Below, piece after piece: positions 1-64,000 of a stretch of 64,000 nt of DNA. Location: IMG/VR virus record IMGVR_UViG_3300032770_000022, positions 1,142 to 65,141 of that record. One strand, written 5' to 3'. The notes beneath the pieces are model-generated. The model was given only the letters and a program-made list of their open reading frames with translations. It had not been told where the DNA came from and made no database searches. The position numbers and the translations under genes are program-made. This DNA comes from a virus (Duplodnaviria > Caudoviricetes). Within the stretch, counting starts at the first letter, position 1, and each line of letters starts with the position of its first letter.

Positions 1-1
1 G

Positions 2-1621
2 CTGTGGCCCCCTGACGCCTTCTCTGGTGGCGGAGGCGACTGGCATGTCTTCTTCCCCTACGGCATCGCCTCGGCGACCTGGACCGGGGGCACGCTGACC
101 GTCACCACGAAAGACCCGACGATAGGGGTCAATGTCGGCTCGGTCTTCATGATCACCATCTATGGTGCAGACCAGGCAGGCTACAACGCGGCGAACGTTG
201 TCATGACGCTGACCGGCGCGAACACCATGACCGCTCCGCTCGCCGATCCCGGCGCCGCAACGGCAACTTCGACGATGAAGGTGACGTTCGGCGGGACGAC
301 GATCAACGTTTCATCGATCACCTGGTCATCTGGAATCGCGACGCTGACGACCGCGACGCCGCATGGGCAGGCAGGGACCGTGACGGGCACGGTGGCGAAC
401 GCATGGCCCTATAAGTACAACGGCGCCCAGACCATGACGGTCACCGGCTCCAGCACGCTGACCTATCCGCTGGCGACCACCAACTTCTTCACCGGCCAGG
501 CGGCAAGCGCTTCACTGTTCTACAATCCCGCAATGGCTCCCGGATATTCCCCGGTCTACAACTCCTTCACCAACTACTGGACATACTGCATCAGCCGCGC
601 CTATTTCGAGACCGGCACGCCGAACGGTCCAACTTTGACCGACGCGTGCGACCCGACGCTTCCGGGCGCGAACTTCGACTATTACACGCTGTTGGAACAG
701 GCGCTCTTCGGCTTCATCCAGAACGGAGCATCCGATCCCTCGGGATGGGCGCCGCAGATGAGAACGGCGATCAATGCCGGTATCCTCAAAGGGGGTTCAA
801 GACCATGGAAGCGGTGCATCGCGGGTCCCAGCTCCTACGTCGGCCCCGGCGATGTGGTTCCCGGAGCCTCATGGTGGGGCGGCCTTCGGGCCTACAATGC
901 TGCGGCGGCAGCGGCCGGTATGACGGCGATCACACTGCTGCGCGCGAGTGACAGCGCGACGATGGACATCCATGTGCTCTCCGACGGCTCTCTCGACGTG
1001 GCGACCGCCGCGACATTCCTCGCCAGCACGACCGGCGTCGTCACGACGATCTGGGACCAGACCGGGCACGGGAACAACGTCCAGTCGATCGTGGCGAACG
1101 ATCAGCCGTTCCCGTTCGTCCTCAACGCCAAGGGAAGCCTGCCGGCCATGCAGGGTGACGGCGTGCATTACGTCGGCGCCACGGCGACCAATGCGGTGAC
1201 GGTAGGGACCGGCTATCCGTCGATGGCGATGGTTGCGCAGCCCGCCGGCTCCAACGTCGGCGCGCTGCTCGAGATACGGGACCAATTGTTCAACTTCAGT
1301 TTCAGCGACGTGGGCGGCACGCAGGCGCACATGTATGGGGGCAGTTTCCTCCAGGCGAACTGCGCGGATGGCGTCTGGCACTCGGCTCTCGGCGTGTTCG
1401 GCCCGAGCGCCATCGCGACCATCGATGGCGTGGACACGACCGGCAGCACCGGCTCGACGCCTTCGAGCGGCGTCGCCACCGTTGGCGTGGGCTGGAACGG
1501 CGGCGTCGAACCGTTCGATGGGCTGTTCGGCGAGGTGGGCGTCTGGGGCAGCTACGCCTTCACTCCCACGGACCGGGCGAATCTCTACGCCAACCAGAAG
1601 GCGTACTGGGGCACGGCGTGA
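2..1621 (+). CDS. Virion fibre/decoration-like protein (5'-truncated); T/A/G-rich beta modules plus a C-terminal LamG/concanavalin-like region
   Basis: Frame is open from position 2. Repeated S/A-x-TWxxG..T.TT modules; C-terminal 'VTTIWDQTGHGN...FDGLFGEVGVW...NQKAYWG' resembles LamG-like fibre ends. Confidence 0.55.
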   Translation: MWPPDAFSGGGGDWHVFFPYGIASATWTGGTLTVTTKDPTIGVNVGSVFMITIYGADQAGYNAANVVMTLTGANTMTAPLADPGAATATSTMKVTFGGTTINVSSITWSSGIATLTTATPHGQAGTVTGTVANAWPYKYNGAQTMTVTGSSTLTYPLATTNFFTGQAASASLFYNPAMAPGYSPVYNSFTNYWTYCISRAYFETGTPNGPTLTDACDPTLPGANFDYYTLLEQALFGFIQNGASDPSGWAPQMRTAINAGILKGGSRPWKRCIAGPSSYVGPGDVVPGASWWGGLRAYNAAAAAAGMTAITLLRASDSATMDIHVLSDGSLDVATAATFLASTTGVVTTIWDQTGHGNNVQSIVANDQPFPFVLNAKGSLPAMQGDGVHYVGATATNAVTVGTGYPSMAMVAQPAGSNVGALLEIRDQLFNFSFSDVGGTQAHMYGGSFLQANCADGVWHSALGVFGPSAIATIDGVDTTGSTGSTPSSGVATVGVGWNGGVEPFDGLFGEVGVWGSYAFTPTDRANLYANQKAYWGTA

Positions 1622-1625
1622 AGCA

Positions 1626-1642
1626 TTGACAAACGGAACAGG
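1626..1642 (+). promoter_or_regulatory. TTGACAAACGGAACAGG promoter/operator motif, copy 1
   Basis: Perfect -35 TTGACA; the identical 17-mer occurs at 31941-31957. Confidence 0.55.
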
Positions 1643-1660
1643 CTAGTCCATGGGCGGAAC

Positions 1661-1870
1661 ATGGCCAGTGAATATGAGTTCGATCCCATCAGGTTCGGCA
1701 GCCGCCTGAGAGAGGCCGTGGCCAAGCGGGAATTGACGATCCGCGGTGCCGCCGAGGCGATCGGCGTGTCGCAGACCACGCTCCACCGCACAATGCACGG
1801 CGGCGTCCCGAACGCACGCAACTACGCGAAGATGAATGCCTGGATTGAACGACCGAAAGGGAAATCGTGA
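1661..1870 (+). CDS. XRE-family HTH transcriptional regulator
   Basis: 'LTIRGAAEAIGVSQTTLHR' HTH motif, 69 aa. Confidence 0.75.
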   Translation: MASEYEFDPIRFGSRLREAVAKRELTIRGAAEAIGVSQTTLHRTMHGGVPNARNYAKMNAWIERPKGKS

Positions 1871-2922
1871 TGCCGCACAGCTATATCAAGTTCCCCCGAG
1901 CGCACCACGACATCGAGCCGTGGTATTACCTGACCGATCTCTATGCCGCATACGGTTTCCCGCGCAATCTGCCGGGCGGCGGCATCATCGGCATCGGCGA
2001 GCTTGGCGGCGGCTGGGTTCAGTCCGACATGGATGACTTCTTCAGGCGCAACAGATTGCCATGGCCGTCGATTACCGATGTATCGGTGCGGGGCGCGATC
2101 AACAACCGTGATCCATCTGACGACGCCTCTGGCGAGGTGACGCTGGATGTCCAGATCGCATCCAGCGTCTACAGCTATTGCACCGGCAAGGCCGCGATGG
2201 TGCGCATGTACTGGGCACCGAACGACGACACCGCTATCCCCGACGCGACGAAGATGGCGGCAGCGGACGGCTGCGATGTCATGTCGTGGTCCTGGGGCGA
2301 GGACGAGGCACGTGCAGGCGCAGGGTGCCAAGCGATGGAGACCGTCGCAGAGGCGGCGACCGCAGGCGGCATGACGATCACGGCGGCGGCGGGCGACAAC
2401 GACTCCTCGGACGGCGGCCCGACGCCGGCCAACGTGGACTCCCCGGCCTCTTGCCCTCACGTCCTGGCCTGCGGCGGCACGCGCATGCCGCGCAACGGCC
2501 CGGAGACGGTCTGGAACAACGCCCCCGGCAACTCGGACGGCGATGGCACCGGGGGCGGCTTTTCCAGCGTGTTCCCGATACCGGCGTGGCAGGCTCCCTA
2601 CTTTTCCGGCAAGACCGGCCGCGTTGTGCCGGATGTGGCGGCGAACGCCGATCCGGCGACGGGCTATGCGATCGTGAGAAGGAACCGTGTGGAGATCATG
2701 GGGGGCACCTCGGCGGTGGCGCCATTGTGGGCCGGGTTTATTGCTGCCTGCGGTCCCAAGCGTGGCTTCATCAATCCCAAGATCTGGGCCAATCCCGCCG
2801 CGTTCATGCAGGCGATCGCTGGGGACAACGGCCTGTATTCGCAGCCACCGGTCCCTGGTCCCTGCTCCGGCATGGGACGGCCGATCGGCGACCAGTTCGC
2901 AGCGTTGCTGCTAGGAGCCTGA
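1867..2922 (+). CDS. S53 (sedolisin/kumamolisin-like) serine-carboxyl peptidase lacking the prodomain
   Basis: ExxLD (EVTLD), SWSWG, AAAGDND, PDVAANADP and GGTSAVAPLWAG motifs. Confidence 0.9.
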   Translation: MMPHSYIKFPRAHHDIEPWYYLTDLYAAYGFPRNLPGGGIIGIGELGGGWVQSDMDDFFRRNRLPWPSITDVSVRGAINNRDPSDDASGEVTLDVQIASSVYSYCTGKAAMVRMYWAPNDDTAIPDATKMAAADGCDVMSWSWGEDEARAGAGCQAMETVAEAATAGGMTITAAAGDNDSSDGGPTPANVDSPASCPHVLACGGTRMPRNGPETVWNNAPGNSDGDGTGGGFSSVFPIPAWQAPYFSGKTGRVVPDVAANADPATGYAIVRRNRVEIMGGTSAVAPLWAGFIAACGPKRGFINPKIWANPAAFMQAIAGDNGLYSQPPVPGPCSGMGRPIGDQFAALLLGA

Positions 2923-2923
2923 C

Positions 2924-3154
2924 ATGAGCGGAACCACTACGCCTGCACCACTGATCTCCAGCAGCCCTGCCAATCAGGCCACGGCTGCTGCCAGCAATGT
3001 GGCGGCTGCGGCGGTCATGACCATCTTGATCTGGGTCACCACCGCATTTTTTCATGTGGACATACCGTCCCAGGTGGCGGTGGCGATGGGGTCTTTGGTC
3101 GGCATGGGCGTCCACTGGGCGGTGCTGAAATACGGGATACCGACACCGCCATGA
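2924..3154 (+). CDS. Putative holin (two TM helices)
   Basis: 76 aa with two hydrophobic segments; lies upstream of the endolysin. Confidence 0.5.
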   Translation: MSGTTTPAPLISSSPANQATAAASNVAAAAVMTILIWVTTAFFHVDIPSQVAVAMGSLVGMGVHWAVLKYGIPTPP

Positions 3155-3447
3155 GGCACCTCGCAGCCGTCGTCGCCGCCATGATGGTCTCGACTGCGTC
3201 GGCGCCATCCCACGAGATTGTGGAGGTCATGCCAGGCTGCCTGTCCGCCTGGCGTGAGCTGCCGGTGCCGGAACCCGCCGGCAGATACGTGATGACCTAC
3301 GAGGCAAAGATCGCGGCCCCGGTGGGACTTGTGCGGATTGTTGCGGCAAACGGAAAGCCTGTCGCGACCCTGCAATCCGGCGATGACCGCGTGTGGACCT
3401 GCGACTGGCCGACAAGGCCCTCTCCTGGTTCTCCCCCGGACAGTTGA
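3151..3447 (+). CDS. Hypothetical secreted protein
   Basis: Signal-peptide-like N-terminus; ATGA overlap with upstream gene. Confidence 0.5.
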   Translation: MRHLAAVVAAMMVSTASAPSHEIVEVMPGCLSAWRELPVPEPAGRYVMTYEAKIAAPVGLVRIVAANGKPVATLQSGDDRVWTCDWPTRPSPGSPPDS

Positions 3448-3460
3448 GAGGCAAAGTCCC

Positions 3461-4021
3461 ATGCGCAATATCGTCCTAACTCTTGCCGCCGTTGTCGCGC
3501 TCGCCGGCTGCACCAATCCCCAGCCGATCACGAACCAACCGGGCAGCGCGCTCCTGAACACGGCCGAGAACACGCCGGCCGGCAAGGTGTTCATTCAGGA
3601 TGCGCTCGACACCGGATACAATCTCAATCAGGCGGTGACGATCGGCGTGCTGCCCGCGACCGATCTCGTCGTCGGCTGTGTCAATGACGAGCTGACGAAG
3701 CTTGGCTTCGACCCCGCGACTGGCGCGCCTCTCCCCGGTCCTGCTGTCAAGTCGTTCGTGCCGAAGATCGGCGGTGTCGGGTCGTTTGCCTCCGTCGCCT
3801 ACATCGACATCCATCAATTCCAGCAGGCGGGCGGCCTGTCGATCCCAGACCCGAGTCCTGCCTGCTTGGCGGTAATCGGATGGATACACTTCCAGGCGCT
3901 CAAGGCGGCAGCGCAGGGCGGCATCAGTCTCGTGGCAGGTCCGGGGCTGTCTTCGATCCTGAACGGCCTGGCCGGCGGTGGTCTTGGCGCGGTCATCGGC
4001 CAGTTGCCGAAGTTGCCATGA
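3461..4021 (+). CDS. Lipoprotein (possible spanin-region protein)
   Basis: MRNIVLTLAAVVALAGC lipobox from ATG 3461. Confidence 0.6.
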   Translation: MRNIVLTLAAVVALAGCTNPQPITNQPGSALLNTAENTPAGKVFIQDALDTGYNLNQAVTIGVLPATDLVVGCVNDELTKLGFDPATGAPLPGPAVKSFVPKIGGVGSFASVAYIDIHQFQQAGGLSIPDPSPACLAVIGWIHFQALKAAAQGGISLVAGPGLSSILNGLAGGGLGAVIGQLPKLP

Positions 4022-4203
4022 GTGCTGAGCATCCAGTCGGGGCTTGGCGTCAAGCCGGCTGGTTTCGAATGACCAAGCGCGAGCAGGAGCTGGAGCATGC
4101 AATCTCTTACTGGCTAGATGGCAGTCGTAAATCGGCCGAATTCATGAATTACGTAGCGGCACTAATCCGTGAATTGCACACTTTGCCAAAGAGGGAAGCA
4201 TGA
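4018..4203 (+). CDS. Hypothetical protein
   Basis: ATGA coupling on both sides. Confidence 0.45.
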   Translation: MSAEHPVGAWRQAGWFRMTKREQELEHAISYWLDGSRKSAEFMNYVAALIRELHTLPKREA

Positions 4204-4631
4204 GCGCGCTCGATCCCGAATATGACCACATCTGGGCTGAGTATCAGGAAGCCTCCCGCGCCAAGGGCCGCTACGGCGTGCCGCGCGGTTACTTCGACGA
4301 TCCGGCGCAGGCGATGCAACTAGCGATCGACCTGCTGGCGGCAGTGCCGATGCCGGAGATGATGAACCCGATGCCTCCCCGCGAAGGCTTGGACGTTGGT
4401 ATGGGCGCATACAAAGAGGCTGAGGCCCGGTTTCTTTTGGCGTGCGATGCGTGGATCGCAACTCGCCAGCCTCTCATAGCAAACGCCGCCGCGCACAAGA
4501 AGCGCGAAGCCGAGGAACGTGAAGCGCGGTTCCAGGTTGCCAATGCTGCGATCCATCTGGCGTGGCATATCCGCGCCCGCGCCCGACCTGAACGGTTGCT
4601 GACGCCGGAGATGCCGACCAAGGAGGACTGA
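4200..4631 (+). CDS. Hypothetical protein
   Basis: ORF in operon, ATGA overlap. Confidence 0.55.
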   Translation: MSALDPEYDHIWAEYQEASRAKGRYGVPRGYFDDPAQAMQLAIDLLAAVPMPEMMNPMPPREGLDVGMGAYKEAEARFLLACDAWIATRQPLIANAAAHKKREAEEREARFQVANAAIHLAWHIRARARPERLLTPEMPTKED

Positions 4632-4633
4632 CC

Positions 4634-4984
4634 ATGCCAGCGATCATCAAGGTGGCGGACGGCGTCACCGATGCGCGCATCCGCCGGTTCCTGCCGCCAG
4701 ACCACCGGATTGCTGCCGTGCGGCCCATGGGAGATCGGCGTGAGTTGCTGATCGAAGGACCGATGCTGCCGAAGGATCAGACCGTCGAGGCGGTTCTGCT
4801 GAGCGGCATGACCGCCCTGGACTTCATATCGCGCGACAACTTCCAAGTCATTGCCTCGTGGCTGTTCGACGGCCGGCCAGACCCCGCAGGACGCACATGG
4901 GAGGTCGGCATATGGCCGTCGGCAGAGGCGTTCAGCGACGAGATGGCGAAGTTGGATGAGAACCGGCGTGCTGACCGTCATTGA
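4634..4984 (+). CDS. Hypothetical protein
   Basis: AGGAGG RBS upstream. Confidence 0.55.
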   Translation: MPAIIKVADGVTDARIRRFLPPDHRIAAVRPMGDRRELLIEGPMLPKDQTVEAVLLSGMTALDFISRDNFQVIASWLFDGRPDPAGRTWEVGIWPSAEAFSDEMAKLDENRRADRH

Positions 4985-5555
4985 CCTGAGCCATTGGAAC
5001 CCCGTCACCGATTGGGATGCCGTCGCTGCAAGCGGCGTCGTCGGGGTGCTGCACAAATTCAGCCAGGGTGCGGACGAGCGCGATCCAGCTTACGTCGAAC
5101 ACAAGGCCGAAGCGATGTCGCGCGGTCTGCTCTGGGGTCGCTACCACTTCGGCGACAACAGCAACGTATCGGCGCAGGTGGACAACTTCCTCGGCGGCTG
5201 GACGCCAGGCGAGGCTCTGGCATTGGATTTCGAGCGCGGCAACAGAACGATGCTGCTGACGCAGGCCAGGGCATTCGCAACGATGGTGCTCAACCGCACC
5301 GGCATCTGGCCACTGCTTTACAGTGGCTCGCTGCTCAAGGACGACGAGTATCTTGGCGGCGAGCCTGGCGTTCTTCTGCATTGTCGCCTGTGGCTCGCCG
5401 AATATGGTCCGACCGCTGTTCTGCCTCGGGGCTGGTCGTCCTACTGGCTCTGGCAGGACACCGACACTGGCTCTGTGCCGGGGATCAAAGGCAACGTGGA
5501 CATCGACCGCTTCGACGGCGATCTGGAGACGCTGACGAAGGGATGGGCGGTATGA
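4968..5555 (+). CDS. GH25 muramidase (endolysin)
   Basis: 'IDLSHWN', 'GRYHF', 'ALDFE' (DxE), 'LWLAEY', 'WQ..T..G.VPGI.GNVDID'; start is GTG 4968 or ATG 4956. Confidence 0.9.
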   Translation: MLTVIDLSHWNPVTDWDAVAASGVVGVLHKFSQGADERDPAYVEHKAEAMSRGLLWGRYHFGDNSNVSAQVDNFLGGWTPGEALALDFERGNRTMLLTQARAFATMVLNRTGIWPLLYSGSLLKDDEYLGGEPGVLLHCRLWLAEYGPTAVLPRGWSSYWLWQDTDTGSVPGIKGNVDIDRFDGDLETLTKGWAV

Positions 5556-5740
5556 GCAAAGACGATGACTTTCTTCAAGCGCTAGATAGGATAGTTACGG
5601 AGCTATCCGAACGTCCTATCGAGATCGACGCTCGCCGCGTTCAATGGTGTTTGGATCATGACATCTCGCCATTTTGCTTGGTTGCTGATGGTGGCATTGA
5701 AGCTTGGCAACTTGTGACAGATAGGGAACTCGCGCAATGA
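5552..5740 (+). CDS. Hypothetical protein
   Basis: ATGA-coupled small ORF. Confidence 0.45.
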   Translation: MSKDDDFLQALDRIVTELSERPIEIDARRVQWCLDHDISPFCLVADGGIEAWQLVTDRELAQ

Positions 5741-6618
5741 GCGGCGGCACTGACACCGGCATCGACGGCAGCACCATCGACAGCAACGACTACGACGGCG
5801 GCCCGAGCGCCGATGTGAGCGCGTCAACGTCCACCGACAGCTACCTCGGCTATGCCCTTGGAATGTACGACGCAGGGCCGGGCGTCATCGGCGGCATTGC
5901 CAGCGTGATTGAGCAAGCGGCCCTGGATGTCGCGGCAGTCGCCGCCACGCCGCAGGGCTACGGCATGGGCTATAGCACCGACCCGAACGCTGCGGTTGAT
6001 GTGTCTGCGGACGGAAATGACCTCGGCCCCAACTTCACCGCATTCGCTGAGGGAGACGAAATGGTCTCCGGCGCAATCGTCCTCGGTGCATTGGCCGCCG
6101 GCAACGGTCCACTGTTCATCGGCACTGTCAACGGCGCTCCGGTGATGAGCCTGGAGTGGCAGCCTGGATTGATTCAGTTCACAGTGAACGCGTCGGCCGC
6201 CTATCAGGACGTGGCCAACGGCAATGCCGGCGCGACGCTGGCGACGGAGTACACCGCATCGGGCTGGCAGCTCGTTGACACCCACAGCGGCGTTGTCATC
6301 GGCTCGCCGACTTTCCCCAGCAACACTGATGTTGCAACCGCTGTGTCCGAGGGGGCGATCGTCGCGGCGAATGCTGGCGCCTACCTCTGGTTTTCCGCTA
6401 TCGGCAACACGCCGGTGATGAGCCTGGACGATTTTGCTCCCTATGCGGCGCCGTTCAAGATCGACGCATCTGCGGCAGCGGCAGACATACTCAAGGGCGG
6501 TGGTAGCGGCGCCCTCGTGGCCGTGGATCGTTTTGGCGGCGTGCCAGGAATAAGCCTTGTGGACTCCCACACCGCGATGATCGTGGGAAGCGAGGCAACC
6601 TCAAGCAGTGGCACTTAG
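5737..6618 (+). CDS. Acidic hypothetical protein with an internal ~80-aa duplication
   Basis: Two copies of GAIV...PVMSL...AS(A)A...LVD(T/S)H...(V/I)GS. Confidence 0.6.
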   Translation: MSGGTDTGIDGSTIDSNDYDGGPSADVSASTSTDSYLGYALGMYDAGPGVIGGIASVIEQAALDVAAVAATPQGYGMGYSTDPNAAVDVSADGNDLGPNFTAFAEGDEMVSGAIVLGALAAGNGPLFIGTVNGAPVMSLEWQPGLIQFTVNASAAYQDVANGNAGATLATEYTASGWQLVDTHSGVVIGSPTFPSNTDVATAVSEGAIVAANAGAYLWFSAIGNTPVMSLDDFAPYAAPFKIDASAAAADILKGGGSGALVAVDRFGGVPGISLVDSHTAMIVGSEATSSSGT

Positions 6619-6631
6619 TGGGGGTGGAAGC

Positions 6632-6781
6632 ATGAGCGAGACCCTATTTACGCCCGAGCAACTAGCGGAGTTCGAGCGGCGATTACCAGAAGTCCTGCGC
6701 AAAGTGGAAGAAGACCTCAAGCGATGGCGCGAAGAGATGGCGGTTGATCGCGATCTGCTTGATCTGCCGGTGACGATATGA
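6632..6781 (+). CDS. Small hypothetical protein
   Basis: MSETLFTPEQLAEFERR..., read by hand; coupled to the next ORF. Confidence 0.4.
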   Translation: MSETLFTPEQLAEFERRLPEVLRKVEEDLKRWREEMAVDRDLLDLPVTI

Positions 6782-6921
6782 AAACGCTCCTTATCCTGCT
6801 GCTCTTAGGCGCCTGCACGGCGGCGCCGCTGTCGTCCGACCCATCGGACAGTGTCTGGCTTGGCGGCCCTACGGCGGCGTGCCAGGCGCGCGTCGGTGCG
6901 GATGGGCAGGTCGGGTGCTGA
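6778..6921 (+). CDS. Small lipoprotein
   Basis: MKRSLILLLLGAC lipobox, read by hand. Confidence 0.45.
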   Translation: MKTLLILLLLGACTAAPLSSDPSDSVWLGGPTAACQARVGADGQVGC

Positions 6922-7118
6922 TCCTGGTCGCCGCCTTAGCGACCACGCCATCAATCGCCGACCGCGAGAACTTCGTTCGATGGGCGCGGTGCGAATACGT
7001 GGCCGGCGTGTTCACCTATGCGCAGATGAAGCTCGTGACCGGCGCCGACTGGCCGCATTGGTATGCGCTTCTCACTGAAAATGGCACGGCGGACTGCCCT
7101 TGGGATGCGTTCAGATGA
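6915..7118 (+). CDS. Small hypothetical (secreted?) protein
   Basis: Hydrophobic N-terminus; overlaps neighbours. Confidence 0.35.
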   Translation: MLILVAALATTPSIADRENFVRWARCEYVAGVFTYAQMKLVTGADWPHWYALLTENGTADCPWDAFR

Positions 7119-7726
7119 GAGGGATACCAGTAGACATTTCCGGCAGACGTTATGGACGCCTAGTGGCCATCGAGCGGCTTGGTTTCAGGAAAGGTGAGGC
7201 GCTATGGAAGTGCCTGTGTGATTGCGGGACTTCAAGAATTGTTCCGCTGCGATGTCTAAGAGGAGGCATTTCGTCATCCTGCGGCTGTCATCGGCGAGAC
7301 AGAATGAAGGCGCTTGCCTTTCGTCATGGGGAAACGGGAACGCCAACTCATAGATCGTGGTCTTCAATGAAGCAAAGGTGCACCAATCCAGCAGTTATAT
7401 CGTGGAAGTATTATGGCGCCAAAGGGATTAGGGTATGCAACAGATGGAATGTATTTGCTAATTTTCTTGCCGATATGGGAGAAAGACCGCCGGGGACTTC
7501 TCTAGAGCGTCTAGACAATACCCGTGACTATTGCCCCGAAAACTGCGTGTGGGCTACTCCTCAACAACAATGTAGGAACAAGCGGACCAACCGCTTGGTG
7601 ACCTATGATGGGCAAACCAAGCCATTGGCACAGTGGGCAGATGAGGTCGGGATAAACAGGAAGGCCCTTGCTGCCAGACTAAAACGAGGGTGGACCTTAG
7701 AAAAAGCGTTCACAAGTCCGATCTGA
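7115..7726 (+). CDS. Phage HNH-type homing endonuclease-like protein
   Basis: 'YGRLV..WKCLCDCG..SCGC', 'SMKQRC.NP', 'SLERLDN..DYCPENCVWAT..Q..N'; visibly lower GC than flanks. Confidence 0.8.
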   Translation: MRGIPVDISGRRYGRLVAIERLGFRKGEALWKCLCDCGTSRIVPLRCLRGGISSSCGCHRRDRMKALAFRHGETGTPTHRSWSSMKQRCTNPAVISWKYYGAKGIRVCNRWNVFANFLADMGERPPGTSLERLDNTRDYCPENCVWATPQQQCRNKRTNRLVTYDGQTKPLAQWADEVGINRKALAARLKRGWTLEKAFTSPI

Positions 7727-7733
7727 TCGTTCT

Positions 7734-7889
7734 TTACGGATTGTCGGGGCAACGGCAATCCGCCGTGCGAGTGGGAGGCGTTTCGGTAGTTTTCGGCGGC
7801 TTGTGCCCGTCGCTCCATTCGCAGACGCCATCGGCGTGCCATGTCTTGCACTTGCAGTGCGGGCAGTACTGCACCGTCTCTGTTGCCAT
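7734..7889 (-). CDS. Small Cys-rich protein
   Basis: CPHC...C motif. Confidence 0.35.
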   Translation of the reverse strand: MATETVQYCPHCKCKTWHADGVCEWSDGHKPPKTTETPPTRTADCRCPDNP

Positions 7890-8380
7890 CACTTCCCTCC
7901 CGCCGCCCGCCGGATTACGGCGGCGAAATGGTCGCATCCGTCAGCCCAAGTCCTATCAGCCGAAAACCACGGATTATTCCACTTGTCGGCTTCGCAAATC
8001 TTCGCCGCCTCTTCCATCCCCGCCGCGCGGGCCCGGGTAATTTCGCGGAGACGGCCCTCAGCAATTATGCCCATGGCGTAGGCTTCGTCCATCCATTTTT
8101 TAATCTCCGCCTCGAGCGAGGCGGTGCGATCGAGCGACGCCTTTAGATCAGCAGCCAAGGCGCGATGTTTTTCATACGGCACGAATGTACCGTCAGCGGA
8201 GGACTGATAATGCGGCTCCTCTGCTTCTGCTAATTCTGCGGCTAACTTCGTGCACTCCGCTTCGAGCGCGGCGATGCGGTCGGCGGCTTCTCTGAGCAGC
8301 TTACTGATGGTCAAACCGAGTGGAATGCCATCGTGTTGAACGGTGCGCAGCCGCTGGATCAGGTCATCGGTGTTGTCCAT
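7889..8380 (-). CDS. Coiled-coil hypothetical phage protein
   Basis: 'LIQRLR..LLREAADRIAALEAE' and 'GMEEAAKICE' motifs typical of small early phage genes. Confidence 0.6.
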   Translation of the reverse strand: MDNTDDLIQRLRTVQHDGIPLGLTISKLLREAADRIAALEAECTKLAAELAEAEEPHYQSSADGTFVPYEKHRALAADLKASLDRTASLEAEIKKWMDEAYAMGIIAEGRLREITRARAAGMEEAAKICEADKWNNPWFSADRTWADGCDHFAAVIRRAAGGK

Positions 8381-8381
8381 C

Positions 8382-8630
8382 CTATCCTCCATCCACGCGA
8401 CCGGCCGCTCTCCGCAGCATTCCGACCGTGATTATCCCCGGTGGTTTGTCGTCTTCTGGCGCGCCATCATCATGCAGATCGTCCTCCCACCATATCATCT
8501 CGAAAGCATGACCATCTGGCAGTCCCTCAAGATCACCAGCGGCTTTTAGCACTTGGTCGCGCAGTTCGCGCAGTCTCTTGACCTCCGCACGAAGCACACG
8601 AAGTTCCATCTCGGGACTTATCGCTGTCAT
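8382..8630 (-). CDS. Hypothetical protein between 21-bp direct repeats
   Basis: GGAGGAGG RBS before ATG 8630. Confidence 0.55.
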   Translation of the reverse strand: MTAISPEMELRVLRAEVKRLRELRDQVLKAAGDLEGLPDGHAFEMIWWEDDLHDDGAPEDDKPPGIITVGMLRRAAGRVDGG

Positions 8631-8655
8631 TTCCTCCTCCATCCACGCGACCGGC
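8385..8655. repeat. 21-bp perfect direct repeat TCCTCCATCCACGCGACCGGC (8385-8405, 8635-8655)
   Basis: Seen directly; contains the GGAGGA RBS on the minus strand. Confidence 0.85.
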
Positions 8656-8695
8656 ACGCCGCACAGCCCGGCGATCGTCAGCCAGTGCCAGCGTT

Positions 8696-8893
8696 TCACA
8701 ACAGTCCACGAGCGTCAGCCGTAATATCGTCCCAACTCTTTTCCAGTTCTTCGAACACGCGAAATCGCTGCGGCTCAGAGAGATCGCTTTGTCGGACTTC
8801 TTCAATGAACTCATGAAACTCATCCCACGATAGCGCCGACAGCCGCCCCGCCGTCGCCAGCATCTGCTCGAACAGCTCGTCGAGGATGGTCAT
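8696..8893 (-). CDS. Hypothetical acidic protein
   Basis: ORF in leftward operon. Confidence 0.45.
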   Translation of the reverse strand: MTILDELFEQMLATAGRLSALSWDEFHEFIEEVRQSDLSEPQRFRVFEELEKSWDDITADARGLL

Positions 8894-8981
8894 AGGCGGC
8901 ATACCCTGCATTGAAGCCCCCGGAATAGATCGTGCTGGCGATATACGCACTCGATCCACCAGATCATGCTATCCTCCAGCG

Positions 8982-9257
8982 ATGAAACGAGACGCCGCAC
9001 ATCTCCGCTGGGTCCGGTCCCTGCCGTGCTGCGTGCGCGGATGCCATGGCAGTCCGATCCAGGCACACCATGTCAGGTCGGCGGCGACGGCCGGAATCGG
9101 CCTGAAACCGGACGATCGGTCTGTTGTTGCTATGTGCCATGAACATCACCGGGAAGGGCATCAGAAGGGCTGGAAGTGGTTCGAGGCGACGTACCAGATC
9201 GATCTGGCGAGCGAGGCGGCGTTCCTGTCCAGAGCGTCGCGCATACCGATGCCGTGA
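8982..9257 (+). CDS. DUF968-like putative Zn-binding HNH nuclease
   Basis: 'HLRWVRSLPCCV..C...AHH...G.GLKPDD...MCHEHH..H'. Confidence 0.75.
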   Translation: MKRDAAHLRWVRSLPCCVRGCHGSPIQAHHVRSAATAGIGLKPDDRSVVAMCHEHHREGHQKGWKWFEATYQIDLASEAAFLSRASRIPMP

Positions 9258-9585
9258 CGGCGGGGCATGCCGCTCGAGCGCGGATCAGCGCCTGGACGGT
9301 GCGCAGGGGATGCACGACGGTCTGCTGCCCGAGGAAGCCGTGCCGGAAGCAGGCGAGCCGGTATCCGCCAGAATGCCCCGGCGCGGGCTTCCTACGCATG
9401 CTGGGCGGGTTCTGGGCCTTCCCCCCTGGTGGGGTGCGGGGAAGCCGTCGGCGCCATCCTGCGCGTCCTGGGGCGGTTCTAGGCCCATGCGAGCCTCCAG
9501 AGCATCAGGAACAGTTCGGCGGCGGTCGCTGTGAGCAGGAGCGCGGAGAGGATGCCGCGAGCGGGGGCCAGATCATCGTCGTCGG

Positions 9586-10332
9586 TCACCGGGGGAACTC
9601 CCTAACTATCAGGTCATCCGGCAACGGCCGCACCTTGTCGTACTGCTTGGCGAAGAACGGCACAAATGACCGGGCGCACTGGTCACGCAGAGAGCGCATC
9701 CACGCGAGGTCCATCGGACGGCGATGCGGGCCGCTCTCACCGCCTGCAATGACCCAGTGAATCAGGACGGGCTTTCCTCGCGCCCACTCCGACTCACAGG
9801 CGGCGGGGATATCTATCGGGCCTAGCAGCGGCTCGCATGAGAGAAAACGAACCGCCGCTGGAACTGTATTGAGGATGGGGATGCGGCGGTTTGCTTCCTC
9901 CTGGTTCTCGACGGTGGTGCCGAACCATAAGTTCCCAGGCACATCGCCCTCCCACCAGACCGGCATCATGCCGGCGATATTCTGGGGACGTTTGGTCAAC
10001 AGAAGCCAGTCCAGAGACGGCGTGGCGTCGATCATCGACCAAAGGTCAACGCGCCACTGCGGATCGACCTGATTGTCGAACACGTCCGCGAGGCTGCAAC
10101 AGAACACGCGGCGGCGGACACCCTCGGCCTCGGCCCGCTTGTTCCACTTGAGCGGCTGTTGCCAGTAGGCGGCGGAAGTCCGGCGTCGAGGATGGTTGCC
10201 CCACTGGACTAGACCGCTGCGCTTGGACCATGTCTCGGCATAGCAGTTGTCGCAGGCGGGGCTAACTTTGGTACAGCCCACCCATGCGTTGAACGTGTGA
10301 TCGGTCCACTCGATCTTGCTATTCTCAACCAT
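9586..10332 (-). CDS. Phage Gp37/Gp68 family (DUF5131) radical-SAM-like protein
   Basis: 'SKIEWTDHTFN..GCTKVSPACDNCYAE', 'LLLTKRP', 'FLSCEPLLG', 'WVIAGGESG'. Confidence 0.9.
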   Translation of the reverse strand: MVENSKIEWTDHTFNAWVGCTKVSPACDNCYAETWSKRSGLVQWGNHPRRRTSAAYWQQPLKWNKRAEAEGVRRRVFCCSLADVFDNQVDPQWRVDLWSMIDATPSLDWLLLTKRPQNIAGMMPVWWEGDVPGNLWFGTTVENQEEANRRIPILNTVPAAVRFLSCEPLLGPIDIPAACESEWARGKPVLIHWVIAGGESGPHRRPMDLAWMRSLRDQCARSFVPFFAKQYDKVRPLPDDLIVREFPR

Positions 10333-10546
10333 CGCATGATCCTGACGCGTGCCTCGGCGGCTTTTCCATCGGGTTCTGCCTCAGCCACTCGACGATCGTC
10401 TCCACGATGGCGATCTGGCGGTCGGCGCGGGCCTTGCTCAGCGTGCCCCGGTCGATGAACTTCGGATAGACAGACCGACGCAGCTTCAACTCGCGCTCAA
10501 GCTCGGCGATGGCTTCCTTCGTGGTGACGGGGAACAGGTCGCTCAT
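10325..10546 (-). CDS. Hypothetical phage protein
   Basis: 'ELERELKLRRSVYPKFI..G.LS...AD.QIA', a recurrent phage motif. Confidence 0.6.
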   Translation of the reverse strand: MSDLFPVTTKEAIAELERELKLRRSVYPKFIDRGTLSKARADRQIAIVETIVEWLRQNPMEKPPRHASGSCDG

Positions 10547-10890
10547 GTCGCCCTGTCCTCTGCATGCGCGCTGCGCCGGCCGCGTCTCATCCCGCCGATG
10601 CGGCCTATCTGTTCTCCCAGCGCAAGTCCTGCTTTGGTCGCGCGCACGAGCGGGATGCGCCTGTCCTCGTGGTTGGTCGCCAATTCGAGCAGATCGCGGC
10701 TGGTCAATTCCCGGATGTAACGCCAAGCCGTCCCGTGGTCCCGCTGGATGGCATCCGCGATCTGCGCCGTGCTGACCGGCTTGTTGCATGCCTCCCGCAG
10801 CACGAGCAGGTGGATCGTGCGCAGGTCGCGCAGCCTCGGGTCGCTCTCGATCAGCGCGCCGAGCGCGTCCAGGTTGCCGTTGCGTGGCAT
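10543..10890 (-). CDS. MarR-like winged-helix regulator
   Basis: 'STAQIADAI....TAWRYIRELTSRDLL...EDRR..LVRAT.AG'. Confidence 0.7.
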   Translation of the reverse strand: MPRNGNLDALGALIESDPRLRDLRTIHLLVLREACNKPVSTAQIADAIQRDHGTAWRYIRELTSRDLLELATNHEDRRIPLVRATKAGLALGEQIGRIGGMRRGRRSAHAEDRAT

Positions 10891-10893
10891 GTG

Positions 10894-12675
10894 TCATCCT
10901 CTCCTGTAGACGCTCAGGCGCGCGTGCTTCTGGTCGAACGCGACCTTCGCCTTGGCGAACAACTCCGGCTTCTCGACCTTCAACCGCTGCATCGTCTTCA
11001 TCGCGCCCTTCACGGCTGTATCAAATATCGCCGCGCCCTGGGCGTTGAGCGGGATCGCTTCAAGGTCCCGCAACTGCGTCTCGACCCATGCCTCGTCGTC
11101 ATCGGCCTGCGACTCCTGCTTCGCGGCCTTCGCTTTGGGCTTGAGCGCGATGAGCCAGTCAGGAGCAAACAATCCGTTCTTGCGCAGGAATTGCTCTATC
11201 GCCTCCAGCAGCAACGGACGCTGACCCGCTGGCATGCCTTCGATCGTCTGACGCTGCGCTTCCCACCACGCGTCGGTAATCATGGCCGTAGCCATAACGC
11301 GCATGAACTCATGACGGTATGCGGGCCAGTCCAATTTGTCGCCTTTCATCGGCACAGACACAGCGAGAATTATAGGGTCGTCTGCTGGCATCTTCTCGCC
11401 ATCGCCGTCGTCGCCGGGCAGCGGCGGTTCCTCGTCCAGCACGGCGAGAATACGCGCGGCCTCCGGAAACGCTCGCGCCGCGCCGATCGCATCCTCGTTG
11501 TTCTCTGTGATCGTCGCCATCCAGTCGGTATTGTCATTCACCCCGTTCCACAACGCGACCAGATCGCGCGCAAACGCCACCGGATTGCGGTACGGCTCAT
11601 TCATGACATCGCCATACTGATCGATCAGCACCGCCTCGAATTCGGGCGTGGACTCTGGTGGCGGCGGTTCCGGCTGACGCTGCGCCGTAGGCGGTTCCTC
11701 GCGCCGCCTGTCCGTGTGCGCCGCACCGGGATCGCGCCCCTGCCGGACCGGCTCGCGCGGATCGGGCTGCTCGTCCTCCGGCACGTCTGGTATGCCGTCC
11801 ATCGGCGTCGCGGTGCCGTCGATCACCGTGCCGAAATCAAGCCGGTGTCCGCCTTCCTGCGCGTCCTCGATGCCGATGCCGGCGCGAAGCTCCGGGCACT
11901 TCGGCAGCAGCTTCGCGAGACGGCGCAGCACCGTCTTGCGTCCCATCTCCGGCGCATCGCGCACCCACGCGGCTTCGAGCCATGTGTTCGGGAGGCGTTC
12001 GCTTTTGTCCTCCGCGCGTTCCTTCGCCGCGAGCGCGGTGCGGTAGCTCTGGCTGCGGTTGCGGATGCCGAGGATTTCGGTCCACGACATGATCTCGAAT
12101 TCCTCGCCCTCGTTGAGGAACTGCGCGATCGCGTAGCAGCCGCGCGGCGTCAGGCTGCTCGTGTCGAGGTCGATGTTCGGCTTGTGGCGGATGAACCGCT
12201 CCGATCCCTTCTCGTAGTCGAATACCTCGCCGGGGAACACGACGCCGGTCGCGATGTCCTTGATGAACCCGGAACGGAAGGCGAGCTCGACGTAGCCTGG
12301 ATAGCCGATGATCAGGTTCAGGTCGTACCCCGCATCGACCCACTCACCCTTGACCTTCTTGCGGCGGGCGAACGGTATCAGATGGCTTTGCTGCAACACG
12401 GTGCCGGGCACCAGCCCGAGATAGGTCAGCGACATGAACGCGCCGAGGGACTGGCGCAGGTCGCACTTGTAGATCAGCGGCGTCTTGCTCGCCGCCTGGA
12501 TGAACGCGCGCAGCATCGTCTCCGCGTTCAGGTGCTTCGGGATCGCGGCGTTCATAATATCTTTCAGTTCCTTCGTGTCGAACGCCTCGGCCAGACTGGT
12601 GCAGTCCTTCAGCTTCTTGAACCCGGCCTTCGTCGGCATCGTCGCCACGTTGTCGGCCTTTGCTGTCTCGCTCAT
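10894..12675 (-). CDS. recT: RecT-family single-strand annealing recombinase with long C-terminal extension
   Basis: 'AIPKHL..E.MLR', 'LGLVP', 'HLIPF', 'IIGYPGYVELAFRSG', 'EMGRKTVLRRLAKLLP'. Confidence 0.85.
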   Translation of the reverse strand: MSETAKADNVATMPTKAGFKKLKDCTSLAEAFDTKELKDIMNAAIPKHLNAETMLRAFIQAASKTPLIYKCDLRQSLGAFMSLTYLGLVPGTVLQQSHLIPFARRKKVKGEWVDAGYDLNLIIGYPGYVELAFRSGFIKDIATGVVFPGEVFDYEKGSERFIRHKPNIDLDTSSLTPRGCYAIAQFLNEGEEFEIMSWTEILGIRNRSQSYRTALAAKERAEDKSERLPNTWLEAAWVRDAPEMGRKTVLRRLAKLLPKCPELRAGIGIEDAQEGGHRLDFGTVIDGTATPMDGIPDVPEDEQPDPREPVRQGRDPGAAHTDRRREEPPTAQRQPEPPPPESTPEFEAVLIDQYGDVMNEPYRNPVAFARDLVALWNGVNDNTDWMATITENNEDAIGAARAFPEAARILAVLDEEPPLPGDDGDGEKMPADDPIILAVSVPMKGDKLDWPAYRHEFMRVMATAMITDAWWEAQRQTIEGMPAGQRPLLLEAIEQFLRKNGLFAPDWLIALKPKAKAAKQESQADDDEAWVETQLRDLEAIPLNAQGAAIFDTAVKGAMKTMQRLKVEKPELFAKAKVAFDQKHARLSVYRRG

Positions 12676-12842
12676 TGTGAGTTCCTTTGGATTTCATTGA
12701 TGATGGCGCGCTCAATCCAGGCTGACCTGGGTAGGCGACCGCGTAGTTTATCGATCTCCATCTTCAAGCTCGGGAGAAGGAAGATGATCTGTTGCTTCCG
12801 TTTTTCCTTTTCCGGCTTCGGATCGTCGAATGACAATTTCAT
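12672..12842 (-). CDS. Small ribbon-helix-helix-like protein
   Basis: 'IIFLLPSLKMEIDKLRGRLPRSAWIERAI'. Confidence 0.5.
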   Translation of the reverse strand: MKLSFDDPKPEKEKRKQQIIFLLPSLKMEIDKLRGRLPRSAWIERAIINEIQRNSQ

Positions 12843-13651
12843 CGCTTCATGCCCGGCAAGGTCTGCTCGGCGACCCACTCGATGCCCTGTATGGGAAGCG
12901 GCTTGCCGGTCTCGTCTCGCATCTTCCGTGCCTCGCTTATCTTGTCGGGATCAACCATCAGATAGGCGCGCGGCACTTTCTTGATGTCCACCACGCGCCA
13001 TTTCCACGTCTGCCGGATGGATGCGACCGCGCCCATGATGCCGCGCACCCGACTGGTCTCTGCCGGGCGCGCCGCTGCCTCCCGCTCGGCCCGCGCGGCG
13101 ATCTCGGCCTGCGCCTGGGCCAGCCGCTCGCGGTCCATCGCCTCGTCGGAGAACAGCCCGGCGGCTTCCTCCGCTTCCTTGGCGGCCTTCGCTGCGGCTT
13201 CCGCAGCTTCACGCTGCGCCTTGGCGATGTCCGCGAGCCGCTTTTCCTCGATCGCCCGTTTGCGCTGCATGAAATCGAACAGCACGGCCTGCACCGGGGT
13301 CAGCGCGGCGACAAGCACGGCATCGAACGCCTGATACCAGCCGTCCACCGCCGTGCCCATCTCGCGGATCGGCCGCTTGTGCTCGTCGTGCTTGCGCTTG
13401 GCGATGGAGGTCGTCTTGCCGGACAGCGACCGGGCCGTCTCGATATCGTCGGTGAACTTCTGCGCCGTTTCCTCGTCGCCGTCCTCGATGCGCGGATGCA
13501 GCGCCAGCGCATTCCTGAGCGACGGGATGATGATGTTGTCGCGCTGCTCGACGATCGGCTCGTTCTCGTAGTCGAGCCATTCCTTGACCTGTTCCCTGGT
13601 CAGCGGCGCGGGCGGCTCCGGCGCGTTGCTGCGTGCCATGTCATCCATCAC
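12839..13651 (-). CDS. Coiled-coil phage protein commonly linked to recombinases
   Basis: Long helix; C-terminal 'WKWRVVDIKKVPRAYL.VD...I...IQGIE'. Confidence 0.6.
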   Translation of the reverse strand: MMDDMARSNAPEPPAPLTREQVKEWLDYENEPIVEQRDNIIIPSLRNALALHPRIEDGDEETAQKFTDDIETARSLSGKTTSIAKRKHDEHKRPIREMGTAVDGWYQAFDAVLVAALTPVQAVLFDFMQRKRAIEEKRLADIAKAQREAAEAAAKAAKEAEEAAGLFSDEAMDRERLAQAQAEIAARAEREAAARPAETSRVRGIMGAVASIRQTWKWRVVDIKKVPRAYLMVDPDKISEARKMRDETGKPLPIQGIEWVAEQTLPGMKR

Positions 13652-14103
13652 GGTTTGCCCTCCAGGTATTGGAGGAACTCGCCCCACTGGCTCAGGACCT
13701 CCGTCTGCGGTTCGGTCGCGCCCTTCGGCATCGACGTGATCGTCATGGCCGCGCCGCTCTGCCTGCCGCGAAACCAGTCCAGCGCCTCGTCCACGGTCAG
13801 CCATTCGATCTCGGCCTGTAGTTCCTCGATCGTCATCGTCGGCGGGAGCGTGTCGTCCACCGTGTCCGCACCGGTCAGGATGCCGTTGGACATCATCGGC
13901 TGACCGTCTCGGCGGCGTCGGATGCGGAATGCCATCTCGGCCTTGTGCAGCAGCCCCTTGTCATCCACGAATAGCACGTCGCCGTTCTCGAAGGTCGCGC
14001 CGATGCACAGCCCGCCGGGCAGGTATTTGGTCATCCCTGTATAGTCCAGATATTCGATCTCGGTGATCTGCCGAGCCTTTGCGTCGATCAGATATGCTTT
14101 CAT
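13648..14103 (-). CDS. Hypothetical protein (DUF3846-like)
   Basis: 'AYLID..ARQITEI...VLFVDDKGL...SNGILTG'. Confidence 0.55.
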   Translation of the reverse strand: MKAYLIDAKARQITEIEYLDYTGMTKYLPGGLCIGATFENGDVLFVDDKGLLHKAEMAFRIRRRRDGQPMMSNGILTGADTVDDTLPPTMTIEELQAEIEWLTVDEALDWFRGRQSGAAMTITSMPKGATEPQTEVLSQWGEFLQYLEGKP

Positions 14104-14462
14104 GTTGTCCTCTGTGGTGCGAAGTGTGGGATCAGTCGCCGATGCGAGATCGGCTTGGTCGGACTGAGGCATGGGTGATCCGGTTCATGCTGCCGCGCCC
14201 ATGCCTTGACCGCGAGCAGCCAGTCGTACGTCGCCTCGTCGATGATGGTGCCCGTCCAGATGTCGGACACTCGCGGCGCGTGTGCGGGATCGTCATGCGG
14301 CGCGAACTGCTCGCCGTCCAGCACGGCCCACCAACCGATCTGATCGTGGTGGCAGATCATGGCCGGCACCTGCCAACCGCCGCGCACGAGGCGCAGCTTG
14401 AACCAGCCGGGCGACGGCGGCCAAATCAAGCGCCGCTGCGAGGGGGCATGCCGGTCGGTCAT
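14100..14462 (-). CDS. Hypothetical protein
   Basis: 'PGWFKLRLVRGGWQVPA.I' recurrent phage motif. Confidence 0.55.
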   Translation of the reverse strand: MTDRHAPSQRRLIWPPSPGWFKLRLVRGGWQVPAMICHHDQIGWWAVLDGEQFAPHDDPAHAPRVSDIWTGTIIDEATYDWLLAVKAWARQHEPDHPCLSPTKPISHRRLIPHFAPQRTT

Positions 14463-14812
14463 ACCATGCGCCTCTCGATGAACAGTTCGTCTCTCAGATT
14501 GGGATTGGCATAGCTGTGATCGGTGAGGTACTTCTGCTTCCTCCACAGGTGCGAATAATTGGCGTCCATCAGGCTAGGCGGACAGGCAACGATGCCGAAT
14601 AGAAAGTCGTCGCTATCCCGATCCAAGACGCGAGACTCCCACCAAGGAATACGGCGTCCTCTACCCGGATGCTCCCAGGGGCCGGTCATCGCGGCGGCTC
14701 CGGCAAAGGCATCCAGTGCGTCAGGTGCCAATCGACCGTCACAAGGCCACCATAGTCGCCATGTCCCAGGCGTATCCATCGCCTGCGGCCCACACAAACC
14801 GGCCGTTGGCAA
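14459..14812 (-). CDS. Hypothetical protein
   Basis: First ORF after the leftward promoter; start uncertain. Confidence 0.45.
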   Translation of the reverse strand: MPTAGLCGPQAMDTPGTWRLWWPCDGRLAPDALDAFAGAAAMTGPWEHPGRGRRIPWWESRVLDRDSDDFLFGIVACPPSLMDANYSHLWRKQKYLTDHSYANPNLRDELFIERRMV

Positions 14813-14919
14813 ATGCTGCTGATCCTACCCTCTTGCCGTCCGTGACAAGTATGGGAGCGACATCATCCTCAATCTGCGGCGCTGTCTCTATTGGCTGCCA
14901 CACAACCTATCTCCCTTCC

Positions 14920-15010
14920 TTCGCAAATCCATTGCATGACATCCCGCGATTGTCAAATCCACGTTTTTGCGCGGTTGACACGGTTGTGCATCGCGGAGCA
15001 TGATTCCGCC
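14920..15010. promoter_or_regulatory. Divergent sigma70-type promoter region
   Basis: TGTCAA (leftward -35) near 14951 and TTGACA..CATGAT (rightward) at about 14976-15005, between divergent operons. Confidence 0.55.
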
Positions 15011-15262
15011 GTGGGAACGCCCCGCATATCCGCCGCCCGCCGCCGCGTCCGCGCCGTGTTCGCGGCCTGGGGCACATGCGCCGATGTCTGCCGCGACCTG
15101 GGCCTCTCCTACTGGACATGCGCGTCTTGGGAGCGGCGCGAGAAAATCCCGCAGAGATGGTGGCCGGAAATCGTGGCAAGGGCCAGACTGCGCGGCATCG
15201 ACGACCGGCCGGCCCTGAGACACATCGTCAACGCCGTCATGAACCAAAGGACCAACACATGA
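15011..15262 (+). CDS. Cro-like HTH protein
   Basis: 'VFAAWGTCADVCRDLGLSYWTCASWERREKIPQRWWPEIV'; first rightward gene, possibly leaderless. Confidence 0.6.
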   Translation: MGTPRISAARRRVRAVFAAWGTCADVCRDLGLSYWTCASWERREKIPQRWWPEIVARARLRGIDDRPALRHIVNAVMNQRTNT

Positions 15263-15939
15263 GCGAATCGCAGCCTAAGCGCGTCGTGCGCGACCCGAAC
15301 GCGTCCCTCGACTGGATGCGGCAGATACAGACCCAGCAGCGCGCGGGGGAGCACGAGAACTCCACGCTCCGGCAAATCTACAAGCGGGCGAAGAACTCCG
15401 GCGAGAACGTGGGCGCGATGCGCAAGGTCATCCGCATGCTGCGTTCGCAATCCCCCGAGGAGATCATCACCGAACTCCGGGACCAGATCGCCTACCTCCA
15501 GATGCGCCGGGTGGACATCATCCCCACCGACCTGTTCGACGGTTCCAACATGCCGATCACCGAGAAGACGGCGAGGGCCGACGACATGTGGGACGCGGGC
15601 GAGAAGGGCTACGGCGCGGGACGGCTCGGGGCGAAGATCGAGGATTGCCCCTACGATCCGGGCACCGAGCTGCACGTCGAGTGGATCAAGAACTGGCAGG
15701 CCGGGCAGGCGGCGATCGCCCGCGAGATGGGACCGGACGCCAAGGTGGCATCCGCGAGCCGGGGGCGGCCGAGGCGCGGCGACCAGGGCCGCATTCCCGG
15801 CACGGAGACGAAGCTACAGGCCCCCCGGAAGGCTGGACGGCCCAAGGGCGCGGCGAAGAAGGGCAAGGCCCCCAGCAAGGCCGGGAAGGGCGGCAGACGG
15901 GCATTGCCGGAGCCGGAAGTCCCGTCCGTCTTCAACTGA
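15259..15939 (+). CDS. GapR/DUF2312-like N-terminus fused to an RMF-like domain and a basic tail
   Basis: 'LRQIYKRAKNSG.NVGAMRKVIRM' plus 'GYGAGRLG....CPY......WIKNWQAG'. Confidence 0.6.
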   Translation: MSESQPKRVVRDPNASLDWMRQIQTQQRAGEHENSTLRQIYKRAKNSGENVGAMRKVIRMLRSQSPEEIITELRDQIAYLQMRRVDIIPTDLFDGSNMPITEKTARADDMWDAGEKGYGAGRLGAKIEDCPYDPGTELHVEWIKNWQAGQAAIAREMGPDAKVASASRGRPRRGDQGRIPGTETKLQAPRKAGRPKGAAKKGKAPSKAGKGGRRALPEPEVPSVFN

Positions 15940-15946
15940 GGCGGCG

Positions 15947-16147
15947 ATGCGCGGCCAGTGGCTCTGTGGCGAGTGCGGCAAATGGGTGTCGGACGAGCAT
16001 GTAGATCACGTGCACCTACACTTTACGCCCAATCCGATCGAGTGGCAGATCAATCCTGCCAAGCTGCCACAGGAAGCCGGCATGCTGACGTTCACTGTTT
16101 ATCGTCGCAAGCTGGACGATCCGTGGAGACCGCCAGATGCCGCTTGA
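15947..16147 (+). CDS. Small Zn-ribbon hypothetical protein
   Basis: CGECG motif; GAGG RBS. Confidence 0.45.
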   Translation: MRGQWLCGECGKWVSDEHVDHVHLHFTPNPIEWQINPAKLPQEAGMLTFTVYRRKLDDPWRPPDAA

Positions 16148-16694
16148 CCAGTCCTTGCCGGCGCTCCGCCTGCCTGAGGGCGGGACCTTGGCCCTCGATC
16201 TCGCCTCGATTACCGGAGTCGCCTACGGGCGCGAGGGCATCGACCGCAAGCCGTGGTTCTGCGAATGGCACCTGCCACGTATCGGCGGCGAGGGTGCGCG
16301 GTATGCGTCGTTCGAAAATGAGTTGGCGACCGAGATAGACCGGCTGAAACCGAGCGCGCTCCTGCTGGAATCCACGCTGCCGCTGCCTGCCATGAACAAC
16401 TACCACGCGGCGGCGCAGCAGTTCGGTCTACGGGCCATCGCCTACAGCGAGGCGTGGCGCGCGTCGTGCTTGCTGTCGGAGGTGGACGTACACACCGTCC
16501 GGCAGGAAGTGCTCGGTGCCGGGCGGCTGATGAAGCGCGAGGAAGCGAAAAAGCTGGTCGTCGCCTGGTGCCACAAGCGCGGCATGAAGGTGCCCAGCCA
16601 CAACGCCGGAGACGCCGTGGTGCTCTGGTATTGGCGGATGATGCGCATGACCGGCGCGCAGCCTGTGGCCGGTCCTCTGTGGAGGGACGCATGA
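16137..16694 (+). CDS. RuvC-like Holliday junction resolvase
   Basis: 'LALDLASITGVA', 'LLLE', 'HNAGDAVVL'. Confidence 0.75.
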   Translation: MPLDQSLPALRLPEGGTLALDLASITGVAYGREGIDRKPWFCEWHLPRIGGEGARYASFENELATEIDRLKPSALLLESTLPLPAMNNYHAAAQQFGLRAIAYSEAWRASCLLSEVDVHTVRQEVLGAGRLMKREEAKKLVVAWCHKRGMKVPSHNAGDAVVLWYWRMMRMTGAQPVAGPLWRDA

Positions 16695-16978
16695 CGAAGG
16701 ATGATAAGATCGTCACTATGACTTTAACCATCCGCGCCAACTGCGGAGGAGAATGGGAGGATGGGACGCCATGTGGTGCGTGTGCGCATTGTATCGATAC
16801 GGCCCCACGGGGAGCCAAGATGCTTGGCGCGCTCATATCAAGTGCTAGCTATGAAGCCAAATCACGCAACATTGCCGAGGCATTTTCCAAGAAGCATCCG
16901 ACCATCATGATGTCGTATCACCAGTGGCTCGACCTGATCGAGATGATCGAGCGAGCCGACAGTGATCTTGATCTGTGA
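16691..16978 (+). CDS. Hypothetical protein
   Basis: GGAGG RBS, ATGA overlap; CGACAHC. Confidence 0.45.
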   Translation: MTKDDKIVTMTLTIRANCGGEWEDGTPCGACAHCIDTAPRGAKMLGALISSASYEAKSRNIAEAFSKKHPTIMMSYHQWLDLIEMIERADSDLDL

Positions 16979-17175
16979 CCGCCTTCGCCGCCCTGGTGTG
17001 CGCCGATTGCGGCGACGCGGAGATCGTCAGCGTCCGGCCCGGCAAGAACGGGATGCGGTTCGAGCAGATGGTCGTCACGCGGGAGGTGCCGGATGTCGCA
17101 TGGTGCCTCGCGTGCTGCGTGCGCCATGGCTGGCTGCTGCCATTTGTTCCTATGGAGGTTCCACATGCCGTTTGA
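16975..17175 (+). CDS. Small Zn-finger protein
   Basis: Two CxxC pairs. Confidence 0.45.
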   Translation: MTAFAALVCADCGDAEIVSVRPGKNGMRFEQMVVTREVPDVAWCLACCVRHGWLLPFVPMEVPHAV

Positions 17176-17503
17176 CCCGTATCCGCCGCTCCGCACAGAT
17201 GACCCCGCGACGCTGATCGAGCTCGGCATCGAGCGCATCGCGACGCCCGACAGGTGGTGCAAGCGCATGTGGCGGTCGATCGATTCGACGCAGTGGTGCG
17301 GCGTCGGAGCGGTCATGGCGGTCGGTGAGGCTGATGTCATGATACCGCACAATGCCGCCGACCTGGCGGGTTTCTGGATGGCGGAAGCGGCCATTCGACG
17401 CGGCTTCGGCGGCTTCGTCCAGTTCAACGACGCGCCCGAGACGACGCACGCCGACGTGCTGGCCTGCATGCGCGAGGCGGCCGAGATGGCGAGGGCCAAA
17501 TGA
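17165..17503 (+). CDS. Hypothetical protein (DUF6197-like)
   Basis: 'WCK....WCGVGAV...FNDAPETTHADVL'. Confidence 0.55.
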   Translation: MPFDPYPPLRTDDPATLIELGIERIATPDRWCKRMWRSIDSTQWCGVGAVMAVGEADVMIPHNAADLAGFWMAEAAIRRGFGGFVQFNDAPETTHADVLACMREAAEMARAK

Positions 17504-17679
17504 CCCGTTTGCCTTCCGCGCGGGACGGGATTATGAGTCAAAACGCCCCCAGGCGGTGAACCTGAGGGCGTTTCGTAACTTCGCGCTGGAGAGAGCGCGC
17601 CAGATGTGTCGTATGCCGGTGAGCAACGACACGGCACAAATGGCACGCTTCCCCCAGCAATGCAATAGGGGACGCATCC

Positions 17680-18024
17680 GTGCCAGAACAGGATTCACAG
17701 AACTTTGACACAACCCCCGATCCAGACTGGACGCCGCGCGAGTCGATAGCGGCTTTCCTCCGGTGGGGCCGAGATGCCTTCCCGACCTCGGACCAGGCGG
17801 CGGATGCGCTGCTCAAACGGTTGGAATACGACGGGTTCGAGATTGTCCGAAAACGCCGCAGTATCAGCGCCTTACACATCGACTTTGACGCCAAACGCCG
17901 CCAGTTTCTAGCCGTGTTCCGCGCCATTCTCGCCGCCGATCCTGGCCTCGCCGCCGAGGAACGCGCCGCCACAGTCAACGCCATGCGGCAAATGATCGAG
18001 ATCGGGGGGCGGAGCAATGGCTGA
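17680..18024 (+). CDS. Hypothetical protein
   Basis: ORF overlapping the next gene. Confidence 0.45.
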   Translation: MPEQDSQNFDTTPDPDWTPRESIAAFLRWGRDAFPTSDQAADALLKRLEYDGFEIVRKRRSISALHIDFDAKRRQFLAVFRAILAADPGLAAEERAATVNAMRQMIEIGGRSNG

Positions 18025-18721
18025 AACGTCAGCATGGATGCCGATCTATATCGGTGATTATCTGGCTGACACCATGCATCTAACCGGCGCGGAGCATGGA
18101 GCTTACTTTCTCCTGATCCTGCATTATTGGCGATCTGGCCCTCTGCCGGATGATGACCGCGCCCTCGCCGCCATAGCCCGATTTGAACGCCAGGAATGGG
18201 AGACAATCGGGCCAGTGGTGCGGCGGTTCTTCAAAGCCTCAGACGGGCTTTTGCATCACAAGCGCATAGATTTTGAACTTGCAAAATCTGTCCGTGTGCA
18301 ATCCACCCGCAGGGCTGCTGCAAATGCAAGATGGATGCAAAGTGGAAGCAGACGCAATGCACATGCATCCATTTTGCATGAAAGCGATGCAAATGCATCC
18401 TCCCCGCATTCCATACGCAATGACCTTAACATTAACAGTACCTCTCCTACGGAGAGGACGCGGCAAGCCGCGCCAAGCAATGGTCACGAACTTCGAGACC
18501 GACTGTGGCAGGAAGGATTACCGATCTTGCGGACCCTCACCGGGTTGCCAGAAAATCGTGCTCGCGGTGTTCTGGGCAAATTGGTCAAACAGGGTGGAGA
18601 CGATTGTTCGTTGGTCCTGGCCGCATTGCAGGAAGCGGTGGATACCAAACCCATCGATCCGGTGCCCTGGTTGATGAAACGTGTCGAGCCTGAGAAACTC
18701 GATACCTGGAACAGTTTCTGA
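18017..18721 (+). CDS. DUF1376/YdaU-family replication initiator-like protein
   Basis: 'WMPIYIGDYLADTMHLTGAEHGAYFLLILHYW..GPLPDDDR.LA.IAR'. Confidence 0.85.
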   Translation: MAETSAWMPIYIGDYLADTMHLTGAEHGAYFLLILHYWRSGPLPDDDRALAAIARFERQEWETIGPVVRRFFKASDGLLHHKRIDFELAKSVRVQSTRRAAANARWMQSGSRRNAHASILHESDANASSPHSIRNDLNINSTSPTERTRQAAPSNGHELRDRLWQEGLPILRTLTGLPENRARGVLGKLVKQGGDDCSLVLAALQEAVDTKPIDPVPWLMKRVEPEKLDTWNSF

Positions 18722-20526
18722 TGGTCAGCGATCTTCCCGGCCTATTGGCCGACGCGGGCATCGGTGGGATCAAGTCCCTCCGCCCCGGTCACAGCGAAAA
18801 GTTGATCTGTCCTAGATGCGCCGGTGGCCGCACCAAGGAACATTCGCTTTACATCACGATCGACGAAGATGGCAAAGGAGCCGTGTGGAAATGCTACCGC
18901 TCCAAATGCCAATGGCAGGCAAACGGACGCATCGACGAGTCGCGACCGATGGAACGGGGGCAGCGCCCTATGAAGCGCCCCGCCGATCATTCGGCCTCTG
19001 TTCAGATAAGGCCGGACGCCCTCTACGAATGGTTCGCCGCTCGGAAAATAGGCGCCAGGACGGTGAACGAGCTTGGCATCTACGCGATCGCCGCCAGAAA
19101 CTTTCCGAAGGCCGGCAAGGTAGCGTCTATTGTGTTTCCCTATCGCTGGCGCGGTGAATTGGTGAATAGGAAATACCGGGCCTTGTCTGACGTGAAGGAC
19201 ATGGCGCAGGAGACCGATGCGCAGCACACGCTTTTCAATGTCGATCAGCTAGGAGAGGAACCGGAGGAAATCATCTGGGTGGAGGGGGAACCAGATGTCG
19301 CAGCGCTTTACGAATGCGGCATCAAGCATGCCGTGACGTTGAAGGACGGCGCTCCAGCGGAGGCAAAATTCAACGATGACGATCGCAGGTTCGGTGCTCT
19401 TAGGACCCATTCTGAAATGCTCGCCAAAGCGAAGCGGATTATCCTCGCTGGTGATATGGATGTGCCGGGTTTGGCGCTTCGGGAGGAATTGGCCAGGCGT
19501 CTTGGGCGGCATCGATGTTTCGTGGTTGACTGGCCGGCGGGCTGTAAGGATGCATGTGACACTCTACTCGAGCATGGCCTTGACGCAGTCCAAGAAGCCG
19601 TGCGAGCTGCCGAACCATATCCGATCGAAGGGCTGAATAGCGCGTACAGCGGCAAATTAGGTCCGCTGCTGGCCAGTCCTCCACCTCCAGTTATGACCAC
19701 TGGCACGGTGGCCACGGACGATGTGCTGAATCTTCCAGCGGATGGAAGGCTGATCGTCGTGACCGGCTACCCATCTTCTGGCAAAACAGCGTGGGTCCGT
19801 TTCGTAATGATGCACACAGTCGCGGAACACGACAGAAAATGGCTGGTGTTTAGCCCTGAAATGCAGCCGTGGGAGGAGTTCATCGTTCAGTGCGCCGAGG
19901 TCCTGATCGGTAAGCCGTTCTGGCCATCGCCCTATCGCGATCGGATGAACGTCGCCGAAGTCGCCAAGGCTGAACGATGGATGACGAACAAGGTGATCAT
20001 GATGGTCAACGATGCACTGGATAAGCCGCCGACACTGGATTGGATATTCGACCATGCGAGGACGGCGGTTCTTCGTGATGGCGTGACAGACTTGATGATC
20101 GACCCCTGGAATGAGATCGATCATGATCGAGGCATGATGTCGGAGACCGATTACATCGGTCGCAGTCTGCAACGCTTCAAGGCGTTCGGCCAGCGTTACG
20201 GATGCAACGTCTGGATGATAGCGCATCCGTCAAAACCTCCCCCAACACGACCAGGAGAGAAGCGCGGGCCTCCAGGACCATACGACATCAGCGGCAGCGC
20301 GAATTGGTTCAATCGCGCAGACATCGGTCTGACCGTTCATTCGCCGGAGGCGGCGGTAGCGCAAGTGATCGTCTGGAAGGCGAGGTTTCGGCGCTGGGCA
20401 AAGCGTGGTGCGCAAGCGGTCTTGGAATTCGATGACATTTGCGGCCGTTACTCTACACCGCCGAAATATGTGCCTAAGAGCGGGATACCGCCGGCGAATT
20501 GGGAACCTTGGGATGATGACCCATGA
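18721..20526 (+). CDS. Bifunctional primase-helicase (T7 gp4/Twinkle-like)
   Basis: Zn ribbon CPRC..C; TOPRIM 'VEGEPD..AGDMD..KDACD'; Walker A 'TGYPSSGKT'; 'IDPWNE', 'IAHP', 'ISGSANW'. Confidence 0.9.
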   Translation: MVSDLPGLLADAGIGGIKSLRPGHSEKLICPRCAGGRTKEHSLYITIDEDGKGAVWKCYRSKCQWQANGRIDESRPMERGQRPMKRPADHSASVQIRPDALYEWFAARKIGARTVNELGIYAIAARNFPKAGKVASIVFPYRWRGELVNRKYRALSDVKDMAQETDAQHTLFNVDQLGEEPEEIIWVEGEPDVAALYECGIKHAVTLKDGAPAEAKFNDDDRRFGALRTHSEMLAKAKRIILAGDMDVPGLALREELARRLGRHRCFVVDWPAGCKDACDTLLEHGLDAVQEAVRAAEPYPIEGLNSAYSGKLGPLLASPPPPVMTTGTVATDDVLNLPADGRLIVVTGYPSSGKTAWVRFVMMHTVAEHDRKWLVFSPEMQPWEEFIVQCAEVLIGKPFWPSPYRDRMNVAEVAKAERWMTNKVIMMVNDALDKPPTLDWIFDHARTAVLRDGVTDLMIDPWNEIDHDRGMMSETDYIGRSLQRFKAFGQRYGCNVWMIAHPSKPPPTRPGEKRGPPGPYDISGSANWFNRADIGLTVHSPEAAVAQVIVWKARFRRWAKRGAQAVLEFDDICGRYSTPPKYVPKSGIPPANWEPWDDDP

Positions 20527-20687
20527 CCTTCGCTGCTGACGACTTTGCCGCGATAGCGGTGCGCATCCGCGAGATCGCCAACGAGGAAACGCCGTGCGAG
20601 CACGAGTTCCAGGACCTGCCCGAGGGCGCCGGCCGCTACTGCGTCAAGTGCTCGCGAATCGAAGCCAAGGAGGAACCTGCGACATGA
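20523..20687 (+). CDS. Small hypothetical protein
   Basis: MTFAADDFAAI...CEH...CVKC, read by hand; ATGA coupled. Confidence 0.45.
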   Translation: MTFAADDFAAIAVRIREIANEETPCEHEFQDLPEGAGRYCVKCSRIEAKEEPAT

Positions 20688-21010
20688 AGATCAGGCTGGA
20701 GATAGAACTCGAGTACGACGACGATCTGATGACCGGCGGTGAACCCGAGAGCCGGGCATGGTTCCTCGGTCATATCCTGACGGGCACGAGCGGTAAACTG
20801 ATCCTGCACTCCAACGAAATCGGAGATGAATTGGGACCTGTCACCGTTATCCGCCAGATCGAGCCTGGAATGGTCGTAACCGGTGAAGGCGTTGCGCCAG
20901 CGGTGCATGATGGCGCGCTTGTGGACGCGCGAATCACCACGGAGAACAGAGATACGCGGGAAGTGACGATGACCGTTACAGCCTATCCGACAACCAAGGG
21001 GGAAGCATGA
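20684..21010 (+). CDS. Hypothetical protein
   Basis: AGGAGG RBS. Confidence 0.5.
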   Translation: MKIRLEIELEYDDDLMTGGEPESRAWFLGHILTGTSGKLILHSNEIGDELGPVTVIRQIEPGMVVTGEGVAPAVHDGALVDARITTENRDTREVTMTVTAYPTTKGEA

Positions 21011-21207
21011 CGGACCGATGGAAAGACGCGCGACGAGGCGACGGGCTGGTGGTGCGGGAGACGCTGGACCAGACATGGCTGATCCTGCCCGCCGACGATC
21101 GGCCGGCGATCTCGATCTGCCCATGCTGCGACAAGCCGTTCGCGAGCCAGAGGGCGGCGATGCTGGTAGCGGACGAGGTCTATCCGATGCAGGGAGGGAC
21201 GGCGTGA
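21007..21207 (+). CDS. Small hypothetical protein
   Basis: CPCC motif; coupled ORF. Confidence 0.45.
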   Translation: MTDRWKDARRGDGLVVRETLDQTWLILPADDRPAISICPCCDKPFASQRAAMLVADEVYPMQGGTA

Positions 21208-22580
21208 GACCAGAATATCAAGATTTCCTCGCGAGCAAGGCGCCGCGTCAGATGGCGGTCGGCATTGAGCCATCGCCTATGCCCTCGCATTTGTTCGATT
21301 ATCAGGCCGCATGCACCGAGTTCTGCATCCGCCAGGGACGCGCGGCATTATTCCTGGATACAGGACTCGGCAAGACTGTCTGCGAATTGGAATTCGGCCG
21401 CCAAGCTGCAGTTGCGACAAATGGCCGCGCATTGATCCTGACGCCGCTCGCCGTCGCACGGCAGATCGAAACTGAAGGGAAACGCTTCGGCTACCATGTG
21501 CGTGTTATCCGCGAACAGAGCGACGCTGCAGATGGGATCAACATCTGCAACTACGATCGTCTTGATAAGCTGGATACTACCTCATTCGGCGGCGTCATCC
21601 TCGATGAGTCGAGCATTCTCAAATCCTTCACCGGCGCGACGACGCGGGCATTGATCGAAGCGTTTGCCGGCACGCGGTTCAAATTGTGCGCGACGGCCAC
21701 GCCGGCTCCGAATGACCACATGGAACTCGGCCAGCATGCGGAATTCCTGGAAGTGATGCCGAGTAACGAAATGCTAGCACGTTGGTTTGTATCCGATCAG
21801 ACGGAGATGGGTCGGTATCGTTTGAAGAAGCATGGCGAGCAGGCGTTCTGGGACTGGATGGCGAGCTGGGCGCGCATGGCGGAAAGCCCGGCCGACCTCG
21901 GGTTCGATGCTTCGCGTTTCGGTCTGCCTCCGCTCCATGTCGTGCGCCACCGTGCAATCGGCATAGCGAGGCCGCACAAGGGCTCACTGTTCATCGAGGA
22001 CGTGTCCGCGACGAACATCCACACCATCAAACGCCAGACATCCAAGGCCCGTGCTGTCGCGCTTACCGAAGCCGTTCGCAAAGAAGCGGATCAGCCGTGG
22101 GTTGTCTGGTGCGATACCGATTACGAAGCGGATGCGTTGATTCAATCCCTCGGCGATTTTGCGATCGAGATACGTGGGTCGATGACCGCTGAGAGAAAGG
22201 AGGATTTGCATGCTGCATGGATGCGTGGCGATCGTCCTGCGCTGATCACCAAAAGCTCGATATTCGGCTATGGCATGAACTGGCAGTATTGCGCCCGGAT
22301 GGCCTTTGTCGGTCGCAGTTTCAGCTACGAGGCGTGGTATCAGGCGGTCCGGCGTTGCTGGCGCTTTGGGCAGACCGAGCCGGTGCATGTCCATCTGATT
22401 GTGGCCGACGGCGAGGATCAGATCGGCCGCGTGATCGATCGCAAGGCCGAAGGTCATGCGGCAATGAAACGCGCGATGGCTGATGCTATGCGCAGGGACC
22501 GCGCGATTGGTTCTGAATTGAAAGTGCCTTACGATCCACAGCACAAAGCGGAGTTCGTGCAATGGCTTTTCGCTGCCTGA
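21204..22580 (+). CDS. SNF2-like (SF2) helicase
   Basis: 'LFDYQ', 'DTGLGKT', 'ILDESS', 'ATATPAPND', 'QAVRRCWRFGQ'. Confidence 0.88.
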   Translation: MRPEYQDFLASKAPRQMAVGIEPSPMPSHLFDYQAACTEFCIRQGRAALFLDTGLGKTVCELEFGRQAAVATNGRALILTPLAVARQIETEGKRFGYHVRVIREQSDAADGINICNYDRLDKLDTTSFGGVILDESSILKSFTGATTRALIEAFAGTRFKLCATATPAPNDHMELGQHAEFLEVMPSNEMLARWFVSDQTEMGRYRLKKHGEQAFWDWMASWARMAESPADLGFDASRFGLPPLHVVRHRAIGIARPHKGSLFIEDVSATNIHTIKRQTSKARAVALTEAVRKEADQPWVVWCDTDYEADALIQSLGDFAIEIRGSMTAERKEDLHAAWMRGDRPALITKSSIFGYGMNWQYCARMAFVGRSFSYEAWYQAVRRCWRFGQTEPVHVHLIVADGEDQIGRVIDRKAEGHAAMKRAMADAMRRDRAIGSELKVPYDPQHKAEFVQWLFAA

Positions 22581-23455
22581 ACGAGAAACATGGCGACGCA
22601 TGGCAGGCGATCCAGGGGGATTGCGTGGATGTGACGGCGCAGATGCCGGATCGGTCGGTCGACTTCGCGGTCTATTCGCCGCCGTTTTCTGGATTATATA
22701 TCTACAACGAATCCGCCGCTGACATGGGCAACAGCGCGGACGATGCGGAATTCCTGCGCCACTATTCCTACTTCGCGACGGAATTGTATCGAGTGATGCG
22801 GCCTGGCCGCATCGTGGCCGTTCATTGCAAAGACCTGGTGTTCTATCGCAACCAGCGAGGGACCGCTGGATTGCGCGATCTTCCCGGCATGCTGATTCGA
22901 GCGCATGAAGAAGCCGGATTTACTTTCCATTCCAGGGTGACGATATGGCGCTGCCCGGTGCGCGAGATGACCAAGACGAAAGCTCACGGCCTGTTATACA
23001 AGCAACTCCGCGCCGACTCGTCATTCTCGCGCCAGGGACTGCCGGAATACATCCTTGCCTTTCGCAAGTGGGCGTCCGAGGAAGACGCCGACGATGTCCT
23101 GCCTGTGACCAAGACTCGCGATGACTTTCCGCTGTCATGGTGGCAGGAAACGGCCTCGCCCGTATGGATGGATACCCGCGAAACCGATGTTCTCAATGCG
23201 CAGCGTGATCCGCTGGACGAAAAGCACATTTGCCCGATGCCGCTCGATCTCACGACGCGAGCGGCCGCGCTCTGGAGCAATCCGAGCGACGTGGTGTTCT
23301 CCCCTTTCATGGGGATCGGCAGCGAAGGTGTCGTTGCGCTGAAACTCCGGCGCAAGTTCATCGGTGTCGAACTGAAGGAGAGCTATTTCAAGCAGGCATG
23401 CCGTCACCTAGGCGCCGCCGAGGCTGGAGCGGTCGATCTGTTTGAGGCGGCCTGA
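22562..23455 (+). CDS. N4/N6 DNA methyltransferase (beta class)
   Basis: Catalytic 'SPPF' precedes the SAM motif 'FSPFMGIGSEG'; 'KHICPM'. Confidence 0.88.
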   Translation: MAFRCLNEKHGDAWQAIQGDCVDVTAQMPDRSVDFAVYSPPFSGLYIYNESAADMGNSADDAEFLRHYSYFATELYRVMRPGRIVAVHCKDLVFYRNQRGTAGLRDLPGMLIRAHEEAGFTFHSRVTIWRCPVREMTKTKAHGLLYKQLRADSSFSRQGLPEYILAFRKWASEEDADDVLPVTKTRDDFPLSWWQETASPVWMDTRETDVLNAQRDPLDEKHICPMPLDLTTRAAALWSNPSDVVFSPFMGIGSEGVVALKLRRKFIGVELKESYFKQACRHLGAAEAGAVDLFEAA

Positions 23456-24231
23456 TGTCGCGCAAGCGGGTGCCCTGGGACGGGCCCTATCCGTCGCCGG
23501 GCGAGTACCTCCAGACGCGCACGGCCGAGACCGCGCTGCTGATCCGCTCCGTCGAGCCTCTGGCCCGGCAGGACATATCCGGCGCCCGGCTGGTACTCGA
23601 GCTCGTCTCCGTCGCCCGCGACGCGATCCCGTTCGGCTCGGTTATCCACCCCTGGCCGCGTTTCCAGACGCACGAACTGGAAGGCCCGGCGCGCGTGCGC
23701 CAGGTCGTAAGCGGCTCGGCGGCGGTCATGCGCGCGACATGGAGGGACCCGGACGACATCAGGCCCACGGCGGCGCGCAGGGCGCGGGAGATCACCGGCT
23801 GGCGCGCGTTCTGTCCGCTGCGACGGATGGCGGCGAACCGTGGCAGCGACATCACGGAGCGCCAGATACTCGCCGCCGACCATCTGCGCTGCCTCGCTGA
23901 GCAGGCCCTGGTCGGGTTCTCCGGCCGGTCGATGGAGGCGGTCACGATCGGGTTCGGGCCGCGCGATGGTCCCACGGCGGCGGCGCTCGCCCAGGCCTAT
24001 GCGTGCCTGGACTTCGCCCGGGCGATGCGGCGATTCGACGGGCGGCAGCGCGCGCTGATCACCCACGTGGTGCTGCTGTGCCGCCCGCTGGCGGCGTGGT
24101 GCGCCCAGGCGGGACAATCCCTGCCCGGAGAGACGAGGCGGCTCCTGGACGCTCTGGCGCGGCTGGAGGGGCACTTCGCGAGCGAAGTCGATCGGGCAAT
24201 AGCGGGCGAGAGGTTGGTAAGGGCCGCGTGA
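23455..24231 (+). CDS. Putative late transcriptional regulator (DUF6456-like)
   Basis: Last gene of the replication operon; 'ITERQILAADHLR' and a C-terminal HTH-like segment. Confidence 0.45.
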   Translation: MSRKRVPWDGPYPSPGEYLQTRTAETALLIRSVEPLARQDISGARLVLELVSVARDAIPFGSVIHPWPRFQTHELEGPARVRQVVSGSAAVMRATWRDPDDIRPTAARRAREITGWRAFCPLRRMAANRGSDITERQILAADHLRCLAEQALVGFSGRSMEAVTIGFGPRDGPTAAALAQAYACLDFARAMRRFDGRQRALITHVVLLCRPLAAWCAQAGQSLPGETRRLLDALARLEGHFASEVDRAIAGERLVRAA

Positions 24232-24511
24232 TCGTGGTATGGTGCGCCCGGCCATCAAGAACGCTCGTGCGTGAGGTGTCCTCTGTGAATGAGGCCCGGC
24301 AGGGTCCAATCTCCCTTGGTTCCCATCCCTGCCGGCGCTTCACGCGAATCGCTCCCGCGAAGTTGTGCATCTGGACGGATCGGCGCCGTGCGCAGGAAAT
24401 CTCTGTGCCATCGGCGCTTTCCCCCCGCGTCGCTCGCGGATACTTGACAACGGAACTGAGATTCGGGCAGGCTTTCTGACAGATTGGCGAAATTGCTGCC
24501 CGATGGGCACG

Positions 24512-24548
24512 AAAAAAGGCGGCCAGGAATCTCTCCCCGGCCGCCTTG
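24512..24548 (-). terminator. Intrinsic terminator between convergent operons
   Basis: AAAAAAGGCGGCC...GGCCGCCTT hairpin. Confidence 0.6.
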
Positions 24549-24562
24549 TCAGGCGAAATCAG

Positions 24563-24703
24563 CTACTGGCAGGCGACGTTAGTCGCGATCTTGTAAGCAG
24601 CCAGAAACAGCAGCGTGGCTAAACTCAGCCCCACCAACGACACAGCGATCATTGCAAAATTCATTACTGCATCCAGCAGGGTAAACTGTTCTTTGGTTCT
24701 CAT
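24563..24703 (-). CDS. Small membrane protein
   Basis: Single hydrophobic helix. Confidence 0.4.
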   Translation of the reverse strand: MRTKEQFTLLDAVMNFAMIAVSLVGLSLATLLFLAAYKIATNVACQ

Positions 24704-24924
24704 GCCCTGATCCTCCGTTGTATCAGCTTCAATTCCACGCGCTCGGCGCGGCAGTTCGAGCATAGCCGGGCGATCTCGCCCTCGGGCGACAGCCCGCACA
24801 CCCATTGTCCGCAGTTGCAGCAGTCGAAGCCGGTCGGATCGGTCGGCGACGGCGGATGGCGGTTGCGCGTCAGTTTCTCCCTGGCACCCTGCTCGCGGGT
24901 GCTGTAGCGCACGATGGCGTCCAT
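24700..24924 (-). CDS. Small Zn-finger protein
   Basis: CCNCG...CSNC. Confidence 0.45.
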   Translation of the reverse strand: MDAIVRYSTREQGAREKLTRNRHPPSPTDPTGFDCCNCGQWVCGLSPEGEIARLCSNCRAERVELKLIQRRIRA

Positions 24925-25142
24925 CAGCCGCCTCCCTGGTTGATGACGTTCGTGGCCCAGATCGACGCGTCGAGCAGTTCCTCCCAGACGCGCTCGGGGA
25001 TGGGCTGGCGCTGGATGTTGCGATTGATGACCATCGCCGCCGCGTCGCGCAGACGGCGCAGCGCGTCGAGCTTGATGTCGTCCTCGATCACGGAGATCGC
25101 GTCGGCGATCAGTCCGCGCGAAACCGGAAACTTGTCGCTCAT
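24924..25142 (-). CDS. Hypothetical protein
   Basis: CAGAGGAC RBS-like leader. Confidence 0.5.
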   Translation of the reverse strand: MSDKFPVSRGLIADAISVIEDDIKLDALRRLRDAAAMVINRNIQRQPIPERVWEELLDASIWATNVINQGGG

Positions 25143-25207
25143 TGTCGGTTGTCCTCTGTGGTTCCCTGGCTGGTCCAGGCAGATGCAGCGGACGTTCCGC
25201 TGCATCT

Positions 25208-25788
25208 GTCGCGGATCAGGCTGTGATGCGGGGACATGCTCCATCGTTCTTGATGACCCGTTGGACGCGGTCGATGACATCGCCCGGCGTGATCTTCCAC
25301 GATCTGTTCGGATACGAATCCGGGTCGAACAGGTACGCCGCGGCGCTCTTGGTGATGTCGTAGAATTCGGCCGCCGCCTCATAGTCCATGCTTCCTGCGA
25401 AGCAGGGCGTGCAACGCAGTCCGGTGTTTCCTTTCAGCCTTTCGTTGTATTCCTCGATGGTGTGGATGGTGTTGCCTAGGACGTCTCCGCCGAGGTAGAC
25501 GCGCAGGCTAAGACCTGCGGCCTGCATCAGCGGATCGAGCGCGGCGTAGCCGAAGGCACACGCGACCGTGCCGCATGCCTCTCGTTCGATCCACGAACCC
25601 ATGTTGAACGCGAGATGCTGTTCCTCGACGCGGCGCAGGATCGCGATCTGGTGCTGTAGTCTGTCTAGGTTCATTTCGGTTGGTCCTCTGCTCGGGTTGT
25701 CCTGGACTGGTCCAGGCGGAAGGGGCAACGCACCCTTTCGGATGCGTGCCCCTGCCGTCGCGGATCAGGCTGCGATGCGGCGACGTGC
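25208..25788. repeat. 32-bp near-perfect direct repeat (25208-25239, 25757-25788) spanning two stop codons
   Basis: 29/32 identical, GTCGCGGATCAGGCTGyGATGCGGsGACrTGC. Confidence 0.8.
25216..25674 (-). CDS. Hypothetical protein
   Basis: 'FNMGSW....CGTVACAFGYA' recurrent phage motif. Confidence 0.6.
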   Translation of the reverse strand: MNLDRLQHQIAILRRVEEQHLAFNMGSWIEREACGTVACAFGYAALDPLMQAAGLSLRVYLGGDVLGNTIHTIEEYNERLKGNTGLRCTPCFAGSMDYEAAAEFYDITKSAAAYLFDPDSYPNRSWKITPGDVIDRVQRVIKNDGACPRITA

Positions 25789-26895
25789 CGGCGCGTTGTC
25801 CTGCGCCGTCGCGATCTGCTTCCACTCTCCCGGACCCAGATCAATTATCTCGCCGCCGATGCGTTCGAATTCACTCGCACGGTCGTAATTCTCCAGGTCC
25901 TCGGCGGCGCGCGTGATGCTGTTGAACAAGCCATAGCGGGTTAACGATCCGCCCTCGATCAGATGCCGCAGCACCCCGCCCTGCTCCGTCTCGGTCATGC
26001 CGAAGCGGCGCGCGGCGAACTCCACCACCTTGACCGGATCGCCCTCGATCTTCTGGGCGACGGTTTCGGTGATCTTGGCGATGCGCGCCTGGAAACGCGC
26101 CTCGTCGAACGCGGCCCGCGCGACGTCGCGGACCTGCATCCACAGCGCCTTGTCGGTCTGCGCCCTGGTCTCGTCCGACAGCAGTTCCATCACCCCGTCG
26201 CCGGCGGCGATCTCGTGCCGCGCGCCGACGTGGCGCCGCTTCATGCTCTCGGTCTTGAACACGGCGAGATTGGTGCAGGCCCGCGTCCACACGGCGGTCT
26301 CCACGCTGATCGCGCCAGCGCCCACCTCCGAGTTGGAGATGACGATGGCGGGGACGCAGGTGTCGAAGATCGTGTGGCTGCCGTCGCCCATGCGCCCGCG
26401 CGGGATGTCCGCGTTGATGCTCTGGTCGACCGCCTTGAGGTAGAGCCGCCGCTCCGTAAGCTCGCAGGAGATGACCTCCAGCCTGAGGTCGGCGAACACG
26501 GGCAGCACCGCCTCCGCCAGATCGACGTTCTCCAGCGGGCGGTACTTGTCGGACAGCAGCGCTCGCACGTTGCCGTCCATCGCCCTGACCAGCCTATTCT
26601 CGTGCTTGAGGTCGAACCAGGTGTTGACGTTCTGCACGAGCAGGTGCGGCGCCTCGGCGAGCATGCGGTCGTAGTACTTGCCGGGGATTTCCGTGTAGGT
26701 GCCGATCTGGTCGTGGGCGAGCGAGTTGATCCCGAACACGTCGCGGTCGCCGACGCCGAGCAGCACGCCTGACGGCCTGTCCGGGTTCTTGACGAGCATC
26801 GCGATGTCCTGGGTGGACGCCACGAGGTCGCGCTTGGCGTTCTGCTGCCGATCGATCTCGATCGCGAGGTCGGTCAGTGATTTGCCGGTCTTCAT
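25765..26895 (-). CDS. DUF932-family protein
   Basis: 'MKTGKSLTDLA.EI.RQ..AKRD', 'RALLSDKY..LEN', 'ISNSEVGAG', 'CTNL'. Confidence 0.75.
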   Translation of the reverse strand: MKTGKSLTDLAIEIDRQQNAKRDLVASTQDIAMLVKNPDRPSGVLLGVGDRDVFGINSLAHDQIGTYTEIPGKYYDRMLAEAPHLLVQNVNTWFDLKHENRLVRAMDGNVRALLSDKYRPLENVDLAEAVLPVFADLRLEVISCELTERRLYLKAVDQSINADIPRGRMGDGSHTIFDTCVPAIVISNSEVGAGAISVETAVWTRACTNLAVFKTESMKRRHVGARHEIAAGDGVMELLSDETRAQTDKALWMQVRDVARAAFDEARFQARIAKITETVAQKIEGDPVKVVEFAARRFGMTETEQGGVLRHLIEGGSLTRYGLFNSITRAAEDLENYDRASEFERIGGEIIDLGPGEWKQIATAQDNAPARRRIAA

Positions 26896-26978
26896 TGTGT
26901 TTGTGTCCTCTGTTGGTGTCCTTGCTCCTGGCAAGGCGGTAGCAGCGCCACCTCGCGATGCGCGCTGCTGCCGTCACG

Positions 26979-27176
26979 TCAGGATGAAAGCAGCCACTCA
27001 CGGCATTCTGGCGACCGCTCAGCCAGCACCAGCAGTCGCCGCGTCGGCTCAGGTATCCTCATCGTGCCGGCGAGGTAGCGTTCGGCTGTTCTGGTATCGA
27101 CGCCCACCAGCCGCGCGAGAGCGCCCACGGTGAGGCCCAGGCGCTCCCGGTAGGCGCGCAGTTCCTCGGCGGTCAC
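26979..27176 (-). CDS. HTH DNA-binding protein
   Basis: 'MTAEELRAYRERLGLTVGALARLVGVDTRTAERY..G...IP'. Confidence 0.75.
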   Translation of the reverse strand: MTAEELRAYRERLGLTVGALARLVGVDTRTAERYLAGTMRIPEPTRRLLVLAERSPECREWLLSS

Positions 27177-27466
27177 AGCGACCCGCCGTCCGCGTCGCCC
27201 TCGGCCTCGGCCTTGGCTGGCGAGGTATCTGCCTTCCTGGGCCTACCCGGCCGTTTCCGACCGTCTCCGTTGAGCCGGGCAATCAAGTCGCGCACCTCGT
27301 CCAGCCGCGCCTGGGTCATCGCCAGTTGCATGCCGTGTTTCGCCTCATCGGCGACAAGCTGGCGTTCCCGCTCCAGCAACGCGGCCAGAGCGGGTGACAC
27401 AGAGGTCTCGTCCATCGGTATCCTCCGGTTGTTGCGGGTCGGTCGGTAGGCGGTGACGATCGTCAT
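27173..27466 (-). CDS. Coiled-coil protein with AT-hook-like RPGRPRK
   Basis: Translation of ORF. Confidence 0.5.
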   Translation of the reverse strand: MTIVTAYRPTRNNRRIPMDETSVSPALAALLERERQLVADEAKHGMQLAMTQARLDEVRDLIARLNGDGRKRPGRPRKADTSPAKAEAEGDADGGSL

Positions 27467-27702
27467 GACTGCTTGCTCCTGGAGTAGGCCAGAACTTCCT
27501 CCATCTCGGTCTCCAGCGCCTCGATCTGCTGGACGAGCCAAGCGGCATCTTCAGCGTGGAAATCCTGCGGATTGCGGATGAGCGCCTGCCAGGCATTGTG
27601 CTTGATGCTCGCCAGTCGTTCCTCGCGGGTGAAAGGGCGTTCTTTCCAGGCCCGGTCCTGGCGATCGTGGATCGCATCCATGCGGGCTGCGTAGTTGGTC
27701 AT
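27463..27702 (-). CDS. Hypothetical protein
   Basis: AAGGAG RBS; first gene of the leftward operon. Confidence 0.55.
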   Translation of the reverse strand: MTNYAARMDAIHDRQDRAWKERPFTREERLASIKHNAWQALIRNPQDFHAEDAAWLVQQIEALETEMEEVLAYSRSKQS

Positions 27703-28449
27703 CTTGCTTGCTCCTTTGGTCCGGCATGAACGCCGCGACAGGAAGCAATATACCCGACGATCCGCCGGTGTGCAATAGGCTTGAAATGGAAAAGGCCCGA
27801 AAACAGAGCGGGAGCCGCATCAGTTGACACGACTCCCGCTCCGGCGTTCAGATGGAGGGGTCAGACAGCGTTTCCAGCGCTCCTGACCACGGACCCGATG
27901 CGTGCAGGCGCTATCGTTCCGCTGGCCTCTCTCCCGGTCATATGCCGGTTTTGGGCCGCCGAAACAAGCCCCGCCAACGCGACGTTCCCGTGAAAGGGTC
28001 AATGGAGTTGCGTTGCGGGATCAGCCACCGGACAACCCGGCATGTCGCTCCCCGCCGCCCGGCGGCTTCGCATGAAAAGCTGGCGCGCACGCGTCGGCAG
28101 TGGGGATCGCCGCAAACTGCCGTCCCCTGAGAGGCCCCGGTAGCTCGCCTCGCTGGGAATGCCTCGATCGACGGCCGCAAGGCCAAAGGAGCGCGGAACG
28201 CCGCAAGGCACGGGTCATGGTCGAACGCCCCGATCCGCATGGCGAGTGTCTGGGACCAGACTGCGGGACGGTCGGGCGTATCCAGATCACATCTTCCCAT
28301 GAGGGAAGGTGTGTCCAGAAGCCGCCAGCGAACAATCAGGCGTAAGCCACTGACAAGGAGGCAATCATGCAGGCCGCGCGCACCTTTGCTGAGATCGCTG
28401 CCGAGCGGATTTGGGCGCTCGCTGCGGCTTAGGCTGCAGGGTTCTTCGT

Positions 28450-28947
28450 ATGTCTATTGGTCCTGACGACAAACCAGAGGAACAAAAGCCGCCGGAAAGG
28501 AACAAGGGCGGCCGGCCTCGTTACCAGCCGAAACCGCAGGACAGGCAACTCGTTCATGCCCTCCATGCCCACGGTTTCAGCCTTCGGTTTATCGCCAAGA
28601 AAGTCGGCATCGATGTGACCACGCTGCGCAAGGCGTTCCGCGAGGACCTCCGCCAGGCGCATGAAGAGATCAAAGCGGCGATGGTCGCCTCGCTCCTGCG
28701 GTCAGCCAACGGCGGAGCCTGGGGTGCAGCGAAGTACTGGCTCATGTGCTTCGGCGGGCCTGAATGGAAGCCGCCCAGGGAAGCTGAGGACGTACTGCCG
28801 CCAGGCGCGAACGCCGGGAACACCACCATCGTCATCCGGGGCGGGCTGCCGCCGCAGGTTTACACCGACGCCGGGCCGGACATCGAGGGCGTGCCCCCGA
28901 AGATGAACGGCAGGGGCAATGGTGCAGACCCAGACCATCCAGCTTGA
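28450..28947 (+). CDS. terS: Terminase small subunit
   Basis: 'GGRP', HTH 'IAKKVGIDVTTLRK.F..DL', 'AAKYWL'; directly upstream of TerL. Confidence 0.75.
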   Translation: MSIGPDDKPEEQKPPERNKGGRPRYQPKPQDRQLVHALHAHGFSLRFIAKKVGIDVTTLRKAFREDLRQAHEEIKAAMVASLLRSANGGAWGAAKYWLMCFGGPEWKPPREAEDVLPPGANAGNTTIVIRGGLPPQVYTDAGPDIEGVPPKMNGRGNGADPDHPA

Positions 28948-30271
28948 CGCCCATCGCTCGAAGGGCTGGCGCGCATCGCAGAAGCGGCGGGACGGAGGGC
29001 TGGAGCTAGAGCTCGACCTGCCCACGCTGCACGAGGACCAGGCGCGGGCCTACAACATGCCGGCGCGGTTCAAGGCGATCCGGGCGGGCAGGCGCTGGGG
29101 CAAGACGAGTCTTGCAGAGCTGGTCGCGATCGACGCGGCGGTGCGCGGCGAGTACGTGGGCTGGTTCGCCCCTGAGTACAAGTTCCTGTCGGAAGCCTAT
29201 ACCGACATCGCCGGGCAGATGGCGCCGCTGATCTGGTCATCGTCCAAGGTCGAGGGCGTGATGCGCACTACGACAGGCGGGCGCATCGACTTCTGGTCGC
29301 TGGACAATGAGCGCGCGGGCCGGTCGAGGCGCTACCACAAGGTCATTATCGACGAGGGCGCGTTCACCAAGCCGAACATGATGGACATCTGGGACAAGTC
29401 CATCCGGCCCACGCTGGTCGACTACCGAGGCTCCGCGCTGGTCACGTCCAACACGAACGGCATCGACGCGACCAACTTCTTCTACTCGATCTGCAACGAC
29501 CCGAAGCACCAGTTCAAGCAGTACCACGCGCCGACGCACCGCAATCCGTACATGCCGGCGGACGAGCTCGCGGAGATCGAGGCGAAGACGCACCCGCTGG
29601 TCTATCAGCAGGAATACCTCGCCGAGTTCGTGGACTGGTCGGGGCAGGCGTTCTTCAGCCAGATGTCGCTGCTCGACAAGGACGGCCACGCCTATCCCTA
29701 TCCGGTCGTGTGCGACGCGGTGTTCGCGGTGGCCGACACCGCGATCAAGGACAAGAGTGAGAACGACGGAACTGCGGTGACGTTTTACGGCCGCAACCGC
29801 GCGGTGCCCGGCGTGCCGCTGCTGATCCTGGACTGGGACATCATCCAGGTGCAGGGATCGCTGCTCGAGGTCTGGCTCGCCAAGGTGTTCGAGCGCCTGG
29901 AGCAATTGGCGAAGATGTGCCGGGCGCGGCACGGCTCGGTAGGTGCATGGATCGAGGACAAGGGATCGGGTACGATCCTGCTACAGCAGGCACGCAGGCG
30001 GGGCTGGGACGCGCACCCGATCGACAACGACCTGACGAAGCTCGGCAAAGACGCCAGGGCGATCAACGTCTCGGGCTACGTGCATCGCGGCATGGTCAAG
30101 TTCACGCAGCCCGCTTACGACCGCGTGGTGACCTACAAGGGCGTAACGCGCAACCATCTGCTCGCCCAGGTCGTCGGCTACCGTGTGGGCATCGACAGCG
30201 GCGCGGACGACGCGCTGGACACGTTCACCTACGGCGTGGCTATCGCGCTCGGTGATGCCAAGGGGTTCTGA
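28919..30271 (+). CDS. terL: Terminase large subunit
   Basis: 'AGRRWGKT' Walker A, 'IIDEG' Walker B, 'YQQEYLAEF', nuclease 'ADTA', 'IEDKGSG', 'DDALD'. Confidence 0.93.
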   Translation: MVQTQTIQLDAHRSKGWRASQKRRDGGLELELDLPTLHEDQARAYNMPARFKAIRAGRRWGKTSLAELVAIDAAVRGEYVGWFAPEYKFLSEAYTDIAGQMAPLIWSSSKVEGVMRTTTGGRIDFWSLDNERAGRSRRYHKVIIDEGAFTKPNMMDIWDKSIRPTLVDYRGSALVTSNTNGIDATNFFYSICNDPKHQFKQYHAPTHRNPYMPADELAEIEAKTHPLVYQQEYLAEFVDWSGQAFFSQMSLLDKDGHAYPYPVVCDAVFAVADTAIKDKSENDGTAVTFYGRNRAVPGVPLLILDWDIIQVQGSLLEVWLAKVFERLEQLAKMCRARHGSVGAWIEDKGSGTILLQQARRRGWDAHPIDNDLTKLGKDARAINVSGYVHRGMVKFTQPAYDRVVTYKGVTRNHLLAQVVGYRVGIDSGADDALDTFTYGVAIALGDAKGF

Positions 30272-31752
30272 TGTCCGACAGCTTCAACTCCCCTCCGTCA
30301 TCGACGCTGAACGCGGGCGGCTCGCAGCTCGGCACGGAGTTGATGTCGCTGCTGATCGCCAACGACATCCAGCCCGGTGACTCGCCGTCCTACCAGATAT
30401 GCAAGACGATCTATCTCTATCACCCGCTCGGCGCGAAGATGGTCGAGGCGCCGCTGAACATCGCGCAGTCCCAGGCGCGCGAGATCGACGTGCCGGGCCA
30501 TCCCGAGCGCGTGGCGCGCGCCTTCCTCGACGAATGGAAGCGCCTGCACACGGACGTGCTGATCTTTAACACCGCGAGGACCGCGCGCATCTACGGCATC
30601 TCGTCGGTGGTCGTGGGCGCGGTGGACAAGCCCACGAACGCGCCGCTGACGCCCAAGGAGCTCGCCGGCGAGCAGCTTTTCTTCAACGTGCTGGACCCGC
30701 TGAACACGGCGGGCAGCCTGGTGCTGAACCAGAACCCGAACTCGCCCGACTTCCAGGCGGCGACGACCGTGGTGACCGGCGGGCAGACGTACCACCGCTC
30801 CCGCGTCTGCATCATCATGAACGAACAGCCGATCTACATCGCCTACACAAGCTCGTCCTTCGGCTTCGTCGGCCGCTCGGTCTACCAGCGCGCGCTGTTC
30901 CCGCTCAAGTCCTTCATCAACACGATGATCGCGGACGACATGATCGCGCGGAAGCTCGGGCTGCTGATCGCCAAGATGGAGGCGCCGTCGTCCGTCATCG
31001 ACAAGATGATGACCGGCCTGCTCGGCATGAAGCGCGCGCTGCTCCAGCAGGCGCAGACGGACAACGTGCTGGGCATCGGCAAAGAGGAAGACATCGCCAC
31101 GCTGAACATGATGAACGTGGACGGCGCGGGCACATATTCGCGTAACGATATTCTGAAAAATTGCGCAACCGCAGCGGATATGCCGGCGGTGCTGTTGGAG
31201 AATGAGACGTTAGTGCAAGGCTTCGGCGAGGGGAGGGAAGACGCAAAACGCATTGCTGAATATGCCGACCGCGTGCGCGAATGGATGCAGCCGCTATACG
31301 ACTTCTTCGACGGCATCGTGCAGCAGCGTGCATGGAACCGAGACTTCTTCGCCTCGATGCAGCAGGATGATCCCGAGACTTATGGCAATATGCGTTATGA
31401 GGCGGCGCTGTCCAAGTGGCGCGCAGCGTTCACCGCGACTTGGCCATCGTTACTGCGAGAACCTGAATCGGAACGAGTCAAAGTTGATGATACTAGGCTC
31501 AGGGCAACCATCGCACTGATGCAAGTCATGGTGCCGATGCTCGATCCGACCAATAAGGCGACGTTCTTCTCGTTCGTCGAGGATGCGATCAACTCCGCTG
31601 AAATGTTGTTCCCTGGTAAGTTGACGTTGGATGTCGAGGCTCTGGCTGATTTTACCCCGCCGACACCAGGCATGAATGGCGAAAGCGGGGATCAGGGAGG
31701 TGGCTTGGCTCAGCCAAAACCACCAGCATTCAGAATGAAGGCTGCCGCCTGA
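30271..31752 (+). CDS. Portal protein (DUF1073-like)
   Basis: Position after TerL; 'ARIYG', 'YHRSR', 'GRSVY', 'AADMP..LL'. Confidence 0.85.
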   Translation: MSDSFNSPPSSTLNAGGSQLGTELMSLLIANDIQPGDSPSYQICKTIYLYHPLGAKMVEAPLNIAQSQAREIDVPGHPERVARAFLDEWKRLHTDVLIFNTARTARIYGISSVVVGAVDKPTNAPLTPKELAGEQLFFNVLDPLNTAGSLVLNQNPNSPDFQAATTVVTGGQTYHRSRVCIIMNEQPIYIAYTSSSFGFVGRSVYQRALFPLKSFINTMIADDMIARKLGLLIAKMEAPSSVIDKMMTGLLGMKRALLQQAQTDNVLGIGKEEDIATLNMMNVDGAGTYSRNDILKNCATAADMPAVLLENETLVQGFGEGREDAKRIAEYADRVREWMQPLYDFFDGIVQQRAWNRDFFASMQQDDPETYGNMRYEAALSKWRAAFTATWPSLLREPESERVKVDDTRLRATIALMQVMVPMLDPTNKATFFSFVEDAINSAEMLFPGKLTLDVEALADFTPPTPGMNGESGDQGGGLAQPKPPAFRMKAAA

Positions 31753-31753
31753 T

Positions 31754-31782
31754 TTGCTTTGGTGCGTTGGTCTGCATACAAT
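31754..31782 (+). promoter_or_regulatory. Sigma70-type promoter of guide array A
   Basis: TTGCTT (31754-59), 17-nt spacer, TACAAT (31777-82). Confidence 0.7.
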
Positions 31783-31789
31783 CGGCCTC

Positions 31790-31929
31790 GGCTCGGCAAG
31801 GCATGGATTGCCAAGGCAACGCTGGGTGCGGCACGACGCGTCGCGGCAGGCATGGCACGACCCGGCGCGGCTCGGTATGTCAAGGCTCGGTATGGCGTGG
31901 TGAAAGAGGCGGCTTCGGTCGCCTCTTTC
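31790..31929 (+). ncRNA. GGY-NN pentamer guide array A (two units separated by GGCA) with 3' hairpin
   Basis: 11 + 10 in-register pentamers (ggc-tc ggc-aa ggc-at gga-tt ...), then GAAAGAGGCGGC-TTCG-GTCGCCTCTTTC. Confidence 0.8.
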
Positions 31930-31940
31930 TTTGCCCGCAT

Positions 31941-32095
31941 TTGACAAACGGAACAGGGACGGCTTAGGGTCGCATCGCGTTGCCATCACAGCGCAAGCGC
32001 GATGCTGATCCAGGACTTCCAATGGCCCCGGTGATGCTTCGCATCCCCTGTGTTCGCGCCGGGCGTGATGGGCCGGGCGCCATTGGAGGGCTAAC
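31941..32095 (+). promoter_or_regulatory. Promoter and structured 5' leader of the RAMP-like gene
   Basis: TTGACAAACGGAACAGG; CTTCCAATGGC (32016-26) pairs with GCCATTGGAGG (32079-89), covering the RBS. Confidence 0.55.
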
Positions 32096-32812
32096 ATGCC
32101 ACTAGACCAAGCAACTGCCGGGCGGCGTTCCCGCACGGAGAAGATCACCATCCCGTCGCTGTCTGCGGCGGAAATCGAAGCAGCCAAGGCAGCCGGACAG
32201 CCAGAGATCATCCGGATCGAAAAGCCGAAGCTGCGCACGGCCTCCATCCCGATCGTTGGTATCTCGCCATACGTGCAGCATGCGTTCAGCGAGAAGCAGC
32301 GGAAGAAGATGGAGGAGACGCAGCGGGCCGGACAGCAGGCGCGCGGCAAGAAGAACCGCCAGCCCAAGGACTTCGAGGAGGTCTACGAGGCCGCGAAGCA
32401 CATCAGCAAGGACGGCTGGTGCGGCATTCCGGCTCCCGCATTCCGCAACGCGATGATCGACGCGTGCCGGCTCGTGGGCTTCAAGATGACGCACGCCAAG
32501 CTGTCGGTATTCGTCGAGGCTGACGGGTTCGATCGCAACGACGGGACACCGCTAGTCAAGATCGTCGGCGAGCCGCACATCCACGAGGCGGCGGTGCGCA
32601 ACGACAGCGGCGTGGCGGACATCCGCTGGCGGCCGATGTGGGACGAGTGGTCCGCGCTCGTGCGTGTCACCTGGGACGAGGACCAGTTCTCGGCAACGGA
32701 CGTAATGAATCTGATGCTCCGCGCCGGCTTGCAGGTGGGCATCGGGGAGGGACGGCCCAACAGCCCGAAGTCGAACGGGCTGGGCTGGGGCCGGTTCGAG
32801 GTGAAGTCATGA
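32096..32812 (+). CDS. Stand-alone RAMP/Cas7-like RNA-binding protein, candidate guide effector
   Basis: 'IPIVGISPY' (beta1), 'GIPAPAFRNAM' (RAMP IPxSxLKG-type motif) and C-terminal Gly-rich loop 'GIGEGRP...GLGWGRFEV'. Confidence 0.75.
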   Translation: MPLDQATAGRRSRTEKITIPSLSAAEIEAAKAAGQPEIIRIEKPKLRTASIPIVGISPYVQHAFSEKQRKKMEETQRAGQQARGKKNRQPKDFEEVYEAAKHISKDGWCGIPAPAFRNAMIDACRLVGFKMTHAKLSVFVEADGFDRNDGTPLVKIVGEPHIHEAAVRNDSGVADIRWRPMWDEWSALVRVTWDEDQFSATDVMNLMLRAGLQVGIGEGRPNSPKSNGLGWGRFEVKS

Positions 32813-33249
32813 GCGCGCGCATCCAAGCTGAATTGCTCACTCTGCGCGACAGCAACGGCATCATCGACGCCCGCCGTGCCGTCGATTGGGCGAAGCAGCA
32901 CCAGGACAGCGCCTTGTATCAGGCGCTCGAATGGGACGATGCGACGGCGGCGATCGAATACCGCATCAGTCAGGTGCGGCGCTTGATCGCGGTGCATATC
33001 GTGGACGCAGAAGGCCATCGGCAGGTCGTGTCGCTGTCGGTCGATCGCCAACAGGGCGGCGGCTATCGCAGCGTCCAGGACGTGCTGTCGGTCGATGACC
33101 TGCGTGCGGTGATGCTGTCCGACGCGCTCGAAGAATTGCAGCGAGTTCAGCGGAAATATGAGTATCTACAAGAACTGGCGAAAGTCTGGGAAGCCGCTCA
33201 GCAGGTCGAGCAGGAGACGCGACCGAGGCGCCGCCGCCGCGCGGCGTGA
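32809..33249 (+). CDS. Helical partner protein of the RAMP-like gene
   Basis: ATGA-coupled; 'LEWDDATAAIEYRISQVRRLI' motif; 146 aa. Confidence 0.7.
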   Translation: MSARIQAELLTLRDSNGIIDARRAVDWAKQHQDSALYQALEWDDATAAIEYRISQVRRLIAVHIVDAEGHRQVVSLSVDRQQGGGYRSVQDVLSVDDLRAVMLSDALEELQRVQRKYEYLQELAKVWEAAQQVEQETRPRRRRRAA

Positions 33250-33258
33250 TCACGATCA

Positions 33259-33590
33259 GGCAGGGCAGGCGGAGCATGGACCGTTCCGTCCTGGCATGGC
33301 GTGGCACGCTAGGGCTCAGCAGGCGGAGCATGGAGGGCAGGGTCGGGCGCGTCGCGTTAAGGCTGTGCTTGGCGCGGTTCGGGATGGCTCGGCAGGCTCG
33401 GCAAGGTTCGGCGCGATCAGGCCTGTCCAGGTCAGACTCGGCATTGCGGGGTAGGGCAGGCATGGCCCGGCAGGCGGAGCTTCGCTTGGCGCGGTCAGGC
33501 ATAGACCGGACCGGATCGGCAGGCTCGGTTAGGCGCGGCGCGAAGCGGCATGTCGCTGCTCGGCTGGTCCTGGAACGGCAGGCATGGAGG
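33259..33590 (+). ncRNA. GGY-NN pentamer guide array B (about five long units plus short ones, delimited by GGCA/AGCA)
   Basis: About 60 in-register pentamers; 4-nt delimiters at 33264, 33318, 33391, 33455, 33469, 33518, 33577. Confidence 0.8.
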
Positions 33591-33596
33591 TAGCCG

Positions 33597-34421
33597 GTGG
33601 CAACTTCTTTCTTCCAAGTTGTCACCGACGCCATCAATGACGTTGCCGAATTCGGATACGAATCAGAGGAACGGCTAGCGTATTGGCTAACGGAGATACG
33701 CCAGGCAGCCGAGCGCGATCTGATCTCCGAGGGCGGGCTACAGGCGCAACTCGATCGCGTGCTGGTCGCGACGTACCAGCGGCTGGTGGATCGCGGTCGC
33801 GTGTTGCAGCGCCATTCCGGGATCGCGAGATATACGCTCGAACAACTGCGGCCGCAGCTCCGTGCTGAACTGGATCGCAGAATCGCGGCATCCGCGAACC
33901 TGATCCGGCTCAATCGCGCGACGGCGATCAACGAAACGTTGCAACGGTTCTCTGGATGGGCGTCGTCCGTTCCCGCCGGCGGGACCGACATTACGAACCG
34001 ACGAGAGGTCAAAGCTAACGTCCGCAAGTCACTGGCAGGACTGCCGTTTGAGACCCGGCGTGTACTCGTGGACCAATCACATAAACTCTCGGCTGCGATC
34101 TCCGACATCGTTGCGATGGACCAAGATGCGATCGGCGCCGAGTGGCACTCGCACTGGCGCCAGCAAAACTATCAATATCGACCGGAACACAAAGCCAGAG
34201 ACGGGATCGTGTATCCGGTCAAGGACAGTTGGGCCGCGCAGCGCAGGTTCGTCAAAGCGGACGAGCATGGATTTTACGAAGATCACGAACGCGCAGGCGA
34301 AATGATTTTCTGCCGCTGCTGGATTCGCTGGATTTACGCGCTCAGGGATATGCCGAAGGAACTGCTGACGGACGCGGGGCGCAGGGCACTCGCGGACGCG
34401 CGGGCGAAGGTGATGGCCTGA
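33597..34421 (+). CDS. Head morphogenesis / minor head protein (Mu F, SPP1 gp7-like)
   Basis: 'WHSH...YRPEH..RDG', 'FCRC'; position after portal; GTG start with GGAGG. Confidence 0.8.
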   Translation: MATSFFQVVTDAINDVAEFGYESEERLAYWLTEIRQAAERDLISEGGLQAQLDRVLVATYQRLVDRGRVLQRHSGIARYTLEQLRPQLRAELDRRIAASANLIRLNRATAINETLQRFSGWASSVPAGGTDITNRREVKANVRKSLAGLPFETRRVLVDQSHKLSAAISDIVAMDQDAIGAEWHSHWRQQNYQYRPEHKARDGIVYPVKDSWAAQRRFVKADEHGFYEDHERAGEMIFCRCWIRWIYALRDMPKELLTDAGRRALADARAKVMA

Positions 34422-34568
34422 TCCGAGATGCGCGCGACGGTCGCGCTCATGCCTGGCCGGGAGGCGGTTCCCGGTGTCGTTAGTGGACGTTTCCTCCCAA
34501 CCTTGAGCGGCGCGCGTCTCTCTGACCCCTTCCTTGGTGCGCCGCTTTCTTTTCCCCCCGGAGACGCG

Positions 34569-36518
34569 ATGCCCGGCTTCGAGCTGATGTCGGGCGTGGG
34601 GGAGGACGACGCTGCGGCGGCCGAGCGCATCATCGACGCGCGGCTGGCAGAGCTAGGAGCGAGGTATCCGCGCCTGATCGCGCTGCTGGGCGGCACGCAC
34701 ATACGGCTCGCGCCTGGGGCGTTGCTTGAGGATAGCTGGCACGGCCAGAGCGACCCGGGCCGCATCACGCTGCCGGTGGAGCTGAAACAGGACCGATCGC
34801 CCGCGTCGCCCGGCGGCAGGCGCGTCGAGTTCGAACCGTCCCTGCTCGGTGTGCTGGACCACGAGATCGGCCATGAGATCGAGGCCGGGTTCGCTAAGGC
34901 AGCGGGCCTGGATATCGGCGAGTTGTTCGCGCGCCAGGACAGGGCGGCGATCGAGACCGGTCTCTCGCCCTACGCGGCGCAGGACGAGCACGAGTGGTTC
35001 GCGGAAAGTCTCGCCGCATGGCTGCATCCCGAGCGCCCGGCGGTGCACTTCGACCTGGACCCCGATCTCGCGCAGGCGTTCCAGCGCATCCTGACGACGC
35101 GCGGCGCGCACGACGCATCGTGGTGGACGTATCAAGCATCATCGCCGACTCCATCGTGGGAAGAAGCAATCGCCGCCGGAGCGTTCAAAGGCAGCAAGTC
35201 TGAATGGGAAAGCCTGTCTCCCGGCATGCGCCGCGAGATATTGCGGACCTGGAAACGGAAAGCCGACAGCGCCGGCCTGATCACGGTGGACGACGGCGAG
35301 ATCACGCCTCACGTCGAGAAGCACGAGGCGGACTACACGAACACGGGCGACGTGGAGCATTGCCGGCTGTGCGAGTTCTGGCGGCCGCCCGATGCGTGCG
35401 CGCTGGTGATCGGCACGATCAGCCCGGTCGGCTGGTGCAAGTTTTTCCAATGGCCCGACGGGCGGGCCGACACCGCAGGCGAGGCAGGCGACGATCCGGC
35501 GCAGCCGCTGGTCCGTGGCGCGGGCATGCTGCTGATCCATCACGGCGACGGCGGCGACCGCGTGCTGTTTGTGCTCAACAGGGAGCGCGGCACCTGGGAA
35601 TTTCCCGGCGGCGCCATCGAGGGCGACGAGACCGCCGAGGAAGCGGCCAAGCGGGAGACGCTGGAGGAAGTCGGCGAGATACCCTACGGCAGCGTGTCGC
35701 TGATGCTGCGCGACCGCATGACCGGCGTGGACTACTCGACGTTCATGGCGCAGGCGACGGGCACGCCCGAGCCGACGCTGAGCGACGAGCACACGGCCTG
35801 GAAGTGGGCCGCGCCGGGAGAACCGCCCGAGCCGCTGCATCCCGGCGTGCGCCTCGCCCTGGCCCGCCTGGGCATGAACGAACTAGACCTCGCGCGGGCG
35901 ATCGCGTCGGGCGAGTACTCGAGTCCGCAGCAGTTCGAGAACATCTGGCTCTATGCGCTGCGCATCACCGGCACCGGGATCAGCTACCGGCCCGAGTTGA
36001 GTGAATTCGTCTGGCGCGATCCAAAGCTCTATCTCAATGCGGACTTCCTCGCACGCTGCAACGGCCTGGCCGTCATCTGGCAGCATCCGCCGGGGGAAAG
36101 CCTGACGCAGGACGAGTACGAGAACCGCGTGCTGGGCGCGATCATGCTGCCCTACGTCGCTGGCGACGAGGTGTGGGGCATCGCGAAGATTTACGACCAG
36201 GACGCGGCGCTGATGATGCTCAACCAGCAGCTATCGACCTCGCCAGCTGTCGTGTTCCGTGATCCTGGCGCGAATAAAATCCGCAAATTAACTGGCGGCA
36301 AGCATTTACTAATCGAGGCGGAGCCGTCACTCTTGGACCATCTCGCGATCTGTGGCTTGGGCGTATGGGACAAGGGCGGCAGCCCGACCGGCGTCGCTGT
36401 GGGCGAAGCAGAGATGGCAGATGGCCATATCGAGGTTCCAGATCGAGCGGACGCAATTGCCGAACTGAACCGTGCAATTGCTTGGATGGACCTCACAAGG
36501 GTCACGTCCGCGCTCTGA
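34569..36518 (+). CDS. Multidomain prohead protease-like protein: zincin HExxH + HiPIP-like Cys cluster + NUDIX + DUF2213
   Basis: 'HEIGH..YA...EWFAE'; 'CRLC..C..ISPVGWC'; Nudix box 'GGAIEGDETAEEAAKRETLEEVG'; 'RITGTG..YR..RDP..HP..LSTSP..DHLAIC..GVWD'. Confidence 0.8.
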   Translation: MPGFELMSGVGEDDAAAAERIIDARLAELGARYPRLIALLGGTHIRLAPGALLEDSWHGQSDPGRITLPVELKQDRSPASPGGRRVEFEPSLLGVLDHEIGHEIEAGFAKAAGLDIGELFARQDRAAIETGLSPYAAQDEHEWFAESLAAWLHPERPAVHFDLDPDLAQAFQRILTTRGAHDASWWTYQASSPTPSWEEAIAAGAFKGSKSEWESLSPGMRREILRTWKRKADSAGLITVDDGEITPHVEKHEADYTNTGDVEHCRLCEFWRPPDACALVIGTISPVGWCKFFQWPDGRADTAGEAGDDPAQPLVRGAGMLLIHHGDGGDRVLFVLNRERGTWEFPGGAIEGDETAEEAAKRETLEEVGEIPYGSVSLMLRDRMTGVDYSTFMAQATGTPEPTLSDEHTAWKWAAPGEPPEPLHPGVRLALARLGMNELDLARAIASGEYSSPQQFENIWLYALRITGTGISYRPELSEFVWRDPKLYLNADFLARCNGLAVIWQHPPGESLTQDEYENRVLGAIMLPYVAGDEVWGIAKIYDQDAALMMLNQQLSTSPAVVFRDPGANKIRKLTGGKHLLIEAEPSLLDHLAICGLGVWDKGGSPTGVAVGEAEMADGHIEVPDRADAIAELNRAIAWMDLTRVTSAL

Positions 36519-36521
36519 AAA

Positions 36522-36607
36522 GGAAAAGGCGGCCGAAGCCGCCCTTTCCACCATGCCATGCCGGGCCTCGCTCGTCCCAGCCACGCCTATCCTCGCCTTG
36601 ACGCACT
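36522..36607 (-). ncRNA. GGY-NN pentamer guide array C (one unit) with 3' hairpin
   Basis: Minus strand: gtc-aa ggc-ga gga-ta ggc-gt ggc-tg gga-cg agc-ga ggc-cc ggc-at ggc-at ggt, then GGAAAGGGCGGC-TTCG-GCCGCCTTTTCC. Confidence 0.8.
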
Positions 36608-36608
36608 G

Positions 36609-36637
36609 ATATTACCCGACCGCATAGCGGACGGCAA
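36609..36637 (-). promoter_or_regulatory. Sigma70-type promoter of guide array C
   Basis: TTGCCG, 17-nt spacer, TAATAT on the minus strand. Confidence 0.7.
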
Positions 36638-36736
36638 ACCCAACCCGATCAGGGATCGCCCCGGCCTGATCGGCTCTTTCTCGTGGGCAACACGATGCGC
36701 ACCGCCGATATGGCGTCGCAGCAGGAGACAACTGAA

Positions 36737-37876
36737 ATGGCTGACAATTCGTCTTCGCTTGAGGCGAAGCTCGATGTGCTTGTCGCCGCGACGACGAAGA
36801 TCGGCGAGGCGGTGACCGCTCAGAACGCACGAATGGACTCGATCGAACAGCGGATCGGCGCCCGCAAGGACGACGATGACAAGCGCGATGATGACCGGAA
36901 GCGGGACGACGACGACGACCGCAAGGATCGCCGTCGCGATGACGATGACCGTCGCCGGGATGATGCGCGCCGCCGCGCCGATGCCTTCAAGTTCAGCCCA
37001 CGCAAGGACGACGATGACGACGACGCGTTCAAGAAGCGTCGCGATGCGGAACAGGGCGAGCTTGAGAAGGAGTTGAAGGAAGGCGGCGAGGACGAGGGCA
37101 AGGCGAAGGAGACCGCTGCCGACCGCCGCAAGAAGGCGGACGACGACGACGACAAAGCGCGCAAGGATGCGATGGACAAGAAGCGCGACGATGCGCGCAA
37201 GCGGGCGGACGCGTTCAAGTTCTCGCCCAGGCACGACGACGACGACGACGACAAGGCGAAGTCGCGCAGGGACGCCGAGGAGGAAGAACTCGCGAAGGCG
37301 CACGAGGAAGGCGGCGACGACAAGGACGACGCCCGCCGCAAGGCCAAAGATGCGCGCAAGAAGGCCGACGACGACGACGACAAGAAGCGGGACGACGCGC
37401 GCCGCGACAGCACGTTCGACCGCCGGCTGCGCGATCTGGAGCGCGCCCGCAGCATGTCCGACGAGGAAGTCAACAAGCTCGCGGAGATGCAGCAGTCGTG
37501 GGCCGAGGTCGCTCAGGCGCACGGCCTGACGGTGCACCGCACGGTCGACGGCGACACGCCGGAGAGCTTCAACCGCAGGCAGGCCAAGCGCTTCCAGAAG
37601 TTCTCCAAGAAGTGGAAGGACGAGGACCTCGGCGGGCTGCCGACCACGACGATGACCAACATCGCCGGGCCGGAAATCCGCACGGATTCGATCAAAGCCG
37701 CTTACCAGGGCGTCGGTGCCGAACCTGGAGTTTTACGGGAGATCAAGCGCTACGATCGAGTGGGCCGGCCGATAAGCGAGTTCAGCGGCCCGATCAGCGC
37801 GATGCTGGACCAGTTCAGCCTGCCGAACATGAAGGTCGTCGGCGGCATCAACCCGCAGCGCGCCGCCGGCTTCTGA
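36737..37876 (+). CDS. Capsid scaffold-like protein, D/K/R-rich with internal duplication
   Basis: Between protease and capsid genes; duplicated 'RADAFKFSPR..DDDDD..RRDAE' block. Confidence 0.7.
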   Translation: MADNSSSLEAKLDVLVAATTKIGEAVTAQNARMDSIEQRIGARKDDDDKRDDDRKRDDDDDRKDRRRDDDDRRRDDARRRADAFKFSPRKDDDDDDAFKKRRDAEQGELEKELKEGGEDEGKAKETAADRRKKADDDDDKARKDAMDKKRDDARKRADAFKFSPRHDDDDDDKAKSRRDAEEEELAKAHEEGGDDKDDARRKAKDARKKADDDDDKKRDDARRDSTFDRRLRDLERARSMSDEEVNKLAEMQQSWAEVAQAHGLTVHRTVDGDTPESFNRRQAKRFQKFSKKWKDEDLGGLPTTTMTNIAGPEIRTDSIKAAYQGVGAEPGVLREIKRYDRVGRPISEFSGPISAMLDQFSLPNMKVVGGINPQRAAGF

Positions 37877-37895
37877 GCATAGAAAGGGAAATCCA

Positions 37896-38777
37896 ATGGC
37901 TTCGAACATCTCCTTCAACCCTGTGCTCACCACGGTCGCGGCGGGCACGTTCACCGTCCAGACGGACGGATTCATGCAGGGCGTCTTCCTCGACGATCCC
38001 GCGATCAGGAACGAGCTGGTCCAGGGCATCTTGGCAACGACCGAGACGCTGCCGATGTGGGGCGGCATCGCGATCTATGAGAATATCCCCGGCGTCTCCG
38101 GCGGCCCGGCGGACAATCTCGGCTCGGTCATCGGCCGCGCCACGAGCAATGCGGCTATCGCTGGCTTCTCGACCTTCAACCAGGCGTCGAACTTCATCAC
38201 GACGCCGCAGAGCGAGGCGCCATCCGCTGGCCAGAGCATGTCGGTGCCGTACTTCCGGCTCGGCTCCGGCGCGCGCATCGCCGTGCAGTGCGATCCGGGC
38301 CTCGCCGCGCTTGAGGGCGCGACGACCAGCCCGCAGGTGTCCTGGGATATCAACAACCAGGTCTTGCAGGAGTACGTCGCCTCCGGCGCGACCGAGGCGG
38401 TTACGTCGATGACCTGGAGCGCCACCAACGGCGGGCAGATTGCCGTGGTGATGACTGGCGCATCGGTCTTCGGGCTGGGCGATCAGGTCTACGTGTCGGG
38501 CGCGACGAACACTGGCACCGGTGGCGCGTCTGCCGTCAACGGCAGGTTCGTGATCAACACCTGGACGGACACGACGCACTTCACGCTGCTCGCTCCCGCC
38601 GCCTCGGGCGTGATCGGCACGATCGGCGGCACGATCGTCCTGAACGTCGGCATCGGCGCTTTGGCTGTCAAAGTGCTGAGCCTACACCTCGGGAACAGCC
38701 GCACGATCCTGTACGATCCGGTGCAGAATTTCGTCCACTGGCAGAACGGCGGGAACGTCGCGATCATCCAACTCTGA
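37896..38777 (+). CDS. Capsid cement/decoration protein
   Basis: 'G..QG..LDDPAIR..L..G......PMWGGI.I.E', 'RLGSGARI.V'; precedes the MCP. Confidence 0.65.
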   Translation: MASNISFNPVLTTVAAGTFTVQTDGFMQGVFLDDPAIRNELVQGILATTETLPMWGGIAIYENIPGVSGGPADNLGSVIGRATSNAAIAGFSTFNQASNFITTPQSEAPSAGQSMSVPYFRLGSGARIAVQCDPGLAALEGATTSPQVSWDINNQVLQEYVASGATEAVTSMTWSATNGGQIAVVMTGASVFGLGDQVYVSGATNTGTGGASAVNGRFVINTWTDTTHFTLLAPAASGVIGTIGGTIVLNVGIGALAVKVLSLHLGNSRTILYDPVQNFVHWQNGGNVAIIQL

Positions 38778-38780
38778 AAC

Positions 38781-38898
38781 AAAACGGCTGGCTCCGAAGA
38801 ACCAGCCGTTTTTCCACTCCATGTCTCGCCCCGCCTCGGCTGGCCGTTTCCAGACGTGCCCAGCCCCGCCTCGCCTCCATGCCAACCCGGCTCGCGCC
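38781..38898 (-). ncRNA. GGY-NN pentamer guide array D with 3' hairpin
   Basis: Minus strand: 12 in-register pentamers (38875 to 38816) plus about 4 upstream, then AAAAACGGCTGGTTC-TTCG-GAGCCAGCCGTTTT. Confidence 0.8.
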
Positions 38899-38931
38899 AG
38901 GCGCGCTAGCCTTTAGCACAAGGATACCGAA

Positions 38932-39945
38932 ATGGCCACAATCAGCCCGAGCTGGACGCAGGTGCATCCGAGTTTCATCGAGCCGGACATCCTGCTTCAG
39001 TACAACCAGGCGTCCGGTTTCCGCTATCTCCTCGCCGGTTCGGAGCCTCGTACGAAAATCGGCAGCGAGGACCTCTACGTTTACATTAAGCGGATGGATA
39101 TACGCACGCGCGTCTCGTCCGCGCAGGCGGCGGGCAACCAGCTTCCGTCTGTCTCGGTGTCGATGAACATGATATCGACGCCGACCTATCTCGATCGGGT
39201 GCGCGCGGAGTACGACCACCACGACACGGCTGCGACCGCCGAGTGGGGCGCGTCCATCGTCGAGGTGCAGCGTCTTGGCATGCGGCAGGGATGCAACCAG
39301 CTCCTCCGCAACAAGACGCTGTATGGCCTCAATCCTGGCGAGGGGATCGTCAATACGCCCAGCGCGACCACCGTCTCGCTGCCGGCGGATACCAACGGCA
39401 ACACGACGTTCTCGACCTACGACAACGGGCAACTTGCGCTGTTCCTGTTGACGCAGATCACCGCGCTCAAGTCGCGCACGATGCAGTTCGGCATGCCCAA
39501 CCGGTTCCAGTTCCTCGGGCCGCAGCGCATCTTGGGCGGCATGGCGACGCAGAACATCGTGCAGCTTGTCCAGTACCAGCGGCCCGGCGCGGGCACCGAC
39601 ACGACGCGCGGGCTTGTCACGAAGGTCGAGGAGGAACAGGGCGACGAAATCCTGTGGACCTACGACGATACGCTGATCGGGAGGGGATCGGGCGGCACGG
39701 ACCTGATCATCCTGGCCATGCCAGAGGTGAGAAAGCCCACGGCATCGCCATTCAACACCAACGAGTTCGCCAATCTCGCGCCCGGGCTGGACGCGTGCCT
39801 GCTCCAGTACATCGACATGCCTGCGCCTCGGGAGATTCCAACGCCGCTGCCGGGCGGGGCGATTGATGTGGTGTCTGAATGGCGTTCGACATGCGGCTGG
39901 GCACCGAGGCCAGAAGCGGTTACACTGATCAGCATGGGCTTCTGA
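38932..39945 (+). CDS. Major capsid protein
   Basis: 337 aa, position after the cement gene, followed by a hairpin. Confidence 0.75.
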   Translation: MATISPSWTQVHPSFIEPDILLQYNQASGFRYLLAGSEPRTKIGSEDLYVYIKRMDIRTRVSSAQAAGNQLPSVSVSMNMISTPTYLDRVRAEYDHHDTAATAEWGASIVEVQRLGMRQGCNQLLRNKTLYGLNPGEGIVNTPSATTVSLPADTNGNTTFSTYDNGQLALFLLTQITALKSRTMQFGMPNRFQFLGPQRILGGMATQNIVQLVQYQRPGAGTDTTRGLVTKVEEEQGDEILWTYDDTLIGRGSGGTDLIILAMPEVRKPTASPFNTNEFANLAPGLDACLLQYIDMPAPREIPTPLPGGAIDVVSEWRSTCGWAPRPEAVTLISMGF

Positions 39946-39954
39946 ACAGGCGGG

Positions 39955-39972
39955 CGGCGGCTTCGGCCGCCT
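39955..39972 (+). terminator. GC hairpin after the MCP
   Basis: GGCGGC-TTCG-GCCGCC. Confidence 0.5.
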
Positions 39973-39988
39973 CCCCGAAAGGACCACC

Positions 39989-40546
39989 ATGCAGCTATAC
40001 ATCGCAAACCTCACCAGTCAGGATCACGACTTCACGTATCGTGTGCCGGCAGAGACCGGCTTCACGAAGCGTTTGCATATACAGAAGCTGCGAGCGGGCA
40101 TGCAGCAACTGATCCATACGGACGCGCCGCCGCAGGTGTTGGAGGCGATTGTAGACCAGCACCGGATATACGGTCTGGTGCCGGTAGCCGAAGCGACGAA
40201 GCGCAAGGGTTTCGTCGGGTTTTGCTACTCGTTCGACAAGCCGGTCAGCCTGGACGTGATGAAGTACTCGATCGATCACAACAAGGGCGTGCAGGACGAA
40301 AAGGCGCGGGAGAATCGCGAGATCGCTGCGATCGCCGTGGACCAGACGCTCCAGAGCGCGACGGTCGAGGCGCAGCGCCACGGCGTGCCGCTTCCTGCGC
40401 TGACCGGCATCGATGTGGAGTTCCTGGAGGACGAAGCCAACCCTACGTTCGCCGAGGCCATCCGCGTCGATCATGGAACGCAGCGCGCCGATGGGAAGCA
40501 GTTGCCGACCAGATCAGGTCGCTCAGGAAGGCGTGACCGCGCCTGA
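39989..40546 (+). CDS. Virion-module hypothetical protein
   Basis: AAAGGA RBS; 'LYIAN.T.Q.HDF.YR'. Confidence 0.6.
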   Translation: MQLYIANLTSQDHDFTYRVPAETGFTKRLHIQKLRAGMQQLIHTDAPPQVLEAIVDQHRIYGLVPVAEATKRKGFVGFCYSFDKPVSLDVMKYSIDHNKGVQDEKARENREIAAIAVDQTLQSATVEAQRHGVPLPALTGIDVEFLEDEANPTFAEAIRVDHGTQRADGKQLPTRSGRSGRRDRA

Positions 40547-40549
40547 TCC

Positions 40550-41014
40550 ATGTCCGGCTTCCTGACGCCGACGACGCCGAACCAGACGGACTACACCACG
40601 TTCCTGCGCGGGCACGTGGGCATCGGGCCGGACCCGCTGCCCGACGACAGCATGTGGATCACCACGACGCTCGCCATCGCTCAGGATGTGGTGAACGACC
40701 AACTCAATCAGGTACAGCCGATCATCTACACGCTGGCGGTCTACAACTACGCGGCCGACCGGCTGATCAACTTCGCGATCGACGTGGGCGGCCTGACCTA
40801 TTTCCGCGATCTGCGGTCGCAGTTGGGCATCAACGTATTCGCGGCCGGCGTCGTCGCCAGTTCGTCCGACCAGGGCACGTCGCAGTCGCTCGAAGTGCTT
40901 CGGTCGATGAAGGGCCTGACGATCGGCCAGATGCAGATGATGAAGACGATCTACGGGCGCCAGTATCTCGACTTCGCGCAGGCGTACGGGCCCAGTCCGT
41001 GGGGGCTAACGTGA
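40550..41014 (+). CDS. Head-tail adaptor (DUF4054-like)
   Basis: 'AGVVASSSDQGTS', 'T.YGRQYL'. Confidence 0.65.
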   Translation: MSGFLTPTTPNQTDYTTFLRGHVGIGPDPLPDDSMWITTTLAIAQDVVNDQLNQVQPIIYTLAVYNYAADRLINFAIDVGGLTYFRDLRSQLGINVFAAGVVASSSDQGTSQSLEVLRSMKGLTIGQMQMMKTIYGRQYLDFAQAYGPSPWGLT

Positions 41015-41211
41015 CCCGACGAAAAGGGCGATTGGGCCGAGCGGTGACTGTTTACTTGAGTGAGGATGCGATCGAGCGTCTCCGGGTTTTGGCCTTCGGT
41101 TTCCAGAAGCCTAGCCGAAGCGCCACCGTCGAGCACTTGGTCCAGATTATGCCGAAGCCGCCAATTCCTCGCGCGGACACGACCGGACCGACCAGATCGG
41201 GCCTGACCTGA
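41011..41211 (+). CDS. Ribbon-helix-helix-like small protein
   Basis: 'VTVYLSEDAIERLR.LA.....SRSATVEHLV'. Confidence 0.5.
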   Translation: MTRRKGRLGRAVTVYLSEDAIERLRVLAFGFQKPSRSATVEHLVQIMPKPPIPRADTTGPTRSGLT

Positions 41212-41549
41212 TGGCGGGATTCCAATGGCCATGGGCTACGCCGGCCCAACTAGCGGCGCTACAATCGCAAGTCACAACCCTAGCAGCACAGGTGAAAGCC
41301 ATGTCCGACACATTCGCCAACGAACTCGCCACCCTCGGGACCGACGTGACCGCCCTGACCGCAGCCGTGACGGCCGCGACCAATGAGATGAACGCGCTCG
41401 TGCAGCAGATCGCCGCAGGGGGCGGGGCGCCCACAGCGGACCAGCTCGCCCAGATGGCGACGCTCAACAGCAACATCGCCGCCGCCACCTCCGCGCTCAA
41501 TGCGGCCGTCGCCGCCGCCACCACACCGGCGGCACCGCCTGCCGCTTGA
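41211..41549 (+). CDS. Ala-rich coiled-coil protein
   Basis: Heptad pattern. Confidence 0.55.
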   Translation: MAGFQWPWATPAQLAALQSQVTTLAAQVKAMSDTFANELATLGTDVTALTAAVTAATNEMNALVQQIAAGGGAPTADQLAQMATLNSNIAAATSALNAAVAAATTPAAPPAA

Positions 41550-41555
41550 AACGGC

Positions 41556-41966
41556 GTGGGCATCCTTACCCCACACCTGATCTACAACGGCGTCGCCAGC
41601 TATCCGCTGAACGGCCAACTCAACCCGGCCGTCAGCACGCCGTTTCCATCCTCGCAGGTGGTGCGTGCCCGGCTGTCCGTCGTCGCGTTCGGCGTGGCCC
41701 AGGTCGATGTCATGGTCATCAGCAAGACGGGCGTTGACCTCGGCACCTACGGCGCGCTGATCGAGGCACACGATTTCCACCCGCACGGGTTCTCGCCGGG
41801 GCAGTACGCGAACCCAGCATGGGGACCGGGTTTCAGCGGCATGTGGATCAGCGAGCAGACGGTGGACTTCGGCGTCAACGCGGTGATGGCGGACACGTTC
41901 GACGTGTATGCCTACGGGGCTTCCGGCTCGTTCAACATCGGGCTGGTCGTCTGGACCTCGCCATGA
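41556..41966 (+). CDS. Hypothetical beta-rich protein
   Basis: High-GC3 ORF. Confidence 0.55.
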   Translation: MGILTPHLIYNGVASYPLNGQLNPAVSTPFPSSQVVRARLSVVAFGVAQVDVMVISKTGVDLGTYGALIEAHDFHPHGFSPGQYANPAWGPGFSGMWISEQTVDFGVNAVMADTFDVYAYGASGSFNIGLVVWTSP

Positions 41967-42205
41967 CGACGCTCCGCAGGCGTGGCTTCTTGTCTGGCCT
42001 GACAGCATTGGCCGCGCCGGCTATCATCCGCACACCTGGACTGCTGATGCCTGTTTCCAGCGGTCCGTTCTTGTCCTTCAATCAGGAAATGGGCCTGTTG
42101 TCCTTCGATGAAATAGTCGCGTGGCTTGAACGGATGGCGCAGCAATCGCTCATGGAAGCGCTGTCGAGCAGTTCGCAGATACCTGTCCGGTATCTGATGC
42201 CATGA
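41963..42205 (+). CDS. Small protein with twin-Arg-like N-terminus
   Basis: 'LRRRGFLSGL.ALAAPAIIRTPGLLMPV'. Confidence 0.5.
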   Translation: MTTLRRRGFLSGLTALAAPAIIRTPGLLMPVSSGPFLSFNQEMGLLSFDEIVAWLERMAQQSLMEALSSSSQIPVRYLMP

Positions 42206-42636
42206 CCGTGCTTCACCTAGGCGTCGTGGACATGCCCTATGCGGGCAAGGGCTCGACCACGACCGGGGACGTCGCCGAAATCCTGGAGGCGAAATACGCG
42301 CTGTTCCAGGTGTTCTGGGACATCCATCAGGCGGTGATCCAGCACGACATCGAAAACTCGCTGGGCGGTGCGTTGGAGACGATGATCCAGAATCCCGGAG
42401 GCACGCACTCCGTCGCCAGGGCGCTCGCGTCGGCCACCAGCGACATCGAGACGCTGTTCAGGGACGCGATCGACAAGCAGACCTACGACCACCGCATCCG
42501 CGGCGTGCCGACGCAGGCGGCGTTGAACGGCGTCAAGCACAGCCTCAAGCATCCGTATGCCAAGCGCGGACCCAGGCCCAGCTTCTATGACACAGGACTC
42601 CTGGCATCCTCGATGAGGGCTTGGGTGGAAGACTGA
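42202..42636 (+). CDS. Neck/tail completion protein
   Basis: 'LHLGVVDMPY', 'RPSFYDTGLL..SMRAWVE'. Confidence 0.6.
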   Translation: MTVLHLGVVDMPYAGKGSTTTGDVAEILEAKYALFQVFWDIHQAVIQHDIENSLGGALETMIQNPGGTHSVARALASATSDIETLFRDAIDKQTYDHRIRGVPTQAALNGVKHSLKHPYAKRGPRPSFYDTGLLASSMRAWVED

Positions 42637-42715
42637 GGTGCTGTAAAATGACGGGGCCTGATCGGTGCGCCACACCGACCCGGCCCCTGACCCGACGACC
42701 TGATGGAGCAGATCG

Positions 42716-43306
42716 GTGGCTGACAGCACGTTACATCATTTCTACGTCTACGTCTTGTTCCGCCCGAATGGCATCCCTTGCTATGTCGGGAAAGGATCCG
42801 GCAACCGTTGGCAGCGGCAAAGTCGATATCCGCACAGTTCGCATCTCCGCCATATCGTTAGACAGGCCGGGGGTGAATTGCCTGTCGTTCTTGTTCGCGA
42901 AGGAGTGTCGGAACGTGAAGCCTATCTGACCGAGACCGCTTTGATAGCGGTCCTTGGTTTGGAGCGGGATGGCGGTCTACTGGTCAATCATGGCTTGGGT
43001 GGAGAAGGTGGCCCCCATGGTGTCCGCCACTCTGATGAGCAGAAGGCGAAGCGTTCCGCTGATGCGAAGGCGATGTGGGCGGACCCAGAGAAACGGGCGC
43101 AGATCATCGCGAAACAACAGGGGAACCGGAACAGCAAGAAGCCGCACACTCTGACGCCGGAATGGCGACAGAAGCTAACCGAAAAGATGAAAGGAAATAC
43201 TGCGACTCTCGGGATGCGTTTCCCTGGGAAAGCGCTTTTCTCAGAGCACCGAGCCAAGTTATCAGCTTCAAGGCGTGCCAAGGCGAGGCAACTATGGTTG
43301 TTTTGA
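42716..43306 (+). CDS. GIY-YIG homing endonuclease 1
   Basis: 'FYVYVLFR..G.PCYVGKG...R', 'EAY..E..LI', 'LVNHGLGGEG', NUMOD3-like tails. Confidence 0.85.
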   Translation: MADSTLHHFYVYVLFRPNGIPCYVGKGSGNRWQRQSRYPHSSHLRHIVRQAGGELPVVLVREGVSEREAYLTETALIAVLGLERDGGLLVNHGLGGEGGPHGVRHSDEQKAKRSADAKAMWADPEKRAQIIAKQQGNRNSKKPHTLTPEWRQKLTEKMKGNTATLGMRFPGKALFSEHRAKLSASRRAKARQLWLF

Positions 43307-43334
43307 GCTTCCGCGCCTGGGTGGAGGACTGACC

Positions 43335-43616
43335 ATGGCCATCAAGAAAGGTTCCAGCGGACCGCAATGGCCCGACGAGACGATCGCGCGGTTGCGTGCG
43401 CTGTGGGAGGAAGGGCTGTCGGAGAACGAAATCGGCCGCAGGCTTGGCAAATCGAAGAACGCTGTCGTCGGCAAGGTCCATCGGCTCGATCCTCCGGTCA
43501 CGCCGCGACCGTCGCCGATCAAGCGAAGCAAACCGTATCCCGAGGCACGCCAAGCCAAGGTCCAGCCGGTGCGCGTCGGCAAGGTGTCGCTTCCGCCGCT
43601 GCCGTCGGTCGCGTAG
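43335..43616 (+). CDS. GcrA-family cell-cycle regulator (N-terminal HTH domain)
   Basis: 'WPDETIARLRALWEEGLS..EIGRRLGKSKNAVVGKVHRL'. Confidence 0.8.
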   Translation: MAIKKGSSGPQWPDETIARLRALWEEGLSENEIGRRLGKSKNAVVGKVHRLDPPVTPRPSPIKRSKPYPEARQAKVQPVRVGKVSLPPLPSVA

Positions 43617-43667
43617 TCCCGCCAGACATAGTCAGGGCGGCCCGTAGACGATCCTGGAGGCCGCTCC

Positions 43668-44942
43668 ATGCCGACACTGGACGAACTGTCCGGCCTGCCG
43701 CCGGAGGACCTGTACGCGGCCCTGGCGGCCGGCCTCGACGATCTATCCAAGCACAAGCGCGTCCACTTCGGCGTCTACACGCGCACGGTCCTTCCCCTGG
43801 ACGGCTACGTGTTCTGGCTGCGCTCCGGTTCCTACAGCGCGACCGGCGTCGTCCACCACACGGCAGAGCGGTCGCAGGACGAGGACGAGACCTACGCGCA
43901 GGACAGTATCGTCTTCACGACCAAGCAGCCGCTCGTCGAACTGAACGCGTCGAACACGCAGACGCTGCTGGTGGGAGAGGTCGAGGGCGTCAAATACGCG
44001 TTCCGCACGCACGGGTGGTTCTTCGCGCAGGCGGGCATCTGGCACTACACCGGCATGTCGGTGCGCGCGGCGAAGGCGATCCAACTGATCGACAATCCAG
44101 CGCAGTTCGACGCGAACGCGCTGATCGTCTCCAACAGCCTGCCGTCCTGGCTGGCGCTCGCCACCTACAGCCCGGAGTGGCTGATCCCGCCGAATCCCGG
44201 CATCCCGCTGTTCCCGTCCTTCCTGGTGCCGGACAACCTATCGCCGCCCTACGGGGCCATCCACATCGAGGAAGCGGAGACCAGGGCCATCCAGGGCGTG
44301 CCGTGGCTGCGCGCCGTGGGCACGCCTGGGACCGCGCCGACGCAGCACACGCAGCTAGCGTCCGACCGTGTGCGCGTGACGCTCTGGGGCTGCGACAACC
44401 CGACCGCGCTCGCGTTCCTCGATCTGGTGCTGAGCTACTCGCGAGACACCGACGCGATCGGCCTGATGAACACGCCCATCGTGCGCGACGGCAAGCGGAC
44501 GTGGCCGGAGGGCATGATCCTCGGCCAGCACAAGACGATCGAATTCGAGGTCAGCTACCTACAGGCGGCGCAGTATGCCGTGGCCGACCAGCTCGTGTTG
44601 CAGGCCGCAGCGACCGTGCAGGCGTTCGACACGACGGGTCCAGGCCCGTCGCTGACGGGATCGTTCGTGATCCCGAGCCAGTTCCCGCAGGCGCTGCCTT
44701 CGGGCGCGCGGATCACCGGAGCGATGTTCCAGACGGTGATTGGCACCGCCACGGTGGAGGTCGGCACCACACCAGGCGGCAATGATGTGCTCGCCGGCGT
44801 CGTGCTCGACGGGACGCCGATTACCCTGCCGCAGTCGTCGTTCCTTCAAACGACGTTCCCGACCGAGCAGGAGTTGTTCGTCTCGGCGATCGACGGCTTC
44901 GGCAACGCGCTGGTCGAGGCGACGATCTTCTACAACCCATAG
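43668..44942 (+). CDS. Head-closure/tail-terminator-like virion protein
   Basis: Position before sheath; 'VLPLDGYVFW', 'IVSNSLP.WL'. Confidence 0.55.
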   Translation: MPTLDELSGLPPEDLYAALAAGLDDLSKHKRVHFGVYTRTVLPLDGYVFWLRSGSYSATGVVHHTAERSQDEDETYAQDSIVFTTKQPLVELNASNTQTLLVGEVEGVKYAFRTHGWFFAQAGIWHYTGMSVRAAKAIQLIDNPAQFDANALIVSNSLPSWLALATYSPEWLIPPNPGIPLFPSFLVPDNLSPPYGAIHIEEAETRAIQGVPWLRAVGTPGTAPTQHTQLASDRVRVTLWGCDNPTALAFLDLVLSYSRDTDAIGLMNTPIVRDGKRTWPEGMILGQHKTIEFEVSYLQAAQYAVADQLVLQAAATVQAFDTTGPGPSLTGSFVIPSQFPQALPSGARITGAMFQTVIGTATVEVGTTPGGNDVLAGVVLDGTPITLPQSSFLQTTFPTEQELFVSAIDGFGNALVEATIFYNP

Positions 44943-44960
44943 ACCACAAGGAGACTACCG

Positions 44961-45287
44961 ATGCCCCAAAGCCCGATCCCCGTTCAGGCTGTCATCACCG
45001 ATGGCACGCGCAGCACACTCAACGTCAACGCCGCCGGAGTGATCAAGGCGTCGCCCGGCCGGCTGGCGAAGATCACGGTCGGCGGCACGGTGGGAACCGG
45101 CGGCTCGTACACGTTCAACGATTGCACGACCACGGCTGCGGCTGCGGCGGCGAACCAGATATTCACCACGGCCGGGACGCTCGCGGTGGGATCGGTGATC
45201 GACCTCAACGTGCCGTGTCTGTCCGGCATCACGCTGTCGGCATTCGCGACCGGCGGCGCGCCCACGCTCGCGATCTTCTGGGAATAA
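44961..45287 (+). CDS. Small virion protein
   Basis: AAGGAG RBS; beta-rich. Confidence 0.55.
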   Translation: MPQSPIPVQAVITDGTRSTLNVNAAGVIKASPGRLAKITVGGTVGTGGSYTFNDCTTTAAAAAANQIFTTAGTLAVGSVIDLNVPCLSGITLSAFATGGAPTLAIFWE

Positions 45288-45324
45288 CGCGCGCATCCTG
45301 GCCCTCTGACGGGGAGACATCGAC

Positions 45325-46701
45325 ATGCCGTCGATCGTGACATTGAACGTCTCGCTGTTGCAGGCGCCGACGCCCAACACCTTGCAGCAGACCGGCGCCC
45401 TGATCAGCCAGGGCGCGACGACCAAGGCGCAGAACACGCTGACGCTGCTGACCCAGGTGTCGGACCTGACCGCGATCCTCGCCGGCACCAAGGCGCTGTC
45501 GAACCTGACATGGGCGACAAACACGGTGACCGCGACGACGACCGCGCCGCACGGATACACCAACGGCGATACGGTGGAACTGACGATCGCGGGCGCGGCC
45601 CCGGCCGGATACAACGGCTCGTTCCTCTGCACGATAACCGGGGCGTCCACCTTCACCTATCCGCTGGCGGTCAACCCTGGCACGATGACGACTCCCGGCA
45701 CCTACACGCCGGAGGATGTGGCCGAGCTCCTGGCGATGGCGACGACCTACTTCGCGCAGGGCACGCAGGCGCCGGTTTACGTGCTGGAGTTGGGCCAGGG
45801 CGGCGCGAACGACGGCGTGGCGACGCTGACGACCTATCTCCAGACCAATCCGCTGACGATCTACGCGGTGTGCGTGCCGCGCACCTGGGACGCCAACGCC
45901 AACTTCCTCTCGCTGATCGCGAGTTACGAGGCGCCCACCGGCAAGTTCTACTTCTTCGTCACGACCACGACGACGAACTATACCAGCTACACCGCGCTGA
46001 TGAAGGACGTGTTCGCGCTGATCGAGGCGCCCGGCATCCCGGCGCTGGAGTTCAGCGTGGCGGGTGCGATGCAGGCGCTGCTGCGGCGCAACCCGTCGAA
46101 CACCAACCGTGCCACGCCGTTCGCGTTCACCGAACTGTTCGGCGTCACGCCCTATCCCACGATGGGCAACGGCGCGCTGCTGACGGCGCTCAAGGCGGCG
46201 GGCGTCAACGTGATCGGCACCGGGGCCGAGGGCGGAGAGAGCAACACGATCCTGCTCTGGGGCACGACGATGGACGTGCGCGACTTCGCCTACTGGTATT
46301 CGCTCGACTGGGTGCAGATACAGACGCAGCTGAACATCGCCAACGAGGTGATCAACGGCTCGAACAACAACATCAACCCGCTCGACTACGACCAGGATGG
46401 CATCAACCGCCTGGAGGGGCGGCTCGTCCAGGTGATGAAGAACGCCGTCACCTTCGGCCTCGCGGTCGGCACGGTGACGCAGCTTCAACTCGACGGACCC
46501 ACGCTCGCGCAGCAGATCGACGCCAATGCGTTCAGCGCCCAGGCGGTGGTCAACGCGGTGCCGTTCGTCACCTACACGACGGCGAACCCAGGGGACTACA
46601 AGATCGGCCGCTACAACGGGCTGTCGATCATCTACATCCCGCAGCGAGGGTTCATCTCGATCCTCATAAACATTTTGGCGTCGGATTTCGTAACGTTCTG
46701 A
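45325..46701 (+). CDS. Tail sheath protein (DUF3383-like)
   Basis: 458 aa; 'YWYSLDW.Q', 'YDQDGINRL', 'YNGLS'; precedes a 147-aa tube gene. Confidence 0.8.
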   Translation: MPSIVTLNVSLLQAPTPNTLQQTGALISQGATTKAQNTLTLLTQVSDLTAILAGTKALSNLTWATNTVTATTTAPHGYTNGDTVELTIAGAAPAGYNGSFLCTITGASTFTYPLAVNPGTMTTPGTYTPEDVAELLAMATTYFAQGTQAPVYVLELGQGGANDGVATLTTYLQTNPLTIYAVCVPRTWDANANFLSLIASYEAPTGKFYFFVTTTTTNYTSYTALMKDVFALIEAPGIPALEFSVAGAMQALLRRNPSNTNRATPFAFTELFGVTPYPTMGNGALLTALKAAGVNVIGTGAEGGESNTILLWGTTMDVRDFAYWYSLDWVQIQTQLNIANEVINGSNNNINPLDYDQDGINRLEGRLVQVMKNAVTFGLAVGTVTQLQLDGPTLAQQIDANAFSAQAVVNAVPFVTYTTANPGDYKIGRYNGLSIIYIPQRGFISILINILASDFVTF

Positions 46702-46721
46702 CGCCGAAGGAGTGATGTGGC

Positions 46722-47165
46722 ATGCCGATCACGAACCCCATAATCCCCCAGGGAAACCTCAACAGGCTCCGGGCTTCGATCGTGTTCCCGTCGAACGCGT
46801 CGTTGAACGTGACCGCGCCTTTCCTGACGCGGATGGGGATCAGGCTGGCGCTGGACGGCGATACGACGCTCTATATCCCGACGATGACGGGAGCGATCAC
46901 GTCGCCTGAGCCGTTCCAGATGGCGACGATCACGGTGCACCTGAACAAGGCGAACCAGTTGTCGGCGCTCTACAAGGCTCAGATGGAGCTCCAATCGACG
47001 ATCGGGGACTGCACGATCTTCCCGGACAACAACTCGCTGACGGTCTACAGCATCAACAACGTCTCGATCCAGAGCCTGCGGGAGTTGGACTTCTCCGGCC
47101 AGGAAGGCGATTTCGCGATCGCGCTCCGTGGATATTACTTTCTTAATGCTTCGTTGTGGGCCTGA
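46722..47165 (+). CDS. Tail tube protein
   Basis: Size and position after the sheath. Confidence 0.7.
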   Translation: MPITNPIIPQGNLNRLRASIVFPSNASLNVTAPFLTRMGIRLALDGDTTLYIPTMTGAITSPEPFQMATITVHLNKANQLSALYKAQMELQSTIGDCTIFPDNNSLTVYSINNVSIQSLRELDFSGQEGDFAIALRGYYFLNASLWA

Positions 47166-47258
47166 TGCGGCTCTACCGATCTGCCTCTGGCGGCTTCGTC
47201 GTTGTCCTGTTCCGTTGGTGGTGGCATATTGACCGCACCGGGATCAGGAGGTGCTGAG

Positions 47259-47762
47259 ATGGATACGGAATTCATCGAGTTGGACCTGCGCCGTCCGATG
47301 CGTGTCGGAGGCGCGGCACAGGTGTCACCGACCAAGCTGCTGCTCACCGTAACCACCGGATCAGAGCAGCCGGGATATACTGGCGCTTTGCAGGTATCGC
47401 TGGATGGCACGAGGTTTGTGCCTGGCTCATCGCTTGTGACCGACCGCGCCTCGACCGATCCGACGATCTGGGCAGCACTCGAAGCCGAGAACGCCAGTCT
47501 GCGCGCGGAGGTGCGCGAGATCGCTGTCAAGCTCGCGGACGCGGAGAACCGCATATCGGCGATCGAGCAGGGCGCGGTCGTCGAGGGCGAGAAGACCGAA
47601 AGAAGCCCCGTCGATACCGTCGTGGAAAGCCTGACGAGGGGCGAGGTCAGCAGACCCGACAAGCAGAGGCTTCGCGGCGCGCTCGACAAGGCGGACGCAC
47701 CCGCGACCGGCCGCGCGGCCTCGGATCAGGCGCTCGGGCGCATAGCCGGAAAATCGTGGTGA
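47259..47762 (+). CDS. Hypothetical protein
   Basis: AGGAGG RBS before ATG 47259. Confidence 0.5.
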   Translation: MDTEFIELDLRRPMRVGGAAQVSPTKLLLTVTTGSEQPGYTGALQVSLDGTRFVPGSSLVTDRASTDPTIWAALEAENASLRAEVREIAVKLADAENRISAIEQGAVVEGEKTERSPVDTVVESLTRGEVSRPDKQRLRGALDKADAPATGRAASDQALGRIAGKSW

Positions 47763-48424
47763 CCATCCGCATCGACGAGCAGCTCAACCTCGTGTTGCCG
47801 ATCGACCGCTCGGACGGCGCGGTGATCTGGCTCCATGCGGCGCCCATCTCGCGCGAGGTATTCCAGCAGCACTGGCTCGTGCTGAGCAAGACGTTCATGG
47901 GCATGGTCGCGCACGAATTGACGGGACTGCCGCAACTGTGCGGCAACATGCTGCGGCAGATGGCCGAGAGTCTGAACGTGTGGGACGGGCCGGCGGGCGT
48001 GTCGATGACGCTGCTGCCAGAGATCAGGCGGCTCGCGAACGTCGTGGTGCCGGGAGGGACGAACGGAGCGTCAGGCTGGCAGCCTATGCCGCTGGACGAA
48101 GCGGTGCGGCGCAAGATGGTGGACCCCGAGGACGCGGACCAGATCGAGGGCGTGTTGATTTTTTTTTCGGCCGCATGGCGGTTGCTGCCTCGGAAGGACC
48201 GGGCGACGCGGACGGCTGGCGCTGTGAGTGTTCTGGATGCTTCGATCAGATCGCAACCCTTGTCGGACTTCGTCGCTTCTTTGCCGACCTTGACCGAGAC
48301 CGCCAGTACTGGCGCGACGCCCCCGGCTCCGTCGTCGCCACCGTCCTGGATTGGGGTGCCGGGCCCGGTTTCGAGCAGTGCTTCTGGGAGCGCGACACCA
48401 GCTTTCCCTGGCGTTCCGCACTAG
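47756..48424 (+). CDS. Tail assembly chaperone-like protein
   Basis: Position before the tape measure; T9 run at 48159-48167. Confidence 0.55.
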   Translation: MVTIRIDEQLNLVLPIDRSDGAVIWLHAAPISREVFQQHWLVLSKTFMGMVAHELTGLPQLCGNMLRQMAESLNVWDGPAGVSMTLLPEIRRLANVVVPGGTNGASGWQPMPLDEAVRRKMVDPEDADQIEGVLIFFSAAWRLLPRKDRATRTAGAVSVLDASIRSQPLSDFVASLPTLTETASTGATPPAPSSPPSWIGVPGPVSSSASGSATPAFPGVPH

Positions 48425-48477
48425 AGTTCCGCCAGCGCAATCAGCAGCCTCGCGCTCTATAACGACAGGAGGCCGCC

Positions 48478-50418
48478 ATCGCACTTAGGTCGATCCTCAA
48501 CATTGATGTGAATAGCGCCGGCTTCGACGCGTTCGTCCGCAAGTTCCAGGAGTTCCAGAAGGCAGGGCGGACGGTCATGCCGACCGGCCCTGGCGGCATC
48601 GGCGGCGGGGCTATGGGCCAGTCCAAGACGGCGATGCAGGAGCAGTTGACGTTCGCCGATCGGCTGAACCGGGCGAACAGGCAACTGCTGCGTGACTGGC
48701 AGGGCATCCGAGACGCGTCCGCGCTAGTCGTGCGGCACGTCAAGGAGATCGGCAGCACGCTGCTGCACATGGGCGCGCTGTCGGGGCTGATAGGCGGCCT
48801 CGCGACCGGCTTTGGGTTCCTCGGCATGGATATGCTGGGGCGCGGGACGGCGGGCTACAGGCGCAGCGCGCTGGGCCTCGGCACGTCCATAGGCGGCATG
48901 CGGGCGTTCGGCCTCGACTTCGGCCGGTTCGTCGATACAGGTTCCGTGCTGGGCGGCGTGTCGGCGGCGATGCGCGATCCGATGAAGCGCACGGCGCTGC
49001 TGTCGCTCGGCATCAACCCAGCCGAGGGAGAGGATGCCGCTTCGGTGGCGGTGCGCACGCTGGAGCGCACGCAGCAACTCGCCAAGCAGACGCCGGAGTC
49101 GATGCTGGGCACACTGCTGCAATCGCGGCGGCTCGGCGAACTCGGCATCTCGCTGCAAGACCTGACGCGGCTGCGCAACATGTCGCCGGAGGAACTGCGA
49201 CAGCAAGGCGCGCAATTCCGGACGGACGTCACCAATCGCGGCCTCAACCTGACCGACGATCAAGCGAAGAAGTGGCAGCAGTTCATCACGACGATCGACC
49301 GGGCGAGGATGACGGTCGAGACCTCGTTCATCCGTGGCCTGACGCCGCTCGCGCCCGCGTTGGAGAAATTGTCGCAGGCGTTCAGTAAGACGATCCAGGC
49401 GCTGCTGTCCAAGCCGGAACTCCAGCAATGGATCGACAACCTCGCGGAAGGCATCAAGCGGTTCGGCGACTACGTGGCGACGCCGGCCTTCCAGAAGGAC
49501 GTGGAAGATTTCGCGACCGCCGTCGGCCGCATGGCGAAGGCGCTTGTCAGCGGCGTCGAGTGGATCGCCGAGAAGCTGGGAGCGCTGGGCATCGGCGTCG
49601 GCGGGAATGCGGGCAGCAAGACTGGACCAGCCGCTCCTGCCGCACCTTTGGGGCGCGGCGTGCAGCCCGGCGCGGTGCCGATCCCAGGCACCGGATCGAT
49701 CTTCGGCAATCAGCAGGATACGCTGATGCGCAACCCGGACGGGACGATCGTCAACCCGTCCACCGGCGCGCTCTACCGGCAGCTTCCGGGCGGCGAGTTC
49801 CAGTGGCTCGGCACCTATGCTCCGGCGCAGAGGTCGTCGTTCATGTCGCCCGGCCTGCGCGGCGGCATCCAGCCGGCATCGTTCGCGGTGCCGATGACGG
49901 ACCGGACGAAAGAGGCGCACGATTATTTCACGAGGCTCGGCTACAGTGAGATCGCGACGGCGGGGCTGCTCGCGAACATCAAGGGCGAGAGCGGATTCAA
50001 TCCGGCGGCGTTCAATCCCGAGGGCGGCGGCCAGGGCGCGCAGGGCATCATGCAGTGGCGCGGCCCGCGCATCGACCAGTTCCGCCGCATGTTCGGCCAC
50101 GATCCCAGCCAGGGCACGTTCGAGGAGCAGCTTGCGTTCACGCAGTGGGAACTGACGCACACGGAGAAGGGCACGGCCTACGCGCTGTTCGGCGCGCGCA
50201 CGGCGGCCGAGGCGGCGAAGGAAGTGCTGCGGCTCTACAGCCGGCCGGACCCGATGGGACAGCAGCCGCTGGGCGCACAGCGCGGCGGATGGGCGGACCA
50301 GTACTACCGCAACTTCACCGGCGTTCCCTCTGGCCCGCAGAAGGCGACGAACGTCATCATCACGGTCAGGAACGAGACGGGCGGCAACGCGATAACCTCC
50401 ATTGCCCAGGTCGCGTGA
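48478..50418 (+). CDS. Tape measure protein with C-terminal phage tail lysozyme domain
   Basis: Helical body; 'AGLLANI.GES.FNP.A...GAQGIMQW...R...EQL.F...EL'; start ATC 48478 (after AGGAGG) or GTG 48508. Confidence 0.8.
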   Translation: MALRSILNIDVNSAGFDAFVRKFQEFQKAGRTVMPTGPGGIGGGAMGQSKTAMQEQLTFADRLNRANRQLLRDWQGIRDASALVVRHVKEIGSTLLHMGALSGLIGGLATGFGFLGMDMLGRGTAGYRRSALGLGTSIGGMRAFGLDFGRFVDTGSVLGGVSAAMRDPMKRTALLSLGINPAEGEDAASVAVRTLERTQQLAKQTPESMLGTLLQSRRLGELGISLQDLTRLRNMSPEELRQQGAQFRTDVTNRGLNLTDDQAKKWQQFITTIDRARMTVETSFIRGLTPLAPALEKLSQAFSKTIQALLSKPELQQWIDNLAEGIKRFGDYVATPAFQKDVEDFATAVGRMAKALVSGVEWIAEKLGALGIGVGGNAGSKTGPAAPAAPLGRGVQPGAVPIPGTGSIFGNQQDTLMRNPDGTIVNPSTGALYRQLPGGEFQWLGTYAPAQRSSFMSPGLRGGIQPASFAVPMTDRTKEAHDYFTRLGYSEIATAGLLANIKGESGFNPAAFNPEGGGQGAQGIMQWRGPRIDQFRRMFGHDPSQGTFEEQLAFTQWELTHTEKGTAYALFGARTAAEAAKEVLRLYSRPDPMGQQPLGAQRGGWADQYYRNFTGVPSGPQKATNVIITVRNETGGNAITSIAQVA

Positions 50419-50438
50419 GATAGGATACAGTCGTCATA

Positions 50439-50507
50439 GACCGGTTCGAAGCCCGTCCGTGAGGACCGGCGGAGACTTGCGGGTTCGAATCCCGTCGCCT
50501 TGCACCA
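50439..50507 (+). other. tRNA-like 3' fragment(s)
   Basis: GCGGG-TTCGAAT-CCCGT-CGCCTTGC-A-CCA (50479-50507) and a second GGTTCGAAGCC upstream; no D or anticodon arm recognisable. Confidence 0.35.
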
Positions 50508-50870
50508 AAAAGCCTCGGCTGGATGATGCAGTGAGGAAGCGGGGCGCGGCTGCGTGAGGGACCAGCGCCGGTTGCGAAATTCCTCGGGGCCGGGATACGC
50601 GCCCCACATCGAGCGGGCCGGGGCGATCTCCATCGACAGGGAGCAACGACCCCGGCCACCCTTCCCAGAATCCCCCTACGATCGCCGTACACGGCGTCCA
50701 GCTTTTCCCGGTAGGGTAACAGCGGCCAGACCGCGCATCGGCGCCAGCGCTCGTTCTATCGCGGCGCCGGGCCTGTTTGGGAGCCAAGGGCACTTGCTGT
50801 ATGATACGGGACCGGACGGCGCTTCCAACGCCGATCCGATCCCTGACCTGATCGCTACTGAGGGGCGACC

Positions 50871-51662
50871 ATGGCTGCCGTCAAAGATATACTCCGCCGG
50901 TTCTATGTCTACATCATCTTCCGATGGGACGGCTCACCATGCTACGTCGGCAAGGGCAGAGGCGATCGGTGGCTGAGACATGCCAAGAATAGCACCAATC
51001 GCCACCTCGGGCGCATATATGCTCAAGCTGGCGGAACCCTTCCGATCATCAAAGTGCGCGAAGGGCTGACGCACGCCGAAGCATGCGAAACCGAGATTGC
51101 TTTGATTATCGCGATTGGACGTGCCGACTTGGGACGTGGCCCTCTGGTGAATTTCACCGATGGAGGAGAGGGTATGCTTGGCCATCGTCCATCCCCGGAG
51201 ACATGCGAGAAGATTGCGTCGAGCCATAGAGGCCGACCGCTTTCCGCAGAACACAAAGCGCAGATCGGCGAGACCCAGCGGGGTAAGCCAAAACCTGACG
51301 GACACGGCGCCAAAGTAGCTGCTGCGCTTATCGGCCATGTCATATCAGAAGCGACTCGGGCCAAGATCGGTGCGGCAAATCGTGGCCAGAAGCGATCTCC
51401 TGAACAGGTCGAGCGGATGCGTATCGTCGCATCATCACCTGACGTAGTTGCAAGACTGCGTGCTGCCAATCTCGGGAAGAGAGCAACGCCCGAAGCGCGT
51501 GCCAAAATGATCGCATCGCGGAAAGGCAAGCCAAGCCCGAAACCACCTGGGTTCGGAGCCACAGTCAGCGCAGCAATACGCAGAAGGAAGTTATTAGCGC
51601 AGTGCCGCGAGGGGGCCGGCGCTGGACCATTGTTCGACTATCGACCGGAATCTGATCAATGA
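50871..51662 (+). CDS. GIY-YIG homing endonuclease 2
   Basis: 'FYVYIIFR..G.PCYVGKG..DR', 'GPLVNFTDGGEG', NUMOD3-like repeats. Confidence 0.85.
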   Translation: MAAVKDILRRFYVYIIFRWDGSPCYVGKGRGDRWLRHAKNSTNRHLGRIYAQAGGTLPIIKVREGLTHAEACETEIALIIAIGRADLGRGPLVNFTDGGEGMLGHRPSPETCEKIASSHRGRPLSAEHKAQIGETQRGKPKPDGHGAKVAAALIGHVISEATRAKIGAANRGQKRSPEQVERMRIVASSPDVVARLRAANLGKRATPEARAKMIASRKGKPSPKPPGFGATVSAAIRRRKLLAQCREGAGAGPLFDYRPESDQ

Positions 51663-52399
51663 GTGGCTATTCGCCTGGGCTTTTTGCCTATCGTATGGGA
51701 TTTCAATTGTGTCCAATTTTGTTGACAGGCGGCATCGCTGATTTCGTCCCCGGTAACATCCTGCCGATCACGCTGTTCACCGAGGCGCTGAACCTCGCCT
51801 TCACCGGCGGCTCGATCGGGCCGGATGACTTCTTCGCCAATTACCAGCCGCAGCCGGGCTCGACCATCATCGACAACCAGGTGGCGGTCTACCCCTTCGC
51901 CAACCAGGCGGTCGCGGCCAACGCGCAGATCGCCCAGCCGCTCCAGATCAGCCTGCGCATGATATGCCCGGTGCGCGATCCCGGAGGCTACGCGGCGAAG
52001 CTGGTGACGATGATCGCGCTGCAATCCACGCTCGACCAGCACAACCGAAGCGCTGGCACCTACACGATCGCGACGCCGAGCTTCTTCTACACCGACTGCA
52101 TCATGACCGGGATGCGCGACATCTCCGGGGCCGAGAGCCATCAGGCGCAGTGGGTGTGGCAACTGGATTTCCTCAAGCCGCTGCTGACGCTCGAGCAGGC
52201 GCAGCAGGCGCAGAACTCGCTGATGGCCAAGCTGACCTCCGGGCAGCAGACTTCGGACAACCCTTCGTGGTCGGGCGCCGACGCGCAGGTCGGATCGATC
52301 TCGCCGCTCGCGCCCACGCAGCCCGCCGCCTCGGCGGCCGGTTCATCCATCGTCGGGCCGCAGAACGCATTCACGCCATTTGGCGGCGCGTCGCCTTGA
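51659..52399 (+). CDS. Baseplate/tail-tube initiator-like protein
   Basis: Position after the tape measure; 'YPFANQ..AANA.I.QPL'. Confidence 0.6.
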   Translation: MSGYSPGLFAYRMGFQLCPILLTGGIADFVPGNILPITLFTEALNLAFTGGSIGPDDFFANYQPQPGSTIIDNQVAVYPFANQAVAANAQIAQPLQISLRMICPVRDPGGYAAKLVTMIALQSTLDQHNRSAGTYTIATPSFFYTDCIMTGMRDISGAESHQAQWVWQLDFLKPLLTLEQAQQAQNSLMAKLTSGQQTSDNPSWSGADAQVGSISPLAPTQPAASAAGSSIVGPQNAFTPFGGASP

Positions 52400-52677
52400 C
52401 CACCTTCATCCCGTTCGTCCCGCAACCCTCGCCGCGCCGCCCGCCGTTCGCCTTCACGGCGACGCTGGACGGGCAGACCTATCAGATCAACGCTCGTTGG
52501 AATGCGTTCGGGCTGCGCTGGTATCTTGTCTGCAATGACTCGTCGGGCAACCTGCTGTTCAACCTGCCCATGATCGGCTCGCCGGACACGGGTGACATCA
52601 ACATCGTCAAGGGCTACTTTCTGGTGAGCACGCTCGTGTTTCGCGTGTCCACACAGACTTTTGAAATAAACCCCTAG
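52396..52677 (+). CDS. Small baseplate protein
   Basis: TTG start; 'F.ATLDGQTY....WN..G.RWYL'. Confidence 0.6.
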   Translation: MTTFIPFVPQPSPRRPPFAFTATLDGQTYQINARWNAFGLRWYLVCNDSSGNLLFNLPMIGSPDTGDINIVKGYFLVSTLVFRVSTQTFEINP

Positions 52678-52693
52678 TCATAGGGAGGTTAAT

Positions 52694-53773
52694 ATAAGGT
52701 TTTACCGCATCGAGATGAAATGGCACGACAGCGGCCAGCCGGTGATCTTCCCGTCGCTGAATGGTTCCGGCATGCCGCCGGGCGTGATCACGTCGCTGCT
52801 GCCTGACGGCACGACGAACCCCGCCGCGCTGAACATCGAACTAGACCTGCCGCAGTACTGGGGCCATACCGGGGGCGGCGACATATCAAGCTATCTGCGC
52901 ATCTGGGGCCTGTCGCTCCTGGAACTCGGGCAGGCGTTCAATCTCGCAATCCCCACGAGGGCGGTGGACATCAAGATATTCGGCGGCATGGCTCAGGGCT
53001 ACCCGCTCGCCGACCCGACGCAGCAGGGCATCATCACCCAAGGTCAGATCAACCAGGCGTTCGGCAACTGGCTGGGGACGGACATGACGCTGGACATGTA
53101 CATCCGCCCGCCCGCGTCCGGCTCGGCGTACAACCCGGACAACCCGCTGAACTTCACCTTCACGTGGTCCACCGGCCAGACGTTGAAGGACGCGATCGCT
53201 GCGACGCTCTCCAAGGCGATGCCCGGCGTGCAGCAGAACATCAACGTCAATGCGAACCGCGTGCCGAACGCGACGAAGACGGGCTACTATGCCTCGTTCA
53301 GCCAGTTCGCCACGATGATCCAGGAGATGACGGCCGGCGAACTCGGGTCGGACGACATGGGCGTGGTGATGGCGCACACAGGATCGGCGGTGAACGTTTA
53401 CGAGGGCACGCCTGGGCCGCCGCCGACGACCGGCATCACGCAGATCAAGTTCCAGGACCTGCTCGGGCAGGTGACGTGGGCAGCGCCGAACCAACTGACC
53501 GCGAAGCTGGTGATGCGCGGCGACCTCAACATCTCGGACTGGATACAGTTCCCGCAGGGTCTCGTGGCCACCACGACAGCGAGCGCGCTGCCGGCCTTCG
53601 GTGGGACCGGCGCCAATCCGTCGAACAACCTGACGTTCAGCGGCAAGTTCCAGATCGCGCAGATTCAGCATTGGGGGAATTTTCGCAATCCAGACGCACT
53701 TTCGTGGAATACTACCATATGGGCGAATCTACAGCCTCAACAGGGCAGCGGCGCGACTTCTACGTCTATGTAG
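52694..53773 (+). CDS. Baseplate hub protein
   Basis: 'LRIWGLS', 'GQINQAFGNW', 'G.F.I..I.HWGNFR'; start ATA 52694 (after GGAGG) or ATG 52715. Confidence 0.65.
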   Translation: MRFYRIEMKWHDSGQPVIFPSLNGSGMPPGVITSLLPDGTTNPAALNIELDLPQYWGHTGGGDISSYLRIWGLSLLELGQAFNLAIPTRAVDIKIFGGMAQGYPLADPTQQGIITQGQINQAFGNWLGTDMTLDMYIRPPASGSAYNPDNPLNFTFTWSTGQTLKDAIAATLSKAMPGVQQNINVNANRVPNATKTGYYASFSQFATMIQEMTAGELGSDDMGVVMAHTGSAVNVYEGTPGPPPTTGITQIKFQDLLGQVTWAAPNQLTAKLVMRGDLNISDWIQFPQGLVATTTASALPAFGGTGANPSNNLTFSGKFQIAQIQHWGNFRNPDALSWNTTIWANLQPQQGSGATSTSM

Positions 53774-54468
53774 TGTTCCGCTTGTCCACCGGCATCCCAT
53801 GCTATGTCGGCAAGGGATCGGGCGGTCGTGCGAAGGAGTCGGTGACGAAATCGCACAATAAAGTCCTGCGCGGAATTCGGCGCAAAGAAGGGGACCTGCC
53901 GGTTGTGATAATCCGCGATGGTCTGCTTGAACCACAGGCATTCGAGATTGAGCGCATCATGATCGCGCTGATCGGCCGTCGTGATCTCGGAACCGGACCG
54001 CTGGTGAACCTGACGGATGGCGGCGAAGGTGTCAGCAATTTCGGACCGGAAACGCGATTGCGTAAATCGATCGCCGGAAAAAGTCGTAAACATTCTCCCG
54101 AAACGCTAGCGAAGATCGCCGAGGCCAGGAAACGATGGGCAGGACACTCAGAAGAAACCAAGGAATTCCTGCGAGCACTTTGGACGGGCCGCCGACATAC
54201 TGAAGAAACTCGTGCCAAGATGTCTATATCGCAGAAAAGACGCCCTCTACCCGGCCCGATGCCCTTTGCCCAACGCGAAAAAATACGAACGAGCAATCTT
54301 GGAGTTCCCCGATCCATAGCGGCGCGGGAGAACATGACAGATGCAAAGCGACAATCTTGGGCACGTAATCCGGCGCAAGGCATGACCGGCAAACATCATT
54401 CCGAGGAGACGCTTGCAAAGATGCGCAAGGCTTGGGAGCGGCGCCGCGAACGTATGGCCACCTCCTGA
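53719..54468 (+). CDS. GIY-YIG homing endonuclease 3
   Basis: 'FYVYVVFR...IPCYVGKG', 'GPLVNLTDGGEG', repeated 'H(S/T)EET..KM' NUMOD3 motifs. Confidence 0.85.
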   Translation: MGESTASTGQRRDFYVYVVFRLSTGIPCYVGKGSGGRAKESVTKSHNKVLRGIRRKEGDLPVVIIRDGLLEPQAFEIERIMIALIGRRDLGTGPLVNLTDGGEGVSNFGPETRLRKSIAGKSRKHSPETLAKIAEARKRWAGHSEETKEFLRALWTGRRHTEETRAKMSISQKRRPLPGPMPFAQREKIRTSNLGVPRSIAARENMTDAKRQSWARNPAQGMTGKHHSEETLAKMRKAWERRRERMATS

Positions 54469-55136
54469 TGGCAGCTTCAAACGCCCAAAAGACTCCGCTC
54501 ACCCGCGCGCTGCACGACCACACGCGGGGACGGGTCAAGAACGGCATCCAGCTTATCGGCAAGGCGCTCGCGTGCAGCGTCACGCACATCGTCTCCAGCA
54601 AGATCGTCACGGTCAAATGGGAGATCAACGATCCCGACTGGCCTGTGACGCTGCCTCCGGTGACGATGGCGGTGATGGGCACCGAGTACGTCCGCGAGCC
54701 GATCCAGGTCGGCTGCAAGGGGATGGCGGTGCCGGCCGACGTATTCATGGGCGCGATGACGGGCCTCGGCTCGGGCGTGGCGACGTTCAACACGCAGCCC
54801 AACCTCTCCACCCATGTCTTCATGCCGACCGGCAACACTGGCTTCGCTGCGGTCGATTTCAACACGCTCTGGCTGTACGGCGCGTCCTCCGGCACGCTGA
54901 TCAGCGACAGCGCGGCGAACCATGTGACCGTGGCGATCACGTCGACCGGCATCACGATCAACCTGAACGGGCATACGATGCTGATCGAGAACGGCGACCT
55001 GCATGTGACCGGATCGATCATCGGCGGCTTCGGCGGCGGCGATCAGATCGGACTGCTCACGCACACGCACACGCAGCCGGCGGACAGCCACGGCGATACC
55101 GAGGCGGCGGTCAATCCTCCGACAGCGGGCACATAG
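54468..55136 (+). CDS. Baseplate central spike protein
   Basis: OB-like N-terminus 'REPIQVGCKG', beta-rich C-terminus with metal-binding 'HTHT'. Confidence 0.75.
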   Translation: MAASNAQKTPLTRALHDHTRGRVKNGIQLIGKALACSVTHIVSSKIVTVKWEINDPDWPVTLPPVTMAVMGTEYVREPIQVGCKGMAVPADVFMGAMTGLGSGVATFNTQPNLSTHVFMPTGNTGFAAVDFNTLWLYGASSGTLISDSAANHVTVAITSTGITINLNGHTMLIENGDLHVTGSIIGGFGGGDQIGLLTHTHTQPADSHGDTEAAVNPPTAGT

Positions 55137-55148
55137 GGGAGATAGACC

Positions 55149-55601
55149 ATTCGTACTTATGGGCGCGTCACGGACCCGCAGACCGGCGCGCGGTGGTGGG
55201 TCCAGGTCGATCCCGACGCGAACGGCTTTGCTGATTCGGTGTATCTGACCGCGCTCTGCCAGACGCTCAAGCTGAACCTCGGCGAAAGCCCGTTCTATGG
55301 CGATTGGGGCATCCCGGCCAAGGAGAGCGTGCTGACGCAAATCCAGCCGGACTACTATGTGATGCGCACGCAGCAGCGATATGCGCCGTATTTCTTGTTC
55401 CTCGGCGTGCAGAAGCTTCCCGGCACGTTTCCGCCGCTGCCGACGTACGACGTGACGGTCATCTTCCATACCGGAGCGCAGGACTCGGTGACCGTGATAC
55501 CCGTCGCTCAGGTGGACGGATTCGGCATCGTGCAGGTGGACGGCCACGGCAACGCCCTATCGACGGGCCAGACGAAGACGGGACGATATGTGGCGCAATA
55601 G
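55149..55601 (+). CDS. Baseplate wedge / sheath initiator
   Basis: 'LKLNLGESPFY..WGIP'; probable ATT start 55149 after GGGGAG. Confidence 0.65.
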   Translation: MRTYGRVTDPQTGARWWVQVDPDANGFADSVYLTALCQTLKLNLGESPFYGDWGIPAKESVLTQIQPDYYVMRTQQRYAPYFLFLGVQKLPGTFPPLPTYDVTVIFHTGAQDSVTVIPVAQVDGFGIVQVDGHGNALSTGQTKTGRYVAQ

Positions 55602-56982
55602 GCTGCTCCTGCTCGCTGTGGTGCTGCTGGCATCCCTGCCGGCGATGGCGCAGAACAACTGCAATCCGCCGCAATCGCCGTTGGGATCAATGGGGTGCCA
55701 GCCAGCCATCCCGCAACCGTTCCAAGGCGGCGACCTGATCCAGGTTTGGCGGCCGACCTCGTTTCCGAACTCCCTGGGGACGGGCACGCTGACGAACCTG
55801 TCCTCATACATCAACCAGCAGTTCGGCCTGGTGCCCACCACGTTCACTTCGCTCCAGACATTCACCGCCTCGCCCACGGGCATCGCGGTGACGCACAACG
55901 AGACGATCGGCGGCGCGCTGGTAATGACCGGCAACCAGTCGGCGATCGGCGCGAACCAGTCGATCCTGACGGAGACATTCGACCAGACTCTGTCGAACTC
56001 AACCACTAACCAGACCGTAACCCAGGCTTATCTGACTCACAGCATCAACGGTCAGCAGCTTTGGAACAACTTCGATGTGATGTATTACAATGTCCCAGGC
56101 GGAGACAGCGTTGCCTTCCCAGGCGGGGATATCGTCACCCGGTACGTCTCGGCCATCCACCAGACCAATGCACCGAATGTCTCCCAGGAGACATTCATCG
56201 CGGCGATGAACGACTTCACATTGCAGCCGTCGTCGGTATCGGGGTCGCTGCTGACCGAAGAACTCGACATGGCTGTGGCCGGCGCGGACGACAGCCCGCA
56301 CTATGGCAGGCAAGTGCTCCTGGTATCCGGGGCGAGGGCGCCGGGATACGCAGGAACCGATACTGTCATCACGCAAGGCATCAACCTGATCAGCGACGCC
56401 AACACGACATTCAAGAACGGTTTCGCGATCAACGCCGCTTTCAATCACGCAGGAATCGACTTCACGGCGGCGAGGCCCGTATCGAATGCACCGGCCATAC
56501 AATTGGCGACGGGCCAGATCATCGGCCTGGACAACGCTGGCAGCGGTGGCATTCCTGTCGTCAGCATCAAGAGCGACGGCGCAGGCGTCATCAGCAGCAC
56601 AGGTTTTGGAACCACGGGGGCGGGGCAAATTTCGTTCGCTTCTGGCGCAGGAGGCATAGGCTACGATTCCGGGACAAACTCGATCGTCACCTACTTCGGT
56701 GGAACCAAATACTTCTTCGTCAACTCGGCCAACATAACGGCGACGCCGCTTTTCACCGCCAGTGCAGGAATGATCTCGGGCGCGAGCATCCTCACGACGG
56801 CGGCTGGGGACATTGCGTTGTCCAAGTCCGCCGCATCGAATACGGCGCCTGGGGCTGGCGGCATGAGGCTGCGAGCGGTGTGCGGGACTTCGGGAACGCT
56901 CACTCTTGAGGCGTTCGCCGGCACGTCTTCGACGCCAGTGGCAATCGTCAGCAATGTCGGAACCGGAGTAACGGGATGCTAG
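55588..56982 (+). CDS. Fibre-like beta-rich protein with signal-peptide-like N-terminus
   Basis: [22 protein letters not shown]; S/T/G-rich. Confidence 0.55.
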
Positions 56983-57197
56983 GTCGTCTTCTGCTGATCG
57001 TCGCGCTCCTGGCGCCATCCGTCGCGTTCGCACAGGCACCGGCACCGACTCCGCAGGACCAGCAGCAGGCGGAGGCAGCGACGCTCGCGGACCTCGGGGC
57101 GCAGATCGTGTCGCTGCGTGCTCAATACCTCGCGGACCAGCGGCGCATCGCGGACCTCGAAAAGCAGATACCGAAGCCGCCGGACAAACCGAAGTAG
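56976..57197 (+). CDS. Small secreted/coiled-coil protein
   Basis: Signal-like N-terminus AFA-Q followed by a coiled coil. Confidence 0.5.
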
Positions 57198-57206
57198 GAG
57201 CATCGC

Positions 57207-57473
57207 ATGGCAACGACTGGCTTCACGCCTCCGAACTCTCCTGTCGGCGACGGCCCTGTGGTGCGGGGCTTCTCGATCACCAAGAGCGACACGACGGTAT
57301 TCGCCCCCACGCGCTACATCTTCGTGGGCGGCACCGGAGCGCTCGCGGTCGTGCTTGCTGGGGACGATACAGTGCTGACGCTGAGCGCGATCCCGGCCGG
57401 CACGATGCTGCCGCTCTGCGCGATCAAGGTGATGGCGGCGACGACCGCCACGCTGCTCGTCGGGCTGTACTGA
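57207..57473 (+). CDS. Head-spike base protein-like (RcGTA Rcc01079 family)
   Basis: 'IT.SD......[11 protein letters not shown]......AG..LP....V.A..TA..LVGLY'. Confidence 0.65.
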
Positions 57474-57484
57474 GGGAGGCTGAC

Positions 57485-57715
57485 ATGCCGCTGCTCGGGG
57501 GTTCATCGCGCGAAGTCGTGTCCAAGAACATCGAGACCGAGATGAATGCCGGCAAGCCGCAGCCTCAAGCGGTCGCGATCGCCATGTCCAAGGCCGGGCT
57601 GTCGAAGAAGGACGATTGCCCGCAGACGAGCTACATGGACGCGTGCCGACGCGGCGACGGTGCCGCGATGGCCTCACACTCGGCGGCGATGCTGCGCGGT
57701 CGCGTGGTGCGGTAA
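57485..57715 (+). CDS. Small conserved phage protein
   Basis: 'MPL..GSS..VVSKNI..EM.AGKP..QAVAIA.SKAG'. Confidence 0.6.
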
Positions 57716-59209
57716 ATGAGCGGCTTCTACTTCGGGGACCCGCTGCCGCCCCCGAACCCGCTGATCTACCCGATCGTGATGACGCAGGCCGGGGTTCTCC
57801 CGCAGAACCCGCAGGACCTGCTCACGGCGCTCATCAACCTCGTCACGTACGGCACCGACCAGACCGGGGCCTCGGTGATGACGCCGGACCCCGGCTACAC
57901 CGCGTCCCTGCCCGGCAGCCTGATCGAGGACATATCTTCAACCGACATAGGCGCCTGCGTGCTGATGGATCAGGCGCGCGTCGAGCTGATCAACTCGCTG
58001 ACGCCATACGGGGCGAACGCGTTCATCCTGGCGCAGTTGGGCAGCCTGCTCGGCGTGCCAATCGGGCTCCAGTCGAACATGAGCGTGTCGGTCATCTTCT
58101 CCGGCACGCCCGGCTTCCTGATCCAGTCCGGGTTCCAGGTGTCGGACGGCAACCACACATACGTGACGCAGCAGCCCACGGTGATCGCGGGCAGCGGATC
58201 GTCGCTGCCGGTGACCGCCGTCGCGGAGATCGCGGGCGTCTGGCAAGTGCCGCTGAACTCGGTGACGACGATCGTCACTTCGGTTCCGACCGGCGTGACG
58301 CTGACGGTAGACAACCCGTTCGCCGTGGGCATGCCGGGGACGATCCAGGAGAGCGAGCAAGCCTACCGACTGCGCGTGCTCCAGGCCGAGACGGTAGCCT
58401 GCCAGGGCACTGCGCCGTTCCTTAAGACGCTGCTGTCGCAGGTTCCGGGCGTGGTGCCGAACCAGATCGCGGTGCAATCCGTATCCGGCGGCGGCTGGAA
58501 GGTGATCTGCGGAGGGTCGAGTCCTGACACTAACCAGATCGCGGCGGCGATCTACCTCGCGGTGCCGGACATCGGCATGCTTGTCACGTCCACCCTGGCG
58601 GTGACGGCGATCACGCAGGCGAATCCAGGCGTGGTGACGACGGACCTCAACCATCTGCTGGTCAACGGTCAGACCGCGACGATCAGCGGATCAAACCCGA
58701 CGAACTACAACGGGTCCGGCACGGTGACGGTGATCGACGAGAAGAACTTCTCCATCGCGATCAACACGACCGGCTTCCCGTCCTACGTGGGCAGCGCGAT
58801 CGTCACGCCGAACATCCGCAACAATCTCGCCACGATCGACGACTACCCGGACAGTTACGTGATCCCCTTCATCACGCCGCCCTCGCAGACGGCGACGGTG
58901 GTGCTGACCTGGAACACGCCCAACCCGTTCGCCGCCGCGATCGTATTCAATCAGGCGGCGCAGACGGCGATCATCCAGTATATCAACGCGATCCCGGTAG
59001 GCGCGCCGATCAACCTGTTCGCGATGCAGGAAGCGGTGCAGGCGGCCACGTCGAGCATTCTGCTTCTGTCGCAACTCACGCGCATGGTCTGGTCGGTAGC
59101 GATCAACGGCGTGACGACGCCGCCCATCTCCGGGACTGGCGAGATCGTGGGCGATCCTGAATCATATTTCACCAGCTCGCCCGCGACGGTCACCGTTACG
59201 CAAGGATAG
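57716..59209 (+). CDS. Baseplate J-like protein
   Basis: 'P..AN...L.QLG.L.G', 'ESEQAYRLRV', 'L.QVPGV'. Confidence 0.8.
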   Translation: MSGFYFGDPLPPPNPLIYPIVMTQAGVLPQNPQDLLTALINLVTYGTDQTGASVMTPDPGYTASLPGSLIEDISSTDIGACVLMDQARVELINSLTPYGANAFILAQLGSLLGVPIGLQSNMSVSVIFSGTPGFLIQSGFQVSDGNHTYVTQQPTVIAGSGSSLPVTAVAEIAGVWQVPLNSVTTIVTSVPTGVTLTVDNPFAVGMPGTIQESEQAYRLRVLQAETVACQGTAPFLKTLLSQVPGVVPNQIAVQSVSGGGWKVICGGSSPDTNQIAAAIYLAVPDIGMLVTSTLAVTAITQANPGVVTTDLNHLLVNGQTATISGSNPTNYNGSGTVTVIDEKNFSIAINTTGFPSYVGSAIVTPNIRNNLATIDDYPDSYVIPFITPPSQTATVVLTWNTPNPFAAAIVFNQAAQTAIIQYINAIPVGAPINLFAMQEAVQAATSSILLLSQLTRMVWSVAINGVTTPPISGTGEIVGDPESYFTSSPATVTVTQG

Positions 59210-59213
59210 ATCG

Positions 59214-60884
59214 ATGATCCGCAAGCTGCTCGCCGGCCTGCTGCTGATGTTGCTGCCCGCCTACGCGCAGGCGCAGCGCGTGATCTCGGACTATTCCCCC
59301 GCGCCGTCAATCAACCTCGGCGACAAGCTGCTGCTGCAACAGGGACCGCGCACGACGCCGTACACCTACGGAACGCCGGCGCAGTTGCAGACGCTGTTCC
59401 AGGCGCAGCCGTGGACATTCGGTGCGACAGGCACCGGCCTCGCCGTCACCAACAACGAGACGGTCGGCGGAACTCTCACTGTGGGCGGCACGATCGCTAC
59501 GGTTCCTCCCGCCACCGGGGTTGCTTCGACAGACACCACGAATCTCCAGACTGCGGCGACGGCAGCGGCAGGAGGAATGATGATAATCCCGGCCGGGACG
59601 TATGCGCAGAACACACCGGTCACCATCTTTTCCGGCACCCACGTCCTTTGCGCCAGGGGCGCGATCCTTCAGGCATCAGCGACCTGGGTCGGATCGGTGT
59701 TCTTCCTTCTCACCAACCAGCACAACACGGATGGGCAGGGGGTACTCACCGACCACGACATCACCATCCAGGGATGCACGCTGGATGTCGGAACCAACCG
59801 GCCGACATCGTTCCAGTTCCATGCGATTCACATGGAATGGGCGTCCAGGATCAGGGTGCGCGATGTCTACTGCTTCGGCGGCGGCGATTGCACAGCGATG
59901 GTCGCGGACCAGGATACAGTCGTTGAAGCCAGCACATCCGTAGGGACAGGGAACGCCTGCTGGGATCATTGGTTCCATCCCGCAGACGGAGTCGTGGTCA
60001 ATTCCTATTGTCAGCCGAACGCGACGCAGGGCGGATGCGTTCTTTACAACGGGCCGGAGAATGGCGGCGACAACAGCAGCACAACCGGAGGGTATTTCTC
60101 GGGACTGACCTGTACAGGGCTATCTGCTGGACAGGCGGGAATCTGGATAGGCTCCATCGCCGGAGTGCCGTCCGGATCAGGTGGACACGGGGCAGTGGTC
60201 ACGCACAATTACATCGATGGCGGGAGCAATGCCGTCAATGCGTGCATAAAGAACGAGGGTGCGGAGGTCGGGACCATCATCGATGGAAACACCTGCATCA
60301 ATGCCTCGGCGACCGCGACTTCGGGTATCGCTGACATTACGGACACGGGAGGCACGCCGACCGATACCGTGATCTCGAACAACGTGATGACCAACTGGGG
60401 CAGCGCCGGGTCGGTGTTCTGGACGGACGGTGCGCGGACGAAGATAAGAAGCAACCGGGTTGGGACAGCCACGTTTGCCTTCGATGTCCGGCTGAACGGC
60501 AATCAGGACTCCTCTGTGGATAATTACTGGCCGGCCGGAGGCAGCGGGACATACAATCTGAGCAGCGGAACGAATTACGTCATCAAGGACCTGTTCCAGT
60601 CGGCGCCGCAGACTCCGTCATCATGCGGCACAAGCCCGACCTTTTCCACTTCATCGAATGACCGTGCCTGGACGCTCAATGTCGGCAGCGGCGGTCCGGT
60701 GACTGCCTGCAATTTTTCGTTCCGGGTTGCCTTCGCCCTGACGCCGACATGCGTCGTCACGAGTGATCTTGCTGGGGCCAATCCAAGCATATCGGCAATC
60801 ACCACAACCTCAATCACAATCGCCACGGCATCGGACGTGACAGGCAAACATCTCTACGGCGTCTGCCAGCAACCAGGATCATGA
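59214..60884 (+). CDS. Tailspike-like parallel beta-helix (pectin-lyase fold) protein
   Basis: 'DTTNLQ.A......IIPAGTY' plus beta-helix repeats; signal-like N-terminus. Confidence 0.65.
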   Translation: MIRKLLAGLLLMLLPAYAQAQRVISDYSPAPSINLGDKLLLQQGPRTTPYTYGTPAQLQTLFQAQPWTFGATGTGLAVTNNETVGGTLTVGGTIATVPPATGVASTDTTNLQTAATAAAGGMMIIPAGTYAQNTPVTIFSGTHVLCARGAILQASATWVGSVFFLLTNQHNTDGQGVLTDHDITIQGCTLDVGTNRPTSFQFHAIHMEWASRIRVRDVYCFGGGDCTAMVADQDTVVEASTSVGTGNACWDHWFHPADGVVVNSYCQPNATQGGCVLYNGPENGGDNSSTTGGYFSGLTCTGLSAGQAGIWIGSIAGVPSGSGGHGAVVTHNYIDGGSNAVNACIKNEGAEVGTIIDGNTCINASATATSGIADITDTGGTPTDTVISNNVMTNWGSAGSVFWTDGARTKIRSNRVGTATFAFDVRLNGNQDSSVDNYWPAGGSGTYNLSSGTNYVIKDLFQSAPQTPSSCGTSPTFSTSSNDRAWTLNVGSGGPVTACNFSFRVAFALTPTCVVTSDLAGANPSISAITTTSITIATASDVTGKHLYGVCQQPGS

Positions 60885-60885
60885 G

Positions 60886-61605
60886 ATGAGCGGCGCCTAC
60901 GTCGGCGATCCGTCCGGCGGTTATCTCGGCGATCCGTCCGGCGGCTACGTCGCGGACCCTGGGGGCGTCGTGCCGCAGGGGCCGCCGTTTCCGCCATCTG
61001 GCCCGGTATCCGTGACGCGGGTCCTGCCATCGTATCTCTATCAGCAGTACACCGACGACGACGCGCTCCAGACCTTCGTCGCTGCGTACAACGTGATGGC
61101 GCAGCAATGGCTGGACAACATCAACGCGCTCAACCTGCCGGTCTGGTCGAACCTCTCTGGCATGCTGCTCGATTGGGTCGGCGCCGGGTTGTATGGCATC
61201 CCGAGGCCGACGCTGTCCTACGTGCAGACGACGTTCGTCGCGGGCTACGGCGTCGCGCCCTACGGCTTCCTGCCATACGCCATGCCGTTCGGCACCGCGC
61301 ACGTATCGGTGCTGCCGGTCAACGACGACATCTACAAGCGGGTGATCACCTGGCACCGCTACAAGGGCGACGGCTACCAGTACTCGGCGCGGTGGCTCAA
61401 GCAGCGCGTGCATCGCTTCCTGAACGGATCGAACGGAGTGCTCACGGTGAATGACAACACGTACGACGTGAGCGTGAGCTACGCGGGCGCTGTGGTGACG
61501 ATCACCGTGGCGAATACGCCGATCGGCACGATCCTCAAGTTCGCCATCGCCGATGGCATCTTGGCGCTTCCGTTCCAGTATTCCTTCTCGGTGACATTGG
61601 TCTGA
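60886..61605 (+). CDS. Baseplate wedge subunit
   Basis: 'LLDWVG..LYGI.R', 'DDIYKRVI.W'; N-terminal 3x YxGDPSGG repeat. Confidence 0.7.
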   Translation: MSGAYVGDPSGGYLGDPSGGYVADPGGVVPQGPPFPPSGPVSVTRVLPSYLYQQYTDDDALQTFVAAYNVMAQQWLDNINALNLPVWSNLSGMLLDWVGAGLYGIPRPTLSYVQTTFVAGYGVAPYGFLPYAMPFGTAHVSVLPVNDDIYKRVITWHRYKGDGYQYSARWLKQRVHRFLNGSNGVLTVNDNTYDVSVSYAGAVVTITVANTPIGTILKFAIADGILALPFQYSFSVTLV

Positions 61606-61606
61606 C

Positions 61607-62365
61607 ATGGCCCTGTTCGTCTTCTCCGACTTCGCGACGACATCGCTCGCGGCGGCGGCGTCCGCCGGCTCGACCTCGCTGACGCTGGCACCCGGTACGG
61701 GGGCGCTGTTCCCCAGCCCGCCGGCCGGCCAGGAATTCGCGCTGGTGCTGAACGACCTCGCCACGCGGCTGAAGTTCGAGATCGTCTACTGCACCGCGCG
61801 CACGCTCGACGTGCTGACCGTCGTGCGCGGCCAGGAAGGCACGACGGCCCAGGCGTGGTCGATCGGAGACCTTTGCTGGAACGGCCCCACGGCGGGGCAG
61901 ATCGCCAACGCGGTGCAATCCCCGCACATGCTGGACGGCTCGATCAGCCCGACGTTCGGCAACATCACATCCAACGGAACCATCGTCGGAAACGGGCCTG
62001 GGTTACTTGCAATCGGCGCTGCCGGTTCCGGCAACAATTCGCGCATGGTCAATCTGGGAGATTTTACGGCTGGCGGTTCTGCTATACCGGGGTCAGGCTA
62101 TTTGGTTTTGCCGAATAGCTGGATATTTCAATGGGGCGTCGGTACTACATCGTCCGGAGGCACAGCAACAGTCACATATCCCCTTCCATTCCCAACGGGA
62201 GTATTCGGACTGGCCGCTGTCGTATTTGGTGATCTCTCCGACTCGCAACCAGGAATCAGTATAACGTGGAATCCGCTCGATGCCGCGCATTTCCAGCTTA
62301 TCAGCTACAACACTACCAGTTTAACGGGGCCGGTCTCCGCTAGTTATTTCTGCATAGGCCGGTAA
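61607..62365 (+). CDS. Tail fibre protein with gp53-like C-terminal domain
   Basis: 'EIVYCTAR..D.LTVVRGQEGT.A..W', 'GYLVLPN..IFQWG..V.YPLPFP'. Confidence 0.7.
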   Translation: MALFVFSDFATTSLAAAASAGSTSLTLAPGTGALFPSPPAGQEFALVLNDLATRLKFEIVYCTARTLDVLTVVRGQEGTTAQAWSIGDLCWNGPTAGQIANAVQSPHMLDGSISPTFGNITSNGTIVGNGPGLLAIGAAGSGNNSRMVNLGDFTAGGSAIPGSGYLVLPNSWIFQWGVGTTSSGGTATVTYPLPFPTGVFGLAAVVFGDLSDSQPGISITWNPLDAAHFQLISYNTTSLTGPVSASYFCIGR

Positions 62366-62770
62366 ATGTTGATCCCTCAGATCGACTTCGCGCTGGAGCC
62401 GCCGCCGATCCCATTAGGAGCGATGGCGCCCAACTCGGATCAGGACGGATCGTTCCTGATCGACGCGACCGCCAACATGACGCTGCGCGCGACGACGATC
62501 GCGAGCATCGGCTCTACGCCCATCGTCAAACGGCTGGACACGCATCCGATCACGTCGAGCGACATCGTGGTGTCCAACGTCGCTGTGCTCACGGTGCCGC
62601 AGCCGTTCGGCACGTCGGGCCAACTGATCCAGCCCGGCTACGGCTGGACGTTCACCGTCACGACCAATGGCAACGTCGGTTTCTATCTGATCGGCTTCCA
62701 GCTATCGCTCGCGAGCGGCAGCATGATCACGCGATGGGCAGGGCTTCCGGTGATCCCGTATCCCGGCTGA
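62366..62770 (+). CDS. Hypothetical virion protein
   Basis: ORF in tail operon. Confidence 0.5.
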   Translation: MLIPQIDFALEPPPIPLGAMAPNSDQDGSFLIDATANMTLRATTIASIGSTPIVKRLDTHPITSSDIVVSNVAVLTVPQPFGTSGQLIQPGYGWTFTVTTNGNVGFYLIGFQLSLASGSMITRWAGLPVIPYPG

Positions 62771-62795
62771 CGGCAAACTCAGGAAAGGAACTTCG

Positions 62796-63665
62796 ATGGC
62801 TCAGACGGGTTATCTCGCACGGAATGTCGAGAACTTCGTGGGCGGCAGCGTCGCGATGCCGGCGCTGGCGTCGCGGTATCTCGCCCTGTTCACCACGGCC
62901 CCGGCCGACAACGACAGCGGCTCGGTGGAGGTGAGCGGCGGCAGCTATGCGCGCGTCCAGATCGCGGGCACGGCGACGACGAATGCGACGACCGCCTCCG
63001 GCAACAACACGCTGCACTTCGCATCCACGCCCGCATGGATTCAGCCCGGCATGCAGGTGTTCGACAGCACGGCGCCATCGGTCATCCCCGGCAGCACCAC
63101 CGTCTCCAGCGTCACCGCGACGACCGTGGTCATGAGCCAGAACGCGACCGGCGCGGGCGTGGGCAGCGGCGACACGATCCTGTTCTCCGCGTTCGGGGCG
63201 GCGACCGGCCAGGGACCGGCGACGGCGACCTCGGTCTCGACGGTGACGTTCGCGCAGGCGACCGCATCCTGGGGCACGGCGGTCGCGTGGGGCGTCTACG
63301 ATGCGCTGACCTCCGGCAACCTGCTCGAATGGGACTGGCTCGGGAACGACCCCTGGTATCCGTGCTCGATCACCAACGCGTCTCCAGGCGTGATCACGGC
63401 GATCGGGATCACGGCTGGGTCCACCCCCGCGCTGGCGAACGGCGCGACCGTGGCGCTGACCGCGCGCTTCGGCGGCAGCATCGCGACGGGCCTCACGGCG
63501 GAGACGGTATACACGGTCGCGGGCCTGTCTTCCGACACGTTCAACGTCTCCACCAACACGACGAGCACCGGCTCGGCGATGGTGCGGCAGATCACGCAGC
63601 AGCCCATCGCGATCAACGTGACGGCCTCCTTCTCCACCGGCAACCTGATCCTCGCGGCGGCATAG
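62796..63665 (+). CDS. Tail fibre-associated protein
   Basis: 'YLALFT.AP.D...EVSGGSYARV', 'F..AT.SWGT...WG.YDA.TSGNLL'. Confidence 0.7.
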   Translation: MAQTGYLARNVENFVGGSVAMPALASRYLALFTTAPADNDSGSVEVSGGSYARVQIAGTATTNATTASGNNTLHFASTPAWIQPGMQVFDSTAPSVIPGSTTVSSVTATTVVMSQNATGAGVGSGDTILFSAFGAATGQGPATATSVSTVTFAQATASWGTAVAWGVYDALTSGNLLEWDWLGNDPWYPCSITNASPGVITAIGITAGSTPALANGATVALTARFGGSIATGLTAETVYTVAGLSSDTFNVSTNTTSTGSAMVRQITQQPIAINVTASFSTGNLILAAA

Positions 63666-63671
63666 TCCGCC

Positions 63672-64000
63672 GTGACGCACCGATGGGCCGACAGAGCCGC
63701 CGAGTACGTTGCCGCCCCCAGCGGCAGCGCGGCCTTTGCCGTGTCCTCGACGGCGCAGTGGCAGGCGAGCGTGACGGGCCTCGCCGGCAACTGGATCACT
63801 TTCGCCAATATCCCCTCGATCGCGACCGGCGACACACTGTTCTATTTCGCATACGACGCGAGCGGGAACACCGAGATCGGCCTGGGGACCTACAGTTCGT
63901 CCGCGCACACGCTGACCAGGACGACCATTCTGGAAAGCACCAACAGCAACGCAGCGTGCTCGTTCGTGGGCAACGTGCTGGTGGTCAACACCGTACCGGC
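63672..64000 (+). CDS. Virion protein (3'-truncated)
   Basis: GTG start; 'WADRAAE...EIGLGTY....TLTRTTILESTN' read by hand; open to the window end. Confidence 0.55.
   Translation, partial: MTHRWADRAAEYVAAPSGSAAFAVSSTAQWQASVTGLAGNWITFANIPSIATGDTLFYFAYDASGNTEIGLGTYSSSAHTLTRTTILESTNSNAACSFVGNVLVVNTVP

What the first reader, a model, noticed from the sequence alone, without database searches (positions are those of the whole stretch)
31144..31844. Guide A1 decodes to the adjacent portal gene (..ILKNCATAA)
Variable dinucleotides of unit A1 (31790-31844) are TC AA AT TT AA AA TG GC AC GC GC. Portal codons at 31144-31176 (aac gat att ctg aaa aat tgc gca acc gca gcg) give AA GA AT CT AA AA TG GC AC GC GC. 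That is 8/11 dinucleotides, the last seven consecutive, and 18/22 nt, again in codon register. One mismatch is compatible with a Leu TTR/CTN family switch. The site lies in a conspicuously AT-rich patch of an otherwise high-GC3 gene. The A1 RNA has the same sense as the mRNA whereas the D RNA is antisense to it, which argues for a dsDNA target.
Basis: partly seen in the sequence, partly recalled or inferred. Interest (0 to 1): 0.9.

Follow-up and report, generated by a model that had tools for sequence, protein, structure and literature searches.

The report
VIPR guide RNA matching portal gene
A short five-base-repeat RNA gene just after this phage's portal gene is a guide of the recently described CRISPR-like VIPR system, and its code spells a slightly different version of the portal gene's most conserved motif, so it is probably aimed at close rivals; the machinery is known, but the guide lying beside its own near-target is not in the papers read.

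Summary
A1 (31790-31844) is eleven GGY-NN pentamers. Read by the published VIPR rule (two bases read, one skipped), it matches portal codons 31144-31176 at 18/22 bases, in codon register. This is the best hit in the genome. Shuffled guides reach 18 in 12/2000, 0/500 and 13/1000 trials. Other skip lengths give at most 15/22.

The locus is a VIPR system. The 238-aa gene is a Cas7-like RAMP whose profile hits the solved SUSP1 Vipr, and it has a vap partner and staggered arrays.

A1 decodes to S-N-I-L-K-N-C-A-T-A-A, an allele of the portal family's most conserved motif. The phage's own copy reads N-D-I-L-K-N-C-A-T-A-A. Five of 200 homologues must fit better than the own copy (up to 20-21/22, inferred from protein). 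No perfect target was found.

Best reading (about 0.5): a guide against sibling phages or capsid-forming satellites. The own copy still passes the papers' 80% target threshold, so self-regulation stays open.

A sharp GC3 break lies 12 nt upstream of the site.

The scan had already reported VIPR guides beside portal genes on other DNA (e1-5347215, e1-6070553, e1-5350470) and guide D in this genome (e1-6243029).

The parts
30271..31752 (+). portal gene (493 aa)
   Evidence: PF06381 E 2.1e-15; phrog_146 E 3.2e-49. The closest of 2949 homologues is 65% identical.
31144..31176 (+). portal codons N-D-I-L-K-N-C-A-T-A-A, the near-target of guide A1 (18/22 read bases, in codon register)
   Evidence: The codons lie in the family's conserved motif R-x-N-I-L-K-N-[IVC]-A-T-A-A-D-M-P-A.
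31132..31749 (+). low-GC3 tract of the portal gene (GC3 0.626 against 0.951 upstream); its left edge lies 12 nt before the near-target
   Evidence: Change-point analysis, log-likelihood ratio 43.7; GC3 profile.
31754..31782 (+). possible promoter of array A: TTGCTT, 17 nt, TACAAT (8 of 12 consensus bases). It would start the RNA near 31790.
   Evidence: Read from the sequence. It falls below the threshold of the promoter scan, which found none in 31600-32150.
31790..31844 (+). guide A1: 11 pentamers, NN = TC AA AT TT AA AA TG GC AC GC GC; 6 of 11 scaffold triplets are perfect GGY
31845..31849 (+). GGCAG junction unit; its last G is the first base of A2 (the one-base overlap of a staggered array)
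   Evidence: The same GGCAG junction closes five guides of array B. Legend of fig. S18 of 10.64898/2026.04.26.720920.
31849..31898 (+). guide A2: 10 pentamers, NN = AT AC CC GC TC AT AA TC AT GT; no target found
   Evidence: Best own-genome hit 15/20, P 0.44. No exact match in viral contigs.
31899..31933 (+). 3' tail of array A: GGTGA, then an 11-bp hairpin with a UUCG loop (31903-31928). Like tails close guides C and D.
   Evidence: RNA fold; sequences. The terminator scan does not call it.
32096..32812 (+). vipr: 238-aa Cas7-like RAMP
   Evidence: A profile of 30 relatives hits PDB 36pp_D 'SUSP1 Vipr protein' at E 4.9e-07. AF2 model pLDDT 77.8. Foldseek gives 48 PDB matches at E <= 0.001; the rows listed are CRISPR effector-complex chains (type III Csm/Cmr, type VII, Cas7-11).
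32809..33249 (+). vap-like partner gene (146 aa, helical, basic tail), start overlapping the vipr stop
   Evidence: phrog_15946 E 3.6e-15. Follows vipr in 29 of 71 related loci by tblastn. Model pLDDT 89.3. Only weak winged-helix-like fold rows, E >= 0.17.
33259..33596 (+). array B: staggered array of about seven guides separated by GGCAG junctions; no own-genome hits
36553..36602 (-). solo guide C (10 pentamers plus hairpin tail). Its best hit is 36000-36028 in the upstream gene: 16/20, in codon register.
   Evidence: P 0.014 and 0.021.

Best explanation
A1 is the first of two guides in a small vrRNA gene (array A, about 31790-31933) of the phage's own VIPR system. That system comprises vipr 32096-32812, vap 32809-33249 and array B.

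Shown elsewhere for SUSP1 and P. fulva VIPR, inferred here: Vipr protomers coat the RNA one per pentamer, hide each GGY triplet and present each NN pair. The filament then pairs with one strand of double-stranded DNA, reading two bases and skipping the third, and blocks transcription.

Read this way, A1 spells S-N-I-L(TTR)-K-N-C-A-T-A-A. This is one particular allele of the most conserved motif of this portal family. It shares the rare Cys with the phage's own portal.

A1 is therefore most likely aimed at the portal genes of closely related competing elements: sibling phages, or capsid-forming satellites that carry a portal homologue. The phage's own copy (N-D-I-L(CTG)-K-N-C-A-T-A-A) differs at four read bases in units 1, 2 and 4, which may spare it.

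Targeting first and second codon positions of an invariant motif leaves a rival little room to escape.
For: 1. System identity.
- Vipr profile hit to the solved SUSP1 Vipr, E 4.9e-07.
- Predicted RAMP fold, 48 Foldseek matches at E <= 0.001.
- A vap-like gene and GGY-NN arrays on both sides.
- The cassette is an insertion. In 51 of 52 related loci that show both genes, the head-morphogenesis gene follows the portal within about 680 nt; here the gap is 1844 nt. None of the 63 loci has vipr, vap or arrays.

2. The match is not chance.
- 18/22 is the best hit in the genome, and shuffles reach it in about 0.7% of trials overall (25/3500).
- No hit of 17 or more in 1.6 million decoy positions.
- Only the one-base skip is enriched.
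- The match is in codon register and lies 614 nt from the guide.
- Guide C repeats the pattern.

3. The site is homologous to real portal alleles.
- Among 119 aligned relatives, the second residue is N in 110. The guide reads AA, while the own copy is D.
- Cys at unit 7 occurs in only 4 relatives, plus the own copy and the guide.
- Alleles TNILKNCATAA (P0046, P0167) must match at 20-21/22 and NNILKNCATAA (P0197, P0122) at 19-20/22. Five of 200 homologues have a minimum match above the own 18.
- By DNA, 3 of 62 related loci reach 19/22 and 16 reach 18/22.

4. Precedent: published vrRNA targets lie in coding sequence with the skip on the wobble base, on either strand. Solo vrRNAs match rivals better than self.
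Against: 1. No target better than 19/22 was verified at DNA level.
- The exact A1 pattern gives 0 hits in viral contigs.
- The relaxed pattern gives 0 hits in viral contigs and 5 non-portal chance hits in metagenome contigs.
- 0 of 401 genomes of one order have a match with 2 or fewer mismatches.
- The closest portal relative in 5.8 billion proteins is 65% identical, so no sibling is available.

2. The own allele may not escape.
- It scores 81.8%, above the 80% the papers use to call targets. The better-fitting relatives are only 1-3 bases better.
- The own-copy mismatches sit in the 5' units. In SUSP1 these engage last and are flexible.
- One mismatch is an rU-dG wobble (inference).
- SUSP1 vrRNA4 works with six units.

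3. The pattern is not general in the clade. Across 279 guides of 53 loci (52 Vipr-relative loci plus a piece of this window), only 4 of 279 have P <= 0.05 for a near-match in their own locus at skip 1.

4. Five of A1's 11 scaffold triplets depart from GGY.

5. A1 is followed by a junction, not by its own tail.

6. Portal protein acts in trans, so silencing a rival's portal during mixed infection need not hurt the rival (reasoning).
Confidence: 0.5

Rival explanations
1. Functional self-targeting. The A1-Vipr filament binds the phage's own portal gene and acts as a tunable roadblock. This would dampen or time transcription of the late operon downstream, including the VIPR cassette itself (negative feedback).
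For: - The own site is at 81.8% of read bases, above the published 80% target threshold.
- Units 5-11 are perfect and units 3-11 pair if the rU-dG wobble in unit 4 is counted (inference).
- In SUSP1 the R-loop grows from the 3' end and the 5' units are the most dispensable.
- A six-unit vrRNA is functional in SUSP1.
- The site lies upstream of vipr on the same strand.
- Guide C also sits beside its near-match.
Against: - The guide agrees with the family consensus N, and with a Ser, where the own gene differs. This is odd for a guide selected on the own sequence.
- The papers report no self hits at or above 80% in three surveyed groups and lower self-match for solo vrRNAs.
- Relatives' array guides show no excess of near-self matches.
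- Throttling one's own head genes has no evident benefit (reasoning).
Confidence: 0.15
2. Relic. A1 is a decaying or hitch-hiking guide that entered together with the portal's 3' segment by recombination. It once fitted another portal allele and has no present function. A2 plus the tail is the working vrRNA.
For: - 5 of 11 scaffold triplets are off consensus.
- A1 has no tail of its own.
- The GC3 change-point at 31132 indicates that the region from just before the site onward has a different history.
- No natural target was found.
Against: - The other guides of this phage are equally degenerate: 56 of 95 units are perfect, and A1's 6/11 is typical.
- vipr and vap are intact and conserved.
- GGCAG junctions without tails are the rule in array B and in the published staggered arrays.
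- Seven consecutive perfect units survive.
Confidence: 0.12
3. Coincidence. A1 is a real guide, but its true target lies elsewhere, and the 18/22 portal match is a chance hit found by looking at many guides.
For: - The per-guide P is only about 0.01, and about nine guides were available, so roughly 0.1 after correction.
- A second hit of 17/22 with scattered mismatches exists at 45105-45136.
Against: - The match is in codon register, 614 nt from the guide, and in the most conserved portal motif.
- The guide agrees with the family consensus where the own copy differs.
- An independent second case, guide C, has P 0.014-0.021 and is also adjacent and in register.
- No decoy hit of 17 or more in 1.6 million positions.
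Confidence: 0.08

Closest known systems
VIPR systems (Vipr + vap + vrRNA), characterised in Escherichia phage SUSP1 and a Pseudomonas fulva prophage; bioRxiv 10.64898/2026.04.26.720920 (Results and two Methods sections read) and 10.64898/2026.04.26.720927 (Results read)
   Same: - A small RAMP protein, with a profile hit to the solved SUSP1 Vipr.
- An adjacent small accessory gene.
- Flanking non-coding arrays of GGY-NN pentamers.
- Guide length (11 units) within the published 9-16.
- A one-base-skip code that falls on wobble positions.
- The system is carried by a phage.
   Different: - Sequence similarity to SUSP1 Vipr is weak (E 0.0076 for the single sequence).
- The G-loop reads E-G-R where SUSP1 has D177-W178-R179 (alignment).
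- Scaffold triplets are looser: G2 is kept in 74 of 95 units.
- The tail is a plain hairpin, not a shown pseudoknot.
- The guide's best match is the phage's own essential gene at 82%, whereas the paper found no self hit at or above 80% in the groups it surveyed.
Staggered vrRNA arrays (text and legend of fig. S18 of 10.64898/2026.04.26.720920; the figure itself was not seen)
   Same: Consecutive guides overlap by one base. Here GGCAG|GC is found at 31845-31849 and at five junctions of array B, so each new guide is shifted by one base.
   Different: Processing at these junctions is not shown here. Which VIPR type uses such arrays is in figures and supplements that I could not see.
Solo vrRNAs of SUSP1-family phages and F5 satellites (bioRxiv 10.64898/2026.10.15.759431; sections 6, 8, 17 and 26 read)
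   Same: - Stand-alone vrRNA genes lie outside the main array.
- Guides read invariant codon positions of an essential gene.
- Self-match is lower than the match to rivals, as a way to avoid autoimmunity.
   Different: - There the targets are vipr genes, other vrRNAs, satellite recombinases and host repeats. The authors state that no target region was covered by homology to the guide-bearing phage.
- Here the target is homologous to the phage's own portal gene and lies next to the guide.
Free-standing homing endonucleases of T-even phages and their 'marker exclusion' (recalled from my own knowledge; no call made)
   Same: - A small selfish cassette sits in an intergenic gap beside a conserved essential gene.
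- It recognises that gene's sequence in relatives.
- The carrier's own copy differs by a few bases.
- A tract of different composition starts at the recognition site.
   Different: - No nuclease was found here. The Vap model gives only weak winged-helix-like rows.
- Recognition is RNA-guided.
- Gene conversion is not shown.

Membership tests
VIPR system | A small Vipr protein of the RAMP fold (RRM core, thumb, glycine-rich loop) | tested here: met
   Profile of 30 relatives against PDB sequences: 36pp_D 'SUSP1 Vipr protein' at E 4.9e-07, over the thumb-to-G-loop stretch. AF2 model pLDDT 77.8. Foldseek gives 48 matches at E <= 0.001; the rows listed are CRISPR effector-complex chains (type III Csm/Cmr, type VII, Cas7-11). 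The thumb Arg (R179 here, R138 in SUSP1) and the G-loop Arg (R220, R179 in SUSP1) are invariant in the clade.
VIPR system | vrRNA made of tandem five-base units: constant GGY, variable NN, 9-16 units | tested here: met
   A1 has 11 units and its NN positions vary. The scaffold is looser than published: 6 of 11 triplets are perfect in A1 and 56 of 95 across nine guides. The pattern GGCNN x3 is enriched: 140 hits against 90 +/- 12 in shuffles, clustered in four intergenic arrays.
VIPR system | Conserved structured 3' tail capping the repeat tract | tested here: inconclusive
   Array A ends in GGTGA plus an 11-bp UUCG hairpin. Guides C and D end in like tails. A1 itself is followed by a GGCAG junction and A2, not by a tail. 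No pseudoknot was tested.
VIPR system | Adjacent vipr-accessory (vap) gene | tested here: met
   The 146-aa gene starts on the vipr stop. Homologues follow vipr in 29 of 71 related loci by tblastn. Its function is unknown; only weak winged-helix-like fold rows.
VIPR system | One-base-skip code: NN pairs match a target with every third base skipped, usually the wobble base | tested here: met
   18/22 at skip 1 against at most 15/22 at skips 0, 2, 3 and 4. The match is in codon register.
VIPR system | vrRNA is expressed and bound by Vipr; the complex binds DNA and silences it | not testable with these tools
   No RNA run holds the stretch.
VIPR system | Reported property: natural targets at >= 80% NN match in competing elements and none in the guide's own contig | tested here: not met
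   The own portal scores 18/22 = 81.8%. Foreign portals reach 19/22 in 3 of 62 DNA loci and 20-21/22 in 2 of 200 proteins by inference. This is a reported observation on surveyed clades, not a definition.
Staggered vrRNA array | Neighbouring vrRNAs overlap by one base in the array | tested here: met
   The GGCAG unit's last G starts the next in-phase run at 31849, 33395, 33459, 33473, 33522 and 33581. Cleavage at these points was not tested.
Homing-endonuclease-like marker exclusion (considered only as 'works like') | A nuclease that cuts the sensitive allele, followed by co-conversion of flanking DNA | tested here: inconclusive
   No nuclease family or fold in Vipr or Vap. A GC3 change-point 12 nt upstream of the site is compatible with a crossover there but does not prove one. 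A region-restricted search found no separate donor lineage.

The most novel reading that the evidence does not exclude
Guide A1 and the mismatched portal segment are one linked 'weapon plus immunity allele' cassette that spreads like a gene drive. Sibling genomes that carry the sensitive portal allele are blocked by the Vipr-A1 filament. They are rescued only if they recombine in the stretch running from the target site through the guide.

On this reading:
- The abrupt GC3 break 12 nt upstream of the site is the scar of such a crossover.
- Guide C, beside its own near-match, is a second cassette of this kind; guide D, reported by an earlier follow-up (e1-6243029) and not reproduced here, might be a third.
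- The whole would be an RNA-guided analogue of the marker exclusion caused by free-standing homing endonucleases.
Probability: 0.15. Interest if true: 0.85.

Novelty: new member of a known kind. Interest (0 to 1): 0.5.

Why it matters
The machinery is not new. VIPR was described in three 2026 preprints, and this locus is a further, rather divergent member with staggered arrays.

What this case adds is the choice and placement of the target:
- The guide's code spells an allele of the most conserved motif of the phage's own portal family.
- It lies 614 nt from that motif.
- The own copy sits just above the 80% match that the papers use to call targets.

If the own copy is spared, this phage gives a natural measure of how few mismatches, and at which end of the guide, separate self from non-self for a VIPR filament. 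That matters both for phage-phage competition and for any use of VIPR as a programmable silencer.

If the own copy is bound, VIPR also serves gene regulation within the phage.

Guide and near-target lie side by side here for A1 and C, and earlier notes of this scan report the same on other DNA. This points to selection for keeping weapon and immune allele linked. I did not find this idea in the main texts I read.

Tried and rejected
**Repeat and RNA family searches**
- Tandem Repeats Finder did not call the period-5 arrays; it gave only a period-9 row at 33386-33412.
- Rfam gave no match in the window.
- The scans called no sigma-70 promoter or intrinsic terminator in 31600-32150. The promoter and terminator named in the report are therefore my reading of the sequence, below those thresholds.
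- Megablast of 30271-33600 against GenBank phages gave no match.

**Search for the ideal target**
- Exact A1 pattern in viral contigs: 0.
- Pattern relaxed to units 2-11 with YT at unit 4: 0 in viral contigs. In metagenome contigs it gave 5 hits. None lies in a long open reading frame: all have in-frame stops within the about 80-nt window shown (three inside the matched stretch), so I took them as chance.
- One order of bacteria, 401 genomes, up to 2 mismatches: 0.
- A2 pattern in viral contigs: 0.

**DNA of the better-fitting alleles**
P0167, P0197 and P0122 were therefore not attempted. Their fit is inferred from the amino acids alone.

**Sequencing runs**
- No RNA holder is listed.
- Two DNA runs kept as contigs were laid. 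X1 may be the source. X2 holds identical fragments.
- No variant letters were listed at 31144-31176. Contigs drop rare variants, so this says little.

**Mosaic test**
- A search with portal residues 280-493 alone returned the same relatives at 62% or less, so no donor lineage was found.

**Clade-wide test for near-self matches**
- 279 guides in 53 loci (52 Vipr-relative loci plus a piece of this window); P <= 0.05 in 4 of 279 at skip 1, against 10, 6 and 8 at skips 0, 2 and 3.
- The caller takes only runs of 8 or more well-formed units. It cut A1 to 9 units in the window piece. 18 of the 71 relative loci gave no guide.
- No foreign guide resembles A1; the best is 10/14.

**Other checks**
- Vap: no Pfam family, no significant PDB sequence hit and no Foldseek match at E <= 0.001.
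- Tyrosine integrase PF00589: none in the 65-kb record. Other integration or lysogeny genes were not sought.
- The Foldseek PDB library ends on 2026-04-08 and returned no Vipr chain among the listed rows. The link to Vipr therefore rests on the sequence profile.
- Supplementary files of the papers were closed. Type assignments, data S3 target lists and mismatch experiments (fig. S12) may bear on self-targeting and on whether structural genes are listed as targets.
- Search for print precedent: 'vrRNA' plus 'portal' gave one paper, where portal appears only as a prophage hallmark. 'portal' and 'capsid' are absent from the discovery preprint's main text.
Full report
**What is there**

The stretch 31790-31844 is eleven five-base units. 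The first three bases of each are near GGY, and the last two vary: TC AA AT TT AA AA TG GC AC GC GC. It lies 38 nt after the stop codon of a 493-aa portal gene at 30271-31752 (PF06381, E 2.1e-15; phrog_146, E 3.2e-49). Codons 31144-31176 of that gene (N-D-I-L-K-N-C-A-T-A-A) carry AA GA AT CT AA AA TG GC AC GC GC at their first two positions. The figures and coordinates are correct.

**Is it more than chance?**

I scanned both strands of the window with A1's dinucleotides at a one-base skip.
- The portal site is the best hit at 18/22, followed by 17/22 at 45105-45136.
- With skips of 0, 2, 3 or 4 bases the best is 15/22, with P 0.76-0.95.
- Guides with shuffled dinucleotide order reach 18 in 12 of 2000, 0 of 500 and 13 of 1000 trials. 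Base shuffles do so in 5 of 2000.
- In 1,623,720 positions of unrelated phage DNA, A1 never reaches 17.

One guide at P of about 0.01 among some nine guides would be only suggestive. Other facts add to it:
- The hit is in codon register.
- It lies 614 nt from the guide, and a span of +/-650 nt is 2% of the genome.
- A second guide, C (36553-36602, minus strand), has its best hit (16/20, P 0.014 and 0.021) in register in the gene next to it, at 36000-36028.
- Of 45 guide-by-skip tests, only these two are at or below 0.05.

I take the relation as real, with about 0.9 confidence.

**What the system is**

I checked this myself.

Three 2026 preprints describe Viral Interference Programmable Repeat systems. 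A small RAMP protein (Vipr), an accessory gene (vap) and vrRNAs of 9-16 GGY/NN pentamers make up the system. It recognises double-stranded DNA by pairing only the NN bases and skipping one target base per unit, usually the wobble base, on either strand. The result is transcriptional silencing.

Here the evidence is as follows.
- The 238-aa gene at 32096-32812 has no Pfam family. A profile of 30 relatives hits the solved 'SUSP1 Vipr protein' (36pp_D) at E 4.9e-07 across the thumb and glycine-rich loop.
- Its AlphaFold model (pLDDT 77.8) gives 48 Foldseek matches at E <= 0.001. The rows listed are CRISPR effector-complex chains: type III Csm/Cmr, type VII and Cas7-11.
- A 146-aa helical gene overlaps its stop and follows vipr in 29 of 71 related loci.
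- Pentamer arrays flank the pair.
- Guides in array B, and A1 itself, end in a GGCAG unit whose last G begins the next guide. This is the one-base overlap described for 'staggered arrays' (legend of fig. S18).
- Array A as a whole has a weak promoter-like TTGCTT-17-TACAAT placed to start the RNA at about 31790. It ends in a UUCG hairpin. Neither is called by the consensus scans.
- The cassette is an insertion. In 51 of 52 related head modules that show both genes, the head-morphogenesis gene follows the portal within about 680 nt; here the gap is 1844 nt. None of the 63 related loci has vipr, vap or arrays.

**What A1 spells**

By the published code, A1 reads S-(N/K)-(I/M)-(F/L)-(K/N)-(K/N)-(C/W)-A-T-A-A. 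The portal site lies in the most conserved motif of the family, R-x-N-I-L-K-N-[IVC]-A-T-A-A-D-M-P-A.

Among 119 aligned relatives:
- The second residue is N in 110 and D in 8. The guide reads AA (N), whereas the phage's own gene has GAT (D).
- Cys at the seventh residue occurs in only 4 relatives, but in both the guide and the own gene.

So A1 does not spell the family consensus. It spells one particular allele, close to the phage's own but nearer to the ancestral N.

Because first and second codon bases follow from the amino acid (except for L, R and S), the fit of any homologue can be bounded from its protein:
- TNILKNCATAA (P0046, P0167) must match at 20-21/22.
- NNILKNCATAA (P0197, P0122) and TNILKNCATAG (P0182) must match at 19-20/22.
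- Thus five of 200 homologues have a minimum above the own 18.

By DNA, 3 of 62 related loci reach 19/22 and 16 reach 18/22. The phage has no close sibling in the collections.

**Is the own copy spared?**

This is open.
- The own site is at 81.8%, above the 80% used in the papers to call natural targets. Those papers found no self hit at that level in the groups they surveyed.
- The four mismatches lie in units 1, 2 and 4. In SUSP1 the R-loop grows from the 3' tail towards the 5' end, and the 5'-most units are flexible.
- The unit-4 difference (guide U, coding-strand C, hence template G) is an rU-dG wobble (my inference).
- A six-unit vrRNA works in SUSP1.

On these grounds the filament might well bind the phage's own portal gene. 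Against a guide selected on the own sequence stand the N and S readings above, and the published finding that solo vrRNAs match rivals better than self. A test on 279 guides from 53 loci (52 Vipr-relative loci plus a piece of this window) showed no excess of near-matches within their own loci: 4 of 279 at P <= 0.05. So this is not a general habit of array guides in the clade.

**The compositional break**

GC3 of the portal gene is 0.951 up to nt 31132 and 0.626 from there to the stop (log-likelihood ratio 43.7). The break lies 12 nt before the near-target. A window that close covers about 4% of the gene, so this is suggestive, not decisive.

The site itself has GC3 0.45, the 5th percentile, and the C site has 0.55, the 9th percentile. 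Since VIPR ignores wobble bases, low GC3 cannot be escape by recoding. A recombination junction is the simpler reading. A region-restricted protein search found no distinct donor lineage.

**Explanations**

- **Best (0.5):** A1 is a working guide aimed at the portal genes of close competitors, either sibling phages or capsid-forming satellites with a portal homologue. It reads invariant codon positions so that rivals cannot escape. The own allele differs at the 5' units.
- **Self-regulation of the late operon (0.15).**
- **A relic imported with the portal's 3' segment (0.12).**
- **Coincidence (0.08).**
- **Most novel reading not excluded (0.15, overlapping the best one):** guide and immune allele form a linked cassette that spreads by rescue recombination, with the GC3 break as the crossover scar. 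This would be an RNA-guided analogue of homing-endonuclease marker exclusion. That comparison is recalled from my own knowledge and was not tested. No nuclease was found, and the Vap model gives only weak winged-helix-like rows.

**Comparison and novelty**

The locus meets the tested defining features of VIPR: RAMP protein, GGY/NN vrRNA, vap gene and skip-one code.

It differs in degree:
- The scaffold is looser. G2 is kept in 74 of 95 units.
- The G-loop reads E-G-R where SUSP1 has D-W-R. The missing Trp stacks on G2 in SUSP1, which may explain the looseness (inference).
- The tail is a hairpin.

So it is a new member of a known kind.

I did not find three things in the main texts I read: a portal target, a target homologous to the guide-bearing phage's own gene, or a guide placed beside it. 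Supplements were closed.

Within this scan the pattern is not new. Earlier follow-ups report solo VIPR guides beside portal genes that fit relatives better than self on other DNA (e1-5347215, e1-6070553, e1-5350470), and guide D in this genome (e1-6243029). I did not check those.

Noticed in passing
window 45105-45136 (+): Second-best A1 hit: 17/22 with scattered mismatches (peptide S-Y-T-F-N-D-C-T-T-T-A), in register with ORF 44961-45287. Shuffled guides reach 17 or more in about 6% of trials. Probably chance.
   Followed up: partly
window 36000-36028 (+) and 36553-36602 (-): Solo guide C matches the 3' part of the upstream 696-aa gene (NUDIX domain, phrog_6216) at 16/20, in codon register (own S-E-F-V-W-R-D-P-K-L). 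P is 0.014-0.021. The local GC3 dips to 0.55.
   Followed up: partly
window 34428-36518 (+): The 696-aa head-module protein carries a NUDIX domain (PF00293, E 1e-14, residues 363-475) joined to a phrog_6216 region (E 1.7e-100). This is an unusual cargo in a head gene.
   Followed up: no
window 32096-32812, residues 218-220: The glycine-rich loop reads E-G-R where SUSP1 Vipr has D177-W178-R179. The Trp that stacks on the second G of GGY is replaced by an invariant Gly in 30 clade members. In this phage the second scaffold base is also the least conserved (74 of 95 units).
   Followed up: partly
L092:7406-7450 against L042-L047, L049, L050 and L061 (about 10450-10540, minus strand): A guide of another Vipr-bearing phage matches a conserved site about 3.1 kb downstream of the portal at 16/18, in wobble-skip register (peptide ..T-A-T-T-F-T-Y-V..), in nine phages of this portal family. 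P is 0.015 for that guide alone, which is not significant after correction for about 250 guides.
   Followed up: partly
L072:8743-8787 against L072:8670-8695: A guide lying between vipr and vap matches the last codons of its own vipr gene at 15/18 (P 0.03), 48 nt away. This recalls the published vipr-targeting solo vrRNAs.
   Followed up: no
window 31940-32095: The 155-nt spacer between the array A tail and the vipr start holds an inverted repeat (about 31968-32006, gcatcgcg...cgcgatgc). It was not analysed and might be a regulatory site for vipr.
   Followed up: no
whole record G000: The virus record is 65,141 nt, linear, and rated 100% complete. It has no tyrosine integrase (PF00589). The same portal protein is on record on a 75,612-nt contig, so the record may be shorter than the source contig.
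   Followed up: no

What the first reader, a model, noticed from the sequence alone, without database searches (positions are those of the whole stretch)
31754..33596. Candidate RNA-guided system: lone RAMP/Cas7-like gene, partner gene and GGY-NN pentamer guide arrays, with no CRISPR array
Seen: a two-gene cassette is inserted between the portal and head-morphogenesis genes. It is flanked on both sides by non-coding tracts with strict 5-nt periodicity: a near-constant GGY triplet alternates with a variable dinucleotide, and 4-nt GGCA delimiters cut the tracts into units of about 9-12 pentamers. Two more tracts lie at 36550-36607 and 38816-38898 on the minus strand. Established: the 238-aa protein has RAMP hallmarks (beta1 ..SP, IPxxxF/L(K/R) motif, C-terminal Gly-rich loop GIGxxR...GxGRF) of Cas7-type proteins that polymerise on RNA with fixed periodicity. 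Inference: one subunit binds each pentamer, GGY is the scaffold and the NNs are a gapped guide. No cas1/2/3/5/6/8/10 is present. From memory only, not verified here, this resembles recently reported viral GGY/NN guide (VIPR-type) systems, so the literature should be checked before claiming novelty.
Basis: partly seen in the sequence, partly recalled or inferred. Interest (0 to 1): 0.97.

Follow-up and report, generated by a model that had tools for sequence, protein, structure and literature searches.

The report
Phage VIPR system aimed at capsid genes
This phage carries a VIPR system, a CRISPR-like RNA-guided DNA silencer first described in 2026, and one of its guide RNAs spells out the capsid gene of related phages while the phage's own capsid gene uses different serine codons that the guide does not match.

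Summary
It is a VIPR system (bioRxiv 10.64898/2026.04.26.720920, .720927, 10.64898/2026.10.15.759431).

- **Protein:** the 238-aa protein folds as a minimal Cas7-type RAMP (VIA Z 10.7). A family profile hits the solved SUSP1 Vipr at E 6.8e-9.
- **Partner gene:** it is translationally coupled and recurs in 84 of 125 homologue loci.
- **Tracts:** period-5 GGY/NN tracts lie next to the homologue in 79 of 80 viral loci and 40 of 45 other loci. The 4-nt GGCA steps fit the published 'staggered array'.
- **Code:** guides of relatives follow the published 1-nt-skip code. Matches of at least 90% number 12 at skip 1, against 3, 1 and 1 at other skips.

New here: two solo guide genes with terminator hairpins sit inside the head module. 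One matches codons 3-14 of the major capsid gene in 34 of 80 related phages (up to 22/24), but only 16/24 in its own gene. All three serines there are AGY instead of TCN.

Expression is untested, and six of nine guides have no target. This scan has noted VIPR loci before on other DNA (531 notes). Verdict: a new member of a known kind, of moderate interest.

The parts
31754..31782 (+). Possible promoter of the upstream mini-array: TTGCTT, 17 nt, TACAAT
   Evidence: Read from the sequence. The consensus scan did not flag it because its -35 hexamer matches only 3 of 6. Inference only.
31785..31844 (+). vrRNA U.1: 12 GGY-NN units (the first may lie before the RNA start), closed by the 4-nt GGCA step at 31845-31848
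   Evidence: Parse. Its best 1-nt-skip hit in the whole genome is the phage's own portal gene.
31849..31903 (+). vrRNA U.2: 11 units, the cleanest guide (9 of 11 perfect GGY)
31902..31929 (+). 12-bp hairpin with a UUCG loop followed by a U-rich run: terminator or 3' tail of U.2
   Evidence: strand folding.
32096..32812 (+). vipr, a 238-aa minimal RAMP
   Evidence: phrog_4652. Model pLDDT 75.7. RAMP fold. SUSP1 Vipr at E 0.0076, 2.5e-4 and 6.8e-9. 4240 homologues.
32809..33249 (+). vap-like accessory gene, 146 aa, coupled to vipr by an ATGA overlap
   Evidence: phrog_15946. Found after vipr in 29 of 45 loci and 84 of 125 loci. Model pLDDT 93.8. No significant fold match, only weak winged-helix rows.
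33263..33590 (+). Downstream staggered vrRNA array: guides D.1-D.5 (9-12 units each) plus three short segments, separated by GGCA or AGCA steps. Its last bases hold the GGAGG ribosome site of the next gene.
   Evidence: No terminal hairpin.
36522..36607 (-). Solo vrRNA S1: 12 units at 36607-36548, then a 12-bp UUCG hairpin and a U run
38782..38875 (-). Solo vrRNA S2: 13 units at 38875-38811, then a 13-bp UUCG hairpin and a U run. It is antisense to the capsid gene leader.
   Evidence: z -3.49.
38938..38973 (+). The phage's own capsid gene, codons 3-14: the cognate site of S2, matched only 16/24, with Ser codons AGC, AGC and AGT
31141..31176 (+). Portal gene site matched by U.1 in codon register (18/24)
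35997..36032 (+). Site in gene 34428-36518 matched by S1 in codon register (own 16/24; relative G001 18/24 at the homologous place)
   Evidence: Not significant alone.

Best explanation
The locus is a VIPR system in a roughly 65-kb tailed phage from an environmental assembly. It comprises:
- vipr (32096-32812);
- a coupled vap-like gene (32809-33249);
- an upstream two-guide mini-array that ends in a terminator hairpin;
- a downstream 'staggered' array of five full guides;
- two solo guide genes on the opposite strand inside the head module.

By homology with the SUSP1 system, one Vipr protomer binds each GGY-NN unit. The GGY bases are sequestered. The NN bases pair with double-stranded DNA that reads NNx NNx, so every third base is skipped, and transcription of the bound gene is silenced.

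The targets are genes of competing relatives. Solo guide S2 is aimed at codons 3-14 of the major capsid gene of related phages. The phage's own capsid gene is spared because its three serines use AGY codons where the guide expects TCN, and one residue differs.

Shown here: fold, homology, co-occurrence, array anatomy, excess of skip-1 matches, and the capsid match with its self-mismatch. Inferred: transcription, processing at the GGCA steps, RNP assembly and silencing.
For: (1) Fold and homology. VIA-align gives Z 10.7 over 148 residues (rmsd 3.3) to 6s6b_I, and all 21 chains at Z >= 8 are RAMPs. Foldseek gives E 6.6e-5 and probability 1.00 to a chain of the L. lactis Csm complex. The A3 profile hits SUSP1 Vipr (36pp_D) at E 6.8e-9. 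In that alignment, residues the paper reports as contacting the RNA line up with family-invariant ones: SUSP1 R138 with R179, R179 with R220, and D177 with E218.

(2) Co-occurrence. 79 of 80 viral loci have a + strand tract within 1.5 kb of the homologue. Density is 0.80 per kb near it and 0.015 per kb far from it. 40 of 45 other loci also have tracts, including a cyanophage, a Mycobacterium phage and a Gordonia phage.

(3) Array grammar shared with relatives. GGCA accounts for 796 of 1682 4-nt steps, and the commonest spacing is 8-11 units.

(4) Strand and ends. Three guides end in 12-13-bp UUCG hairpins followed by U runs.

(5) Code. 501 guides of relatives were scanned against 1.18 Mb with the arrays masked. 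Best matches of at least 0.90 number 12 at skip 1, against 3, 1 and 1 at skips 0, 2 and 3. Matches of at least 0.95 number 3 against 0, 0 and 0. Three of the hits lie in rival vipr genes in wobble register, and one 20/20 hit lies in a Sak4-like gene.

(6) S2 and the capsid gene. In the own genome the best six-frame decoded match is the adjacent capsid gene, at 11 of 13 positions (null mean 6.8, max 9). Among 80 capsid homologue loci the nucleotide match is at least 20/24 in 34, with a best of 22/24 (null max 20/26). The own gene scores 16/24.

(7) Serine codons. All three own Ser codons at the site are AGY. AGY makes up 29% of 518 Ser codons in the phage, so P is 0.024. Relatives use TCN at 19 of 20, 28 of 33 and 55 of 60 serines at those positions.

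(8) A possible victim. The best-matched relative, G001, is a complete 70.6-kb genome with no vipr and no tract.

(9) No self-hit reached the papers' 80% threshold when each guide was taken as parsed.
Against: - Nothing shows that the tracts are transcribed or bound. No RNA data were available.
- Only 59 of 102 units are perfect GGY. The paper reports that GGY substitutions abolish silencing (passage), so parts of the downstream array may be decaying.
- U.2 and D.1-D.5 have no target above null in the own genome, in 125 vipr loci, in 80 capsid loci, in 59 portal loci or in G001.
- U.1 matches the phage's own portal gene about as well (18/24) as portal genes of others (19/24). If its first unit is not transcribed, the self-match is 18/22, which is above the 80% threshold. 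This does not fit a pure 'non-self only' picture.
- SUSP1 W178, which stacks on G2, aligns with Gly here.
- The 80 capsid loci are related to each other, so 34 of 80 is not 34 independent events.
- The capsid lead came from another first-reader note. I tested it, but after it was suggested.
Confidence: 0.85

Rival explanations
1. The guides act mainly on the phage's own head genes, as an RNA-guided timer or dosage control of portal, capsid and the neighbouring genes. Partial matches would be enough for this, and each guide sits next to the gene it regulates.
For: For three guides (U.1, S1, S2) the best or joint-best match in the own genome lies within about 60-610 nt of the guide and in codon register. 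U.1 matches the own portal gene at 18/24, or 18/22 if the first unit is not transcribed.
Against: S2 matches relatives much better (22/24) than self (16/24), and the self-mismatches are three synonymous Ser family switches. That is what escape looks like, not regulation. The papers report no self-targeting above 80% in their systems (section read). S1's self-match is at null level.
Confidence: 0.1
2. The system is a decaying remnant. vipr may still be intact, but the eroded arrays no longer make working guides, and the capsid match is a fossil of past conflict.
For: GGY conformity is 4-9 perfect units per guide of 9-13, far below the clean arrays of relatives. The array shows internal partial duplications. 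Six guides have no target.
Against: vipr and vap are intact, and the family-invariant residues are kept in the window's protein. The three guides with terminators keep perfect 12-13-bp hairpins. [quoted passage not shown] S2 still matches living relatives at 92%.
Confidence: 0.08
3. The tracts are DNA-level elements, such as protein-binding iterons or recombination sites, and the RAMP-like protein has an unrelated RNA-binding role.
For: No expression data exist. The consensus promoter scan found nothing.
Against: The tracts are on the same strand as vipr in 79 of 80 loci, while - strand tracts occur near it in 6 of 80. Terminator hairpins lie exactly at tract ends. The protein is homologous to a Vipr that was solved bound to such RNA. 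The skip-1 excess makes sense only for a base-pairing guide.
Confidence: 0.02

Closest known systems
Type II VIPR of Escherichia phage SUSP1 (Vipr, Vap1 and vrRNAs; bioRxiv 10.64898/2026.04.26.720920 and .720927; PDB 36pp)
   Same: Phage-borne two-gene cassette with no CRISPR array. Minimal RAMP with thumb and G-loop, homologous at E 6.8e-9. GGY/NN pentamer guides of 9-13 units on both sides of the genes. Targets read with a 1-nt skip in wobble register.
   Different: The protein is 238 aa against 202 aa, and alignable by sequence only over about 50 residues. The stacking Trp of the G-loop is Gly here. The guides are joined by 4-nt GGCA steps instead of each carrying a pseudoknot tail; three guides end in a plain UUCG hairpin. 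The accessory protein is of unknown relation to Vap1, whose sequence I did not have.
[quoted passage not shown]
   Same: The legend says successive vrRNAs derive from positions overlapping by 1 nt, so that the end of one marks the start of the next. A 4-nt step every 8-12 pentamers, here and in relatives, is what a 1-nt overlap of two pentamer registers looks like.
   Different: I saw only the legend, not the figure or the type tables. Which of the seven types uses this layout, and whether it is this clade, is untested.
Solo (orphan) vrRNAs of F5 satellites and VIPR-null SUSP1-like phages (bioRxiv 10.64898/2026.10.15.759431)
   Same: Stand-alone guide genes away from vipr. Targets in rivals, wobble-aligned. 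Self-match lower than the match to rivals (sections read).
   Different: Here the solo guides are in a phage that has its own vipr, and they lie inside the head module next to the phage's own version of the targeted gene. The target is a major capsid gene, not a recombinase, vipr or another vrRNA. The self-mismatch comes from Ser codon-family switches.
Class 1 CRISPR backbone subunits (Cas7, Csm3, Cmr4)
   Same: RRM core, thumb and glycine-rich loop. One subunit per fixed RNA period. Best structural matches.
   Different: No CRISPR array, no Cas1 and no Pfam RAMPs match. The period is 5 nt with 2 pairing bases, rather than 6 nt with 5 pairing bases.

Membership tests
VIPR system | Vipr protein: a minimal RAMP (single RRM core, thumb, G-loop) homologous to published Vipr proteins | tested here: met
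   VIA Z 10.7 and 10.6 to a type III-B Cmr and a type III-A Csm subunit, with all 21 chains at Z >= 8 being RAMPs. Foldseek probability 1.00. hmmsearch of profile A3 against PDB sequences hits SUSP1 Vipr 36pp_D at E 6.8e-9.
VIPR system | Tandem YNNGG (GGY/NN) repeats of at least 4 units in intergenic DNA beside vipr | tested here: met
   Nine runs of 9-13 units. Period-5 power 9.4-10.6 against a window mean of 2.1. 5 tracts against 0.9 in shuffles.
VIPR system | GGY conserved, NN hypervariable | tested here: met
   Information content is 1.39, 0.93 and 0.73 bits at G1, G2 and Y3, against 0.03 and 0.07 bits at the NN positions. All 16 dinucleotides are used. The same holds over 17,951 units of relatives.
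VIPR system | Minimal locus: vipr plus one vap gene, with no CRISPR array and no cas genes | tested here: met
   Two coupled ORFs. The partner recurs in 84 of 125 loci. TRF gives 0 rows. No Cas1 and no Pfam RAMPs in the 65-kb record. Other cas families were not searched singly.
VIPR system | Association of protein and repeats across homologues | tested here: met
   79 of 80 viral loci (the best 80 of 337 found) and 40 of 45 other loci. Tract density is 52-fold higher near vipr than far from it.
VIPR system | Targets follow the 1-nt-skip (NNx) rule, mostly in wobble register | tested here: met
   Clade level: 12 guides with matches of at least 0.90 at skip 1, against 3, 1 and 1 at skips 0, 2 and 3. 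Window level: S2 against capsid genes, up to 22/24 in codon register. In silico only.
VIPR system | RNA-contact residues of SUSP1 Vipr (R138, D177, W178, R179) | tested here: inconclusive
   In the HMMER alignment, R138 aligns with R179 (family-invariant), R179 with R220 (family-invariant), D177 with E218 (conservative, nearly invariant) and W178 with G219 (not kept).
VIPR system | Structured invariable 3' tail on each vrRNA (a pseudoknot in the SUSP1 clade) | tested here: inconclusive
   Three guides end in a similar UUCG hairpin. Array-internal guides have only the GGCA step. No pseudoknot was sought. The paper says array architectures vary between types.
VIPR system | vrRNAs are expressed and co-purify with Vipr; guide-dependent silencing | not testable with these tools
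   Needs small-RNA sequencing, a pull-down and a reporter.
VIPR system | Assignment to one of the seven published types | not testable with these tools
   The types are defined in Fig. 5A, fig. S16 and data S4.
CRISPR-Cas class 1 (orphan Cas7) | Association with a CRISPR array and other cas genes; match to curated Cas7/RAMP families | tested here: not met
   No array, no Cas1, and no Pfam, NCBIfam or PADLOC match for the protein.

The most novel reading that the evidence does not exclude
The solo guide genes and the phage's own recoded alleles form linked 'poison-antidote' pairs. Each guide sits beside the phage's own version of the head gene whose rival alleles it silences, and the own version is made immune by synonymous switches between six-fold codon families (Ser TCN to AGY).

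In mixed infection the guide would shut down the capsid gene of any related co-infecting phage. Only genomes or recombinants that carry the linked resistant allele would be spared, which is an allele-specific exclusion or drive mechanism.

It would also show a synonymous escape route from a code that the published work presents as proof against synonymous change.
Probability: 0.3. Interest if true: 0.75.

Novelty: new member of a known kind. Interest (0 to 1): 0.45.

Why it matters
VIPR is a months-old class, and natural targets are known for only a few clades. This locus adds three things.

- **Wider support for the code.** The 1-nt-skip code holds, in silico, in a clade that is alignable to SUSP1 Vipr by sequence only over about 50 residues.
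- **A new target.** A guide is aimed at the major capsid gene of related, VIPR-less phages. The main texts of the two papers I searched for this do not mention such a target.
- **A testable account of self versus non-self.** The phage's own site differs from the guide mainly by Ser TCN/AGY switches. The papers argue that skipping the wobble base blocks synonymous escape. Six-fold degenerate codons would be a loophole, and a two-reporter experiment can test it.

Tried and rejected
**Expression.** No RNA holder was listed for the locus. Only two DNA runs were listed, one of them the likely source sample.

**Accessory protein.** There was no Pfam, NCBIfam, PADLOC or PDB-sequence match.
- Foldseek against the PDB gave nothing at E <= 0.001. 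The best rows were winged-helix proteins at E about 0.3.
- VIA-align (wide search) gave only helical-hairpin rows at Z <= 6.9.
- The protein atlas gave only viral hypothetical clusters.
- A DNA-binding role is therefore a guess.

**Other RNA and signal scans.**
- No hammerhead or other Rfam family turned up at the arrays. There were two weak unrelated rows below gathering score.
- The consensus promoter scan found 0 sites. Its terminator scan missed the three hairpins, which contain G-U pairs. I folded them instead.

**Tract 27202-27291 (- strand).** It has period-5 power of 8.09. I rejected it as a tract because it parses poorly and reads like coding sequence.

**Guides without targets.** U.2 and D.1-D.5 have no match above shuffled-guide nulls in any set I could scan. 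No guide of a relative hits the window's vipr or vap above 81%.

**Searches that found nothing or failed.**
- Megablast of 20 kb of the window against the phage collection gave no match.
- The search for related loci with the C-terminal part of gene 34428-36518 found no relative.
- My first hairpin finders were too strict. By eye, relatives also have minus-strand solo units followed by hairpins.

**Not run: target scan of whole public collections.** The NNx target patterns would be changed or joined sequence typed into a call, which the rules bar. I did not scan IMG/VR, metagenomes or genomes with them. I scanned only DNA already fetched, inside scripts.

**Not seen.** I could not see the VIPR type tables and figures (Fig. 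5A, figs S16-S18, data S3/S4, tables S2/S3). They may already list this clade, its vap type or capsid targets.
Full report
**What is there.** The window is almost the whole of a 65,141-base virus record. IMG/VR classes the record as linear, and CheckV puts it at 100% complete. Between the portal gene (30271-31752) and the head-morphogenesis gene (33597-34421) lie two ORFs that overlap by ATGA: 32096-32812 (238 aa) and 32809-33249 (146 aa). Non-coding DNA flanks them on both sides.

Period-5 power of GG is highest in the window at four places:
- 31765-31916 and 33314-33591 on the + strand;
- 36534-36679 and 38803-38881 on the - strand.

A phased-GG detector finds five tracts, all at these places, against 0.9 per shuffled window. 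A dynamic-programming parse gives nine runs of 9-13 GGY-NN units, separated in the arrays by 4-nt GGCA (once AGCA) steps. GGY is conserved (G 90%, G 78%, Y 87%) and NN is close to random. The exception is 'strict': only 59 of 102 units are perfect GGY.

**The protein.**
- Family libraries: Pfam, NCBIfam and PADLOC give nothing. PHROGs gives phrog_4652, of unknown function.
- Fold: an AlphaFold model built on 29 sequences (pLDDT 75.7) matches CRISPR backbone RAMPs. Foldseek puts chains of Csm, Cmr and type VII complexes on top, with probability up to 1.00. A full scan of 48,161 chains puts a type III-B Cmr subunit (Z 10.7, 148 residues, rmsd 3.3) and a type III-A Csm subunit (Z 10.6) on top, and all 21 chains at Z >= 8 are RAMPs.
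- Sequence: the PDB sequence file holds 'SUSP1 Vipr protein' (36pp). It is hit at E 0.0076 by the protein alone, at 2.5e-4 by a profile of close relatives, and at 6.8e-9 by a profile of 24 diverse relatives.
- Aligned stretch: this is the thumb-to-G-loop part. The cryo-EM paper names R138, D177, W178 and R179 as the contacts to G1, G2 and Y3 (section read). They align with R179, E218, G219 and R220 here. The two arginines are invariant in the family alignment and the acid is nearly so. The tryptophan is not kept.

**Literature.** A full-text search found the VIPR papers. From 10.64898/2026.04.26.720920 I read the Results, the Discussion and three Methods sections. From .720927 I read two Results sections. 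From 10.64898/2026.10.15.759431 I read one Results section, one Methods section and the Discussion. From 10.64898/2026.10.21.760802 I read passages only.

They define VIPR by these features:
- a phage-borne minimal RAMP (Vipr);
- usually one accessory gene (vap);
- vrRNAs of 9-16 YNNGG repeats with a 3' tail;
- DNA recognition by the NN bases with one skipped base per unit, usually the codon wobble base;
- seven types, including 'staggered arrays with overlapping vrRNAs';
- solo vrRNAs on satellites and on phages without vipr.

**Association across homologues.** The family is large: 4240 proteins at E <= 0.001.
- In 45 loci from named genomes and phages, 40 have a period-5 tract. The set includes a cyanophage, a Mycobacterium phage and a Gordonia phage.
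- In the best 80 of 337 viral-contig loci, 79 have a same-strand tract within 1.5 kb of the gene. Only 6 have one on the other strand. Tract density is 0.80 per kb near the gene against 0.015 per kb further away.
- Relatives show the same grammar, but cleaner: runs of mostly 8-11 units between 4-nt steps, of which GGCA makes up 796 of 1682. A one-base shortening at each boundary is what the paper's fig. S18 legend describes as vrRNAs overlapping by 1 nt. I saw only the legend.

**The partner gene.** It recurs directly after vipr in 29 of 45 loci and 84 of 125 loci. It belongs to phrog_15946, as do the partners in the Mycobacterium phage and the cyanophage. Its model is confident (pLDDT 93.8) but matches nothing significantly. 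An N-terminal part weakly resembles winged-helix domains, and the C-terminus is a helical hairpin.

**RNA ends.** U.2, S1 and S2 each run into a perfect 12-13-bp hairpin with a UUCG loop and a U-rich run. Each hairpin is preceded by a similar short motif. The downstream array has no hairpin, and its end supplies the ribosome-binding site of the head-morphogenesis gene. A -10-like TACAAT with a weak -35 lies just upstream of U.1 (read; not flagged by the scan). No hammerhead was found.

**Does the clade use the published code?** I took 501 distinct guides from the relatives' arrays. I scanned them against 1.18 Mb (all 125 vipr loci plus this genome, with arrays masked) at 0, 1, 2 or 3 skipped bases.

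| Best match | skip 0 | skip 1 | skip 2 | skip 3 |
|---|---|---|---|---|
| at least 0.90 | 3 | 12 | 1 | 1 |
| at least 0.95 | 0 | 3 | 0 | 0 |

Three skip-1 hits lie inside the vipr gene of another phage, with the skipped base at the wobble position. One 20/20 hit lies in a Sak4-like annealing-protein gene. This repeats the paper's test on a different clade and gives the same answer.

**What do this phage's guides aim at?** As parsed, no guide has a self-match at 80% or more, and none hits the 125 vipr loci above null. I tested this in four steps.
- Own genome: read on the capsid coding strand as NNx codons, S2 is compatible with 11 of 13 residues of ATISPSWTQVHPS (38935-38973). This is the best hit in all six frames of the window, against a null of mean 6.8 and max 9 in 100 unit-shuffles. 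At nucleotide level the own gene matches only 16/24.
- Relatives: I fetched 80 capsid homologues from viral contigs. S2 hits the homologous site at up to 22/26, against a null max of 20. Over the 12 units that align to codons 3-14, 34 of 80 loci match at 20/24 or more, with a best of 22/24.
- Mismatches: the own gene's four mismatched dinucleotides are three serines encoded AGC, AGC and AGT where the guide reads TC, plus one Thr for Val.
- Codon usage: AGY is 29% of 518 Ser codons in 20 genes of this phage (P = 0.024 for three of three). Relatives use TCN at these serines in 19 of 20, 28 of 33 and 55 of 60 cases.

The best-matched relative (G001, capsid 75% identical) is a complete 70.6-kb genome with no vipr and no period-5 tract. 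None of 78 capsid-homologue loci has a tract upstream of the capsid gene. None of the 125 vipr loci has this phage's head genes beside vipr. The cassette and its solo guides therefore look like insertions peculiar to this phage's head module.

**The weaker cases.**
- U.1's best skip-1 hit in the genome is the phage's own portal gene, 610 nt upstream and in register. It scores 18/24 (null max 17) and 9 of 12 decoded residues (null max 8). In 59 portal homologues the same site scores up to 19/24 (null max 18). Self and non-self are thus about equal. If the first unit lies before the RNA start, the self-match is 18/22, above the papers' threshold. This does not fit simple self-avoidance, and it keeps an autoregulatory reading alive.
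- S1 matches gene 34428-36518 at 16/24 in register, which is null level. The homologous site of G001 scores 18/24, with eight consecutive perfect units.
- U.2 and D.1-D.5 have no identified target.

**Mechanism, with its status.**
- Shown here: the RAMP fold, homology to a solved Vipr, the conserved gene pair, co-occurrence with same-strand GGY/NN arrays, the array grammar, terminator hairpins, the skip-1 signal in the clade, and the capsid match with a recoded self site.
- Inferred from the SUSP1 work: transcription of the tracts, cutting or ending at the GGCA steps, one protomer per unit, pairing of NN with NNx DNA, and silencing.
- Not known: the role of the partner protein, the host, and the targets of six guides.

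**Novelty.** This is a new member of a known kind. This scan has also met VIPR loci many times on other DNA: 531 notes in at least 399 genomes. One of them (e1-6059674) reads another cassette as aimed at the neighbouring gene's allele in relatives that lack it. These are unchecked AI notes and I did not test them. What seems unreported is a capsid-gene target and self-immunity through Ser TCN/AGY switching. The terms six-fold, sixfold, serine codon and AGY in that sense, and major capsid or portal as a target, are absent from the main texts searched.

Noticed in passing
window 34428-36518: A 696-aa head-module protein combines a NUDIX hydrolase domain (Pfam E 1e-14, residues 363-475) with phrog_6216 (E 1.7e-100). 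The next gene, 36683-37876, matches the C-terminal part of the same PHROG, as if one family were split or duplicated across two genes.
   Followed up: no
L076 7399-7448 -> L078 2611; L059 -> L061 6319; L060 -> L057 6355; L010 -> L009 1215: Guides of related phages have near-perfect skip-1 matches in other phages. One is 20/20 in a Sak4-like annealing-protein gene. Three are 90-95% inside rival vipr genes, in wobble register.
   Followed up: partly
window 33251-33587: The downstream array contains partial internal duplications. For example, guide starts at 33386 and 33513 are 79% alike over 42 nt, and a 30-nt stretch recurs 54 nt apart. This hints that guides arise by local duplication and divergence.
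   Followed up: no
window 33577-33599: The last units of the array contain the GGAGG ribosome-binding site, five bases before the GTG start of the head-morphogenesis gene. Array and head gene are probably on one transcript (also noted in e1-6243033).
   Followed up: no
L127 and L128 capsid codons 5, 7 and 14: The two other closest capsid relatives each carry one AGY serine at a different one of the three positions, and L126 carries none. This is a possible trace of ongoing escape from such guides.
   Followed up: partly
L206 (G003:34092-37265): A relative by its capsid gene holds a very distant Vipr-like open frame (E 4.1e-5, 197 aa). Two short + strand period-5 tracts lie about 1 kb away on the opposite strand.
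   Followed up: no
window 34469-34560: A weak Rfam match to suhB/mmgR (29 bits, gathering score 41, E 0.0079) inside the start of gene 34428-36518. Probably chance.
   Followed up: no
I did not look at it.
   Followed up: no

What the first reader, a model, noticed from the sequence alone, without database searches (positions are those of the whole stretch)
31754..38930. Orphan guide mini-genes sit next to the genes they target, like a homing or allele-drive architecture
Arrays A, C and D are self-contained 90-140-nt units. A has TTGCTT-17-TACAAT and C has TTGCCG-17-TAATAT; D's promoter is unclear. All three end in GG(T/A).. plus an A-tract stem with a C-UUCG-G loop. Each lies in the intergenic gap beside its decoded target (portal, protease, MCP), in either orientation. 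Inference: tight linkage of a guide to a resistant allele lets the pair spread in mixed infections by blocking the rival's head genes or favouring recombinants. This parallels free-standing homing endonucleases but is programmable and served in trans by one effector. RecT is available for allele exchange.
Basis: inference. Interest (0 to 1): 0.85.

Follow-up and report, generated by a model that had tools for sequence, protein, structure and literature searches.

The report
VIPR guide genes beside immune alleles
This phage carries the recently described CRISPR-like VIPR system, plus small guide-RNA genes placed next to its own head genes; the guides spell those genes as rival relatives carry them, not the phage's own altered copies, so each weapon sits beside its antidote.

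Summary
Four 5-nt-periodic GGY-NN arrays lie at 31.79-31.90k(+), 33.26-33.59k(+), 36.55-36.60k(-) and 38.82-38.88k(-). A, C and D end in UUCG hairpins.

Reading the NN pairs against every third-base-skipped position gives a best hit in the flanking gene each time:
- Guide D: MCP codons 3-14, 8/12 in the window, 11/12 in relatives, shuffles at most 8.
- Guide A1: portal, 8/11 own, 9/11 relatives.
- Guide C: the 696-aa head gene, 6/10 own, 8/10 relatives.

The system is not new. It is VIPR (Vipr RAMP protein, Vap, vrRNAs, 1-nt wobble-skip code), described in three 2026 bioRxiv preprints that also report solo vrRNAs. The 238-aa gene at 32096-32812 matches the SUSP1 Vipr structure.

What I did not find in the preprint text I read:
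- In a VIPR+ phage, each guide gene sits next to the phage's own sub-threshold copy of its target.
- Self-immunity comes partly from Ser TCN>AGY and Leu TTR>CTN switches.
- The mini-genes are absent from relatives that carry matching alleles.

The homing or drive reading is untested, and no nuclease is evident. Two other dispersed solos that I examined show no such adjacency. Earlier notes of this scan report similar "weapon beside antidote" guides in three other genomes; I did not check them.

The parts
31754..31782 (+). promoter-like site of array A (TTGCTT, 17 nt, TACAAT)
   Evidence: Read. It matches 8 of 12 consensus positions and is not called by the generic scan.
31790..31848 (+). vrRNA guide unit A1 (11 guide pentamers plus a GGCAG junction)
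   Evidence: Register parse. Its single best code match in the window is in the portal gene.
31849..31903 (+). vrRNA guide unit A2 (11 pentamers); target not found
   Evidence: no hit above shuffles.
31903..31933 (+). 3' hairpin (UUCG loop) with U-tract; tail and terminator of array A
   Evidence: -29.3 kcal/mol, z -5.7.
32096..32812 (+). vipr: a 238-aa RAMP/Cas7-like guide-binding protein
   Evidence: A profile of 21 homologues hits PDB 36pp_D 'SUSP1 Vipr protein' at E 4e-4. The AF2 model's top Foldseek hits are Csm3/Cmr/Cas7 RAMPs. It matches phrog_4652. 4,240 homologues were found.
32809..33249 (+). vap-like accessory gene (146 aa); start overlaps the vipr stop
   Evidence: It matches phrog_15946. 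Homologues lie next to vipr in 31 of 72 loci. The AF2 model has pLDDT 91, with weak winged-helix matches only and no nuclease fold.
33259..33592 (+). main downstream vrRNA array B; about 6 units of 9-12 pentamers plus short ones, joined by GGCAG junctions; it runs into the RBS of the next gene
   Evidence: No targets found.
36609..36637 (-). promoter-like site of solo guide C (TTGCCG, 17 nt, TAATAT)
   Evidence: Read. It matches 8 of 12 positions and is not called by the generic scan.
36548..36597 (-). solo vrRNA guide C (10 pentamers; the last may belong to the tail)
   Evidence: Best match is 8/10 at the homologous site of L003.
36522..36549 (-). 3' hairpin (UUCG loop) of C; also a terminator for the upstream + strand gene
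   Evidence: -23.5 kcal/mol, z -3.7. It is 82% identical to A's tail over 50 nt.
38816..38898 (-). solo vrRNA guide D (12 guide pentamers at 38875-38816, preceded by 4 pentamers)
   Evidence: It matches relatives' MCP at 11/12.
38781..38812 (-). 3' hairpin (UUCG loop) of D; bidirectional terminator
   Evidence: -24.7 kcal/mol, z -4.6.
31144..31176 (+). the phage's own portal copy of the A1 target (8/11 NN, codon positions 1-2)
   Evidence: Mismatches include Leu CTG where the guide has TT.
36003..36032 (+). the phage's own copy of the C target in the 696-aa Nudix-domain head gene (6/10 NN)
38938..38973 (+). the phage's own MCP copy of the D target, codons 3-14 (8/12 NN); all three Ser codons are AGY where the guide has TC

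Best explanation
The stretch holds a complete VIPR locus and two dispersed solo guide genes.

The VIPR locus is an upstream vrRNA pair (A1 and A2), vipr, a vap-like gene and a downstream vrRNA array (B). It is inserted between the portal and MuF-like head genes. The solo vrRNA genes C and D sit on the opposite strand in two further gaps of the head module.

By analogy with the published SUSP1 and P. fulva systems, Vipr subunits polymerise on the GGY triplets and present the NN pairs. The NN pairs bind double-stranded DNA while skipping every third base, and this silences transcription.

Guides A1, C and D are wobble-aligned to conserved stretches of the portal, the 696-aa head protein and the first codons of the major capsid gene, as related phages carry them. 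They match those relatives at 80% of NN positions or more. The phage's own copies match at only 60-73%, below the level the preprints use for a target. Part of that gap comes from the only synonymous changes the code can see (Ser TCN to AGY, Leu TTR to CTN).

I infer that these guides interfere with close relatives in mixed infection or superinfection. I also infer that each guide gene sits beside its immune allele because recombinants that separate them would silence their own head gene. That makes it a poison-antidote linkage.

Shown here: the anatomy, the code matches, family membership and the allele pattern. Inferred: expression, loading on Vipr, silencing, and the reason for linkage.
For: Arrays and register.

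Code matches:
- D's single best hit among about 128,000 positions of the window is MCP codons 3-14 (8/12).
- A1's single best hit is in the portal gene (8/12 with 12 units).
- C's 6/10 in the flanking gene is one of three ties.
- All three matches are in codon register 1.

Against the window plus 80 relatives, with 30 shuffles each: D 11/12 against at most 8; A1 9/11 against at most 8; C 8/10 against at most 7. In four whole genomes with 100 shuffles: D 11 against at most 8; C 8 against at most 7. Only the 1-nt skip beats shuffles; skips of 0 and 2 do not.

Family membership:
- The profile hits PDB 'SUSP1 Vipr protein' at E 4e-4.
- The fold is RAMP-like.
- 67 of 72 loci with a homologue have a 5-nt-periodic array next to it. 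Only L005 does among 80 capsid relatives.

Relatives:
- The portal-MuF gap is 1-3 nt and the p293-MCP gap 15-51 nt, with no array there.
- G001 is complete and has no Vipr.
- D matches 9-11/12 in the 8 relatives with at least 74% MCP identity, against 8/12 in the window's own gene.
- All 3 Ser codons in the D site are AGY, against 3 of the other 19 Ser codons in MCP. My Fisher arithmetic gives p = 0.013.

Published mechanism.
Against: - No RNA data exist for this phage. The promoters match only 8 of 12 positions and the generic scan does not call them.
- A1's own match (8/11) is reached by 5 of 100 shuffles. 9/11 was reached by 1 of 30 shuffles in the metagenome set.
- C did not beat shuffles in that metagenome set (7/10).
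- A1's own allele matches no worse than most relatives. A1 shares a TG codon with the own gene that 0 of 67 distinct relative sites have. Its true target is therefore unsampled, or it acts on self.
- How many mismatches this Vipr tolerates is unknown.
- 6 of 9 units (A2 and the five B units tested) have no target in any set searched.
- Across 289 units from 67 loci, best hits did not exceed shuffles.
- Two other dispersed solos (L086, L130) have no nearby partial self match.
Confidence: 0.75

Rival explanations
1. This is the first reader's full reading: a homing or gene-drive cassette. Binding of the guide complex to the rival allele provokes recombination, with RecT, so that the guide gene and its resistant allele are copied into the rival genome. 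This would resemble marker exclusion by free-standing homing endonucleases.
For: - Each of the three guides with a found target lies within about 650 nt of the own copy of its target.
- The mini-genes are insertions that relatives lack.
- The own alleles match less well than relatives'.
- A RecT domain is present at window 11902-12516.
- The published ternary complex is an R-loop or triplex, which in principle could be recombinogenic. That last point is my inference.
Against: - No nuclease was found in the locus. Vap resembles winged-helix DNA binders.
- Published systems with DNA-binding Vaps repress transcription.
- No relative carries any of the mini-genes, so no conversion tract or spread can be seen.
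- Nothing was tested experimentally.
Confidence: 0.12
2. The guides are self-regulators. With partial matches of 60-73%, they dampen or time the phage's own portal, 696-aa gene and capsid gene, for example keeping late genes quiet in a lysogen. They lie next to the genes they control for that reason.
For: - In each case the best in-window match is the neighbouring own gene.
- D's site covers codons 3-14, right behind the MCP start, a good place for a roadblock.
- A1 shares an own-lineage codon (TG at unit 7) that 0 of 67 relatives have.
Against: - The preprints found no self hit at 80% NN or above and treat lower matches as non-targets. They report that perturbing NN pairing abolished silencing.
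- Relatives match better than self for D and C.
- All three Ser codons in the D site are of the non-matching family. That looks like avoidance of pairing, not maintenance of it.
Confidence: 0.1
3. The adjacency is coincidental. Solo guide genes can only settle in the few intergenic gaps of the late operon, and head genes are the best conserved targets among relatives. Neighbours would then be hit by chance, with no selected linkage to an immune allele.
For: - Only three guides are involved, and one of them (A) is simply part of the vipr operon.
- Two other dispersed solos show no adjacency.
- AGY Ser codons also occur at the D site in relatives without the guide: L004 1 of 3, L005 1 of 3, L006 2 of 3.
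Against: - Even if targets are restricted to the nine head-module genes, with two neighbours each, three of three adjacent gives about (2/9)^3 = 0.011. Genome-wide the figure is about 8e-6. Both are my arithmetic.
- The own D site is the poorest match in its clade.
- Three unchecked earlier notes of this scan describe the same arrangement in other genomes.
Confidence: 0.15

Closest known systems
VIPR systems (Vipr + Vap + vrRNAs), exemplars Escherichia phage SUSP1 and a Pseudomonas fulva prophage; bioRxiv 10.64898/2026.04.26.720920 (Results, Discussion and three Methods sections read) and 10.64898/2026.04.26.720927 (abstract and one Results section read)
   Same: - A small RAMP-like protein with a sequence match to the SUSP1 Vipr structure.
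- An adjacent small accessory gene.
- Guide RNAs of 9-16 GGY-NN pentamers, one set upstream and an array downstream.
- The 1-nt skip rule, aligned to the wobble position.
- Targets on either strand.
- No self hit at 80% NN or above.
- Targets in competing phages.
   Different: - Vipr here is only distantly related: one 50-residue stretch aligns at E 4e-4.
- Array units are joined directly by GGCAG junctions with a -1 register shift, without a pseudoknot tail. Terminal units end in a plain UUCG hairpin.
- The identified targets are structural genes of close relatives, not satellites or lysis-lysogeny regulators.
- Which of the seven published types this belongs to could not be decided, because the supplements are closed.
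Solo (orphan) vrRNAs of F5 satellites and of VIPR-null SUSP1-like phages; bioRxiv 10.64898/2026.10.15.759431 (abstract, Results sections 7-8, Discussion and one Methods section read)
   Same: - Stand-alone vrRNA genes away from vipr.
- They are served in trans.
- Self-match scores are lower than non-self scores, so autoimmunity is avoided.
- Targets are wobble-aligned.
   Different: - Here the solos are in a phage that keeps its own vipr.
- They lie in the head module on the opposite strand.
- Each sits next to the carrier's own homologue of its target.
- Published solos target vipr, other vrRNAs, satellites or host REP decoys. Adjacency to an immune allele is not mentioned in the text I read.
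Free-standing homing endonuclease genes of T-even phages and their marker exclusion (recalled from general knowledge; no paper read here)
   Same: - A small selfish gene sits in an intergenic gap next to the gene whose rival allele it attacks.
- The carrier's own allele is resistant.
- Relatives lack the insert.
   Different: - No nuclease is evident here.
- Recognition is by a programmable RNA on a shared effector.
- The expected action is silencing, not cleavage.
- Co-conversion is not shown.
Class 1 CRISPR-Cas backbone proteins (Cas7/Csm3/Cmr4)
   Same: The predicted fold's best PDB matches are Csm3, Cmr and type VII Cas7 chains. One subunit binds per repeat of the guide.
   Different: - There is no CRISPR array, no cas1 or cas2, and no other cas genes.
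- The guide period is 5 nt with 2 nt read, against 6 nt with 5 read.
- TM-scores are only 0.33-0.45.

Membership tests
VIPR system | Vipr protein: a small RAMP-like protein homologous to published Vipr | tested here: met
   A profile of 21 homologues hits PDB 36pp_D 'SUSP1 Vipr protein' at E 4e-4 over residues 169-219. The AF2 model (pLDDT 74) has Csm3/Cmr/Cas7 RAMPs as top Foldseek hits, E from 2.5e-4, probability about 1, TM 0.33-0.45. Pfam has no model for it.
VIPR system | vrRNAs of about 9-16 tandem GGY-NN (YNNGG) repeats flanking vipr | tested here: met
   Units of 9-12 pentamers lie upstream and downstream of the gene. Over 395 units from 67 loci the pentamer composition is G 0.93, G 0.89, C 0.79, N, N. 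67 of 72 homologue loci carry arrays.
VIPR system | Conserved structured 3' tail on each vrRNA | tested here: inconclusive
   A2, C and D end in UUCG hairpins, and the A and C tails are 82% alike. Internal units of A and B are separated only by GGCAG junctions. The preprint mentions staggered or overlapping arrays in supplementary figures that I could not see.
VIPR system | Adjacent vap accessory gene | tested here: met
   A 146-aa gene overlaps the vipr stop. Homologues lie next to vipr in 31 of 72 loci. The confident model gives only weak winged-helix DNA-binder matches. Identity with a named vap1-6 could not be tested.
VIPR system | Targets follow the 1-nt skip rule, with the skipped base at the codon wobble position | tested here: met
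   Only skip = 1 exceeds shuffles for A1, C and D. All three hits are in codon register 1. No target was found for the other 6 of 9 units.
VIPR system | No self target at 80% NN match or above | tested here: met
   The best own-genome matches are D 8/12, A1 8/11 and C 6/10.
VIPR system | vrRNAs are expressed, bind Vipr, and the complex binds dsDNA and represses transcription | not testable with these tools
   No listed run is on record as RNA.
Solo (orphan) vrRNA | A vrRNA gene standing apart from a vipr operon | tested here: met
   C lies 2.9 kb and D 5.2 kb beyond the end of array B, on the opposite strand, with genes between. A does not qualify, because it lies about 190 nt upstream of vipr. 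The published caller defines solo as no Vipr within 20 kb, which C and D do not meet. They are dispersed guides of a VIPR+ phage.
Homing endonuclease-like drive | A nuclease that cuts the sensitive allele | tested here: not met
   The mini-genes hold no ORF of their own. The Vipr fold is that of backbone RAMPs, and Vap shows no nuclease fold. Catalysis itself is not testable here.
Homing endonuclease-like drive | Co-conversion or spread of the insert with flanking markers among relatives | tested here: inconclusive
   No relative with any of the inserts was found among 80 + 11 + 80 capsid-relative loci, so nothing can be compared.

The most novel reading that the evidence does not exclude
VIPR guide genes and the immune alleles beside them may form selfish poison-antidote cassettes that are general in phages. 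Each guide would silence, and perhaps provoke recombination at, the sensitive allele of close kin. In mixed infections the guide and its linked recoded allele would then be inherited together and sweep through a phage population. The recoding would run through the six-fold codon families (Ser, Leu, Arg), the one synonymous escape route that the wobble-skipping code leaves open.
Probability: 0.2. Interest if true: 0.8.

Novelty: new variant of a known kind. Interest (0 to 1): 0.55.

Why it matters
VIPR was described only in 2026, and its natural targets so far are satellites, prophage regulators and other VIPR loci. This phage suggests three further points:
- The system is also aimed at the structural genes of the carrier's closest relatives.
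- Guide genes can leave the operon and settle beside the carrier's own immune copy of the target.
- Immunity can be bought with Ser and Leu codon-family switches. That qualifies the published argument that skipping the wobble base closes off synonymous escape.

If the linkage is general, it gives a testable rule for finding the targets of solo guides: look next door. It would also provide a natural example of a programmable poison-antidote pair in viruses.

Tried and rejected
- Rfam at gathering thresholds found no family in the window.
- The generic promoter and terminator scan called none of the quoted promoters or the three hairpins. I rely on reading and folding instead.
- I ran all 289 distinct units from 67 loci against 4.4 Mb of held loci. 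Best-hit mismatches did not differ from shuffles. Only guide D and one L088 unit stood out among 158 units of 10 or more pentamers (4 real against 3 shuffled at 2 mismatches or fewer). So no general statement about targets can be made from my sets.
- A2 and B1, B2, B3, B5 and B6 found no target above shuffles in the window, 91 capsid-relative loci, three whole relative genomes or 80 metagenome loci.
- Weaker periodicity peaks at 27.2k, 29.9k and 41.2k are not arrays: 5 GG in 7-14 pentamers and no target. I read the 0.35k peak but did not test it further.
- Array-like calls in L019/L203 and L104 are false positives on reading.
- The CGC-NN array of L005/G003 found no target in four genomes.
- Pfam gave no DUF2213 or protease match for the 696-aa protein. 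The only protease hint is another record's annotation under a 72-nt DNA match (H8).
- No RNA holder is listed for the stretch. Laying two DNA runs' contigs gave nothing on RNA ends or variants of use.
- No binding prediction was run.
- A search of IMG/VR with skip-degenerate guide queries, as in the preprint, was not done (see below).
- The supplements of all three preprints are closed. Their data S3, figs S17-S22 and Supplementary Fig. 3 may bear on array types, on which VIPR type this is, and on whether adjacency was already noted.

Full report
**What is in the sequence**

The window is an IMG/VR virus record of 65,141 nt with 63% G+C. The stretch lies in its head module, all on the + strand:
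- large terminase, 28919-30271
- portal, 30271-31752
- two small genes, 32096-32812 and 32809-33249
- a MuF-like head morphogenesis gene, 33597-34421
- a 696-aa protein with a NUDIX domain, 34428-36518
- a 397-aa gene rich in charged repeats, 36683-37876
- a 293-aa gene, 37896-38777
- the major capsid gene (MCP), 38932-39945

A Fourier scan for 5-nt periodicity puts four regions far above background: 31751-31911 and 33241-33591 on the G strand, and 36541-36631 and 38811-38881 on the C strand. Written in register they are runs of GGY-NN pentamers.

Array A has two units joined by a GGCAG junction with a one-base register shift. B has about six longer units of the same build plus short ones. C (10 pentamers) and D (12, preceded by 4 more) lie on the - strand.

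They match only 8 of 12 consensus positions, and the generic scan does not call them.

A, C and D each end in a stable A-tract/U-tract hairpin with a C-UUCG-G loop. The tails of A and C are 82% identical over 50 nt. Rfam has no family for any of this.

**The decoding claim**

I tested this without choosing the place. Each unit's NN string was slid over all ~128,000 positions of both strands at a spacing of three.
- D's single best hit (8/12; next best 7) is MCP codons 3-14, 63 nt from the array.
- A1's single best hit (8/12 with 12 units; next best 6) is in the portal gene about 615 nt upstream.
- C's best score (6/10) is shared by three places, one about 520 nt upstream in the flanking 696-aa gene.

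All three hits are in codon register 1. A1 and C read like the coding strand and D like the template strand.

Against the window plus 80 capsid-relative loci, the best hits fall on the homologous sites of relatives and exceed 30 shuffles of the NN order:
- D 11/12, shuffles at most 8
- A1 9/11, shuffles at most 8
- C 8/10, shuffles at most 7

With 100 shuffles in four whole genomes, D (11 against at most 8) and C (8 against at most 7) hold. A1's own 8/11 is reached by 5 of 100 shuffles.

When the skipped gap is varied, only a gap of one base beats shuffles. Gaps of 0 and 2 do not, and a gap of 3 merely finds the arrays themselves.

In a further 80 metagenome loci:
- D again reaches 11/12.
- A1 reaches 9/11, but 1 of 30 shuffles also reached 9.
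- C reaches only 7/10, not above shuffles.

D is therefore solid. A1 and C are supported mainly by where their hits fall.

**What the system is**

The 238-aa gene between A and B has 4,240 homologues, none with a name given by its source. Of 72 loci holding a homologue (71 from IMG/VR plus one GenBank phage), 67 have a strongly 5-nt-periodic G array next to the gene, at G+C from 35% to 69%. Among 80 capsid relatives, only L005 has an array-like run.

A literature search then showed that this is published. VIPR systems consist of a RAMP-like Vipr protein, an accessory Vap, and vrRNAs of 9-16 YNNGG repeats. The NN pairs recognise double-stranded DNA with one skipped base, usually the wobble base, on either strand and without a PAM. 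Binding silences transcription of competing phages and satellites (bioRxiv 10.64898/2026.04.26.720920; Results, Discussion and three Methods sections read).

A structural companion preprint shows Vipr filaments that bury each GGY and present each NN (10.64898/2026.04.26.720927; abstract and one section). A third preprint describes solo vrRNAs on satellites and on phages that lost vipr, with self-match scores lower than non-self (10.64898/2026.10.15.759431).

Membership here rests on my own tests:
- A profile of 21 homologues hits the PDB chain named SUSP1 Vipr protein (E 4e-4).
- The predicted fold's best matches are Csm3, Cmr and Cas7 backbone proteins.
- The 146-aa neighbour recurs next to vipr in 31 of 72 loci.
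- That neighbour folds confidently into something that only weakly resembles winged-helix DNA binders, with no nuclease fold.

**Relatives with and without the inserts**

The closest capsid relatives (MCP 74-81% identical) lack all of this:
- The portal-MuF gap is 1-3 nt in L003 and L006, against 1,844 nt in the window.
- The p293-MCP gap is 15-51 nt in L003, L005 and L006, and L179, L181 and L184 show no array there. The window's gap is 154 nt.
- The gap after the 696-aa gene is 19-95 nt in two relatives and 482 nt in L005 by longest ORF, against 164 nt in the window.

No array lies in any of these gaps. G001, the complete record behind L003, has no Vipr homologue.

At the D site the eight relatives with at least 74% MCP identity match the guide at 11, 10, 10, 9, 10, 9, 11 and 11 of 12 positions (L181 and L184 are identical there). 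The carrier matches at 8 of 12, the lowest in its clade.

The peptide is the same in seven of the eight (L180 has Ala at the first Ser position). Three of the carrier's four mismatches are Ser codons of the AGY family where the guide reads TC. In the rest of its MCP only 3 of 19 Ser codons are AGY. My Fisher arithmetic gives 20/1540 = 0.013. AGY also occurs at this site in some relatives (1-2 of 3 in L004, L005 and L006).

At the C site the carrier has 6/10 and L003 8/10. Across 86 sites the range is 2-8.

At the A1 site the carrier has 8/11 and 76 relatives range from 3 to 9. One own mismatch is Leu CTG where the guide reads TT. The guide also shares a TG codon with the carrier that none of 67 distinct relative sites has. 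A1's ideal target therefore looks like an unsampled sibling of the carrier.

All own matches are below the 80% level that the preprints use. The best relatives are at or above it.

**How general is the adjacency**

- Within this genome, all three guides with a found target lie beside the own copy of that target. By my arithmetic this is about 8e-6 if sites fell anywhere in the window. It is about 0.011 if targets are restricted to nine head genes with two neighbours each.
- Array A is simply the upstream guide of the vipr operon, so only C and D are truly dispersed.
- Among 72 VIPR loci I found two other clear dispersed solos with the same kind of UUCG-hairpin tail (L086/L087 and L130/L133). 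Neither has a nearby partial self match.
- No other VIPR locus in my set shares this head module.
- Three earlier notes of this scan describe a solo guide beside the carrier's altered copy of its target in other genomes. I could not check them, and they are leads only.

**Mechanism and rivals**

The best-supported account has three parts:
- Vipr loaded with A1, C and D binds the portal, 696-aa and capsid genes of close relatives and blocks their transcription.
- The carrier is spared because its own copies fall below the matching threshold.
- Guide and immune allele are kept together because a recombinant with the guide but a sensitive allele would shut off its own head gene.

Expression, loading, silencing and the selective reason are inferred. 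It has no nuclease, no conversion tracts and no second carrier to compare. Self-regulation and coincidence remain possible at low odds.

**Novelty**

The system is known and the locus is a new, distant member. I did not find the following in the parts of the three preprints that I read (word searches):
- dispersed guides in a VIPR+ phage that sit next to the carrier's own immune alleles
- structural genes of kin as targets
- codon-family switching as the visible route to immunity

The supplements were closed. I rate this a new variant of a known kind, of moderate interest.

Noticed in passing
L005 1335-1570 (record G003), with a Vipr-like ORF at G003:C1:35550-36140: A capsid relative (MCP 76% identical) carries a different 46-pentamer array at the same portal-MuF junction. 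It reads CGC-NN on the gene strand (37 of 46 pentamers start with CGC). A 197-aa ORF nearby matches the window's Vipr only distantly (E 4e-5). It may be another VIPR type using a related repeat consensus. No target was found in four genomes.
   Followed up: partly
L083 (BK059895.1, 'Cyanophage Cy-LDV1') 5842-7440: A deposited phage genome holds a complete VIPR-like locus annotated only as hypothetical proteins. Gene g34 is the Vipr homologue (58% identical). GGC-NN arrays lie at about 6480-6680 and 7275-7435, on either side of g33. The locus sits in the early region near exo, bet and ssb.
   Followed up: partly
L088 unit starting near 11401 against L091 about 7245-7274: One guide unit of one VIPR phage matches the vap-like gene of another VIPR locus at 9 of 10 NN positions (its single shuffle reached 6). 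[quoted passage not shown]
   Followed up: partly
L086 8600-8740 (-) and L130 7640-7756 (-): These are dispersed solo guide genes 1.3-2.3 kb upstream of vipr on the opposite strand. Each ends in a UUCG-loop hairpin like A, C and D of the window, and L130's has a promoter-like site. No nearby self match was found.
   Followed up: partly
window 33578-33599: The last junction of array B (GGCAG, then GGCAT GGAGG) supplies the Shine-Dalgarno sequence for the GTG start of the MuF-like gene at 33597. Guide array and head gene therefore share a transcript and overlapping signals.
   Followed up: no
window 36876-37410: The 397-aa gene after guide C holds many imperfect direct repeats that encode Asp-, Lys- and Arg-rich stretches (families D1-D6, D9 and D16), as scaffold-like proteins often do. 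Pfam gives no match.
   Followed up: no
window 10894-12675 (-): The RecT domain (PF03837, 89.5 bits) lies inside an open frame of about 593-599 aa. From memory that is much longer than usual RecT proteins, so it may be a fusion.
   Followed up: no
window 31941-31946: A perfect TTGACA hexamer follows array A's terminator, about 150 nt before vipr. It could be the -35 element of a vipr promoter. I saw no good -10 partner.
   Followed up: no
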